Shown: one piece after another, positions 1-64,000 of the stretch
How positions within the stretch are numbered: the first letter of the stretch is position 1
Layout: each line of letters begins with the position of its first letter
Source: Dimorphilus gyrociliatus
Lineage: Eukaryota > Animalia > Annelida
Direction: 5' to 3'
DNA length: 64,000 nucleotides
NCBI GenBank assembly: GCA_904063045.1
Contig: CAJFCJ010000001.1
Span: forward strand, 310,001 to 374,000
Program-made: the position numbers and the translations under genes
Notes under the pieces: model-generated
The model's database searches: none
What the model was told of the DNA's origin: nothing
What the model saw: only the letters and a program-made list of their open reading frames with translations

Positions 1-20
1 ATTTTTCTAACTGATAAAAA

Positions 21-52
21 TCCCGCGAAATTAAATTGGGACGTAATTTGAA
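21..52. promoter_or_regulatory. E2F-like plus CHR-like elements, possibly the promoter of a gene outside the window
   Basis: TCCCGCGAAA at 21-30 (TTTCGCGGGA on minus) and TTTGAA at 47-52. The target gene is not visible. Confidence 0.25.
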
Positions 53-883
53 AGAGTACGCCGACTACTTCCGCCCATCTCGGTTACGTCAGTAACGCGC
101 CTGATTAAAGGCGAATGATTCGATTGCCGGGAAAGAAACTTGACAACACTATCGTCGGAACGTTTGATCCATGGGCATCTGGTGGCGCAGATGTATACGA
201 GTAAACTGTAATTCACCGCTATAGCCCGCTTTGTTTAAATAGAAAATGAATGACCTAGTAAAGCGGGCCCGTAAAACAATAGAACAATGTCATCTCTGCT
301 TTCGGACGCGATACCCCTTGTACTCCCTATTCAGATTTCGTTCTTTCCGGATTCTTTCCGTTACAACCATTGTCTCCTCTTACAAATTACCAATTTAACT
401 AGAATGTCTTATTTCATTTTTTAAAGTTATTTATTTGTAGAACAATAATAAGCATAACAATTCAGCACCGGCATTCTATTAGACTGGCGCCGGATCGGCC
501 AGTTTAAGACATGACAAACAAAATGAAACACGAGATCAGGAGGAAGAGAGAAAAGGTGTGGCAGCATTTTGTTTTTTATATAATCATTTTTTAAGTCTTT
601 TACTTCTAAATAGCAAAAATATTAATATTTTTTCGATAGTTCTGCGCGGATTGCACCAGACCCGAAGCTGTAAGGGAAAAAAATGCACATTATACACCTG
701 AAGAGAAGATATTGGCAACGTGCCAATGGCCTAACAATTGTCCTTATTTAGCCTTTACTAGCTACTACTACTTGTAAACAGCACTACTCCAGGCACGCAG
801 AGGTATACATAATAAATACGCAGGGGTTTACATACTTAAATACATGTATATGAATAAAATTCCTCACCTTGGACGTGATTTAT

Positions 884-1364
884 TTACAATTTTTTATTAC
901 TCCTGCTCACTTTTATACGCTTTTTGGTGACGAAGTAATCTGATTAGAAAAACAGAAGGAAATGTTTAATGCAAAAAATACAAGACGCCTAGATTTTTAA
1001 AATGGTCTTAAGACGAATAAAGAAAAATTTTCTTACCGGTTATTTCTGTTTGCCTTTTCCTCTTCCCATCTATAAGGTATTCATCTTCGGAATTTATTGA
1101 AGATGTATCTGCTGACGATCTGTCGTACAACTTTGTCCAGACGAAGTTACCGCCCGCTAAAGGCCGATCGTGGATAAAATCGAAGGACCATTTGTCACAG
1201 GCGTTGGATAATATAACCTTCCATTGTTGATCGAGGAAGAGTCTTGTTGTTTCTTGCCCTCCTTGATTATCCGATTCTTCTCCATCGTCGAAGAGGCGAC
1301 GCTTGGCTCGTCTCTTCTCGTTCGACTTCTTTACGAACGATTCTACGCTTACAACGTCCATCAT
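884..1364 (-). CDS. Cip/Kip-family cyclin-dependent kinase inhibitor (2 coding exons: 1364-1037, 939-884)
   Basis: Cy motif RRLF and CDI signature KWSFDF..RPLAGGNFVW. Donor GTAAGA at 1036 and acceptor TCTAATCAG at 940 give a C-terminus KRKRQTEITDYFVTKKRIKVSRSNKKL*. Family is clear; orthology to p21, p27 or p57 cannot be assigned. Confidence 0.9.
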
Positions 1365-1549
1365 AGCATAAATTCCTTATCGTCAAGTACTAATTCCTCT
1401 TCGATATTCTTGTAATACAGTTATATCGTATTGTTATCTTGATATATGTTTTCTTCTAAAAATTTATAAATAGAACAAGTAAAGTTTTACGACGATAACT
1501 TATCGTCCGGCTTCCTACGAAGAACTGAAGGCCGATCGCGTCCGTCACT

Positions 1550-1660
1550 TAAATGAATACAGAGGGATTCAAAATGGCGGTGCATCGACGAATGTTGATT
1601 GGTCCACATGATTTGGCGGGAAAATGCTTCGCGAGCTCAGCTTTGGCGGCTGCTGACGTA
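1550..1660 (-). promoter_or_regulatory. Putative CKI proximal promoter with E2F site and CCAAT box
   Basis: Canonical E2F word TTTCCCGCCAAA on the minus strand at 1612-1623 and a CCAAT (GATTGG on +) near 1597-1602, within a GC-richer patch about 200-300 bp upstream of the ATG. Confidence 0.5.
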
Positions 1661-2830
1661 AATAGCTCGCGGTCCGTTTCGCTTGCCTTTTTTGGTGAAA
1701 TACGCCCGTTTTTTTTTTATTCTTTAGCTGTTGGTTTCGTCCCTAATCGGACAGCGGCTTCTCGATTTACAATCTATGAATTATTTGTACCTAGTGTATG
1801 TAACGAATTTCTAATCTATGTATTGTAGCATATTTTCAACTTTGGACACCGTTATCACTTTCGCCGTTTTTGAATTGCGATCGTTATTTTTGAAAATTTG
1901 AAATAGCAGACGCTAGACGGCAGTGTGGGGGCGAAATGACGCGTTTTCAAAATATGACATTAAGGCCTTCCCTGTTTAGTTGACTAGGCCTAGCCTATTC
2001 TTGTAGAAAATATTTACAAATCAAAGGCCTGTATAGATGAGCTGATGTAAGTGCCTTGAAATTTGTTTTTTTTGCGTACGTAAAAGGTAGCAGTTATATA
2101 CAGTACGTACTTAACCATGGAATTTGATTTCTTTGGAACACTTTGACTTTTTTTAGGAACTCTATGAATGTAGTATATACGCCATCTATTGTTACATATA
2201 TTTATTACTATATCTTAAAAATGCTATAAATAGCATAAATGCCCCGCTTATGTTACGAATCTCGACGTCTATGGGAATTGTAAAATTCCTCAACGAATGT
2301 CATAAACGAAGTATCAATCTTTGTCGGTACGACTTCAGACGACTAGGAATCGTGACTAGGCATTGCGTTCCGAGCGTTGTTTATAGAAATCGTTCCCTTT
2401 CAAAAATAATCATTCCGATAAACAATTTTCTATCTTCTCGATTGAATTAGTGTGGCGAACGTGCTCCTATTAAGAGTATCCTATACAAATTTTACCAGCC
2501 AAATAAGGAGAAAATGCCAATGGAAGGTTACGTCAGAGAATTGTAACAAGGACAAAAAATGGACTAAAAAAATCCTCTAAACGTCAATTGCGCCATCTGT
2601 GTGAGAAACTTGCAAAAACTTAGTTGTTGGAGATGAAAAAAAAAAAGGTTGAAGGGAAATAGGGGTTAGAAAATTCCGACCCGTGACAATTTGCGTAAAA
2701 AGTGAGCGTGCCAAAAATCACGACTTACTAGGGGGCTATAGGTTTTAGTTTCAATGTGAAACATTCTTCTCATTCACGTGAGGTTCATCCTATTAAAATG
2801 TTCCGTTTGGTTAGGGAGAAGATCCATACA

Positions 2831-2903
2831 TTATAGGGGGCGCTAGTGGCTAAAAGAAAAGGAAAAATGAGAAGGATAACGTTATCGTTAAAACGCCTAT
2901 AAA
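2831..2903 (+). promoter_or_regulatory. TATA box and CTCF-like site, probable upstream promoter of receptor A
   Basis: CCTATAAAGG (TATAAA at 2898-2903) and TTATAGGGGGCGCTAG (2831-2846). The downstream ORFs at 2985-3328 behave like 5' UTR (acceptor TTTCTTTGCAG at 3184, no coherent protein). Confidence 0.35.
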
Positions 2904-3796
2904 GGATAAAGGACGGATCAATTCGAAGCGAAAAGAATGACGACATTAACGTTCCCGCGGTAGCCAACTCATCAAGCTGGTCAATTGCGACTCCTCAGGG
3001 GAAAGAAGAGGCGTTGTATAAACAGCTTCGTTATGCAATTTATGCGTAAAAATTTGTCGGCAAAAAAGGAAAATTGGTATTGCTCGGTTTTCCCAACTCT
3101 TATTCATTCCATCTCCCCCTCTCCCCCAACGTCGCCTTCTGCTCTCACTCTTTTTCCCTGTCTCTCACTTTTTTTTCTTTGCAGTTGACGTTCGACGTTC
3201 CCAGAGCAACGCGCCAGTTGAACAAACAAGCTCAGGGACCGTCGAATTCTACAGTAGCCAGAGCGTTTTTCGACAGCTCTCGCGAGAACGGCGATAGAAA
3301 TCTTGAGGCGTCCGACCGTCACGTATAGTCCTTTTTTCGCGAACGCTCAAAGGGAAGAAAAAGTCGAGCGACGAGACTTTATTAAAGAATTACTTTACGC
3401 GTGATTGGACAAACTAGAAGCAGATATCTAATCACGTTTGACCGCTTTCCTTACTCTTATTCTTTACTATTTCTTATTGTGAGCAAACAGAAAGAATAAA
3501 TAAAAAATCTAATTGTAATATATAAAATCAACCGACAATATTGGAAATATACAATTTTTTAGGGCATATTAGGCGCCATATGATCAAATATACATTATAT
3601 ATCGATTATCTCGATTATCCGAGTATTTCGAATACCGAAAAACACTAAGGCCAGCCACTCGTGAGGATAGGCAAACTGCCTAATGAAGGATAACATTTCA
3701 TATAGCTAAGAAAATTTACGACGATTGTAGCGACGTCTACATACAAGGAAAACGAGTCAGCTTTTTAGTCGCTACCGCAATTCTTCCGCAAACGCA

Positions 3797-5272
3797 ATGG
3801 ACTCTAATTCAGTCGTCAGCAGACGCAACTTTGCTGTTCTTTTGTCTACAATTTCTCATCTTTCAATTGTCTTCCTACTTACAGACGCTAAAGGTAAAAA
3901 GAAAAAGTAAAAAGAGAATATTTTTTTTTAACTATAAAAGAGAGAACTTCCCTTTGTTTCTACCACATCCGCCTGTTCCTTCCCTTCCTACCCTTCCTTT
4001 TTTGATTGAAAAAGAACGTGTTTCTTTAGTCATTTTATGAGGAGAAAAAGAGAGAATGTTTCAGGTCGAGTGAGCAAAGTAGCCTCTTTTGCAATCAACG
4101 CTTCATTTATAAATGTGCGCCGCGTTTCCGACCTATACACTGCCGCGTCTTCAGGCAATTGTTGTAAATATATTGCATACGTCCTTATACATACATACAC
4201 ATATATGTATTTACTATACAGTTTAACATATCTATTGTGTGTATAAGAGGCCTATACAATATATTTATTTTAATATATTGAGAAATGTACATCTAGCTAG
4301 ACATTAATATAAGAAGAATAAATGAATAAGACATATAAGAGGTACATATCGTACGGTTACATATACAGTATATACTGTATATGTATATATAATACGTTTT
4401 GTATAACATTGAATAAATGCACGCTATGCGGCGTAAAACTGCAAAAATATCATAAAAAATGCACAACGCTCACACCTATTGTTCAACCGACACTTTTCAG
4501 TCTCGTTTTTTTTAATCAATAATCTACGCTATTAAAAACAGGCGAAAAAAGAGTATCGTTATGTGAATAATTATTGTTGCATAATTATAAACGTTAAAAA
4601 GTGTGGAACAGGAGACTTCCATAGTATTTATGTGCTGCATGTAAGTGCATACGCCGTTTAGATTTTATTCACCTCACCTCCTCCCTACCTGCCATTGTTT
4701 TTACTTTATGCAAGCAAAAAAATTTAAGAATAATTAATCACTTTTTTTTTTGTTAATTAGCTTTTCTTTTTTTTTTATAGTCAAAATCTTGTAATCAAAT
4801 TATCTTATTTTAAGGCATTTGTCCATTTACACTTGTTCACTCCTTTATTTGTATTTCTTTTCAGATACTTGTTGGCCTTTTAACTATGAAAAAACATGCG
4901 AATGGGGCGAAGTAATATTAATGCAAACAGCTCGATTTGGGAGGTGGAAAAGGAGGAGTAATTGTTCAACGTTACCCTATGATACGGGTTGTTCCTTAGA
5001 CTCTTTGAAGAATCTTGATACGTTGTGTTCAGGAAAAAATCGTTGCTCGTTCCATGTCGCCAGTAATCTACCGTACGTGCGATTCCAAAGCGAGTGTAAA
5101 GTTAAAAATAAAGATGTTATGCCTTATTTGGAAACGTTCAGCGAATGTATTAGAGGTATGAATATTGTATGATGTTGGAATATACAACTGCTTTCTTTTT
5201 ATCCTTGACTCACACAGAAAGTAAAACACCTACTTAAACACACATACGTATAGAGAAATATAGATTGTATAC

Positions 5273-5326
<54 letters not shown>

Positions 5327-7614
5327 CTGTATATTCTGTATATACATTTTTATACATTGGTAGATATCTTACATGCAGGCATACTCCCAACCTCACGCTC
5401 ACTCAAACGCTCACGTAAACGCTTACACAAACGCTCACACAACGTTTATACTCACGCTTACACACGTACACACGCCAATACCCTTTCAGTTTTTTCCTTC
5501 GCTCATCCTTTCTTCAGATCTCTATCAAGTCAATTGTGCTTTTCCCTGAATCTTTTGCTTGATCTTGTTACCTAAATGATTTTTTATTTGGTTTATTTTT
5601 TTGTGTAGTTGAAACGGAATGCGGTCGTACTATTAAGAAAAAGAATGGTTTCCTCTCGTCTACAAGGGCTTGTTCCGAACCTTGGATTATTTCCGGTAAA
5701 TCCGGCCAACAGGTTGAGTTATTCTATTATGATTTTGGTCGGAATTCTGAAACTGGGAAATGCGTTGTTCAAGTAAGGGAGGACGGAGGACGGATGCAGA
5801 CTGTAGAATGCGTACGTGATCCGAGGCAACGTCGATTGGCCTTGTATGTTAGCCGAGGGCGTCGACTAGGCGTCACCATGCTCGATGAACCGTCGGGCGG
5901 TGCTATGCTGATTGAATATCAGAGTAAGTCTACTAATCGAACGTTTGTCTTGGTTCTGGTCTCGAGTCGCGATTGATCGATTAGGCGAGCGTCGAATTTC
6001 CCCGCTTATATATGCCGCTTACTCGCTTAATTAACCGCAAACTTTCGCCGACAAACTCCAATACGGCTTGATAAAATATTTAAGCGAGGAAGATAGTCGT
6101 TATAGACCGGAGGCCACGAAAAAATTTCAATTATTCATAACCATTGTTTTGTCGTCGTGACAAACCAATCATCGCGTCTGCCTTAGGCCGAAATCTAATT
6201 AACCCGTAGCTTCCGAAAACAAAATAAATAATAATAGCAATGGTAATATTTGTAGTGAAATAGCATTGGCTTTGTCTACGAGAAAGGATTAAAGAGTACA
6301 AGAACGCATGCGCAGCTGTAAAGGTGATGAGTTGTCTCTAATTCGTAAATTGAAGAGAACAACTTCAAAGACATATCACCAGTTTCAAGCTCAGTGTATA
6401 TTTTTACAAGATAATGATAAGTAGTGCCGTACTGAAAGACACTAGATTTTGTTTTTGTTCCAATTCGTTTCTAACACTCTCGCTAATTTTTTTTGTTTCT
6501 CTTTAAACCTTGTACATCAATGTGAACTAGTTCAGAGGAAAGAGAGACACAAGCTCACAGATACACACACGCATACGTTTGTGGCTGCGAACATAATTCT
6601 TATTGATTGTTTGCCATTGTTTGTTCACAAAGCTTCTTACGCGTGCTTAAAAAATAGAAAGAATGAAACTTTCTTCGATGGAAAAGAATGAAAAATTCAC
6701 AATCGAAATTAAACACGAAAAACAGATAGTATATAACCAATATCCATATTATTTGTGTGTGTTTAGTCCCAATACTTGTTTGTCCGCAACGTAATACATT
6801 TTATTCTATTACTTTACTTGTTTAAAACCCCGTCAGTCATCGGCTGTCCGCATCCTAAGCATACCAGGCAAACGCATTACCGGCGATTCGACAACAAGCT
6901 GCAAGCCATCTGCAACCGGACAGGAACTACCACAATGCTCACCTGCAATGGAACGCATTGGGTAGGGGAATGGCCAGATTGTGGACGCCCTTCACCGTCA
7001 GATGCTTCTTGGAAGGACGTCAAATGGGGAGGAGTCAGTCTACCTTATGGTAATTTTCTTTTCATTTAGGTATATATTTAACAATAATAAATGGGGAGAG
7101 TTCTTCCGTATATTTTGATATACAATCGCAAACAATTTTATATCCACAAGTCTAAAACAGTAAATTATTCTCTCTCTCCTCGCAATCTATCTTAACTGAT
7201 GAAATATATTTTCTAGGGGTTTGGATCGTTATCATTATCGGGAGTGCCCTTATCGTTAGTCTTCTAATTCTAACAACGGGCTTAATATTCCTTCGAAGGT
7301 TTGAAACGTTTCTGTTTTATTTCACTTTATCTTTATTATTTTATTATATTTGTTATTTTCTTTCTTTTACAATTCAATTAAATCGAAAACGAAACAGGCA
7401 GATCCGCTCTAGGGACGAATCAGCAGAAGACTCTATGAAGGACGTCGTCCTAAACAGGAGTACTGGGCCCAACAGCGGCTTATATGAAAGTCGGACGGGA
7501 ACGTTGTTAATTCGAGGTCACCCCATATACGAGACTGCAACGTTGGAGAATAACGAACGAACTTTGCTGAATAATCAATGTGTTCACGCGACTGTGCTTA
7601 GCAAGCCATTGTGA
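3797..7614 (+). CDS. Receptor A: signal peptide - SUEL/Gal_Lectin domain - CUB - Sushi/CCP - TM - cytoplasmic tail (exons 3797-3893, 4865-5155, 5609-5923, 6837-7049, 7217-7298, 7398-7614)
   Basis: All six exons join in frame through GT-AG introns (phases 1,1,1,1,2). The 8-Cys lectin domain has ARFGR and CSGKNRC. CUB-like exon CGRTI..GFLSS..WIISG..QVEL. Sushi GCPHP..C..LTCNGTHWVGEWPDC. TM GVWIVIIIGSALIVSLLILTTGLIFL. Confidence 0.85.
5268..5335. repeat. (TA)n/(TATG)n microsatellite in intron 2 of receptor A
   Basis: Direct reading of the TA run. Confidence 0.9.
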
Positions 7615-9039
7615 ATGGGCATTTAAAACAAAGGGTATAATGATTGAAGAGCATCGAACTTAACGTCGTCTACCAGGTGGAAGAAACAGTTTGGGATCTT
7701 AACGACAGTACGAACAATGATTGATAAACAATACTTCCTATAATGAAATCTCGAGCCTTCGTATATATTTATATAAAGATATATAAATAGTTGTTACTGT
7801 ATATATTTATATATATTTACTTTCATATAATTCTTCTTTGTTATTTTTTATTTATTTTCTTTTAATATTCTTTCCCTCTTCTCTTCTTTGTTATTCTCCT
7901 TTTACCTTATTCGAACAATTTCCGATTCCTGTTCGATTTAACGAGATGTCGGACGTAATTAATTTTCTTCTTAGGCCTAACTCGAAGTGGTTTTAAAGGG
8001 TGCGTGCGGTCTAGTCGTTGAGTTGATGACTATTATAGCCACGGCTGCCGTCGGTACTAAGAGAGGGTGAAAATAAATAGAAATAGGGATAAGCACGCTC
8101 ATTCTTTTCTGTACGTGATACGTTAACCTTCCTTCAACCGGTAAAGGGGCGGACATGGATGGAGAAAACGACTACTTTTATTTAGATATTTTTCTATTCC
8201 TTAATCCTCTGAGAACAATACGTTAAAGTAAATATGCACGAAACAACCTGTTGGTTATGTCTCGAAAGAGCAACAGATAGCGCTCTGGTAGCCAAACTGA
8301 AGAATCCGTTTGGAAAAATTGATATGACAGTAGGAAACACCAGATGCCGCCTTGAAATAACAGCGCCACCAATCTCTTCACAAATTATCAGCATACTGTT
8401 AAGAAAGGGAGTAAGCAAAAGAGGGAGAGAGTGAGAAAGCAAGAGAGCGAGAGAGACGGAAAAGATTGAAATATAGTGTTTTTTTTTCAACGCCACCTAT
8501 AGCGTATATTGGACTGCAATCTATAGTAGACTGCCTGCAGCATCTCAGGCATGTGCTAACTTTCAGAGAGCGAATTCTGACGATCTGATGGACAATGGCA
8601 GCTGAGGAAAACGAGCTGTTTCGGTCGGTATTTCCTTTTTATTTCTTTGCAGTAGGAATTTAGTCGGTTTAAAATGGAAGCATTAGTTTACAATGTATAT
8701 AGATATTTATAGACTAGCTGGCTAGAGCAAATGTATAAAGTGTAAAATGCGTAAATCGTGTAAACAAGGAGCACTTAACATACCACATCGATCTCACCTG
8801 CGAGAAATAAAGAATTGAAGAGAATTGGGTAACGATCGGTTTGTCGAAAATAAGAGATGCTTTAAAAATTTTCAAATAAAAATTCTGAAATATACCGCAA
8901 AAGACGACTCCAAGCAGACATAGAAATTGGCGACTGATGGCTCAATCGTATTGACGCGTCCCTACTTTGCTCCCGTGATGACAGCCTATTATAATATATT
9001 TTTTTCCCAGTTGCTGTATATAAAATTTATATAATATAT

Positions 9040-9410
9040 CTATCTATTTATATAAAATATATAGTATATATATGTATATATATATATATATTATATATAT
9101 ATATATGTTTATATTATACATATATATAAATATATTATATAATATAAAAATATAGGTATCATCTTGGATTATTCTGGATTATATCTAGTGATATATATCA
9201 TACATATGCTATACACACATTAAAACTTGGCATTTATTTATGGATATATTAATCTGTTTTCAACTGTAAACTCCATACTCTTTTGCAATAAGCAGTAAAA
9301 ATATACAATATATATATATACATATATACAATATATTGCCTAGAAAACAGGATATACTATGCAGTATATGCAAGAGAAACTATATATATATATATATATA
9401 TACATTTATG
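9040..9410. repeat. AT-rich low-complexity region with several (TA)n runs
   Basis: Direct reading. Confidence 0.8.
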
Positions 9411-10532
9411 TATAGAAGTAACATCTTAGAAAGTACTAAAATTGTTTAAGACAAATATGTAATTTATTATTAATTATATATAATTGATAATGCACTTCTT
9501 GCATATTTTGATGCTATGCTTATTATAAAATTGTACATTTATAATGAAATATCATTTAAATTATGTCAGTATGAAGCTGAAAGTTAGGGAGAAAAGGGAA
9601 TTTCTGTAACTATGGGCTTTCAAGGCTCTTTATAAAATATAATTTGCAGAGGAAATGAAATCATTATAAGTTAATGATGGTCAACACTGTCACAACAAAT
9701 ATTTCACGTACTGTACATAAAAACTGGAATAATGCAGCAGCGAGAACGAGATACTGTGTTTAAAGAACGAGAGCTCGAGAAACAAGATTCTACAGCCTTT
9801 GCAAAGAAATAATCTAGCGATCTATAATCGAAATTATGCCTTCTATTTCCTAACTTACAGGCTACCAACTGCTTTAGTCAAAGAGTTCTAAGCAGCCATA
9901 TAGACTCGTCTACGTTTGGTGATATTCCCTCTGCCATGGATCAGTGGTATTGTTCAGGGAATTAGTTCCATAAAAGTACCTTGTTACGGTCTCATTTTGT
10001 AAATTTACTCATTTCACTTACATTTAATCGTCTCTCTGTAGCCTAAAGGCTTAAATAAGTATATTGTGTAAAGAAAGACTAAAGTCATCCTTATGGGACT
10101 ATCATTTAGACTCAGATCATCTGATAAGGTAGGATCTATGCTCTAAAGTAATATTATTAAAAGTTTGAAATTTTATATATAAATCATCATATTTAAGAAA
10201 TATCCGATAATATTAGGATTTGCAGTCAAGTAATAGTGAAGGAAGTATTTAGCTTCCAACTGTATAATTTTGTCTGTTTGTTAACAGATTTTAGTAGTCA
10301 TTAAATGATTTTAATAGCTTTTGTAGCCTAATATAAAGTATATACAACTCAAAAAGTACTGTATATATACTACAGACATGATCTCTCCGGATACAAATAT
10401 AAACATATTCTATATATATGCAGTATATAAATACTCGCTCATATAATTTTAAACGTGGTAGAATGTATAGGCCTAATTTTAATCAATAGATAATCGTGTA
10501 GATTAAAGACGTTAATCTCCTTCTTGCAGAGA

Positions 10533-13500
10533 ATGTACGATCGACTGGTATGCTCACGATTCGAATTAATTGTCGTCCTTGTTATAACTGGAGTTCTACT
10601 CGAATCAGGTCAGTATTTATTTGTAATCGGAAGGGAGCAGTCTTTAGTGGGAAAAGATGAACGCCTGAGCGGCGATATTTTGTATTGTGAACGTCGGTCT
10701 ACTAATATCGTTAGCGTCGACTGGCGTACTTGAGCCGTCCTTCTCTAATAAGATTACTCTGACCGGCGGCGTCACTAAACCAAATCATATCGTACTCTAA
10801 ATGTATATTTATTTATTTTATATGCTGTACTCAAAAATATTATTCATATAGTGTTTTTTCGGGGAGAGGGGAGGGGGGCTTGAACATCTGCCGAATGTTT
10901 ATCTTGCAAACTATGCTTTCGGCGTCGGGGTAAACTCGATCCGCCAGTCGTTAAATTGCACACGCGTTCCGAATAGAAACTGTATATATTGGAAACATAG
11001 ATTGCATACATAACGCGGCTCTCGGGATAATCTCTGCTCTCGCGTAAAATGTGCACGAATTTTTCCTTTTTCTTTTCTCCAAGGCGTTCCTCAGAGACGC
11101 CAAGAGAAATGCGAGACTTTTAGTTTGACGCTTTTTACAGCCCTCTTTAATCACCCTTTTCTCTTTCTTTCTTTTCTTTTTCTACCTCTTTCCGTATGCC
11201 AACTCCCCACCCCCATGCTGCTTTTTTTTCTCTCAAAAAAGACAAGAAAAGTGAGCAAAATCGATCACATAGCATTTTTCACTCTCAAGGTTTTTTTTTA
11301 AAATTTGTACCGTTATCCTGAATGTTCGCTCAACTGCGAAAAATTCGCTTCCGCTAAGCAAATTGGCAGGATTCGTTTAAGTCGTCGTTAATTAAGCGAA
11401 TTGACGTCGAATTTTAAAGAACGCCATCTGTTTCGATGTTCATTTTAATTTCCAGAAAACATTAAATCGGGGTGGGAAGAGTCTAATATGCTACCCTATA
11501 GGCGGATTGGCTAGTGAAAAAGCAATTAGTTCTTCCAGGTTGACTTTGACTTTTTTCCTGGGCTTATGGGAGAAATAGAGAATAGGTTGGGTAAGGGCAG
11601 AGGGAAAAGGCATTCTATGGGAAAAAGTCTTAGCTGTTAACGAGATGTGGGAAAGAGAACTCCGTATTCTATCTACTTTCTTTATTTTCTAGTTGACAAA
11701 GTTGACGACTCATGGACGACAAAAGAATTTAAATCAACACCTACAAACAAGTCGGGCTTCTTCTCTTCACCAAACTATCCAAATAAATATCCTGGAGGTC
11801 AGCGAATTTTCCTCAGATTCAAAGCCCAAGAAAACGAACGAGTCAAGATCAAGTTTGTAGATTTTGACGTTCACGGCCTATGGCCTGAGTAAGTATAACT
11901 GTACTGATTTTCTGCTTGATTTCGTTCAATGAGAACGTTTGTAGGCCTTTCTCAAATATATATATATATATATACATACAGTATATATATTTATAGATAT
12001 TCTATATAGATTTATTATAATAAATGTATATAGATGTACTATAAATATATTTATATCCGCAACTCTTTGATCAAACTGACTAGTCTCAGTATCATATATG
12101 CATCTAAAATCAAATGAGAGAATTTATTCCCGTTACCCACCTTTTAGAGCTTTCAGCGAGGCGTATACATTACAGGGAATACTCTCTTTTGAGAACAATT
12201 GACTGCTCTTTCATATATCTATTACGATTGTCCCTCAATGATAATTGGGCCGCCAACACCATATACTATATATCGTTTATACCGTAAACAACGAATATTG
12301 TAAGCGTTCTAAACCAGCTTCTTTGGTATATAGTCACGTGAGATAAGCCGATTTCTCCTTTTTAACCCTGTTCGTTGAAAGGTTAGAAATAATTTAAGCC
12401 TAGTTTTATATTTTAATAATGAGAATTAGTATCATTTGAAAGGTAAAGATAATTAAGAGATATTGGTTTTATAATGGTTGAATAGATTTTAATGTAAATT
12501 TAATTTAGTCGTCTCTTATCAGGCAGAATAGTCAGTCCTATTTAAATATCACAAGTAATTCAATCAAGAGCCCAATTGTCGGTGTATCCTTGATTCTCGA
12601 TACAAGCTACTACAATGGTTTATTCCTTCCTCTTCAAAGAGAAAATAATCGGGAAAAATCTCTCTACAGATCATATCTTTGCAAGATGAAGCATTTAAAT
12701 TCTTTTTTACCCATTTAGACTTTCTTTCTTCTCTTTGCAGTTATTCTCATATTCCCTTTTAACTATACAGTAAAAAGCTAAGGCATTTCTATCTAAAATC
12801 TAATATTTTGTAAGTAACAAGAATGAGTAAATGACGAAAAACGTTGACAAGAGTGAAAATGACACAGAGCAATTGTTTATCAATCACCGACTTTTTAAGC
12901 CTATTAGTTTATGCTTTGCAGTCTTGTTTGGAGAAAAAGCAAGAAAATTAGCCATACTGTATTACTTTATAACGTAAAAAAAAAAAAGAGAGAATATATT
13001 TATTTTTCCCATCTCTTCTCTATTACCACAGTAATTTCGTTTGACTTTTTCATTCATAATTCTTATCGATTAATTTATCTTAAAGTTATTCACCGAAAAA
13101 CGTTTCGCTAAATAATTGATGAAAACGAAAATCCGATAACGTCATTTTGAAAGAATTCTGTAATAAATCACCTGCAACATGCTGAAAAAAATCCCGCATT
13201 TATCTCGTGTGTAATAGCTTAACTTTACCAAAGAAAAATAGGACTCACATAAAGACAATGCGCAGATAGCGAGGCCCGATTGACGCGTTTCCATGGTGAC
13301 GTTTCGTAGAGGCGTTCTTTTTTCGTCGTCCCGATTGATCTGCTCGTGACGGGATCGCCAGTCAAAAGGTCAAGGACAGGCAGTATTAGTGTTTTCTCCT
13401 TTCACTTATTCTTGGACCGCCCGCTCGAAAATTGTTGGAGTGAGCAATCAGTCAGACAGGGCTTTATGGTTTAGACTGCTAGAGTTGTATAAAAGTATTC

Positions 13501-16500
13501 GGGTCACGGATGAAAAAGTAGTCTGTTCCCTTTTATTGAAGAGGCGAGAGGATAGGGGAGAAAAATAATAACGAAATCAAGGATAAGGTCGAAGTAGAAG
13601 GTTATAAAGAATATTCCCTAGCTAATTTATCCAGAACCTGTATTCCTTGGGGTTTACCAAACGTTCAGACGTATAGATATCGTCCTAAGATTACAACTTA
13701 GGTGATACAACGATATATTTATAATACACACCTGTTATTTAACGCCTCATTATCTCTTTCGAACTTCTCTATATACGACAAGGGATTTATAGCAATTCGA
13801 GAGCAGCGTTAGCTCTCGTCATCAACTCGTTATGAATATTGATGAAGTGGCTTCGAGATGGCTTCGTTTGTTTCTTTTAAAGAAAACCTTGATGCTGAGA
13901 TTCCAAAAACATCTGTTGAAACCGGCAACACTGTCACTCTGTAATTGGTTACTGCCAACGTAGAATGTAAATACTATATAACTATTTACGTATGACGAAA
14001 ATTCTAGAGGAAGTCTTAATACAGTGCTTTTATTGATCTGACAAAATTGAAAAAGAACGCTGATCAAAGAGTCTCAGTTCCCCCATCCCTTCATCAAGAA
14101 TACGACGGAGTGATGCGTAAAAAATGGAGAGAAGGGAGGGGCGGAAAAAGGTGTAGAAAGGAGGGAAAAAAGGTTTTCGATATAAATATTAGAGGATTTT
14201 TGGATAAACCTTGACATAAAGCGATGAAAGTAAGCCGATCATTTGTAGGTGGGGGAGGCATTTGGTATATATCACTCTCTAACCTCCTAATTATCTCTCC
14301 TATAGAATAATTTTTACAAAAAATATTGACAAAAAGAACTGTTAATAGTTCGATATCTATCCAATCGATTGATTCGATAAACATCTATTATACATGCTCT
14401 ATATTCAATATAATATTAAATATAAGACTGTTTATCGAATGATCTGTAATTTATAATGCGTCAAATTTTACTCGTAGTATACTGAATATCGATATACTGT
14501 ATGTATAAAAAAAAACTCTGAAGAGAACGTCCAAATTGCTCGCTGACGCCTACTAGACGTTTCGAATTGAGTTTTGCTGCAATTGCACCGCGTCGCATCT
14601 GGCTTCTTTACGACTTGCCAATTCGCTATTTGAGATATTTCTCTTCTTCAATTCGATTCTATCAAGCAGCCGAGCGTATAAATTCCGTTAGAAGCATCGT
14701 TCATCAGATGGCGTTACTTTACAGGTGCCAACGCGATTATATGGAAATCTACATAAGAGTCGAAAACATCTCGGACTATAACAAATGGGATCTTCATAAT
14801 AAATATTGTGGAAACTCGGTGAAAGAAGTTCCGAAAGTTCTTGTCTCCTATTATCGAATTATTATAATAGGTTTATTCACCGTAAAGAGGAGTCCCCAAG
14901 ATGCTCCATATGATAGGAGGACGGGCTACAAGGGCTTCGCCGGTACTTACGAGTTTATCTCTGACAGTATTTACAACGTAAGTCTTCACTGCGATATGAA
15001 CTTGCCCTAGAAAACTAAATCCCAAAATCATTTCCATAATACAGATTGGCAAGATAGGAAATAGGAAATCCGACTGTCGTTATCTTTTAACGAAACCGAA
15101 TGGTACAGTTGTCTCCCCAACATATCCTGGTCAGTATTCAGATAACATGAATTGTGAGTGGAAAATTGAAGGCCCGAAAAGGACAAGAATATATTGGAGA
15201 TTCGAAGATTTAGACGTTTTCGATGGTGGAAAGCAGTAAGTTCTATTATTGAATCATTATTTTAACAGAGTGATAATACGTGATACTTATTTTCTTTATC
15301 AACCCATTAGCTGCCCCTATGATTCGGTTGTTATCTATGATGGCAATTCTATTAATTCACCGACAATAGGTACTTTTTGCGGAAAAGACTCTGGTTTAGA
15401 GATATGGTCTACTACAAATAGTCTAATTATCTCCTTTACAACGAAATCTGGCAGACAATCGGATACAAACATCCAATTTACGAAAAACAATGATATTACT
15501 ATGGCAGGCTTCCGAGCAATTTATCGCATTTCCAATAAAATTGTGTCCTTAGATTCGAATACCTTGACACATGTCAGGGGAACTGAATGTGATGAACGCA
15601 TCAAATCTGAAAAAGAATCTGCAGGTGTCATAAAATCACCCCATTGGCCAGGACCTGTTCCTACCAATATTACTTGTGTCTATACTATAGACGGTTTACA
15701 AGATCTTCATAATTTAGAAAAAGTTAAGTTAAATATTACAAATATGACTATTCCCAAGTACGGAGAAAAGTGCACTAGTGGATTTGTCAAAGTCTATCTT
15801 AGCGTACCAGAGAAAGTTGAGGATAGTCTTTCAAAGCCTCCTGATTCAACACTTTGTGGACAAGGTGTGAAAGCTTTTACATCAGCAGGTCCCCGCATGG
15901 TTCTTGTATTTCATGCTCATAACGACAAAGAATATACAAATCGACGATACGGCTTTGAAGCATCTTATCGATTTGTTACTGACTATGCTATACCTGGAAA
16001 ACCTCTTTCAAAATCTGTATGCCATTTTCGTTACTCTTCACGTTCAGCTCGAGTAGGAAGGTTCAATTCACCAAGATTTCCGTCCCGCTACCCTCCTAAT
16101 ACTAAATGTACTTACGAATTACTAGGAAGAAGCGACGAATGGATTAGATTATCTTTCAAGAAATTTGATTTGGATACAAAACCGGATTGTACTGGAGATG
16201 TTCTCTACGCAAAAGAATACGACAACGGTAAAGAGGCTCTAATAGGACGTTATTGCGGGAAATTACCTCCAGGGCCCTTACAATCCGATACGAGTAAGGT
16301 GAAGTTTGTCTTTCAATCTGGGTCAGAATCTGCTGGCTCTGGATTTAAGATAAAGTACGAATTCTTCCGTCGCGTTAGACCCACGAGTGATTCGGAAATT
16401 TGTGGAGCTAACAACTTGGGCAGGGAATATAGAGGAGGAGTTATAATTTCCTCAAATTTCGGTCATAAGTATAAGACAAATAGGACCTGTGACTGGATTA

Positions 16501-17126
16501 TTTCTGTTAAGGCTTGGGCTAGAGTGCTTATTCACTTTTCCGAATTCAATTTGGAGGGCCATCTCGAGAAGCAGGGCTGTGCCAATGCTGTACTAAAAAT
16601 TTATACCCGTAGAACTGCCCTCCCAACATATGAATTCTGTGGTCCTCAATTACCAAATAGAACTTTTTTATCTGATGAAGGCTACATGAAGATTCGTTTC
16701 GTGACTGTTGATAAGGCAATAGGCGGAAAGGGTTTCAAATTAAGCTGGGCTGCTGTAAGAAAACAAGGCAGGTGCGAACAGTTCATATGTCGTAAATCAG
16801 GCTATTGTATAGACAATTCACTAAGGTGCGATAAAATTCCTCATTGCGGACTGGATGACGACAGCGATGAGACGTCAGAATGCCCGAAATACGGCCAGGA
16901 TTCCCTTTTGACTATGATATTAGGGATTATAATTGCTCTCGTAGTATTTGTTATACTCATCGTCTGCATCGTGCATAGAAAAAGAAGGAATGGCAATCAC
17001 AGATCGGGCAAGAACCGATGCAAACAGTTGGAAGTTAAATACGTTACCAGGACAACAAACAATGACCGTTTAAGAGATGGAAGGCGAGAACTATTAGAGC
17101 ACACAGAAAAAGTGTCGAACGTCTAA
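10533..17126 (+). CDS. Receptor B: signal peptide - 5 CUB domains - LDLa - TM - short tail with PDZ-type C-terminus, LEV-10-like architecture (exons 10533-10608, 11693-11888, 14725-14977, 15045-15235, 15311-17126)
   Basis: Exons join in frame (phases 1,2,0,2). Five CUB units, each opening with a G-x-x-x-S-[P/S]-x-[Y/W/F]-[P/G]-type motif. LDLa CEQFICRKSGYCIDNSLRCDKIPHCGLDDDSDETSEC. TM LLTMILGIIIALVVFVILIVCIV. Ends TEKVSNV*. Confidence 0.9.
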
Positions 17127-18499
17127 CAACAAATCAATCGATCAAATATTCCGTTAGAAGAGAAAGAAAAGTTGAATATAGAAAAAGGAAAAGAACAATG
17201 AATTTGATTCTTCTACTTAAATCTCGTTAAAATGGGAATCAGAGAAAAAAAGACGCTTGGCTAATTAATTATAGAGCAGGGTTCGAACTATGCAAACTCA
17301 ATTTTTCCAGCCATATAGTATGACAGCTAGAAAATTTCTCTTGTTGCCTAGATTAGCACGAAACGATTAATGAGATTTCGTTGTGATACAGACTTATTAA
17401 ATAATATAGGCGGGTAAAAAGAATATACTTACGTCACGCAATTGCGCCATCTATCAGATATCATTTTTTTTTCGTAAACAAACACTTCTGTATCGTATAC
17501 AATTCGATGCCGACCTTGCCTTAATATGATGTTACTATTAGCGTATAAACGATCCGTATGCAAACTGTAAACAATGTTCTTTGTGTACTTCATCTATGCG
17601 CGTAGTGTATATGTGAAAATTATATTAGCTAAAGATTTTATCTATCAATAGCCCATAGTTTCTCTTTTCAATCAATTTTCCGATTATTTCCTTGTAAACA
17701 TTTACTACAAAATGAAGAAACTCCCCTTCGTTTCGAACATAGGTTTCCTGCGTGAAACATAGGCTGACAACTTACTTTTTTTTCACAGGAAAGGGCGGCG
17801 TTTGAATAGAGGTAATTAACGCACGCACACTATGCGTTTGATAAATTATGGATGGCAATTACTTGCCAAACTACTTTTTTACACACAAACCGGAGCGTCG
17901 GGGCGAAAAAGAGACACCGAATTGAAAACGCATTAGAATCTTCCTTCACTTTAGTCTTTATCCTTTACCCCTTATTTACGTACCGATTAGTTTCTCGCTA
18001 CACGTATTTAGTTTAGTTTTTACAGTTTCTCAAATGTAGAGACATTTTCCACGAATGCATCATTCTATTTTTACTACAAAAAAATGGTTTATAAGAAGGC
18101 AAGCGTCTATTTAAAGCGTCGTTTCTCATCTCACTCGTTTGATAAATATATTCACAAATATATAAATACTTTATCACTTAATATGTTAAAATCAAGCAAT
18201 TTCATAAATATATGCAGATCCATATAGATCGTGTGCACAGGTCTATTTTGTTTATTGGTATGATAGGCTGCATTTAATCATATGCTTTACTCGTTTTTTA
18301 TACATGGAATATACATATTCTTATTTAAGTAGAAAAGTATCGAACAGGCGAGAAGAGACGTCGCAATTTCCATTCGAACAAGATTACAGTTCGCTGGAGC
18401 ATTGTGGCGCTTCGAATCCCACAGGTGCCACAGCACGGCGCTCATTTCGAACGGCGTCTAGCGGCGTTGCGAACCGTCACTTTTACTAGCGCCGCTGGA

Positions 18500-21400
18500 A
18501 TGATCGGCCGTCTCGCTTTCATCGTCTGCTTTGTAATGATATGGGCGAAAGGTGAGCGACCATCTTAATGTTATTGTTATTTTCGGTCTATTTCTTTATA
18601 TTAACTTTATAAAAGAGGTAGTCTAGAAAGAAAAATGAAATAAATTAGACGATATTAATAAGCGTAAAAATATCACTCGTCTAGTTTTGTACATCGCCGG
18701 AAGACCACCATGGACTTAATATCCTCTGATCAAGGATTCCATTACGGCGACTTAGGGAACTGATTAGTGAAAAGCACTTTTAAGTTTAACTAGATCAGAT
18801 CAATGGGTATATTCTCCCATATATGTATATTAAAAAGGATACTTGTCTATATCGAGATACACTACGTCCGTGTGTACAGTATATAAATAGTTCTCGCCTA
18901 TACGCTCTGCATATAGTCAACATTTATGAATAAGGAAATATAAAACTTATATTACCTTATTATTTCACATTAAAGTGAATCATAAATGCACACTAGTATA
19001 CTTAGAGCTAAGTTAATGATAACGTTTGAGAGAAGTGTAAAATCTGAATTGATGTGCTTTGTTTTTAGCCTTAAAATGATATGTACCCCAAAAAGTAGAA
19101 AGTATCTACACTTCATGCATGCATATACTATACATTAGGCATAGATTATTCTATTTTTACATCATCTGTTAAAAGACGTCTAAAAATATGGATATACACT
19201 CGCACAAAAAAAAACACTACATGTATACTCTGTGCATGACATCGTTTAGTAGAAAATTTTGAAGAAGAAAAGGAACCTGTTTCATCTAATTCATTCCGAA
19301 CTTATTAACCTCTGATGATTTTGTACATTTTTCAAAAACTCTTTGATATTGTATCGCAACGCAAACGAATTCGTACAGAATTTATGAAGGAAAAGAGAAG
19401 GGCAGAGGAAAAAAAATCTGTTCAATAATTAATTAACTCTACGACTCATTCGCCTCACACATTATATCATGTAATCTTCGAGCCGGATATGTTCGATCAA
19501 TTGCGGCGCCTGACTTACGATATTAGATTACAGGTGTCTTAAGAATATGTCTTTGTATATCTCTACATCCCTACTACCTTCTTTGTGTTTATCCACCGTA
19601 AATATTACGATATATGTTTTTATATAAGACGCTCAGCGTTTTTTCCCTCTCTCCCTCTTACGTTCTCTTTCCTTTCTCTCTCACTCCCTCTTTGACTTTC
19701 ACTTGGCCTTCTATTTATATTGGAAACGTTTCTTTTTCTTTTTAATAAAGCGACCGGCGGGGGGAAATTCTTATAATATATGGATTAGACGTCAGAGGAG
19801 ACGCTTAATTGAAACAGCTGACATTCGCGTTTAAAAGAAAATTATTGCTTTCGCTGTAGGCGTCGACGCATCATAATTCACCTTGTCAAAACTCTCGCTA
19901 ATTAACGTCCGTCTGATAAATAATTTCGTCGCGTACGTCTATTTGTTTATGTTATACAAACGCCGCAATATGACAAAGTAGAGAGATGAGAATGCTTAAA
20001 ACGATGAGATAGGCGACCGTTACCGTCTGCATGGAATTCGTGCCGCAATTGCCTTAGAAAGTATACGACGGAACAAATCGCTCAGCGTCTCTCGTTTTTT
20101 CTCCCTCTGCCTTTTTTTCTTGCTTCTTAGACGGATGTACTTCAAAGTAGTTTTTAATGAAGCGATACGACAGCGTCTCTTTTGCAATATATACCGTCAA
20201 CTTTACTGGCATTTCCCCGTGCACGTCGTTTTGCTTTTCAACTTGTTTACTCTCACACCTTTTGCTACTGCAATACTGCAAAAGTCTTATTGACTTGAGC
20301 AAAAAGTAGCACGCTACTTGGCGCCTGCGAAAACGAATCGATAGGGGAAAAGAAAACGCTCAGATGTTTATATATATATTTATGTAGATATATAAATTTA
20401 AACTCTATACGTATCTATATATACTTAAAACTACTTATATATAAATTTATATATATATATATATATGTAGTGTATATATACATTTACATATAGTAAGTAC
20501 AATATACATAAACACACACTCACATTTTATATGTATATACATATATGTATAGTATAGTTTATACATTTATATATACATATACGTATATCTTAGACTAGGC
20601 ATATAGTGTTTAATATATAATGTCTCCATGCAATGTGCAGTAAGGAGAATAAACTGAAGTATACAAAGTCGACTAGTCATTTACTCAACGTTGTATATAT
20701 TATGCAAATATTCTTTTTGTGAGAAATAAAGACAAGATGCATCGTGTTGGGGAAAATATCAGCAGAAATGTAGAGAAAATTTTAGTCTATTGACTACAGT
20801 TAGCTGGCTCTCCAATAGACGCCCATCGACGCCGCCTGGCATAAAAATGACCGGCGGTCAGCGAAATTTTCGTGCGTAGTCGGCGAGAAATCAAGTTCGA
20901 TTGCCTTTGAATAGAACTTCGTTAGAAAGTTTGTCGGCGCAGTATGATTCGATAAGACCAACTCACGCACCAGGTTCACCACCTCTCATCCATATTCATT
21001 ATGTAAATTAGCGAGCCAATTGTTTAATCGTTAAGAGTAAGCAAAGAGAAATACAAACTAAAATGCCTTTTTTTTTCTTCAAGCGAAATTTAATTACTTT
21101 TCTGAAAATAAACATGTACTCTCGCACGTGTATTAAAGTGCTTCATCTATATTCATCGTACGCAATTGGTTTAATTAGAAAAGCATGGCCGTCTATGAAA
21201 TTTACATATACAGCGACGCCCCTAAAGACGCCTTTTGACTTTTAATACAGACTTGAAGCAGGAGGTCATCTGCAAAGGAGAAGATCTCAACCTAGAGTGC
21301 CCTCTTCATAGAATTATTAATGTAAGTTATGCTACCTACGGTCGTGTAGAAAACAAACGATACTGCAACACGGAGGGAGACCGACCCTGCGAAACCGATC

Positions 21401-23576
21401 TTACAGAAAAATTATATTCAAGAGTTTTCGGAAAAAGAGAATATTACCTACCCAATCCATCTTCGATATTCGATAAAAATGGTAGACTTAGCGCTCAATG
21501 TCGTTCAGACAGGCAATATTATTTGATCGTACATTATACGTGCAAACTAAGTAAGTATTATTCATATTTTGTCTTATTATATTTTTATTATCAAAAATCG
21601 AAAGACTAATAGAGATTAGACGGCAACTAATCGAATATAAGAATAATAGTGGCGTACGACGTTAGCCGTTTTATCCATATAATTCAATTAATTACTTAGC
21701 CCTTATCTCTTTACCAAGTCGGCCCGAATCCGGGATGCAGTCGATCTGCACGAAGACCGACCGTATCTAAGGAGGAAAGAGAGATCTACTCAGCAATCGT
21801 TGAAGATTGTGACAATAACCCTAGCTGGACTCTGCAATCGAATTCTGGCTATGTTATCAATTTCGAATTGCTTCACTACAACAATAACTACAGTCTAATG
21901 TTTGTCCCTTCTGGAGACGATCACTGCAAAATTAAACTTGGCCGAATTAAGTCAGGCAACGACGCCATGAGTATTTGTTTATATCCTAGAAATCTACGGG
22001 GCACGTCAAACGCAATAGAATGGAGTACAACAAACAGTATAGCAAAAGTTGAATTCTTTACGCAAGTGATACGACAGCAGGGCGCTAATTTTAAATTAAT
22101 CTATAAAGGTATGCGGCGTTTTTCCTTTAATCTTCCCTTAGCATAAAATCCTATCGTCGTTTTTTTTACAGAGCACGGCTGCGCTCAACCGCAATTTTCA
22201 ACCGATTCATCCATTTTATTACATAGAAAAAACGCCTATACTTTCGAAGTAACGTGCAAAATGTATGAAGCGTCTACATTCGAAATGCGTTGTGAAGGAG
22301 GAAGGTGGTCACCCGAAATAAACGCTCAACGGCAATGTAAGATTTTCCCTTTGTTTAACGTTATTATCTTAAATAGTTTGGGTAAAAAGAATGGAAATAG
22401 AACCGTTGAGAGAAATAATAGCTTGTTAATAACGCAGGCGTGGTTATGCAAATTAGACCGCAGGCATATATTGTAAATAGGTGAAGGCAGAAAGCTGTTT
22501 AGAAGCCGTAACTTACGTCAATGTTGACAATTTTATTCGACGCCCGCTTTCGAGTCTAATTAGGTAGGATACTCTGGAAGGAGGGAGGTTTTAGGTCGTA
22601 AACGCCTACGACGTTAGTCGATTTATCGACTCGGATTCGTTCTATTGTGGATTTCCATAAACAAAGAAACGAACGAACGGATTGGAAAAAGCGTTCTTCC
22701 TGTTCTTTATAAAGCGTTGAAAGTCGAAATACATACTTCTCCCTTTAGTCTATTTTATACTAGGTTAACATTTATGTAGTGAAATATAATTTTTCTACAT
22801 GTAATAATGACATCGCTAGCTTCGTCTTAAATTGCATATAAAGCGATAACTTAACATGAAAAAAAAGTACGATTTCTCTCTTACTTTTAATTTGTGCTTT
22901 TCTAATTATACGTATATCTTTTTTAATTAATAGTTACTCGTATAGTTTTATGATCACGTGATTTTCTTGTTTAACCAGTAAGAGAGTCAACTGCAGGCTA
23001 AAAGCTATAGCCCCAATGGAGTCAATGGCGACGTGTTTTTTTTCATCAATTCTGTGTCAATTTTCCAAAGATTTTCCCAGTGAAATAACGCGAAAATTTA
23101 AAAAAAAATGAGGGAGGAGATACAGAGAAGAATGCATGCTTTGCTGTGTGTTTTTTTTTTAATATATATGCAATACATAATTAACGAATAGGTTGAGTTT
23201 TGCAGTAGAGGAAAAAAATCAAAAATCATTAGCGTCTTTATATCTGAGTGGTCATTGCAGCGTAGTGGGTTTCAGAAGATATATCTATAAATGACGTAGC
23301 GTCTAAAAATATATATTTATAAGGATACGCTCTGCAATTTATATATACAGAATAGAATATATCCTAATATACAGTATATATATATAAGCTGTTGTGGAAT
23401 ATGAAAGTACATTTCTTTACACATAGTGCATGTATACATTGTCCACGGAATACTGCTTCCTTTGATAGTGTATTTAATTTATGTTCGCCCAATTATATAA
23501 TGTTCTTTTGTGCTTATCAAAAATATATGGATTTACTTACAAGTTGTTTATGTGTAGACTCCAAATCTATATACAA

Positions 23577-23630
<54 letters not shown>

Positions 23631-25042
23631 TTATATATGTGCCACATATTTATATATATTTATTTATATGCGACAATTCCCCAAGGCTGTGTGGTACGAG
23701 CGGAATGTCAGCCTTGGAGTGTATACTGATAAATAAGTGAGACGGCTGCAAAGCATGTCGAATGTTAATCATATAATGTATAAGATGTTTTTTTTTTCAG
23801 GCGGCGTCGAAGCGTCTTCCGATGAAAAGCTCCCGATAGGTAAGAAAACACAAAATTATTATTTATTTAAATTTCAAAGGCGAACTAGGATTACATGTGA
23901 CCAACTATTTTTCTTTGACGTCCTTATTTTACTGCTTTAAGGAGCTATGCAAAAAAAAAAAAATTAAACAGTTCGTATAGTCCAGCCAGATTAGCCGTCT
24001 ATTCGTACGCCGCCTAGCGTTCTTCGTGACAAGAATAACTTCTGCAAACCCAAAATGATTTTTGCCAGCTTCTTCCCAATCCTGTCTACTATCTTCTTCC
24101 ACCCGGTGCCGCCCACCCGCCGTTCGTTTCCTCCCCTTTCCCCTCCCTACCCGACCTCATTTTTTCTAAATAAATCTTTTTTCATCAGTGACCTTCTAAA
24201 TAATCCTTTTACAATCTTGTTCACTGTTTTTGTACGTTTTGTGTGAGGGCGTCATATTTTTTTTTCTTGACGCCTTTGCCGCAAGCATGTTATTTAGTCA
24301 TTTACGACCATTTGCATGACTCGTAGCGTGCGACTAGACCGGAGCCTTTGTCGGCGAACGTATTAGCTCGTTAGTATTCGCCTAACCGTCCGTTTTACGC
24401 TAATTTAAACGCCTATAGGCCTCATACGACTAGTCGATCAATCGCTATTGTTCCGCAGGCGTTTGGGTGGCCGTCATAATCGGGATGGCGTTGGTGGTGA
24501 GTGCAATTATACTAGTAATTGGCTTTGTTTTCTTGAAGAGGTATAAGGCCCTCGTTGGACACGAGTCAAGTAGGTCAATTAACCGACTTGTACCTTTCAG
24601 GCAAAGACGCCTTAAGGAGTTGGAGCGAAGAAAGCAGGAAGACTACAGCAGAGCTGTCTATTCCTGGCCAAATTCAGGGTCCGTAAAAGGAAATGTTACA
24701 GCATCAACAAGGCCTGATTTAGTGTTTGATGCCGAAGCAGACTCTCTTCTCCATCCAGCTGATCATGGTATTGGTAATGAGAGAGAAACTGACGAAATTT
24801 ACCGGAGGATAGCGCTAGACCCGGGGGTCTTGCTTGTAACATCCGATGGCTCCGATTTACCGGAGGTGCTTAGAATGCAGCCACTTCGTAGTGTTAGGAA
24901 ATTATCGAAGAAGGACACAAGGGCCTACATTTACGAAGACGAGTTTGAGAACGTCGCCAATTCGATGATGGACGCCAAGAACGATGTAGGCGTCGTTTAC
25001 GCTAAATTGCCTTCGAATGACAGTATTCCGGCTGCAATATAA
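18500..25042 (+). CDS. Receptor C: paralog of receptor A; signal peptide - SUEL lectin - CUB - Sushi - TM - Tyr-motif tail (exons 18500-18551, 21251-21550, 21719-22108, 22172-22336, 23801-23839, 24459-24540, 24601-25042)
   Basis: In-frame GT-AG junctions with the same phases and domain-per-exon layout as receptor A, plus a 39-nt stalk exon. Lectin LECP..INVSYATYGR. Sushi GCAQP..C..MRCEGGRWSP. TM GVWVAVIIGMALVVSAIILVIGFVFL. Confidence 0.85.
20340..20620. repeat. TA-rich low-complexity tract in intron 1 of receptor C
   Basis: Direct reading. Confidence 0.8.
23575..23665. repeat. Long (TA)n microsatellite
   Basis: About 45 bp of uninterrupted TA plus degenerate flanks. It produces the spurious YIYIYI ORFs. 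Confidence 0.95.
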
Positions 25043-25917
25043 GACCCTCCTTCCCCTCAAACCCTTATTTTTTCATTTTTTTTCCTTTTTTTAACAATCA
25101 AATCTCTGGATTATATTAGAGGCAACATCCGTTTACGGATAGTTTAAAATTTTTCTCTTATATCCATCTGTCTCTTTTTTTATACGTAATAAACAAGTCG
25201 GGCGTTCGTCCTATAATAACTGGGGAAAACGCACGTTTCAACCCTGGAAGGGAAACGAGGCAGCATAAGACTGCGTGGAAAGAATTTAGAAAACTAATGA
25301 TTATATATTACAGTATATATGAGTACTGTAAAAATTAATATACATTACATGCATCTTGTATACACGGAATACATGAATATATATAATATTCTCATACAGT
25401 ATATAATTTAACGGAAATCTCGTATGTATATCTAGGATATATCACAAAGTGCACATTAAGTCTAGTATCTATCATATAGTTTACAATATGAAATTTAAAA
25501 ACTAGAAGGAAAGAGCGAAGAGTCTAGAGATTCTATAAATGTGATAAAGATCGACGTACCCCGAATATCTTAGGATTTTACAAATCTCTTTGATATTAGC
25601 CTTTGTAGTCATATATATCACTTTCTTTTTCAATGTATTATACTTGGAGACAATTTAACGCTTGCAGTAGTGCAAATTAGGTGTGTATGTTCGTTGATGT
25701 ACACATTACAATAGTCAGTTATGGCCTATAACTCTGTATATACCTAAGTATTTTATGAGCGTTCTTTATTTAATTAAACGAATCAACTGTTTACGATACA
25801 ATTTTTATTTAAATACTGCTGTGTATACATTAAACACTTATACTGTTTACATGGCATTTAAGTTATATATCAATGGTATACATAATTTTATATATTAACT
25901 TACGGGTGTCATTGATT

Positions 25918-26055
25918 CATATATATATATATATATATATCCGGATGTTTAACTTATTAAATTTGGATCAATATATATATATATGAGTATATATTAAATA
26001 TATATATATATAGTATATATAATAATATATATACTATATACTGTATATATATATC
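25918..26055. repeat. (TA)n-rich tract between the convergent 3' ends of receptor C and PHLPP
   Basis: Direct reading. Confidence 0.85.
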
Positions 26056-26088
26056 AATAAGTATCGAAAAAATATTGTATATAAGTTA

Positions 26089-29000
26089 TTATAATTGTGC
26101 AATATCGAACATCTGCAATGCGGGTCTCGTAACTCTGACCGATGCTGGCTGGGCGTCGTCTTCCCGACTGTGTTGACGACTGACCCGGATACTGACCGGT
26201 TTAGGATCGTCATTCAAATCCTCATCGCCCTCGAAGGCACTATACGCTGGGTTAGCACCTTGGCTGGGAGCCGCTGACGTCCATGCCGGGGGAGTTATCG
26301 TTCTGCTTGAGGAAGTTGATTGCTTAAACCAGTTTGATTCTCCATTCAGCCAGACTCCCCCACTAGACACCAAAGAAGATGTGTTTAATTGCATTGCAGA
26401 ATGTTCTAGTTCTTTACTTTTGACATCGTTTTGAAGGCGCTTCCGTAGAACATCCTCCCAACCTTCAGCCACATTTTTCTTTCGAAAGCGTTGCTTTGGT
26501 AACGGTTTTAGCGTAACTACCTTTTGCGAACTTCCGTTGTCTGTGCTGTACTCACTGATAGCGATACTGCTACTATCATTATCAATTTCTTTTGAAGTTG
26601 AGGCCGATCGAACTCTTAATCCCTTTGAACTCTGAAGCGGTTTTTTCTGCTCAGGTATGGATGACGGACCTGGGATAATCCTTGCAGGAGGGAAAGGTAA
26701 TTCAATATAAGCCGGTGAACTTTTTGTTTGTTTATTTTTCCTCTCTTCCAGTTCTTTGGCAGCGTCTAAATCATCAATACTCATACTTTGATTTCTTTTC
26801 AGTCGTGCAAGGGAAGGACCCCTATCTGTGTTCAATCTAATCACCATAACGCCAATATTCTCGCGGCAACCGTAGCTTTGAGCCAGATCTTGCAATTGTT
26901 TAGCTGCAGCAACAGGACTACCAATATCGTAAATCTTTTCTACAGCTTCGTCATAGCTTACGAATCTCCATAGCCCTTTATTACCGATAATTACAAATTC
27001 ATCATCTGGCCGAAGTGCTATTCTTGTTACGTGCGGATCAGGAATAACATGAGGGTAGAGATAGCTGACTCCCAATTGTCTGGTACACTTTGTGGTGCCG
27101 TTAATTTTCCCCTCTTCCGTAACGATAGCACTTGTTTCGTAAATTCTTTGCCTCTCCTCACTATCGGAAATCGAGTGTAATTTAGTAATTAATTGAGCGT
27201 CTCCTCGTCTACACAATACTGCTTCAACATCGCCGACGTTTGCTAGTTGGAGAGTATATTGGTTTATCATACCAGAGTATGTTCTTCGAATATACATAAG
27301 GGCCACTGACGCACCGATCTTTTGACCAATGGAAGCCAATTTCGCATGAGCTCTTATGAAAGTGTACTTGAGAAATTTGCTTCTGTTACCACTTCTCTTT
27401 ACTTCCTCATCAAGTATTTCAGGTAACAAGGTAAGGAGTCTCTTTGCTACCTGATCATTCCTACCGCCATCTATTAAACCAACAACAGCAGAATCTTTTC
27501 CACCAAAAGATAACTCCCTAACTAAACTTATGCACAATTTATTACGCCAACCGGGACTAATTGAAAATCCAACTTTCCAAGGTAAAGTTGGATCATGATC
27601 CGCTGGGTCATCCAAAGGATCGGGGAAATTTCGACCAGTTAATCCTGGTAAACCCCTATTTTGACCTGTTAAATCCACTAGGCAAACCCTTTTTTTATGT
27701 CGAATATTCTTGAATGCCTTAGGGTCAACCTTTAACTGTGCGTTTAGGCTCATGTCTAACAAACTAATTTGAGATGCCATCAAACTTGTTACGTTAACAT
27801 TTAACAGTCGATTGTGTCCTACATCCAGAACACGTAGGTTAGATGCCTTTTTTAGATCTGGTAGAGAATTTAGAGCATTTGAATGGGCCCTTAACACGAC
27901 TAACTTTTGAAGATTTCCCAAGCACGAAGGAAGAAATCTTAATTGATTACCAGACACGTTAATTTCTTGCAAGAACTGCAAATTGGCTATTTCTTCGGGT
28001 AATTTTGTCAAATCATTATAAGCCAGGTGCAATACCTAGAAAAATGCATTTAAGGCTATAGTTAATTAATTATTGGTTAGCGAAGGGAAGGAGGTCACCT
28101 TGAGACGATGAAAGCCACAGATGGTCGAACAAGCCCGATCATTTAACAAATTTCCAGTTAAGTACAACTCTTGAACTTTGTTTAGGTCGTACGTCTCATT
28201 CAAGTTTGGAAGGAAATTGAGTCGATTTGAGGACAAATTCAAAATCTTTAATTTGTTAGCACATTGAAAGAAATAGCATGGTAGTTGTTTTATTCCGTTC
28301 GCCTGTAGATAGACTTCTTCGATGAGGAACGAACGGCCTTCTTCTACCTCCGGCAAATCAGTAAGCCTGTTATGGTCCGCTCTCAGTATGCGTAATTTTT
28401 TTGCGCCAGAAAAAATCCTGAGCGGAAGATTCGATAGATTATTATTGTTGACGTAGAATCTTTCTAAGAAGAAGCATTCGGACAAGTAATCCGGTAGGGC
28501 GCGTAATTGATTTTGAGATACATCAAGAGTATGTAACAGTTCCGGTTTGGGTGAAATGGCAAACTGTTCTAAACCTGTGGAAGTAAAGGGAAAAAAGATT
28601 ATTATTCTCTCCCTTTTGTTGAAGATTTTTCAAGAAAAGACTAGGAGGAAGATGATATTTGAAGAATAAAGAAAAATAAAAAAAAGAAAAAAATAGTTTA
28701 CTATTGTTCGAAGCAAATACTTCTTTGAGGCAATTGCCACACAACTGCAAATTACTCATTCGATTCCTTTCGCAATGCAGAGATTGTAAACCCTTTACGC
28801 ATCGTAAATCGAGATCAGTCACATAATTATCTCTTATATCCAAATGAGTTAGTTGTTCTAGAACATGAAACTTAAATGTTTCGGATGCGTGCAACTGCAA
28901 TCTATTCAGTCTTAAGTCAATAACTTTGGCAAATTTCAACTTTGATAGTATTAATTCATTTGATAACTTGGAAATTTGGTTGCCAGACATAATTACCTTC

Positions 29001-30409
29001 TCTACGTCAGAGATTCTTATATCAGTTAAAGCTGCGACGGCAGGTGGTAGTTGATTAAATTTGTTGAACGCCAGAACGAGTATAAAAAGTCTATTCATAG
29101 TTGTCAAGTTGTCTGGTAGATGGCGCAAGAGATTGTTATGTAAATGTAAAGCTTGTAAATTGCGCAATCTGTTAGTTTCTTCCGGGATTTTCTCAATCTT
29201 ATTTGAAGATAAATTTAATTCCACCAAGGTTATTATCTCACACAAGCTTAAAGGGAAGTATGTTAACCGATTATCAGCTAAATTGAGACTTCTTAATCTG
29301 GTAAACTTGGCTAGATCATCAATATAACCTATTTGGGGTAGGGTTAAATTTGTTTCAGATTCCATCTCGGCGATAGCCTTTTCCGATAGTAGGTTCTTTC
29401 TTAAGTTTAAAATAACTAAATGTTCGTTATTAAAAATTGTATGAGGTAAAACTTCTAAGTTACAATTGGACAGATCGGCTTTCGTCGGTAATTTGATAGT
29501 AGCTTTTTTCAATTTTCTTAACCATTTTAAATATTCGGAAGTTAGGGAAAATGAAAGATAATATGTTCTATCACCTCCAATACAAGAGCTTACTTTTAGG
29601 ACATTCTCTCTTCCCTTAGTATTTACTTCCTCTACTTTGCCCTTTACGAGTTCAATTACAGTGGCTGATTCCTGATTTGGCGATGATGATTTATAAACAG
29701 TCATTCTTGTTCCGCATAACGTGCATAATCTTTTCTGCCAAGACGAAAAACGACCTTTCCTTATTTCTGCAAGTGATTTTAACTTATCGGAAGTATATGT
29801 TCCATCAACGTATGGCTTATTAGTTGAAAATCGAATTAAATATTGTAGATCTTCGGAGGTTCCTTCTTCCTGTATTCTCTCTCCGTCAGAGTATCCTATA
29901 TTCATAAGATATTCATTCTGAATGCACAATGGATTTTCATCGCTAAGCAGTCGTCGAGTAACATCTCCATGACACTGTACGAAAAGGGAATTTGGGGATA
30001 CTCCAAGTGTGGCCGCCACTTTTGGAACGGATGTACTCAGAGCACATGGCACTATGACTGACGTCGAAGAGGTGGAGTAAACTCTTATAAAGCCATGAGA
30101 CGAATCTGAACTAAGCCATTCTTTGATTCGTACGTTAGGCTGCCGAAGTGCCACATTAGACCGACCAACTTCAGCCAATTCAATTAAAGATGGTGTCAAA
30201 TCCCATGTTTCTTCATCATCGTTTCCTCCAAGATTGTCATACCCATCTACACCATCAAAAACACGATTAGAACCTTTTCGACTTGGATTTGTCAACCACC
30301 AAGCCTGAGTCTTATTTCTGTAACTTAGCTTAGGTTCCCTAGTCAGGGTGGCTGCTCCGTTTAAATCGGCCGAAAAATGAGATAGAATGCCGCTGCTGCA
30401 TGTCGACAT
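26089..30409 (-). CDS. PHLPP: PH domain leucine-rich repeat protein phosphatase (exons 30409-28702, 28574-28099, 28035-26089)
   Basis: RA-like segment (FIRVY..), PH domain (SSWQKRLCTL..), many LxxLxLxxN repeats and a PP2C-fold domain (WKVGFS..RNKLC, DGGRN, LANVG, GNKGLW). The three ORF-track pieces join at GT-AG sites in frame. Confidence 0.95.
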
Positions 30410-30956
30410 ATCTTATATTGAAAAAAAATCCTTGACAGAAAGTGCACGATCTCAACGCAAATCCTTTATATTTATAAAAATTAAGACAAAAAATCTCGAT
30501 ATTCCGTTATAACTACATTTAGAAAATAAGATATCCTTATATTCATTTATACTGCATATATAAATATATATATAATATAGGCGTGTTGTCCTGATCAAAT
30601 TTGATCAATAATGCGAATCATATTGTTGCATTGAATTCTCTACCCCGACTTTATCGCCATCTGGTAAGGTCTTTTGTAATAAATATATTTTTAAAGAAGA
30701 TATTGTTAGTTTATGAGTTTCTTTCTCAAGGGATTGAATAGATTGATATTGTTTATTTTAATATGACTAAATGTTCACGCCCGCTACTGTTATGTAATCT
30801 CTCGTTAAGGAGTGAAATTACGTAATTGTTTAAAGAAGAAAACAGATGAGTTAACAGCCAACGGGTAATAAAGACGCCGTAGGTGGGGAAAAGAAAGAAA
30901 GAAAGGAAGTAAGAAATGCTGGCAAATAAGATAAAAAGTTAGGAGGAGGGCGGAGC

Positions 30957-31033
30957 TATAAAAAACGCGAAGGAGATTTCAACGTCGATAATTGGTTGAC
31001 GGCGTTTTAGACGAAACGCGTGTAAATCGCGTG
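30957..31033 (+). promoter_or_regulatory. Achaete-scute core promoter: TATA box plus two class-C (CACGCG) bHLH-repressor sites
   Basis: GCTATAAAAA at about 30955-30964. CGCGTG at 31017-31022 and 31028-31033. Confidence 0.5.
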
Positions 31034-31145
31034 GCGTCCACAATGCATTAAAAGAACATATTTTCCAGCATATTGACGCAGTTGGGATTGCTTATCTGTC
31101 TCCGGATCAATTCATTTTTCTTCATCTATTCAGTTTCTCTCTTTT

Positions 31146-31556
31146 ATGGAGGGTATTCAGGAGCCAACTCAATGCAGATATTCTTGCCCGTATGGAGTAG
31201 ACGATTGGGCAACAAATTGGACATCATCATTCCGACCAGTTTTTTTTGAACACACCCGCATAGTAGCCTCCGCCAGAAGAAACGAACGCGAAAGAAATCG
31301 TGTAAAACACATCAATTCATCGTTTGCTGTCCTTAGGCAAAAACTACCATCCTCCAGCGGAAAAAAGAGGAAATTGAGCAAGGTCGACACTCTTAGAGGA
31401 GCAATTGATTATATTCGACATTTACAAAAATTATTAAAAAAGACCGGCGGCGGGCACGTGGAAGATGAAGACGAGACAGAAGATGATGAAGATATGATTG
31501 ACGACAAAGTATCAGACGAACAAAATAGATCTAACAGTCCAAAAAATGAGCGATGA
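31146..31556 (+). CDS. ASCL: Achaete-scute family (ASCa-type) proneural bHLH factor, intronless
   Basis: [26 protein letters not shown]...[18 protein letters not shown], followed by an acidic tail. The usual C-terminal LLDF/Y..W motif is not visible. Confidence 0.92.
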
Positions 31557-33944
31557 TGAACTGTCTATGTAAATATATCAATCTGTAGAAATATAAGACA
31601 TAAAAATACATTGTACATATGTTTATGTAAATATATATGTGCATTATGAATATGCATATGGACGTATATATTTATTTATTTTTGTTTATCTTTTGTTTAT
31701 ACAGCAGAATAAAAAAAGAAAACACTTATTATATTTTTATCTTTACTTTCAATGTACATATATAGCATACATTGTTTGTTCGATTAATTTCCATCAGTCG
31801 AAAGCCCCTGCGGCTACATTCGACGTCGCATCGGCAGAAGGCAGTCATTGAAATCCCCGCGGACGCCTGCAATAAGAGGGCGCTACTCATTAATGCCGAC
31901 TAATTGGGCGAGAAAATTCGTCCGAGGACGGCATCGCCCTGCGTGGAGGAAAACAAAGAAGGTCATTATCTGCCTACTTCCGGCCTTGTCACCGCTCACC
32001 TCTGACAGCTTAATGGTAGGTCTTACATTGAAACTTCGACTGGTTTTATTAGGACCACCCTCGTACTTTCCTCCTTCATCGCGTTTCCAAACCCTTCTCT
32101 CCTTGCTACTATTTACTTCTCAATTTTTTTTCTCCATTCAGCTATCCTCAGGGCTTTTTTATGGACTCACGAAAGAATTCCTTTTTCGCACCTTGCACGC
32201 GCTTCGTTGATCAAGCACATTGGATGGCGTGAATTCTAACGCCGTTTAGCGGCGTGTGGCGCTTTTGATGTCCTCTACAGTAACAAGGGACCCTAATATC
32301 TAGTTTACAAATATACCAAAAGAAGAGCAAGGGTTAGGTGAGAGAAAATAGAAAGGACAAAAAACATTCATACAAACTATAATAAATTGAAATAACGTTA
32401 AGAATGTTGTTTCCGACCAATCAATCTTTTCGTTGATATAGGAAACCCCATGCCGTCTTATTACTTTTCTAGGGCATCGGCTCCTCGAAAACGCGTTCGC
32501 CTATGAGGAGGATTACGAAATAATTAGGAGGCGGCAAGTTTTCTTTTTATTGTTTCCAACCTCCTTTCTTATTTGCATTCGCCTTCCACCCCCTACTCCT
32601 ACCTAACTAGCTTCGTCAGCTCGCTCTCTCGGCGGGTTGCCACCTTCTTTGTTACAACCTGTTTCGTGGACTATTAGGGTTCAGGTTGTATACATTACAC
32701 ATTAGATCTTTCTTTTCTTATGTAATTAACACAGGTGTTGATTTCTTCGCCCCCCCTACATTCGCCTCATGTCCATTTCTTTAAACGTATAGGTATAATC
32801 AAAGTGATTTTATCATTAGGGGGTTGGTTAAAGGGAAAAACCACACGCGTCTTCGTGACTGGCTCCAATTTAAATAATAAAAAAAGGGTGAATATAAAAA
32901 GGAAGAAGAATCGTACGCCGTCTTTACCTTTCCCACTATTCTTTTCTCTATTTCCGCCACAAAAAGAGGATGGGGGCGTCGAAAATTTATCGTGCGTTTC
33001 ATTCGTTCCTCACTTCAAAAAGAGTGTGAGGCGTTCAATTTTCACTCTTATTACAATCATCACAGTCAATTAATGACATTCAATAACTCAGACTAATGTT
33101 TTGCCAAATATAAACTCTATACTTTTTATAAAATCCTTCGTATTAACTACTCAGACAAATGTGGGCATCTTTAATGCCTCTTATATATTATTCAAGCCTA
33201 ATTTGAATCGGATTAACCAAACTTAATAAACATAAATAGATTACTTTGTTATTTCGTTGATTTGTAGGAAAGCAGTTGATGCTTGGTAACTTGTATAGTT
33301 TCTCACTGTTTTCCCCCTCTCCCCTCCTACCCCTATTCTAAAAAGGTGATCCATCTCATAATAATGCTCTCATAATGATCATTTGTCCTATTATGTTAAA
33401 ATATGTGCACTTATATCTCTACTTTCCCTCGGGGCGTCATTCTCATTAGCGCTGGTAAGTTACTTGACAAATTTTTGGTGCTTAATTTTAAGCTTAGATA
33501 AATTATACCTAACAGTTAAATATGTTTGATCCGGACTTTCGAAAATTTTATGTTTCTTGGGAATTGTTTATTATTCTATTAATTTTAATAAGCTTAATCG
33601 GAGTTCTCTGCGGAGTATTGAAGATAAGGGAACTTTTATTAACGAAGAATTTCTGGTTAAAGTTTAAGGATTGGCTGTAATTATCTTAAATAAAAAAGAT
33701 AAGAATAGCAGAAAGGGAAAGAAAGAGACGACCCGATCTGATTTTATCGGAAATGGTATAAAAATAAATTTGATAAATTGACTAATCTTCATTCGCCCAT
33801 TCACCCATTTCGATCCAATTAGCTTCTCTATTCAACTTTCCAGATTCATAGAGACATTTTCATCTTGTGGCGGCCACCTTCCCATTTTCCGCTCCGTTCA
33901 TCGCGTCCACCTTCATTCACTAATCTCCGAAGATTGTACAGTGG

Positions 33945-33986
33945 GCGTCTATTTAAAAGACGGACGACACCACGACGTGCGTCAGT
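33945..33986 (+). promoter_or_regulatory. TATA-like box and Inr of the Arg-rich secreted gene
   Basis: TATTTAAA at 33950-33957 and TCAGT at 33982-33986, ending 13 nt before ATG 34000. Confidence 0.5.
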
Positions 33987-33999
33987 CGTATCCGGGAAG

Positions 34000-34915
34000 A
34001 TGAAAGTTTTCATAGTCGTACTTGCTTTGACTGTACTCGCATCAGCATTGGTAACCGGAGAGGAATTGAGAAGAAGACGATCTGATTCCTCCCGTATGAA
34101 TGAAGTTAGGAGGCGCTCCAGTGAAGTTCGGCGTCGTTCCACAGATTCTATTCCAAAGAATGATAGAGTCCGTGTTGAAACTATCAGAAGGAGGTCCACA
34201 TCTGAGGGAGAGACGAGAAGATCGGTTACCGTAGGGGACAGAAGAGCAACAAGGAGGGTCGAAGATCGAAGAAGGGAGACTGATCTGACTAGACGAGGTA
34301 GAACGGAAAGGGTCGAAAGGAGACGAACGGATGGAGATCGGGTCAGAAGGGTGGATAATTTGGCACGCAAGCAGAGATTACCGAGTATCGTTGTAAGTTT
34401 ATAAATCTCCTATTTATTCATAAATTATTTGATTATAATTTATAGTTATTTATTTATATTAACAAATAGCTATTAATATATATATATATATATACTAATA
34501 TATACATATTTCAACATTTTACAAATATATGAACTCTTCAACTCCTATGATTTTAAATTTTCATATTTATTTCCATTTAAGCCCGTCAAACCCTACTGGG
34601 ACGCGTTTTCTGCTTGGAAGACCGCCGGAATGGAATCAATGTAGGCCTATATACTTTTTCTTTTATTAAATTATTTATAAAATTCCCCTATGAAAAATAC
34701 CCTGTGAACCGAATCAGTTCTCCAATATATTTATTTTACCGGTAGATAGTTGATATAGGCGTATATGTAAAGTTTTCTTTTTACCGCTTAATTAGCAAAT
34801 ATTTTTCTTCTTAAACAGATCGCTGGAAAATGTTGTAAAGGCGGCCAAAGTCGCAGCTTTAGGAATGAGTACTCTGATGATTAGCAGATCGGCGTTCTCT
34901 GTAAAGAACGTTTAA
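34000..34915 (+). CDS. Orphan secreted Arg-rich protein (exon 1 34000-34392; exon 2 from 34582; optional exon 3 from 34819; 3' frame ambiguous)
   Basis: Clear signal peptide MKVFIVVLALTVLASALVTG, then 111 aa with 37 Arg by my count and no Cys or aromatic residues. Strong donor GTAAGT at 34393. No family recognised. Confidence 0.75.
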
Positions 34916-35610
34916 TTAGAGGAAAATCGAAAGTTTTCCGGCTGCACTAAATTAGTTTCTAGAAATGCTTCTTACCTTTTCCTCTCTGCGTTGTTCTTGT
35001 CTTTTTCTTCCTTTTTCTCTTTATCTCTTTCTAAATATAACAAGCATATTAGTCGTACGTATTTTATCTACAAGTATATATATAGTAAATATATATACTA
35101 ATATACATATATACCATCTATCAAAACTGATACACTGCACTTATTTTCTTTTCTCGCCTAGGCCTATACATAACGTACGAATGATTGCGAGCTATAGTTT
35201 GCATTCACCCTCTTACATGATTGATTATTAATCAACGCGGATGATAAAATATCTATAAACTGTAAATATAAATTAGATCTAATATAAACAGTATAAGTTG
35301 CATATTATGTGCACAATGCATAAAATGTAAGCTCACATAATAGATTAAGCATATTAAAACAAATTAGAGTATTTTTACAAAAATCTGATTAGGCCTAATC
35401 TCCTACTTTAACATGGCAAAATCCGTTGTATATATCAACAAAATAAATATATGATTCAATTCGCATCCTTTGGCAATGAATAAAAAGGAGCGTCGTGAGG
35501 ACAGCGCCGTCTATTGACGACGTTCGAAGAGATTTGCAGATTTTTTTGCAGTAGGCGTGCGGCGCACCGGCCACATTCTAGGCTTAATCGATCGAATTTA
35601 CCATGGAGGG

Positions 35611-37232
35611 ATGCTCGGAAGGCGCGATGTTCCTCCTGTTCTCTTACTTCTTCTACTCATTATTCTCATATTGTTAACTCTCTCTCAAATTCTCGTCGTT
35701 CATCACGGTCGATTTAGAGCCACAGTTCGGGGAAGAGGCCGTGGAAGGACCGAATTAAGACGACTTGATATAAATCTCCAACAACTTCTACATCAAAACG
35801 TTCCGTCAATTGATACCCATCGAAAACTTTTGCAAAACGAAAGAAACGAGGCGAGAATTCGTAATATTTTACACAGAGCTTCAGAGGGAACGATACAAAT
35901 ATCTAATCGAACAGCTTCCAACCAACGATGTCCGCTTATACCGCCGAATTTGTGTAAGTTTCGATCAATACCCTTTTTCTCTCAATTTTCGCTGCGGATT
36001 AATGTAATATTCATAGACTTTTCACCTTTTTACCCATTTCGTACGACCTTTAACACTTTCCTCTCTCGACAGTTGGTCCCATAAGGGTCAATACCACTAC
36101 ACAATCATCTGATAGAGCTTCTGAGGAGCTAGAATTTGGTGGGAGTTGGCGTCCTAAGGACTGCATAGCAAGACACAAAGTAGCCGTAATAATACCTTAT
36201 CGCGATCGAAAGGAACATTTGACTATCCTCTTATCATATTTACATCCCATATTGCAAAGGCAGCAATTGGATTATCGTTTATTTGTTGTAGAGCAATTCG
36301 GCATTCAAACCTTTAATAAGGCAAGGATAATGAATGTCGCTTTTATAGAAGCTGCTAAGGTATATTCGTCTTCGTGCGTGGTCTTCCATGACGTTGACTT
36401 GATTCCTGAGGATGACCGCAACATGTACAGCTGCCCGGAACAACCTCGGCATATGTCAGTGGCTATCGACGAAATGGGATACAAGTAAGATAATTACCGT
36501 AGATGAAAGAGCGTTCTCCATAGTTGAAAGGCAGCGTTAAAAATAAAGCCTACAGCATAATTCTAAAATAAAATATACACCCAATACAACGAAAAGAGAA
36601 GAGAAAGAGCGAATAGAATTGCGCCATCTATTGATCAATAATCATTAAATCCCTCATCACGCAATCGCAAAACGCTCTCACCCAAACAGTATTTTACTCC
36701 TTTAATTTTTATGCTTAATACGTATATTTATGGACGACAGATTGGCCTACGAGGAATTAGTAGGAGGCGTGTTGGCAATGCGAAACGAGCACTTTGAACT
36801 AGTCAACGGCTACTCGAATTTATATTGGGGCTGGGGAGCAGAGGACGACGATATCGCCTACAGGTATGGAAATTACCGAATAGCATTCCATAGAGTTCAA
36901 CAAAACTTTCCCTCTCCCCTCTCATTTTTCCTTTTTCATTACGTTTGCTCTAATTAGACCTATTCACCGAATTTTCTATATTTTTTAGGATATTGTATTC
37001 CGGTTTGGTTATCAGTCGACCGCCAACGAGGATAGCACGCTACAAGATGGTTAAACACACGAAAAGAAAACCTTCCGATTGGAGAAAGAGAATTAGGCTC
37101 CTTTATACCGGAACTAGACGTCTACAATACGACGGCCTAAATAGTGTCCAGTATAAGCTCCTCTCTACTAAACTACACGATTCATATACTCATTTTTTAG
37201 TTGATATAGGCAAACCTCCTCAGGGCTTCTAG
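35611..37232 (+). CDS. GT7 beta-1,4-galactosyltransferase family, probably beta-1,4-N-acetylgalactosaminyltransferase (bre-4-like) (exons 35611-35953, 36073-36484, 36741-36863, 36989-37232)
   Basis: Type II TM anchor, then CPLIPPNL, VAVIIPYRDR, FNKARIMN, FHDVDL, PRHMSVA, WGWGAEDDD and YKMVKH. In-frame GT-AG junctions. Confidence 0.92.
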
Positions 37233-38115
37233 GCCTGAAGGATATCAGGTGGTCAGCCCACCAACGCAGATGATTTTCTTTTATTTTCGTACATTTTGTT
37301 ACAAACTACTTCCATTTATTTGTAATAAGTCTCATAAGAATACAAATAAAATATCAAATGTACTATTGGTGTCATTTTATGTGCTTTATATTAGTAGTTA
37401 TGTACATTTAAAACTTTATATAGTCTCTTTGTTTATTTTTCTTCTTAATATAAACTAGACTGTGAGAAATTAGAATTTAGATTAAAGGTCTAAGCTTTTA
37501 AAATAGTTTTTAGGGAATTAGAAAGACGAGTGAGGTTCTAGTTAATGAGAAAATTACTCTGGAAAATAGATGATTCGAAAACTGCGCGCCAAGGGACAAC
37601 TGTTAAGCGTTTGGCAATTTTGCCTTTACTTGCCGTTATCGCTCATATAATAAGCTTCAAACGGTAAATAAATATGATTTTCTTACATATTCTTTTTAGA
37701 TAGTTTTTGTCAATCGTCATTTATGATTTCTATAAACTTCTTAATTGTTTACAACCCTAAGAGCGCCACCTATCGCATACAAAAAGCAAAATAAAGAGCA
37801 AAATAATCGATTGCGAATACGCCAACGTCGTTTTCTGTAGATTAATATTAATGAGCACAGTCACAGCTGCAAAGCGCCTGCTGGGTTTTTCGAACTCCAA
37901 AAGTAAGTCCATAAACCGGAATATTTTGTTGCAGTGCATTATCGATCTGGATTTATATTATCGTAGGAAAGGAATTTGAAAGAAATTGGCAGAAAATTGG
38001 GCGGCGTTCAGGTCGTTGTGAAGAAACAGCTGTTTTAAGATAATTAGTGCAGAAGTAGTCAAGTGATCTTTAGTTGTGTAGGATTATGTGGGACAATTAG
38101 AATCTAAAAGACAAT

Positions 38116-41100
38116 ATGGAACAGTCTAGTCTAGTAGAGGATACAGAAGATAAGAGAAAAAAGGCACCAGATTGGGAGAGATTCGGTCTCAGTAATGAAC
38201 AACGTAAAGAGACAGAAAAAGGACAAGAAGTAGAAGGAATTTATCAAGATGATTCGCAAAGAAATGAACTTTTTAGCGAAGATCAGTCAGCTAGGAGTAA
38301 ACCATGGTGGATGTCCACATTTTTCATAACAGAACCTGTTTTATTTGGAACGTGGGATGGTGTATTTACATCATGTATGATAAATATATTTGGTGTGGTT
38401 ATCTTTTTACGAACAGGCTGGATGGTCGTAAGTATAAATAAAAGCAATTCCAATAATCTAGATTAATGAAGATGTTTTAGAATCTTTCACCTTTTATTAT
38501 CATTATTTACATTTCAGGGCAATGCTGGAATAGGCTTTTCTATGCTGATTATTCTCATGACCATTGCTGTAGCTTTAATAGCCGTTATGAGTGCTATAGG
38601 AGTATGTGAACGTTGTAGAATGGAAAGTGGCGGCGTATACTTTCTAATAAGTCATGTACTTGGTTCTCGGATAGGTGCTTCCGTCGGAATCGTCTATTGT
38701 TTTGGACAGGTTAGACTTTAAATGTCAAAATATGTTTTGCTCTTTCTAATCGATCAAATATGCTGGCTTATGTGTGAAATGTAAAGACAGCTGTTGCAAG
38801 AACAAACTACGGGATCGACACTAATTTTCATTATGATTAATCGTTTAAACGTTCACCATTTTTCTGTCGAATTTTTTTTTTATCTGTAAAACATTTTATT
38901 TATTTCATTTTGCTTTCTTCAGGCTGTCGCTTGCTCTTTATACGTTGTAGGTTTTGGAGAATCTATTGCCGCTCTATTCAATAACCACAACGAATGGGTT
39001 TCAAGAGGTATAGCCATTGGAGTAGTTTTCCTATTACTGGGTTTGTTTAATAATTTTTTCTAACCTAGTTACATAAAATTTACATATAACACTTTCCATG
39101 CAGGTATAAATGTAGCAGGAGTAAAATGGGTTATACGTCTTCAACTCCTATTGCTTACAATCCTATTCGTTGCCGTATTGGATTTTCTTGTTGGTAGTTT
39201 TGTCCATACTGATCCAGATCATGGATTTATTGGATATGATTCTTCAACGCTAGCTAACAATACCCATCCAGGTTATCTACCGGGTGAAACCTTTTTCACC
39301 GTGTTCGGTGTCTTCTTCCCAACGGCTACTGGAGTTTTTGCTGGTATTAACATGTCTGGAGATCTTAAGAATCCAGCAAGAAATATACCGATAGGCACTT
39401 TGTCTGCGGTTGGAGTGAGGTAAACACTCTAGAGATAACTTATTTTATTTGTTTTTTTTCTCGAATTAATCAAGGCTTTTATCTAATCAACAACTTAATC
39501 TTCTTAACGACAATATCTATGTTTTATTGCTTTCATTTAACCATTCCACAATGCTTAACTAACCAATATAACGCAGCTCCTTCCTTTATCTGGCTTTTTC
39601 CGTCGTTTTGGGCGCAACTTGCCTAAGAGACGTTTTACAAACGGATTATATGATTGCCGAAAAGGTTGGTTATTAGAAATAAAAATAAATACAAACACAA
39701 CTGTCTAATCATTCCAAAGTTATTATTTAAAAAAGAAACTGCATAATAAACAAGCTTTTATAGGTGGAAAGAGTGCATGATGGCTTTTATTTTGGGCTCT
39801 TTTTTTTCAAATAATCAACAGGTTTCCGTAGTTGGTGTTCTCTTCCTCTGTGGACTTTACATCTCCTCCATTTCGTCCTGTATGGGCGGTTTGTACGGAG
39901 CTCCACGGATTCTTCAATGCATAGCCACCGAGAACGTTATACCCCATCTCAAATTTCTTGGTCACGGGGTACGTGAATATGTATCGCAAAAGTAAATAAA
40001 CTTTCTTTCTTGTACTAGAGAAAGAAATGAAAATCCGATACATTTTCTGTATAGTACAGCAATTATAAAGTTGAAAATCACAAAATAAATCGGATTTACT
40101 CTATTTATATGCGATCATGTACATTTAACAATTATTTATTGCTTTACACCTTCTTTACCGCTCCCACTTCTGTGCACAATTTTCTCCTAATTTCACTTTT
40201 TATTAGACGCTTAATTCTTAACAATTTTTTTATTGTTTTTCGTATGATTTTCAAATTTTTAGCTTCATTTTTACAAAGTAAAAACAAAAACAAACAAAAA
40301 AAAGTGAAATAGACTTTTCTCAGATGATTTTTCTCTGTTGTTTTTCCCTCTCAATTGATTAAAGGTATCTGTTTTGGGCGTTATTTGGCTGTTCGGTCTC
40401 TATGTGGCATCGCTTTCCGGAGCGTCGGGAGCGTGTTCTCCCCGTGTTCTGCATGCTATTGCTGATTCAGGCGTAATTAAACCAATCGCGTTCCTGCAGC
40501 ATACAGTAAAAGTGAGTGCTTGCCTTAAGCAGATACGATTAACCTAACGTTTACTTTCTTTCATCCTCTTCCTTCGGCTTTGTTCTTTATCGTCTTCTTT
40601 ATATCATCTCTAATCATAAGATGATTATTGCTAATTTTATAAAATTAACTTTACCACAGAGAGGAGCGAATAAGGTTCCAGTATATGCTTTAGTAGTCGT
40701 CACACTCGTCACTCTCCTTTTCATCTTTATTGGAAATGTTAACACTCTTGGACCGATAGTAACCATGCCATTTATGTTGACTTACGCAGCCGTCGATTAT
40801 ACTTATTTTGCTCTTGCGATGAGTTTTGATAAGAGATCGAAACGAGAAAAGAGATATGCCGAAGGTCTCTTAGATTCTGAAGCTTCACCTGAGCATAAAT
40901 CAGCATCTGGGTATGGTTCAATCAAGAAAAAAGATGATTTAGATAATCTATTTCCGGAAAGAAGGCAGCACGAACCAGGACAACAGGTGCTGTAATGATA
41001 ATTCTCTATTACATCTTCATCTTATTGATAATCCAATTCAAACTATTTATTTTTATAGGAAGTTAAACCAACCAATGATCTAAATTCTCCAACCTTTTAC

Positions 41101-41733
41101 GAAACGGAGAAAAATCCTACTAACACTGACGATACCACAGGACTGTTGGATTCCAATGGTTTGTATTAAATGAGATAAAATTATTTAAAAATTAAATTAC
41201 TATTGGTTAAAAACTTTTAAACTAATGTAATGATAGCTCCAAGATCTGCCAATGCAGAAATTACCAGACAACCTCGATCCTTCTACTCATTCTTTTGCAA
41301 CCGTTGGTTTTCCCTCATTGGGGTAAGATTCATACCATATATTTGTTTGTATTTTGTATACAAGAATTAATAATGCCTATTTTCATTCATTTAGTGCGCT
41401 GCCTCCCTGCTTATTATGTTTAGTATTCAATGGATCTATGCTCTATGTAATATAGCTGTTGTTTCCGTTGTTTTCCTCTATATTGGTCAAACAAATCCGG
41501 GTGTCTTCCCTGGAATAGCAGAGTTTAGTCTATTTATATGGATAAGAGACGGAGTGAAAAATTGTTGTCGAAGGGGTGATGCCCCCCAAGAGCAAATGAT
41601 AATTCAATCCACCGGACCTAATTTGTGCACAAAGCCGGCTCAATTGACTGAAGATAACGAAGATTTTGCAGAAAGAGGACGATATCATCAATCAGAAGTG
41701 GTAAAACGAGAAAATTTCGATGACTACGATTAA
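38116..41733 (+). CDS. SLC12A8: Cation-chloride cotransporter family member SLC12A8-like (exons 38116-38427, 38518-38709, 38923-39040, 39104-39419, 39577-39664, 39822-39968, 40660-40986, 41059-41158, 41237-41322, 41395-41733)
   Basis: [59 protein letters not shown] and [10 protein letters not shown], with the short C-terminus typical of SLC12A8. Ten exons join in frame. Confidence 0.93.
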
Positions 41734-42689
41734 AGAAATATGTGTATTAAAGAGAAAATCTATCACATTAAACGACAAAAAAGTGTTTGTTGTCTCACAA
41801 TATATCTTAACATATGTAATTGTATGCATATATCTATATAAGAACGAATATATCTATATCAACTGTATAGATACATACATATATTTAATTAACACATATA
41901 CTGTTTAAACAGTATTTATATATCTATGTAACTTTAACTGATATTATATAAAAAATTTTTATTTGTGGGCTGACCTGTATGAAAAAATTTTCTGACCTTT
42001 TCCCTCAAGAACTTTGCTTAAACGTTGTTCTACCAGGATTTATTTGTTGTTCTTGTATTACGATTATTATTACTATTACGTATTCTGTATATATCTATGA
42101 AAAAGGTGTATACAGTATATAGGAAATTTTAATGACAAAAAAAATTAAGCAATTGAATTTATTGCAGTCACAACAAAGTATATATATAACTTTTTTCCCC
42201 GATTTTTCTGTGATGCAAAAATAAACAATTAAAAATATCATAATCAATAAGAATCTTAATCTAATTGATCATCATTAAAACGTGCTATTTTTCAGTTTTT
42301 GCAGTTGTAGGAAAATGTAAAAAAAAGATATATAACTTGCAGCCTAAAAGAGAAAAAGGATAAAAAGAATCGAGAATTGGAATATAAACTTGTATTTTGT
42401 ATCTTGATATAATTTTTTGTAAAAAGGGAACTGTCTAGAGCCGTAATGCTGCCTCGAGGGAATAAAAATACGCCGACTAGCGCCGCCAACTGCAAGAGGA
42501 TACAGACCCGATTTAGCCCAATGTATTTCTCTTGGATTCACTAAGAGCGGTGAAAAGGTACGAAGAAAAGAAGACGTCTGCTCATTATCTTTGAAAGAGC
42601 TTTGAAAAAACAGGCAGGTGGTTTTCGTCCGCCACTTTTCATTTTGTATCCGTTTAATAAAAGACATCTAATAATATAACAGTATATAT

Positions 42690-42696
42690 ATATATA

Positions 42697-42735
<39 letters not shown>

Positions 42736-42900
42736 TTTATAGAATATGTACATGTATACTCTTTATATCGTATAAATACAATAAGTAAGCATATGCTATT
42801 GTATTTATATCAATATATGCGCTGTATATATATATGTGTGTTATACATACATTTATACTATATACAGTATATATATATATATATACAGTATATAAGAATA
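42690..42900. repeat. (TA)n microsatellites upstream of the ankyrin/SOCS gene
   Basis: Direct reading. Confidence 0.85.
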
Positions 42901-43013
42901 TATATAGTTTTATGTGCCATGTCTATATTTATACATTTTTTTTTTGCTTTTATATTTACGTTTTTTATTTTAAAGCCAGACGAAGGAGACTAATAAGAAG
43001 CTCTCGTCTCTCA

Positions 43014-44566
43014 ATGAGGGTGTTTGTCGATGAAAATATACGGTTATCAGCTTTTATACATGGTTTGCATAATCGAGATGCTAGCCTAGTGAAATCTGTA
43101 ATACGATATGGATTAGATATCAATGCATCTTTGCCGAATACCTGTCAGGTATATATGCACTAAAACGTTTTAATATAAAACTTGTCTTTTCATTAACCAA
43201 TAAGCTCTAATTAGTCATAAGCATTGTGAAAATAAAGATTTATATTGATCCGTCCTTCAGAATGGCAATGGACTAAATAATTGAAACATCTAATAAAATA
43301 AACACTGTTTTATGATCATTTTAAACGTTCAACCCTTTTTTGTTTTCAAATACACTTAAATATTTCAGGAAAATTAGTAGGCCTAAAAAGATATTTTTAT
43401 AGTATCATTACCTACTGCACTTTTATCCTGTGCATGCGCGTATAGATTTTCTTTTCGTACTTTCTTCCTCGTAACCTGAAAAGTTTAACCTAAAAATTTT
43501 ACAGCTCTTGGAATAAAATAAATAGAAAAACATCACGTGACGTTGATAATCCAAAAATATATTTTATATAATCGGTTATTTTGCGTGAAAAGCAAATTTA
43601 ATTAAGAATTTCTATGGTAGAATCCTATTAAAAACAAAATGATTGTTTTTTTTATAACAGGAAACGCCCTTACAATATTCTGTTAGGAGAGCTCATTTAG
43701 AAATAGTTGAAATATTACTAGAGACAAATGAAGTTGATTTAAAGAAGAGATCAGCGTCGAATCAGTCTATTTTGGATGAATCAATAGCCGGCTGGCTGGC
43801 AGGAGGATCGGAGTGTACAAATTCTAGAAGATTTCGTATTATAAAGTAAATAAATCGAATTATTATGCACCTGTATTGCGAATAGTATAATTTCCCCAAA
43901 AATCTTACTGATTTCCCTTGCGTTTCCTCTATCAGGTGCTTATTGAAAGCTGGAACGAATCGTTTAAATGAGACTCAACTAGAAAGTTTACTCTATCCCT
44001 TAGGCCTAATTGCTAGAGGTGAAAAATTACAAAAGTTAGTAAAAGCAGCATGCCAGGACGGCTGCCAGGAAATTCGAGACAGTATACTATCTTGCGTAAT
44101 CAAGCAAAAATTACTAAAGCGCCGACCCCTGCAGCTTCTATTGGAGTATGGTGCAAAACCTGAGAACTCAATAGGAACGTTTATGAACTCTCTGATCCTA
44201 CCGACCGACAACTTAATTACAATCATTCGATCGACTAATGACCGCTTAATTCTTAAATCGATTGAAAACCGTTTGAATACGGATATAGCACGTCTAGAAC
44301 GTTATTGGAAAGAGAACAAGCTTCTTTTACAATTACTCATTGAATGTGATTGCCGTTTACATTTAATACTCTCAACCTTCCTTTACCGTCACCATTCGGA
44401 TATATATAAATTATATAAATCTAAAAGATTTAGGCCTAGAAGCTTGAAAAGCCTTTGTAGATTTGTGGTAAGAAATTACCTGCAACCGAACGTTTACTAT
44501 GGATTAAGAATATTAAGAGCTCCGCCTCGTCTACGTTATATACTGTTATTAGAAGATATTGGTTAA
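43014..44566 (+). CDS. Ankyrin repeat and SOCS box (ASB-like) protein (exons 43014-43148, 43661-43845, 43936-44566)
   Basis: Ankyrin consensus GLDINA..ETPLQYSVRRAHLEIVEILL and LLLEYGAKP. C-terminal SOCS box PRSLKSLCRFVVRNYL..APPRLRYILL. Start codon uncertain. Confidence 0.8.
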
Positions 44567-45029
44567 ATTTGAAAGAAGGCTCTATAATGAAGAGATATCT
44601 TTACTGAACTTGTCAATTAAATAAGAAAAAAAAGAAAACTATAAGCCTATGATTTAGAATGAAAGAAATATATATAAGGGAGTAAAAATTAGCAGCTAAG
44701 GTGGATTGTGGATTGTCTCAGAACTAGCAACGTCAACGAACTGTATTTTTTTTTATGTCATTTTAAATATTTTTCCTCGGTTTCCAGAGTTATTCCTAAA
44801 CAATAAAACTTTTTTAATATTTTTTTTGTCATATCTGTAGAGATTGACTGAATTTTGTTTTTTTTCGTTGGCACTGTGCGTAGAAAAGAAAAAACAAACA
44901 AACAAATAAAAAGAACAATCTTCATCAACTTCCTTCTCCGTGCTGTCCTTCTTTGTCTCTTCTCTAACATATTCTCTTTTTTATTTAAATTCTCTGCAGT
45001 ATCCGGAAACATATGTCCTATTCTGCTTA

Positions 45030-45030
45030 T

Positions 45031-45062
<32 letters not shown>
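45030..45062. repeat. (CT)n microsatellite within a roughly 400-bp pyrimidine-rich tract
   Basis: Direct reading. The tract spans about 44930-45320. Confidence 0.85.
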
Positions 45063-45066
<4 letters not shown>

Positions 45067-45438
45067 ACATTTACACTCACTCTTTCTCTCTTTCTTACTT
45101 CTTCTTTCTTGCTATCTTTTTATCTTTTGCCTCTTAATTCTTGCATCTCAATTCCCTAAATCTCTCTCCAACTCGCTAACTTTTTTCCATTCATTCATCC
45201 TTCATTCCTTCAATCTATCTCTCTTTCTCTCTCCTCGTATTTCCTCTCCTCTTTCTTCTATGTACTTTCTTTTTCTTCGTAGCTGTTTCTTACATTTAAC
45301 GGCTTCCTCTTAAGTATTTTTTTGAATTTTTTAAGATATCTGCACGCTGATTACTCCTTAAGAAATTCTCTTTTGTAGTTTTTTTTTATAAAAAGCAATT
45401 TTTTGTTTGTGTCTTTATATATCATTTTTTTAAAAGGT

Positions 45439-48400
45439 TCAATCCTTTAACAAATTTTCACCTTCTAAAACTCTTCTTTGACCCCTCGATATTATATTGA
45501 GAAGGACGAGTATCTGGTCCAATTTCTGATCCATTTTATTAACCTATATAGAAGAAAAATTCCAAAATAAGACAGATAAAGACTATTGTTATATAAGAAC
45601 GACAACTTGAAACTATTTTTTATATAGTTTCCATATAGAGAAAGTAAGAAAAAAAAATCGTCCAGACTTCTGCTAACTGTCAAATCGAGTGTCTCTATTT
45701 ATATTAGACGGTTTTAGATTTAGCGTTCGAACGGCGTTAACCAATGATTTATAAGTAGTAAAAATAGATTTGAAGTGCCATTGACCCTATTATCGTTCTG
45801 AGCACTTAGCAAGCTCTGCTATTTCTTCGTCTTTCTTTTTGTTGTATTCTTTCGATTCTAACTTATTTTATAGCTAAACAAGATGGAATTATTGTTTCTT
45901 TTTTAAATCTAATAAAAACTTGTCTGTTAATAAAAGTGAATGACAACCCTTCTTTTTTATGATCGAAATATTCGATCGAAATAAAAAGGGGCGGTAAAGT
46001 AAACTAACAGGTTCTATTGGAAAAAGACGATCGTTAATTACAATCTCATATATTACCTGGTTTTCTACTCTTGTTAATCTAGCTGCTACAGTCATCTTTT
46101 GCTTATCTTTTTCAGTACTAACAAACCATGTGCCAGGTTTACCAAGAGTTTGATCTAGCCGCCTTTGCAGTTCCTTGATACGAACCATCATGTTCAAATG
46201 CCCCTGTGAATACTGTTCTATAACGTCTCTGACGTCGTAAGGTTTTCTAGCTTGTTGAAATTTCCGCCTCGCAACAAAGTAACGAATTCTTCGAATTACT
46301 CGAATTGCAGATTTATGAGCTTCCGTTAAACTATCAAATAAATTTAAAATAACAAAATATTAATCATTTACAAGTACGAGAAATATGATATTTTATATCT
46401 ATTATGTTTTTGCTGTTTGAGTGCGTACAGTGAAGGTTTGCTGCTATGTTCGTCAATATCGAAGTCCATTTCATCCGAGGCGTCCGTTACTGGCTTCGAC
46501 GCTTCTGTGCAACATTTAAAAGTGCAGACCAGTGAAAAAATATAAAACGTTTATCTTATATCAATTAGTATCCTTATTAATAGAATATTAAACTAACAAT
46601 GTACTAAAAGCTCATTTATGTTTAGAATATTGATATTTAATATCGTTGGAATATTAAGATTAACCATGCAATAATAGCTACAAGAATTACGTGTGCTTGC
46701 ATGCTTACAGTTAATGAAAGAAAAAAAGAAGGAGTATGAAACATTAAGTGTTTTATTGCATTATCTTTTTTTCTGTGCGCCATCTGGTGGTCCCTTACTC
46801 TAGATAACCCTCCTCTTCATTATCTGTTTCAGCGTCTACTTCGGCGTCGCTAACAAAACCAAAGGCCGAAGGGAATAGAATAGAATTAAACTGAGTGCAA
46901 CCAGCAACAGGTTGCTGCGCCGTACGAAGCTTTCTGGTAACTGTAAATTTTTCGTCCAGTTTAGAGACTATTCGATATATTCCTTATAAGTCTGTTTCTT
47001 TTCTTTTTCCCGTCTTAATCAAGTGATCTCATGGGTAGGGGGAAAAAAGAAAGAGGAACAGAAAAAGTTGATAGATATAGAAAAAAAAGCAGTATGTTTT
47101 TCTTCTTTCACTACTATCTCTTATTTTTTTTACGTTTCATATGAAATGTATAAATAAGAGAAAATGAATGATTTGAAGAAACTCTTCTTAACAACAATAA
47201 TAAGAAATTAAAATAAAGAAAATTATAGAATTTCTTGTTTTTTTTAAAAAAATGGCAAAAGATGAGAGAGAGAGATAGACGGATGAAACGAAATCAGAAA
47301 TAATTAAAAACCCACCTGGAGTTGATGAAGGTGCTTCTATGTAGAGAGAGGATGATGCATCACTCTCCTTCCTATTTTCAATGTGATTGGGAACGCTTCT
47401 TGAAAAACGTCTTTTTCTCATTGTTGAAGCTCGCCTTGCGACTTTTGAGAATGCATTAAAATGATGTGATCTATCCGACAAATGAATGTGCCAAGTGGCG
47501 AAAAAATTGGAACGAGGTTCGGCCGCATAGCAACGCCAAAGGCACTGAATTAAAGTTGCCGCGGCCGGAATCTGACGGTTGAAATGCTTTTGGCGTTGCT
47601 TCTGCTGAACTTTAAGGGCAAAACCAGATCCAAGTATGCCGGCTGGTAAAGCAAAAAAAGAGATAGCGAAAACAGAGAAGCAGGAGGCAACAATTTTCCC
47701 CATCCAAGTCTGTGGTACTGTATCACCGTAACCGATTGTCGTCACTGTTATAACTCCCCACCAAAGGGCATCAGCATAGCTAGTAAAGTCAGCTCTACCA
47801 TCTTCATTTTTAGCATCCTTCTCTGCTAAATAGACGAAGTAGGAAGAAAATATTAATCCCAAGAAGCCTATATAGAGCGTAGTAATTAATTCTTGACGGT
47901 GGATGTAAACGACGGAACCCAGTAGTCGCCAAGTTCCTCCTTGCCTATCTACATGTAGCATACGAAGAATCTGGAGGAATCGAACTCCTCTAATGGCCGA
48001 TGTGGCGAATACTTGACCGTTTGAACCAACGGATAAGACGACTATGGAAGCGATAACGACTATCAAGTCGATTATTGAAATGGGTTTCCTAGCAAAACGG
48101 AAACGGCCCCGGAAACCGAGGTACTTGCTCCGACAACCCGCCGACCATAGTCTTATGAAATATTCTAGACCAAAGAAGACGATCAGCACGATTTCCATCC
48201 AGAATAACGTCTCATTCGCAAAATTCGTGTATTGGTCGATTGTCGAAAGAACGGAGAAGATGAGGCAGACTAGCACCATCATGAACCTAAAGATAAAGAT
48301 GAAAGGAAGAAAGTGAGGCAATTTTAGGAAATTTGTTTTGTTTTCACGTTGATACATTATTACTACATTTTTTCCGCGGCCATAACCCGCAAAAAAATCA

Positions 48401-48617
48401 ATACATACACCGTAAAGTGATAAATAAAACATTTCCATCCTGTCGGTCGTTCGAGAAAATTATACACCTTTCCCTGGATGCTCGTCTTTATTGGAACTTT
48501 GTGTCGGCCTCCTATATATCGGCTGTCAAACGATTTATCTAACATAGGATTCTCTGAACCTTCTCCCTGACTCCTTCGTTCCATCTCATATTCCTCTTTA
48601 CTTATTTTCCCGCTCAT
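45439..48617 (-). CDS. KCNQ1: Voltage-gated K+ channel KCNQ1/Kv7.1 (exons 48617-48409, 48286-47316, 46940-46799 or 46504-46429, 46330-46057, 45543-45439)
   Basis: [22 protein letters not shown]4 [28 protein letters not shown], filter TTIGYGD, helix [11 protein letters not shown], helices [41 protein letters not shown] and helix [13 protein letters not shown]. Confidence 0.95.
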
Positions 48618-49501
48618 AATCCTGCCGATTCCGTTAAAATTCTGCGTCCAACGCCTCTGCAACTCGACCGCATCGATTTCTGCAAGGGCGCATGCCCCTT
48701 TGCATATAATGCCATCTGCCGGTTAAAAGTGTCTAGTCTCTACGGCGGCGGTGGTAGCGGTAGCCTCGGCCAATAAGCGCTAAGGGGGTCCGAAAACGGT
48801 AAAGTTAGGCAGAAAAAAGGAAAATACTAGTATGAGAAAACCTTAACTCCCCCATTTTGGCCAACGGCCAGATATTTGTGTTTGTAAACACTTCTTCGTT
48901 GAATATTAATGAGCCATAAATTAACATAATACTAAGTACGCAAAGGCGCCTCTTACTGTTCCTTAGTAATAGAAAAATTGCGTAGATACTGAAAACATAT
49001 TTCCTTTACGTTGTTTGACCCATTCGTGCAAATGTTAATTCTTTTCTATAAATTTAATTTCATCGATGCTTTTAATGTTTTTAAAAAAATCGTTCTGACA
49101 AATAAAAGACTTGAATTGGCAATATTTCAACTTTATTCTCGGAATGAAAAAAAAACGCCAATTTTCGATAATGAATCTGTCTGGGCGTCTAGCTAACGTT
49201 TGCAAAATTTTTCAAAAAGCCACTACCTTTTTTACCACAAACTCATCAATATTCATCAACTATTAATCTGGGTATTTTCCGTACGTTCGACAGACCAGCT
49301 AACGTACCGTCTGGTTTCTATAACGCGAATAATAAAAACAAGTTTGACGAGACGACAAAAATTCTTATTTTTTTAAAGAAAAAGAACACAGCTGCCTTTA
49401 AAAAGTTTTTTTTGTTTGTTTTTACACTACACTTAATAAACTACAGTTAGCTGCCGCCGGAAGAGCGGGGAGAACACTTTTCTTCTTCTTAATGTCCAAA
49501 T

Positions 49502-50635
49502 TTAGAAGTTGTTCCATAATTTGTAGATCATGTGGGACATTCTTTCAGCTTCCGGTTCACAGAAACGACACGTTTTATTACATCGGACACCGTTCTGGTA
49601 ATATACGTATTCTTTTTCTCTCTTGCAATCGTGGCGAATTGGAGGACACTCTACACAGTCATCACCAGACTAAAAGAAGAAAGAAAAATGGCCACATTGT
49701 AAAAAAAGGAAATGTTTAAAATTTGTTGTTTTTTTTAAGGAAAAAAAAAACACTAGAAATAAAGGCCAAAGGCTTAAAAGGATTATAAGGTAGAATTTTC
49801 GGATAAAGGAAACGAAGGACAAGAAATAGATCGGAAAACAATTCCTATAGTCGTAATTGAACCAATTCTCATGATCACGTGTGTCTATTTCAGTATTAAA
49901 TTACACTTATAGTAAAAAACTATTCCAAACATTTTTTTTAAATATAGATTCCCTTTTTTTTGTTCACAGTTATTTTTAACATTTTATGACGGTTACGTAA
50001 TCATGAACTCGTTTCAAAACGACTTTAAGTTGTTATAAGTTCTCTTTTTTTGTTGTTGTTTTTGAAGAAAAAAGGGTAATGTGTTTTGTGTCAAACTTTT
50101 CTAAAAATTTCTTTGAATATTCTTAGACTAAGAGAAACTGATAGTTCTATTTACCTTCGGTACGCGTAACTCAAACTTCCTCATACTATAGATCGGTTCC
50201 AAGTCCCTACGAATATGATGTGGAAGCTGTAGGCTACTCCAAGGTCTTTGCCTTCGAGAATGACGCCTCCGTCTCCTATTTATGTGATTGTTTGGTCTGT
50301 TGCCAAAATCTTTTAAACAGTAATGGCAAGAGACACATTCCACCCCGTCGAATTTCATAACCAACTGCTCCAAGTGGTTCCTGCACCACGGGAGGTAAAG
50401 GCATTCAAATGCCGGGCAAGGAGGAGATCTGTCAGTGTTGACCATATACGTAGCTTTTTTCGAATCGACCTTGAAAAAGATTTATCATTGTTAAAATGTC
50501 ATACGATGGAAAATTATTAAAAGAAATTATAAAGTTACCGAATAAAAATGAAAAATAAACTCTATTTACCGTGAGCACGTATAAGAAGAGAACAGCTAGA
50601 GAAGAAGTTGTAATAGCGTTCAAGAGTTGCATCAT
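49502..50635 (-). CDS. Novel secreted Cys-rich precursor, 182 aa, two 6-Cys domains separated by a polybasic linker (exons 50635-50570, 50469-50155, 49669-49502)
   Basis: Signal peptide MMQLLNAITTSSLAVLFLYVLT-VDS. Both introns are phase 0 with GTAAAT donors and pyrimidine-rich acceptors. Exon lengths 66, 315 and 168 are all multiples of 3. A minus-strand AATAAA lies at 49137-49132. Confidence 0.8.
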
Positions 50636-51001
50636 TCTCTACTATGCTGTACAAGCTTGTTGTCTGTAGTAACACGCAGCGCACAACTCGCCTTTTTAAA
50701 CTGTTCATTCATTTGCCGATTTTTCGTAAACATCAGCTCATTGGCTGATAAATCATTAATATTCATATGCCCTTCTCCTATGCTTCCTCCATTCATATTT
50801 TTTAAGTCTAAAAAAGCTCAGTGCAACCACAGATGGCGCCAGCTAATGTCCAATAGAGATTTTTTACTTCTGTATTTTTCTGCTCGACGCATAGGCCTAT
50901 GAAATGATACTCATATTCACAATTGCTCATATCGATCCTTAGATCGCCGTTGCTATTGACACAAAAACGGTAAAGGCAGCGGGAAAACTTATTTCGCGGT
51001 A

Positions 51002-54000
51002 ATGGAACAAGATTGCGAGCCTACCGACAGCCCAGAAGAAATAGCGGGAAACGAGTATGAACAAAACGATGATATAAATGAGGAGAAGGAAGAAGCAGAT
51101 TTTGAGTCAACAGAAGAAAGAAATGACGATATTGTCCAAACGGAAACCGATAAACGCGGGAAAAATACTAAAGAAGAAAATGAAAACAATTTATCATCGA
51201 TACAGGAAAAATACGGTAATCTGAGACATAATTTAGAAGAGGCTGTGTCTACGCTTCGGAACAAAATGGGCATCTTACAAATTGAACACTTCAAAGACTT
51301 ACCGGCTGATTTCACCCTAATCGACGATGTAAAACGCCTGGAAAATTTGTGTTCCGATTTTGTATGTTCCATTTCGGATATTTTTCCTCTGCTTAAGGAT
51401 TCAAGGGAATGTTTGATGAACATCAACAAAACGATCAATGACAAAATTACCAACGAAGGACTATACTCTTGGTTACGTAATGACTATACAAAAACAAGCG
51501 GTATAATTAAAATTAATTATAGTTATTAATTAAAGTTCCTCCCCTGTATTTCTCTTCCCTTTCTTTAAAACCCGTAAGATGGCGCATAACTGTCAAAAAG
51601 AAGAAAGGACAAGTGAAAGGAGTGTCCAATCTTTTATGCTTAAAATGACTTTACATTACAGATTTAGAAGAGATTGCACAAGAAAAGAAAGAACTATCCG
51701 AAGCTGCTCAAGCTAGATTACAACTTGCAGAGGACAATGCACAATTAGCAGCTGCTGGTGCAACCGTATCCAAATTTCAAACAGAGTTAACCGAGGCTGA
51801 AGAAGCCGCTCAGGAAGCTATCAAAGAAGCAGAAAAAGCTGCCGAGCAAGCTGAACAAGCACGGATAGCTGCTGAAGAAAAGAGAAAGGCGGAAGAAGAG
51901 GCAAGAAAGAAAGCTGAAGAGGAGCAAAGGAAGAAAGAATTAGAAGAAGCCGAGAAAAAGCGAAAAGAAGAGGAAATGAAAAGGAAAAGAGAAGAGCAAA
52001 CGGAGAATCTATCACCTGAAGAAGAGGCGAGAAGAAATCCCGCTAATTGGCCTATGTTTATGTGCGTAAAACTAACAGAAAGAGATATTAAAGATTATAA
52101 CTAACCTTATATTATAATTGTATTACTAACAACCGATTAAGGATAAGCGTTTATCGATCATTCCCTTTTTTTTCACAGATATTCTATTGATCCAGGCGAT
52201 CTAGATATACCGATCGGTTGTGTCTTCCGGGCCATGCAAGATTCACTTTCAAGGGAAGATATTGAAATTGAAAAACTTAATCAAAAAGATGACACCCTAA
52301 AATTAAATGAAAATGAAGAACTTGTGGGCCACATTATACAACTCAGGTTTACTAAAGACGATGTCCCACCTCCAGAAGAACCATATGCAATAGCTTTGGC
52401 TCACGTTGCGCCAAAAAACCCAACAAGGGAAGTTGTTATAAAGTCATTAGACGAAACGACTAATAAATGGGTCGAGCTACCAACTAATGACGTTCAATTT
52501 GAAGATATTAAAGAATACAGATTTGTCGAGGCAAGATTGAAAAATTTGACGAATTTAGTTGTTGTGACGAAGTTGAAAAGAGAACGTTTCATAACGACTA
52601 AAAAGGGGGGGAAATTATATTCGACTGTCGATCCCAGAATCAGTTTGTCAATTGGCGCCGGTTTGTTTAAAGTCAATACAAATATCGAACTGGAGGTTAG
52701 TAGAATTCCATTAATGCGGTGACGATCTAACGTTTATTGAACGGTCTATTGACACAATTTTTTTCGCTTTCTTTCGGTTTAATATTATTTTATACTTAAT
52801 CATTAATGACTTACAGGTACAACCAGTTGATTTAGGCCTAATCAGCGAACTTCGATTCAAATATGAAAGTTGCTCTAACCTTTTGGCCAGTAGTCCAATA
52901 GTTAACTTCTCTCTGTTAAGTAAAAAATTGTCTAAGCCGATATTGGTTGGCGTACCTGTTCACCCAAATCATTCAAAGCCAAAAAGACCACAAACCGCTG
53001 TTACCAATGAAAAAGAGAGAAATACCAAAGCTAGACCCTCCTCTGCAGCTGTTTTACTTTCTACCGAAGAAGAAAATGAAGATCTCTTACATTTATTATC
53101 GTTTTCAAATGGTTGTTGGCAAAGCGAACATGTTGCGTTGAGTCAACCGAAAAATAAAGACATTGTAACCTTTGAGATTAAAGAGACAGTTTTTAAATTT
53201 CTCATACTAAGAACAAAACGAGGTCACACTGACGTGGAACGCATAGCACATACTTTGGAAAAGACATTGGGTCAAAAATCAGCCCAATTAATTATCAGAC
53301 AGAGTAATGAAAACCTAAATGAATTAATTGTGCAATGCATAAACAGCGTGAGCTCAAAGAGAATATTAAACAAGTTGATCGACGAAGGGTATGAGACAGG
53401 TCCCGACCCCAGTAATGATTTAATAATGAAAGAAGGAGATGTAATACGTTTAGGTTTCAGAGGTAACATAGAACCAGAAGAAAGTTTCGACAACTATCTG
53501 GTTTACAATAGTCAAATAAGGGCTAAGTTAAATTTTCTTGTTACCGAAATCGACAAATTTGCTCAAAAGAGTATCGACTGCTATAGAGGTTTTGTCCAAT
53601 TTTACAGTAAAAAATTGGTGAAAAAAGCATTAAACCAGGAATCAAAAGATTCTAGTGGAAGGCCAAAGAATATTGTCAAATACGAAGAAGTTGAAGAAGA
53701 GGTTTTATTGGCTGAGTTGCTTGTTAAACTACCTAAGCCAGATCCTGGACCGCCAAAACCCTTGAATAAAGCCCCTGTTGGTTTGAAAGCGGAAGGACAT
53801 GGTTAGGGTTCCTTACTTTCTACCATTTACATGTATTTTTTTAAATTACCTACCTATTCAACAGATGTCATTGATCTCGAATATTTGAAGCATCTGTCAG
53901 AAGAATTAGGCGAAGAGTGGAAGAAATTAGCAAGTTACCTAAATGTTAAAAAAGTAAGAATTCAAGCCATAATGCGTAACAATATAAACTCGGAGTCAGA

Positions 54001-54512
54001 AAATGCTGTTTATGATATGCTCGTGACCTGGGCCAAAAAAGTACCTCGTTCAGTCAACAAAGTAGACGTTCTTTGTACGTCTTTATTAAGAATTGGTCGA
54101 GCTGATCTAGTTGAAGAACTCAAAGATCGAGATAGCGATTTTAGAATAGAGAGAGCTAAAAGTGCTCGCACTTCTATTCGGCACAAAGCTTTCCTGAAGG
54201 TCGCCAAAAATGGTGAAGTGGCCAAATCTTGGAAGAAATTGGCAAAGCATTTGGGCCTATCAGACAGTGAGATATCGAATATCGATACCTCATCGGAAGG
54301 TAACAGGGAAAAGTGTTTGCAAGCCCTAAATGCTTGGCATGAAAAAAAGGGAAGTGAAGAGGCGACTATCTCCTACTTAGCTAACCAATTAAAGAGATGT
54401 AGATTTCGTCTAGTTGCAGGTAAAAAAAATTAATAAACTCTACCATATTAAGTCATATAGCTAATTCTACTCAATCTTTACTCTTACAGACGAAATTCAA
54501 GCGATAAAGTAA
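51002..54512 (+). CDS. DTHD1: Death domain-containing protein 1 (DTHD1)-like: acidic N-terminus, E/K/R helix, ZU5/UPA-like region, two death domains (exons 51002-51500, 51662-52061, 52179-52695, 52817-53801, 53865-54419, 54490-54512)
   Basis: ZU5-like ELVGHIIQL..REVVIK..WVELPT, LYSTVDPRISL..G.F and ASSPIV. Two death-fold segments LSEELGEEWKKLASYL..MLVTW and VAKSWKKLAKHLGL..LNAW. In-frame junctions. Confidence 0.75.
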
Positions 54513-55124
54513 TCGTAAAAACGTGCGAAAGATCACGTTCGATCACTGAACATTTGCGTTTGGTCAAAAATTCGATATAAGCCTTTCTGCTAAAAATCCT
54601 AGAATAAACTTAGTCTTAATATGTAGTGTACTATATACAGATATTTAAAATGTGTTTTCTCATTTTCGTATTTAAACATTTCTTTATATTTAAACATTTT
54701 CTTTCAAAAAATATATCCGATAGATGACGCTCATAAAAACATTTATCGTTTGGTGAACACGTCTGGCTGGCATTTTACCTTCGCTGGCAAGTCAATTGCA
54801 GCGTCTAACGAGTAAACAAATATAAAAAAAAGTCGCGCGAAAACGTTCGCTAATTACTCTTTTCAATTTAATAAAAACAAAACAAAGAGTTAATTAAGCA
54901 TTGGTAAGAGTGTGTTTGGAGTATAAACGTACATATATACAACACACTTATACATACAAAAATATCCCGCCTCAACAGACAGTATATATACAGTACACAT
55001 GCAGTCTTACGTAAGAAACGGTCCCTCGGTCTTATTGCATACTACCTGCCGCACCTGGTCTTACGTCACCAATTTACAGGTAGGGGTATTTTCTTTTCTT
55101 CTCTATGCATAAAAGTCTGTAATA

Positions 55125-56560
55125 CTACCAAGGCCTCCAGCAGGATGGTTGAACACTGGCCGATTGCCTTCTTAGTGCCTGGGGGGAGGATTCATTTGGG
55201 ATTTCCGGAAGTGAGGCAGGTCTGGATCTTCGTCTCTTTGTGACTGTGGGCCTTTTGGGTATAACTTCGGATTCCGAGGTACGATTTGCTGGTTGTATAG
55301 GGACGAAGTAAGGTGCTGGTCGGGGAGACTCAACGGGCGGGGTGATAACGCCCGAATAGCAGGGGGTGAGCCGTTCCGTCTGGCGAAGGCAGTTGGCCAG
55401 ATGGGCCATTAGCTGCGCGTGCGATTCGGACGTCAAACCCTTTATGGATGTGAGGCAGTGGTTGACCTCTTGTAGGCATTCAGCAAATCCTGCCCTATAT
55501 TTACTAACTGCATCGCCGTCCCTCCAACTTGTTGCTGATGTCGGCGTTCCGGTTAAATTTCTTTGAGTATGAACGCTCCTTAAATACTTGACTGTCATTT
55601 CTAAGATATCGGCCTTTTCCAATTTCGAATACTGAGAGGGCTAAAATGGGGAAAAAAGAAATCTTTGAAACAGAGCCGTTTGTAATTGATTCCCGCCAGA
55701 AACGTGATACCGGTCGGACTCTCCCTTTAATAGTCATTAAGCGTCGGAACGCTTAAGGCGTCACTTTCCGATAGCCCTCACAGCTACGTAACGCGTGGGC
55801 ACCGATAAAGGGCGTTAAGGGTATGGAGAGTTAAGAAAGTTTATCGCTATCGGAATGTTGGCTGACCACGACACCTGCTCATTTCATGTGCCAGGAATGT
55901 GGGACGCCATGTGCCAGGAAACTATAGGCGCCCCGCGTTTGATCCTATTTGAAGCAGGTGCGTTCGCCACTTTCCCCTGGACGATCCTGACTATCATTAT
56001 ACTCTCACTCAATCCGGATGGTGCTAGGAATGCGTGCTATTCCATAGCATGTGTTCTAACTTAAAAAAAGCAATGTAATGATTTAACTTACATCTTTTTG
56101 CAATGATTCCAGCACTATCATCTTTAACTGTTCTAAGGACGAGTTGATCCTCTCCCGTCTTTTCTTTTCGATAAGCGGCTTGTGTATCTATTAAAGAAGG
56201 AAAATCGTTACAGTCAACAACAAGCCGAAATGTTATGTACATAAGTCCAAGTTACGTAATCAGTAGTATGCATTAGATTGTCAAGGGTTAGAAAAGGGTA
56301 GACTAAAACAAGGGCCATAAAATGTCCTTTGTAATAAGTACATTCATTAAATATTTTACAAATTACCATCCTGAACAGAATAAGGCAGGTGATGGATAGA
56401 ACTTTCTATATGGTTTTCAAAGATAAAAAGTTCTCAGCAACAAAGTATATCCAAATATGATGAAGCAAAAGTTTCAAAAGTTTACAAAACAAATCAAAAA
56501 CCCTTCCAAACAACTCAAACTTAATCTAAAACATACCTTTCTTAATTCAGCGGACGTCAT
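55125..56560 (-). CDS. Hes: Hairy/Enhancer-of-split (Hes) bHLH-Orange repressor (exons 56560-56537, 56187-56092, 55640-55125)
   Basis: MTSAELRK|IHKPLIEKKRRERINSSLEQLK..|PSQYSKLEKADILEMTVKYL, Orange YRAGFAECLQEV and terminal WRPW. Two phase-0 introns in the bHLH region, as in typical Hes genes. Confidence 0.95.
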
Positions 56561-56587
56561 GCTCGTTTCTGGAACGTCGAATTAAAC

Positions 56588-56705
56588 AATCTGACGCTTG
56601 TCACGCGCCTGGACCCCTATTTATAGCTCCGAGAGACACCTGCCGGCAATTATTCGTACACGTGCCGTCTCCGATTGGTCAGGGACGGGGCGTTGCCCTG
56701 GTAAC
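56588..56705 (-). promoter_or_regulatory. Hes core promoter: Inr, TATA, class C and class B sites, proneural E-box, X-box
   Basis: TCAGATT (56594-56588), TATAAATA (56625-56618), CACGCG (56602-56607), GCAGGTG (56643-56637), CACGTG (56660-56665) and GTTGCCCTGGTAAC (56692-56705). Confidence 0.6.
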
Positions 56706-59384
56706 TCTGCTGGAAACGACGATTCGAACACGACATCGTTCCGGATGACGTCATATTACAACCCTACCGCGTTCTCCCGCCTACGCCCATCCTTCAAGCC
56801 CTTAGGCTTGTGACTGGAGGGGGTGGAAATGAGTCGAAGTCGCGCTAAAAAAGCAGATTTTATGAATTTATGTTTAGAAAAATAGGTGAGGAATTCCTCA
56901 ACATCGGACCTAAGCCCAGGAGGAAGGTTCAGAACGTTGCCTATAAACAATTATAGTGGAAAGTGCATGGGAAAAGTCAACAAATGCACCGGCCGTTATC
57001 TGTTAAGACACACGACACGTACACACACGCCCCGATAAGACGATAGCGAACCAAACTGGGCAACATAGGCCTACAAAGCGTCGGCGTGTGAAACGTAGGG
57101 AGCACGTTTTTGAAATAAAAGTTAGGAATGATCGAAGCTTGGTTTAAAATAACATAGAAAAGAAATGCAAGATAGACTAGATGGAGGTTTGTGGGTGGTG
57201 TGTTTTTCGGATAGCGTGAGAAATTGGGTAGAGAGGAGCAGAGGGAGACTAGGGAGAGTCGGTGTTCGTTGGAAGAAAGGGAGAAAGTCGGGACACATTA
57301 CCTTCGCCGCGTGCATCCCTAGCACCAAGTCCCGGCTTACAAAGACGAAAAGAACGCCGCACGCCCTGCCCTTTTCTTATTCTTTACGTCTTCTTCGCGA
57401 ACGAAATGAACTCATTTCAATCGCCAGCTGTGCGATTTAAATGACCGCTGTTTCCCTCCCGTCGACCCTTTCCCGATCGCTAATTTTGACAGTTTGTTTA
57501 GCAATTTCGCAGGCCTATTGGGAGGGGAGTGAACTACGAAGCAGTTTAATTTGCTTTATTACACACATGGAAAGAAAATAGAAAAGAACAACATAATTCT
57601 TCACAAAACAAAGAAGTGTTTCAGAAAGGTAGCAACGACGAGAAAGGAAAAATTTTCATCTATTCGGTATGAAGAGAATAGACAGAGGGAGAGTTATGTT
57701 GGAATGTTGGAAACGATATGTAAATTTGCGAGCAGGTGGCGGAAAAAGACGCGTGTGGGACATAAGGAAGAGGACGGACGTCGCTTAATCGGTCCGGCTG
57801 GTTGTCTCAATTACACGCTGCTGTAAAAGTCCCCTTAAGAGGAAAAAGATAGACATGACCGAAAAGGCGGGAAAAAAATTGCTTGTTTTTCTTCACGGTC
57901 TTAATAAAATAATCCTTGTTCATTTTCCTACATTTCGTTCCAATGAAAGAGAAAGTCGAGGTTGGACGACTGGAATTAATTGAAAACGTGTTTCCGGTTT
58001 GGTGCGATAAACGCCGGGTCGTCTCATTAGTGATTAACCTTTCGTTTTTCCTTTCGACTTGCGGGGTGACGTTTTCAAATGACCGACGCCATCTATCGCA
58101 TGTCACTAATAGACCGTAGCTAATTTATCAATAATGTTGTAATTCAGGCGATAAGCCCATTTATTATACTCCCTTAAGTCCTGTCATAGAACTTGAAAAT
58201 GGCCAGTAGGCCCAATAAAATTTAGCGCTTGATTTCTTCAATTCCCAATACAATGGGACGAATTCTGGTTATGTAACCGTGGGAAAACAATTTACTGCGC
58301 TCTTTTCTCAAGTCGGTCGATTGTATTATGACGCATTGTTTTTTATACATTTTCAACTGAATTTGGAAACTTAAACGAATTCCAAAAGTAAAGAGGTTAT
58401 AAGATGGCCTCAAAAAGGATTGTAGATCTCTCCTATTTCTTCTAAAATCAGCAGGGGTTCTGGATAGCCGAGGTTAATCGATTTTGGTATTAACCTTGAG
58501 CTTTAGCCACCCCGTCGACATGTTAAACTGACTGAGTAAATGGATCTTTTCGATAATACTAAATCGGTTTTGTAATTAGCAAACAATTGCTAAAAAAAGC
58601 GAATTGTTGTAGTAAATTTCTAAGAAATTTTAGATATTTTTAAATTGAAAAGGTTTTAAAAAAACAACAATTTTCCCTTGAACCACAGAACTAAAGCTTG
58701 ATAAAATCCAATCAGCCTGATTACGTAATTGTTTAACCAAACACTAAAATTGTAGATTTAGACGGATAAGTTTGATTTGAACGATTTGTCACAACAATTC
58801 AGTGAAAATGACTAATGACTAGAGAAGATGAGGGAAGGTACGAAAGCATAAGGTGTGGTGAGAAAGATTGAGAGGCAAGAGTGATATTTTCATTGAAAAA
58901 GAGACACAACTCTCTAATTGGTATTAATCAATTGTGATAACAATGAAGAGAAGGAATACCTATAATTCCTTAACATGCATATTATATATTTTTTCAGGGT
59001 ATGAACTAAAGGTAAAAGGAACTTGCAAATTGACACGGTCAATTATAAAGTATGATGAATTCGATATGACCTTAATCAACCATGAATAATTAATGAGCGT
59101 ATTTATACATCTCACATCCAATGTATATTTAAGATATATGTATAGGATTATATTAATCATTTGTCTATAGATTATCATTAATATTTCGTATACAACTCTT
59201 TTTTTTCTTTATTATATGTAAGTTTTTATTATAATCCAAGGCAAATATATGTCAAACATTTGGAGTTTGTAAACTTTCTATATAAAGCCTGACATTGCTC
59301 TCTTTTCACATTAAACCTTGCTTTATTTATAACATTTTATTTCTATTTTATGTTTAGTCTGTCGGTGAGAAGTTAGTTTTTTCT

Positions 59385-59445
59385 ATATATATATATATAT
59401 ATATACAGTATATATATACAATATATATATATATAAATATATACT
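59385..59445. repeat. (TA)n microsatellite
   Basis: Direct reading. Confidence 0.85.
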
Positions 59446-60149
59446 TCTTTTACCTTAGTTAAGTGCTAATGTACAACGCTTTTTTTTGCCCCCATTTCTA
59501 ATTAATTGTGGTGTTTTTAGTCAATCAATATTGTTTTAATAATACTCTAAAACGATTTTGAAATACAAAAGTATGATGGAAAACTATTGTATTAGAACGA
59601 CTTTATCCTCTTTTATGTATATTTTTTTCTCTTTTTTTTTCAAGTTTACGCTCTTTCATTAATCCATTCCAGCACTTAATGAATTATAAGTGATTAAAGC
59701 GGCTCCTTTTTAGTCGATTTTCCCCCTACTAGAGTGTTTTTGGGGCTTCTTGTAATTTTAGGCCTAAAAAACAATTTAATGAAGTACTCTAAAATCATTG
59801 GCAGAGCGAGTAATAGAAGTTAAAAAAATATAGGAAGGCATTACTATCTCTTTCTTGTTTATTTCAATTATTCAACTGAGAGTAACTTTAAATTCTTAGG
59901 TAAATATAACTATTCAATCAATTATCATATGTTTATTCGTAAGTTTATGTTTGGACAAGTTATAATGGTAGAATTGACTTGAATTTTGAACTTGTGTCGC
60001 CATCTGTCGTTTAACTTTTCGAGCATTTTTAATACTAAATATCTTATTTTAACAACGTGGTCATATGGTAAGTTATTGTTTTAACACTGATAACCTTTAT
60101 CGCATTAGCTAATACAGTTTTACTTCTTTTTCTTTTTGAAGGCAAATCA

Positions 60150-60253
60150 GAGTTTGTTTACAACGTGTCCAGGCAAAGAAACCGTTTAACCAATCAAGTG
60201 GTGTTGTATGAGATCACTTCATATACGCATGCGCTAGCAGACGTTCCATCAAA
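60150..60253 (+). promoter_or_regulatory. TATA-less promoter of the CEP72-like gene
   Basis: TGTTTAC forkhead word near 60155, CCAAT near 60190 and an NRF1-like ACGCATGCGC near 60225, just before AAAATGGCG. Confidence 0.35.
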
Positions 60254-63200
60254 ATGGCGCTGGAGATTGACGAGGAATGGATTCGCGAAAAAGTTCAATT
60301 GGAGCACAAAAATTTGGGTATAATTTCTATATTTTTATTGTAAATGATTCATTTTTCAATATGTTGCTTATTTTTTAACGAGGGATCTTTGTTCATGAAA
60401 TATTTTGATAAAAAAAGCACCTTTGTATTTTTTCACCCGGCTTATCTTTTCAAATAGGGATTTAGCGGATTATCTATTTTTCGTTAGTTAAGATTAGCTT
60501 TTGCAAATCTGTTTTTTTCGAGATCCTATGCTAAATGTATACATTTCCGATCTTTAGCGTTGCTATTGTCATATCGAATGTTAAATGAAGAGTAATTTCC
60601 TGTACGTTCAATTAGTAATTCCCGCTTAATGCAGAATTTTCAAAAAACACCATAAAATATGTACAGATAAAGACTCTATCGAAAGTCTGTTAAGTATAAA
60701 TCGTATCAAACTTATCTACACTTAAAATATATCTAGTTACGATTATAAATCATATTCTTTTATCAACGAGACGGAAGCACCTCAAGTATTTCATTCGATT
60801 TTCGGCACATTTTTCTGTTTTTTTAACTAACTTTTGTTCATTTATCTAATAAAAAAAGTATTTACGATTGTTTATAATAAGTTAGAAGTCGACAGAAATC
60901 TGTAAACGACTTAATAATATTTGCTGTACTCAAACAGAGAGCTCTCGTAAAAACCGTCTTAAATATGCTCTATTCGTAATTGATCCGATACTTTGTATTG
61001 TTGAAATTCCTTTTTTGTTTTGCCGACTGCTTTCTCAATGGACGCTTTTGTTTTATGGAAAATGAAGAAGAATTTTTTTTATGCCTATGGTCTTGCGTAT
61101 AGATATTCAATAAAGTCGATAATTTGTGCGACCCGTATTAAATTGAATGTATGAACAAGTGGTCCGTTTGACGGGCTATTTACTTTCCAGATTTATTTAG
61201 GATTTTATTACAAGTTTTTTTTTTAAAGATTAGTGTAGGTGTCGCCGGTTTGTTTTAAGTTGGTTGTCTTACGTTAATCCCTTTATAATACTCTCAACCT
61301 AAAAAACAAATCTTCCATTTTACCCCACTCTTTCTACTTTCAGACGATGTCAGATCGTTATGCTTACCCGGTTCTGTGGAGGAGAAGATAACTCAATTGG
61401 GCAACTCATTAAAGAGATTTGCGAGGTTAAAGTGCCTTGATTTAAGTAGGAACGACTTGGAAAATTTGGATGTACGAAAATTCTTTTTATTTCTTTTTTA
61501 TTTCCCTCAACCGCAAATCTATGTAATTAAACTATTTTTATTGGACTGCAGGGACTCCAGCACTTGAAAATGTTGGAGAAATTAAATTTGTACTACAACA
61601 GTATAAGTAGCCTTCAAGAACTGTTCAAACTCAGATTCAACCAACGCCTGCAAGAACTAGATTTACGATTAAATCCTGTAGCGGGAAGCGATGCAAATTA
61701 TCGCCTTTTTCTTATTCATATGCTGCCTAGGTTAAGGAAACTAGGTAAAGGCTTAACATTATTCAAAAATATAGACACTTTTATCAATAGCAATAAAGAA
61801 TGCGGATTTTCTAGCCCCACCCCGTATTATGTTACATTGATATTGATCTAAAAGCTTGATTCTTTCATAGACGACCGACCAGTGCGTGATAATGAACGGC
61901 GTGCGGCCTTAATGCAATTTAGCACTGAGGTAGCAACTGAGTTGTCACCTAAATATCTTGAAGATGAAGTGGCTGCAACCCAAACGATAAATAAACCATT
62001 AAGCCGATCTAATTTGGTACAATCAGTTGGAAGAGGGCCTGCTCAAGATCTTGAAGCTTTAATCGGAGAGGTTGAAAGGACTAATGGTGACCTTACGAAA
62101 CCTCGACCCATTACCGGCTCGAATGAAAACTATCCGTCCTACGAGGATTATGCTCCGTCGGGTAGGATTCCACTGTTAAACATTAAGTTGAATAAAAATA
62201 TTTATTTTGATCTTGTGGATTTTTTACTAGCGGTTCGACAAATGGACAGACAAAGAGTAAATAATTACGAAGATTACCGAACAACTCATGTATGTGTTTG
62301 AACGTTCTAGCTATTTGTTTTTAAGCCTTAGTGTAAACCAGATTCGCTTTTGTTCTATGTCTACTTTGTTATTTAACTATAATATTGTTAAGACGTGTAA
62401 TCCATTTTTCTTCTTTCTAGGAGGACAAAGAATCCGATGAATATTTGGAGACTATCGAATCGAAATATCCTCATCTTGCCTCTCTTGCCAATTCACTTCA
62501 GCAGACAACCAAAGACAAAAGAAATAGAAAATTAACAGAAGAGAATATTGAAATTCATAATAGAGAAACAATAGCTCCGCATGGATTTTTCACACCCGCC
62601 CCTACAAATAATGATAGGAATCAACCTGCTGTACCCCACATACACACGACGAATCTTAAACGAGACACAAGGGAGGATATTACTATTCCGTCCACAATAC
62701 CATACGATTGCTCAATGGATAGATTGAAAAGATTAGGCGAGAACGCGCCTAGTTTTGAACAAAATTTAACCGTCGATCAAGGAGAAGCTGTCAGAGTTAT
62801 CTGCTCAATTGCTGATAAGTATTGGAATGGTGTTAATTCTTTAGAGAAAAATCCAAAGGCTTTAAAAGCTTTAACTTCGTTATTACAACAAATTTCAATG
62901 ACCGCACCAGATCGTTCAGTCGTTGGCTCTGAAGTAGAAGACGAAAGTAAAATGAAAAGTGCGTTAGTACGATCTCAAAGAGACGTCGTAAGTAATTCTT
63001 TATTCATTTTGTTTAAAGTTCAGTGACTAATGCATTATTAGTGTAATGCGGTAGGTGGCGCTATTGTAGAATTTCGACGGAAGAAAGTTATATAGTTTTC
63101 AACACATTGATTTATAGTTTTTGTCCATCTGTAGAAAATTCTACGTGAACGACTGCAACAATCGATTCTTGATAGCAAAGGTTTACATGAACAGATTGTG

Positions 63201-63583
63201 GCCTTGGAGAAAGAAAAAGCGCTGCCTAATTGCGAAATGGGTTAGGTCAACCGTAACATTTTGTAATTTCTTTTAATAGCATAAAATTATTTCAACATAG
63301 ATAAAATAAGGGAAGAGAACAGACGGTTGAAAGAGGAGGCTAAACGCCTAATCGAACGTAATCGGGAATTGGAAAGTTCCGCTCAGTTGAGCGGCATGTT
63401 GCAACAAAGTCATAAGTATGATACATTTCGCCATCTATTATCATTTTCTTTTGAAAAAATATCTCCTTACGAAACATCTGTCTTTTGATTTATAGGTCGC
63501 TCATGGAAACCAACGATAGATTACTGAAAGAGTTACGGAATAAGGATATTTCGTCTACAAATGGTCAAAGCGAACTTTCATAA
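60254..63583 (+). CDS. CEP72: Centrosomal protein CEP72 / LRRC36-like (exons 60254-60317, 61344-61471, 61552-61744, 61871-62161, 62231-62289, 62421-62987, 63135-63240, 63301-63415, 63496-63583)
   Basis: N-terminal LRRs SLCLPG..KITQLGNSL..LKCLDLSRN..LEKLNLYYN..LDLRLNPV, LRR cap YRLFLIHMLPRLRKLDDRPV and C-terminal coiled coil MLQQSHKSLMETNDRLLKEL. Nine exons join in frame. Confidence 0.88.
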
Positions 63584-64000
63584 ATGAACTAACTGTTTGA
63601 ACAAGCAAATCAACACCGTCCATTTTTTTTGCATAATTTCTTTTTTAGTATTCTTTGAAGTTTGGTGCCAAAGCTAATTTTCGTCCTTTTTGTTAACTGA
63701 ACCACGTTATTACTAACTAATTTTCTTTTTAAACAACAAGTTTTGCAATATTTTTACTATTAAAATTATAATAATCATTATAAAGATTACCAAGATTAAT
63801 AATTTTTTTTTACATTTTTTACTTGCCGTGTGGTTTGATAATCTGATACAATATATTGAGAAGAGCGAACAGTAGAATACAGAAAAAGGTATAACCTCTT
63901 TTACATATTGAAGAGCAAGTTTTAGTAGGTGTACAACTGTAAATTAAGGAGCGAGCGAAAAGTTTATTTCCTATTTTACATACGGTCTTTTTTGTTCAGC

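Follow-up and report, generated by a model that had tools for sequence, protein, structure and literature searches.

Three neighbouring plus-strand genes of Dimorphilus gyrociliatus, which we call A (3797-7614), B (10533-17126) and C (18500-25042) within a stretch of 64,000 nt analysed here as the window, looked like a new trio of receptors but divide into two distinct, ordinary assignments. A and C belong, on our reading, to a multigene family of annelids that encodes type I membrane proteins, of which they are two old and strongly diverged members; B is, as judged from its sequence, the sole D. gyrociliatus orthologue in a pan-protostome 5xCUB-LDLa-TM family; and the adjacency of the three is probably due to chance. 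We consider this explanation as a whole, including the orthology of B and the chance adjacency, to be likely.

The layout agrees with the original prediction of three same-strand genes with lectin-CUB-Sushi-TM (A and C) and CUB-LDLa-TM (B) domain orders (Table 1). Spacers of 2.9 kb and 1.4 kb separate A from B and B from C, respectively. The introns measure 971, 453, 913, 167 and 99 nt in A and 2699, 168, 63 and 2077 nt in C, with B containing introns of ~1.08 kb and ~2.8 kb plus two short ones, so that the predicted range of 0.9-2.8 kb for the longer introns holds, against a species median of 66 nt (PMC7854359). Those of kilobase size consist almost wholly of single-copy sequence, and every domain-boundary intron in A and C is in phase 1. 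The common strand, the short spacers and the unusually long single-copy introns are compatible with shared regulation of the three genes.

Table 1. Exons of genes A, B and C in the window (window positions), and copies of the A/C receptor family in the D. gyrociliatus genome
Gene	Feature	Position	Strand	Basis
A	Exon 1: start codon and signal peptide, phase-1 donor	3797..3893	+	open frame, splice-site scan
A	Exon 2: SUEL / rhamnose-binding lectin	4865..5155	+	Pfam PF02140, PDB 5h4s
A	Exon 3: divergent CUB	5609..5923	+	family profile, matching PDB CUB chains only
A	Exon 4: Sushi/CCP-like module and stalk, ends in S-L-P-Y-G motif	6837..7049	+	Cys/Trp pattern, AF2
A	Exon 5: transmembrane (TM) helix	7217..7298	+	likeness to TM of C; splice sites read
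A	Exon 6: cytoplasmic tail and stop codon	7398..7614	+	sequence read; preceding 99-nt intron in phase 2
B	Exon 1: DgyrCDS52 signal peptide	10533..10608	+	tblastn of protein on window; boundary approximate
B	Exon 2: N-terminal half of CUB1	11692..11889	+	Pfam CUB 31.1 bits, tblastn
B	Exon 3: C-terminal half of CUB1, after ~2.8-kb intron	14711..14983	+	tblastn; boundaries approximate
B	Exon 4: N-terminal half of CUB2	15033..15236	+	Pfam CUB 40.5 bits, tblastn; boundaries approximate
B	Last exon: rest of CUB2, CUB3-5, LDLa-like, TM helix, short tail	15310..17126	+	start approximate
C	Exon 1: signal peptide, phase-1 donor AAAG|GTGAGC	18500..18551	+	splice-site read
C	Exon 2: SUEL / rhamnose-binding lectin	21251..21550	+	PDB 5h4s, paralogue profile
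C	Exon 3: very divergent CUB	21719..22108	+	profile without C, AF2 model
C	Exon 4: Sushi/CCP-like module and stalk	22172..22381	+	3' boundary inferred from phase
C	Exon 5: TM helix, 166-aa cytoplasmic tail, stop codon	24459..25042	+	sequence, TM likeness to A
Family	Copies on contig C1	~190, 195, 269, 314 (A), 331 (C), 438 kb		CUB-exon profile
Family	Copies off contig C1	C3, C7 (two), C23, C27, C30		CUB-exon profile

In A and C the lectin is the only Pfam-visible domain, with neither CUB nor Sushi detected by Pfam in either gene. The SUEL exon of A narrowly exceeds the PF02140 cut-off (31.7 vs. 31.4 bits) and that of C falls under it (21.8 bits), the latter scoring 35.8 bits against a paralogue profile built without C; in profile searches against PDB, both match the rhamnose-binding lectin 5h4s (E 1.2e-4 for A, 4.7e-10 for C) as well as latrophilin RBL chains. 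A family profile of the CUB exon retrieves only CUB chains from PDB, such as cubilin (3.8e-9) and C1s (1.5e-7), and one paralogue (F) exceeds the Pfam CUB cut-off by itself (22.8 vs. 21.4 bits). The CUB exon of A scores 82.6 bits against the profile of paralogues minus C, a profile that still contains A's own exon, while that of C scores 16.2 bits against a profile built without it, the best of 500 shuffles reaching 6.0. For the C exon, an AlphaFold (AF2) model with pLDDT 77.6 gives structural alignments with CUB domains at Z 10.1-7, the VIA Z being 10.1 for the TMPRSS6 CUB and 9.2 for the ADAMTS13 CUB. The third module of the family is Sushi-like, with four invariant Cys and one invariant Trp, and a Pfam Sushi search over the window returned no match. 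Structural matches of the AF2 model for the A module (pLDDT 79.6) are almost all CCP modules (Z 4.3-2.5), and the C exon reaches 19.0 bits with a profile that excludes C, the Cys/Trp pattern being present. Collectively, the profile-to-PDB searches and the AlphaFold models bear out the CUB and Sushi-like modules proposed for both genes.

A and C had also been called paralogs, which stands in the sense of shared family membership but not of close likeness: BLASTP aligns only 47 aa of the two lectins, at 28% identity, together with the TM segment (46% identity, E 8e-11), indicating that, at the sequence level, the two are strongly diverged from each other. About one family member in three has a conserved TM segment, and the cytoplasmic tails of A and C show no detectable similarity to those of other members. 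Family members from other annelids match the domains of A (62 bits for the lectin, with a Capitella protein; 29 bits for Sushi; 24 bits for CUB) at least as well as its paralogues in D. gyrociliatus do. In C, direct matches to other annelid proteins are confined to the lectin, its CUB and Sushi-like modules being linked to them via the D. gyrociliatus profile alone.

Searching the D. gyrociliatus genome with the CUB-exon profile identified 13 places, 12 of them preceded by a SUEL match and, in loci fetched to sufficient length, followed by a Sushi-like exon. The remaining one, on contig C6, is an unrelated Neto-like gene. A and C thus sit in a large and dispersed family of at least 12 copies on six contigs, with six copies spread over 250 kb of contig C1; this is the first half of what the original prediction named as its own refutation. 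A three-domain profile run exhaustively in HMMER returned 3694 matches; among the best 150 of these, about 100 are proteins of 400-650 aa that cover the full profile in one stretch, with the TM helix starting at a median residue of 312, and it is within these best 150 that we count about 100 sequence clusters of the SUEL-CUB-Sushi-TM order. All 18 named proteins that we looked up are annelid (Capitella 7, Arenicola 7, Dimorphilus 2, Paralvinella 1, Helobdella 1), as are all 106 members of the corresponding Atlas cluster.

The original prediction of no characterised SUEL-CUB-Sushi-TM family is upheld for function, our literature search having found no functional paper on such receptors, and fails for naming: GenBank holds an Arenicola marina series (UCK81571-UCK81586) of "Gal-binding and CUB domains containing receptor" entries numbered 2-15 (among them 2, 3, 4, 6, 10 and 15), along with many unnamed Capitella, Paralvinella and Helobdella members. 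Like A and C, these receptors combine a signal peptide, SUEL, CUB, a four-Cys Sushi-like module (which the Arenicola name omits) and a TM helix near residue 310, and their entire ectodomain fits one profile at E 1e-23 to 1e-49. Compared with them, A and especially C are fast-evolving, with tails of no detectable likeness. This annelid-wide expanded family hides CUB and CCP modules missed by Pfam, and represents a candidate glycan-recognition repertoire that may serve immune or cell-recognition roles.

Gene B corresponds to DgyrCDS52, a protein of 843 aa with five CUB stretches, a TM helix and a C-terminal S-N-V, its last exon alone giving 201 bits to Pfam CUB in four stretches. These features match the predicted 5xCUB-LDLa-TM-PDZ order, except that the LDLa-like module stays below the Pfam cut-off (18.9 bits, E 0.0018, vs. 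24.1) with its six-Cys, acidic-cluster pattern visible; many orthologues carry PF00057. B is single-copy in the genome. Its orthologues (E 1e-143 to 1e-54) span molluscs, annelids, copepods, tardigrades and nematodes, the Caenorhabditis match being 32% identical and covering 90% of the query (E 1e-83), and the nematode relatives form one nematode-wide single family. The C. elegans relative (P0201) is a 906-aa protein with five CUB stretches, encoded on a chromosome of 15,072,434 bp. Judging from architecture and chromosome, lev-10 presumably mapping to C. elegans chromosome I, this protein is very probably LEV-10, and the LEV-10/Neto-type assignment made earlier for B is upheld. LEV-10 is described as a type I protein with five CUB, one LDLa and one TM helix (PMC9083331), an order that B shares with its LDLa-like module in the LDLa place. 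B and its lophotrochozoan and arthropod orthologues differ from it in ending in a conserved class I PDZ-type S/T-x-V (Q-K-V-S-(M/I/N)-V in lophotrochozoans, D-S-V or D-T-V in arthropods), which nematode proteins lack (most T-F-Y-G, C. elegans D-M-Y-A). LEV-10-type proteins are single-copy and conserved across protostomes, and their PDZ-type C-terminus outside nematodes suggests anchoring unlike that of the C. elegans model.

How might these proteins work? In each member of the family, a signal peptide is followed, from the tip inward, by one SUEL lectin, a divergent CUB, a short CCP/Sushi-like module, a short stalk, the TM helix and a fast-evolving tail. The lectin tip of A and C would bind glycans of galactoside or rhamnoside type displayed by other cells, the matrix or microbes, and the CUB-CCP pair may act as spacer and protein-binding module by analogy with CUB2-CCP1 of C1s/MASP. 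Output could pass through the conserved stalk/TM segment, perhaps via a lateral partner, or through the copy-specific tails. For B, the conserved C-terminal S-x-V probably docks to a PDZ scaffold. C. elegans LEV-10 uses its CUB domains to cluster levamisole-sensitive acetylcholine receptors, together with LEV-9 and OIG-4. With B lying between A and C, this part of contig C1 would be a loose, interrupted receptor-family cluster and no module; chance adjacency is the probable reading because A and C come from a large annelid family and B is the worm's single LEV-10-type gene.

The view of A-B-C as a functional trio found no support beyond adjacency, and only two of the at least 12 family copies adjoin B. 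A co-regulated extracellular module of the three at synapses, whether cholinergic or of another kind, in which the CCP-bearing A and C take a LEV-9/Hig-like role beside a LEV-10-like B, seems very unlikely. The common strand, short spacers and kilobase-size single-copy introns shared by all three genes (vs. the 66-nt median) would fit such a module, as would the joint action of LEV-10 with a CCP protein in C. elegans (PMC9083331), but with at least 12 family copies spread over six contigs and a single copy of B, no fewer than 10 of the receptor genes function with no B next to them. Moreover, A and C each pair a single CCP with a TM helix, whereas LEV-9 and Hig are secreted and multi-CCP; canonical multi-CCP genes are present elsewhere in the D. 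gyrociliatus genome; and the sampled Paralvinella and Helobdella family members lie on other scaffolds than their B-like genes. We regard as highly improbable the related scenario in which some annelid SUEL-CUB-CCP receptors are membrane-anchored partners of the LEV-10 orthologue, giving the CCP that secreted LEV-9 gives in nematodes, A-B-C then being a co-regulated synaptic cluster.

Family members might instead be ion-channel or synapse auxiliaries or organisers like Neto, SOL-1 or SEZ6, irrespective of linkage to B, which we consider unlikely. The CUB model of C aligns to Neto2 and neuropilin CUB at Z ~8, although all CUB folds look alike at that level, and SEZ6 (CUB, Sushi and TM) ranks third among Atlas clusters in feature similarity, ahead of all others that are not SUEL-lectin proteins, at a score (0.85) that is a lead and nothing further. 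The TM segment conserved in about a third of members would also suit an auxiliary. Channel auxiliaries are usually few and conserved, however, and the large lineage-specific expansion, fast divergence and non-conserved tails seen here are more typical of recognition or immune receptors. Decay offers another reading of the divergence of C, whose SUEL branch length is 4.15 (vs. a median of 0.58) and whose CUB exon matches no family member in single-sequence search, in addition to the SUEL score under the Pfam cut-off. Yet all five exons of C are open, its splice sites and phases are intact, its structural Cys and Trp are retained and the model of its CUB exon is confidently CUB-folded, so that a decaying copy without function, in C and perhaps in A too, has very little probability. 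The reading of A and C as members of the annelid receptor family is the one we retain. D. gyrociliatus has compact loci suited to studying the regulation of both this family and a LEV-10-type gene.

Partial likenesses to known systems were also observed. In SEZ6/CSMD, and in C1s/MASP CUB2-CCP1, a CUB is directly followed by a CCP in an extracellular chain as in A and C, but these proteins have several alternating CUB-Sushi repeats or a protease, lack SUEL and share no sequence kinship beyond the domains. EVA-1/EVA1C and latrophilin resemble A and C in carrying an N-terminal SUEL/RBL on a membrane protein; latrophilin differs as an adhesion GPCR, and EVA-1 in having two SUEL and a FAM176 tail without CUB and CCP. 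Identity of A and C with EVA-1/EVA1C (two SUEL, FAM176-type TM/tail) was ruled out by their one SUEL, with no FAM176 match on the tail exons, and identity with LEV-9, Hig or Hasp (secreted, many CCP, with or without WAP or Ig) by their one CCP-like module and TM helix. Neto and SOL-2 share with B the CUB-LDLa-TM order (LDLa-like in B) and the PDZ-type C-terminus, Neto having two CUB against five in B. A separate Neto-like CUB-LDLa-TM exon is present elsewhere in the D. gyrociliatus genome.

Genes A and C both devote one exon to each domain, with the inter-domain introns all in phase 1, and all searches, structure models and trees for the two genes were run exon by exon with single exons as input. 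Gene B was mapped onto the window using its annotated protein (P0001), and its large exon matches Dimorphilus gyrociliatus DgyrCDS52 at 100% identity.

Gene models of the three neighbouring CUB-containing genes (window positions)
Gene	Exons or extent	Strand	Basis
A	3797-3893, 4865-5155, 5609-5923, 6837-7049, 7217-7298, 7398-7614	+	open stretches and splice sites
B	10533-17126, five exons	+	annotated protein P0001
C	18500-18551, 21251-21550, 21719-22108, 22172-22381, 24459-25042	+	open stretches and splice sites

In both A and C, Pfam found the SUEL lectin alone (31.7 bits in A and 21.8 bits in C, with a cut-off of 31.4), and the lectin exons of both genes match the sea-urchin L-rhamnose-binding lectin 5h4s as well as latrophilin RBL chains in the PDB. 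Since the second (CUB) and third (Sushi) exons of A and C gave no Pfam match, we examined them through family profiles and structural models. A profile built from the second exons of six paralogues matched no PDB chains other than CUB chains (cubilin, 3.8e-9; C1s, 1.5e-7; MASP-2, 1.8e-5), and one paralogue, F, lies above the Pfam CUB cut-off. The second exon of C is the most divergent, and its AlphaFold model (pLDDT 77.6) aligned with the CUB domain of TMPRSS6 (Z 10.1, rmsd 3.3, 106 residues), followed by those of ADAMTS13 (Z 9.2) and of MASP-1, neuropilin and Neto2 (Z about 8). The third exon keeps four cysteines and one tryptophan in 12 of 12 copies, and its profile weakly matched a CSMD1 sushi domain (E 0.037) and the CCPs of factor B. 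The model of the third exon of A (pLDDT 79.6) matched almost exclusively CCP modules, from C4BP, MASP-1, IL-15R-alpha, CD55, CR1 and factor H, at Z-scores of 4.3-2.5, low values that are expected for 50-60 residues. The Pfam lectin, the PDB profile matches and the model alignments thus bear out the predicted SUEL-CUB-Sushi-TM order of A and C.

A and C are far diverged in sequence. Comparing the two directly, BLASTP aligned the lectins (28% identity over 47 residues) and the transmembrane helices (46%), with no match in CUB or Sushi. Against profiles built without it, C scored 35.8 bits for SUEL, 19.0 for Sushi and 16.2 for CUB, the last to be set against a best score of 6.0 bits among 500 shuffles of the same exon. 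D. gyrociliatus copies sit on long branches in the SUEL-domain tree, on which an AU test neither supported nor rejected A and C as sisters (p = 0.548).

Next, we searched the D. gyrociliatus assembly (77.9 Mb in total) for further members. The SUEL profile PF02140 matched at 126 places, many of them in tandem multi-lectin arrays, and a CUB-exon profile matched at 13, of which 12 have a SUEL match upstream and, where the fetched locus extends far enough, Sushi-like and transmembrane exons downstream. We therefore count at least 12 copies, as a lower bound: six on the contig of the window (CAJFCJ010000001.1), at about 190, 195, 269, 314 (A), 331 (C) and 438 kb, and six on contigs C3, C7 (two copies), C23, C27 and C30. 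The gap between A and C is one of five in this loose 250-kb cluster, and these two are the only copies that adjoin B. The phase-1 domain introns of A and C have been lost in paralogues F (L025:3195-3893 (+), at 269 kb on the window contig) and H (L034:1162-1926 (+), at 1.99 Mb on contig C7), in which lectin, CUB and Sushi share one exon. Many of the 126 SUEL matches come from long arrays (loci L003-L022) at G000:C7:400-23546 (-) and G000:C12:800-11400 (+), in which nearly identical lectin domains follow one another head to tail, about every 468 nt, at 74.6 bits per match; these arrays probably encode giant multi-lectin proteins that lie at contig ends.

Outside this genome, a word search with the three-domain exon of paralogue F returned no matches, a result that we attribute to word and length limits because an exhaustive search gave thousands. 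For the latter we used a three-domain profile of five multi-domain exons, having discarded as misaligned an alignment that mixed ectodomains with single-domain fragments. It yielded 3694 matches at E <= 0.001 (69 at E <= 1e-30), with proteins of 400-650 aa that cover the whole profile in one stretch making up about 100 of the best 150. A set of 84 full-profile proteins has a median length of 470 aa, a transmembrane helix starting at a median residue of 312 and a median of 17 cysteines in the ectodomain. All 18 proteins named in three look-ups are from annelids (Capitella 7, Arenicola 7, Dimorphilus 2, Paralvinella 1, Helobdella 1), as are 106 of the 106 members of the Atlas cluster. Pfam detects SUEL alone in family proteins elsewhere, with CUB now and then. 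Arenicola marina entries carry the name "Gal-binding and CUB domains containing receptor" (2, 3, 4, 6, 10 and 15), for which our literature searches found no paper. A and C add new members to this annelid receptor family, which already has a name and is functionally uncharacterised.

We also looked for shared features near and beyond the membrane. ITIM, ITAM, YxxPhi, NPxY and di-leucine motifs showed no enrichment over shuffles in 72 cytoplasmic tails (z -1.0 to 1.2), and the tails of A and C matched no other family tail; tails in the family are not conserved. A stalk motif (hydrophobic-P-x-small residue) and a transmembrane motif (aliphatic-G-aliphatic-A/V/I-hydrophobic) were rejected as a family-wide signature, being present in only 22 and 32 of the 84 proteins, respectively; the stalk/transmembrane signature L-P-Y/F-G followed by I-I-G-x-A-L marks a subfamily that includes A.

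Gene B is single-copy in the genome, and P0001 comprises five CUB stretches, an LDLa-like module (18.9 bits in Pfam, below the cut-off of 24.1), a transmembrane helix and a 30-aa tail. Orthologues of the same length occur at 31-38% identity in molluscs, annelids, copepods, one tardigrade and one springtail, and nematode relatives at 28-32%; a search from the Caenorhabditis bovis member recovered a single family conserved in all nematodes and arthropods. The C. elegans member (P0201; 906 aa, five CUB stretches) lies on a 15,072,434-bp chromosome. LEV-10 has been described as a type I protein whose domains are five CUB and a single LDLa (PMC9083331), and on architecture and chromosome we take P0201 to be LEV-10, with no source giving it that name. 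The predicted LEV-10/Neto-type kinship of B holds, and B is probably the LEV-10-type orthologue in D. gyrociliatus. A single open exon elsewhere in the genome (L039:1435-2346 (+), G000:C6:5332455-5333366), with one strong CUB, an LDLa, a transmembrane helix and a basic tail, looks Neto/SOL-2-like and is distinct from B.

The predicted PDZ motif of B likewise proved real and conserved outside nematodes, because in a comparison of orthologue C-termini (P0001-P0030, P0200-P0231 and P0258-P0314) those of lophotrochozoans and arthropods share S/T-x-V. Lophotrochozoans end in Q-K-V-S-(M/I/N)-V and arthropods in D-S-V or D-T-V, a class I PDZ-type motif, which is replaced in nematodes, mostly by T-F-Y-G and in C. 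elegans by D-M-Y-A. This replacement points to a possible difference in the intracellular anchoring of LEV-10-type proteins between nematodes and lophotrochozoans or arthropods.

Whether A, B and C form a functional module, as originally predicted, is a separate matter. Their common strand, short spacers and long unique introns would suit such a reading, as would the cooperation of a CUB protein, LEV-10, with a CCP protein in C. elegans (PMC9083331). The A/C family, however, is large and dispersed over several contigs, a situation that the original prediction had itself set against a module, and at least 10 copies lack B as a neighbour, while sampled Paralvinella and Helobdella members lie on scaffolds other than those of B-like genes. 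A and C moreover have a single CCP and a membrane anchor, unlike LEV-9 and Hig, and canonical multi-CCP genes are present elsewhere in the genome; in a search for a LEV-9-like gene, with WAP beside a CCP array, we saw no such adjacency. Overall, the original observation is confirmed and its interpretation is supported in part: the domain reading and the kinship of B stand, and the functional trio is not supported.

Gene A has long introns of 971 and 913 nt, gene B of about 1.08 and 2.8 kb, and gene C of 2699 and 2077 nt, in a miniature annelid whose compact genome has an intron median of 66 nt (PMC7854359). Transposable elements were ruled out as the source of this length, since the three introns searched are single-copy apart from short TA microsatellites, their only multi-copy parts. 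TA-rich microsatellites lie at window positions 5268-5326, 9017-9154, 11956-12056, 20369-20588 and 23578-23669, in several long introns and the A-B spacer. Because D. gyrociliatus introns with open chromatin are larger than others (PMC7854359), the putative regulatory load originally proposed for these introns is reasonable.

The 64-kb window, which spans positions 310001-374000 of its contig, contains no non-coding RNA genes or tRNAs. Read from translation, it also encodes a PHLPP-like LRR and PP2C phosphatase (26089-30409 (-)), with open frames only 33-37 nt apart, an achaete-scute-type bHLH (31146-31556 (+)), a KCNQ-type potassium channel (47188-48662 (-)) and a HES-type bHLH (55125-55622 (-)).
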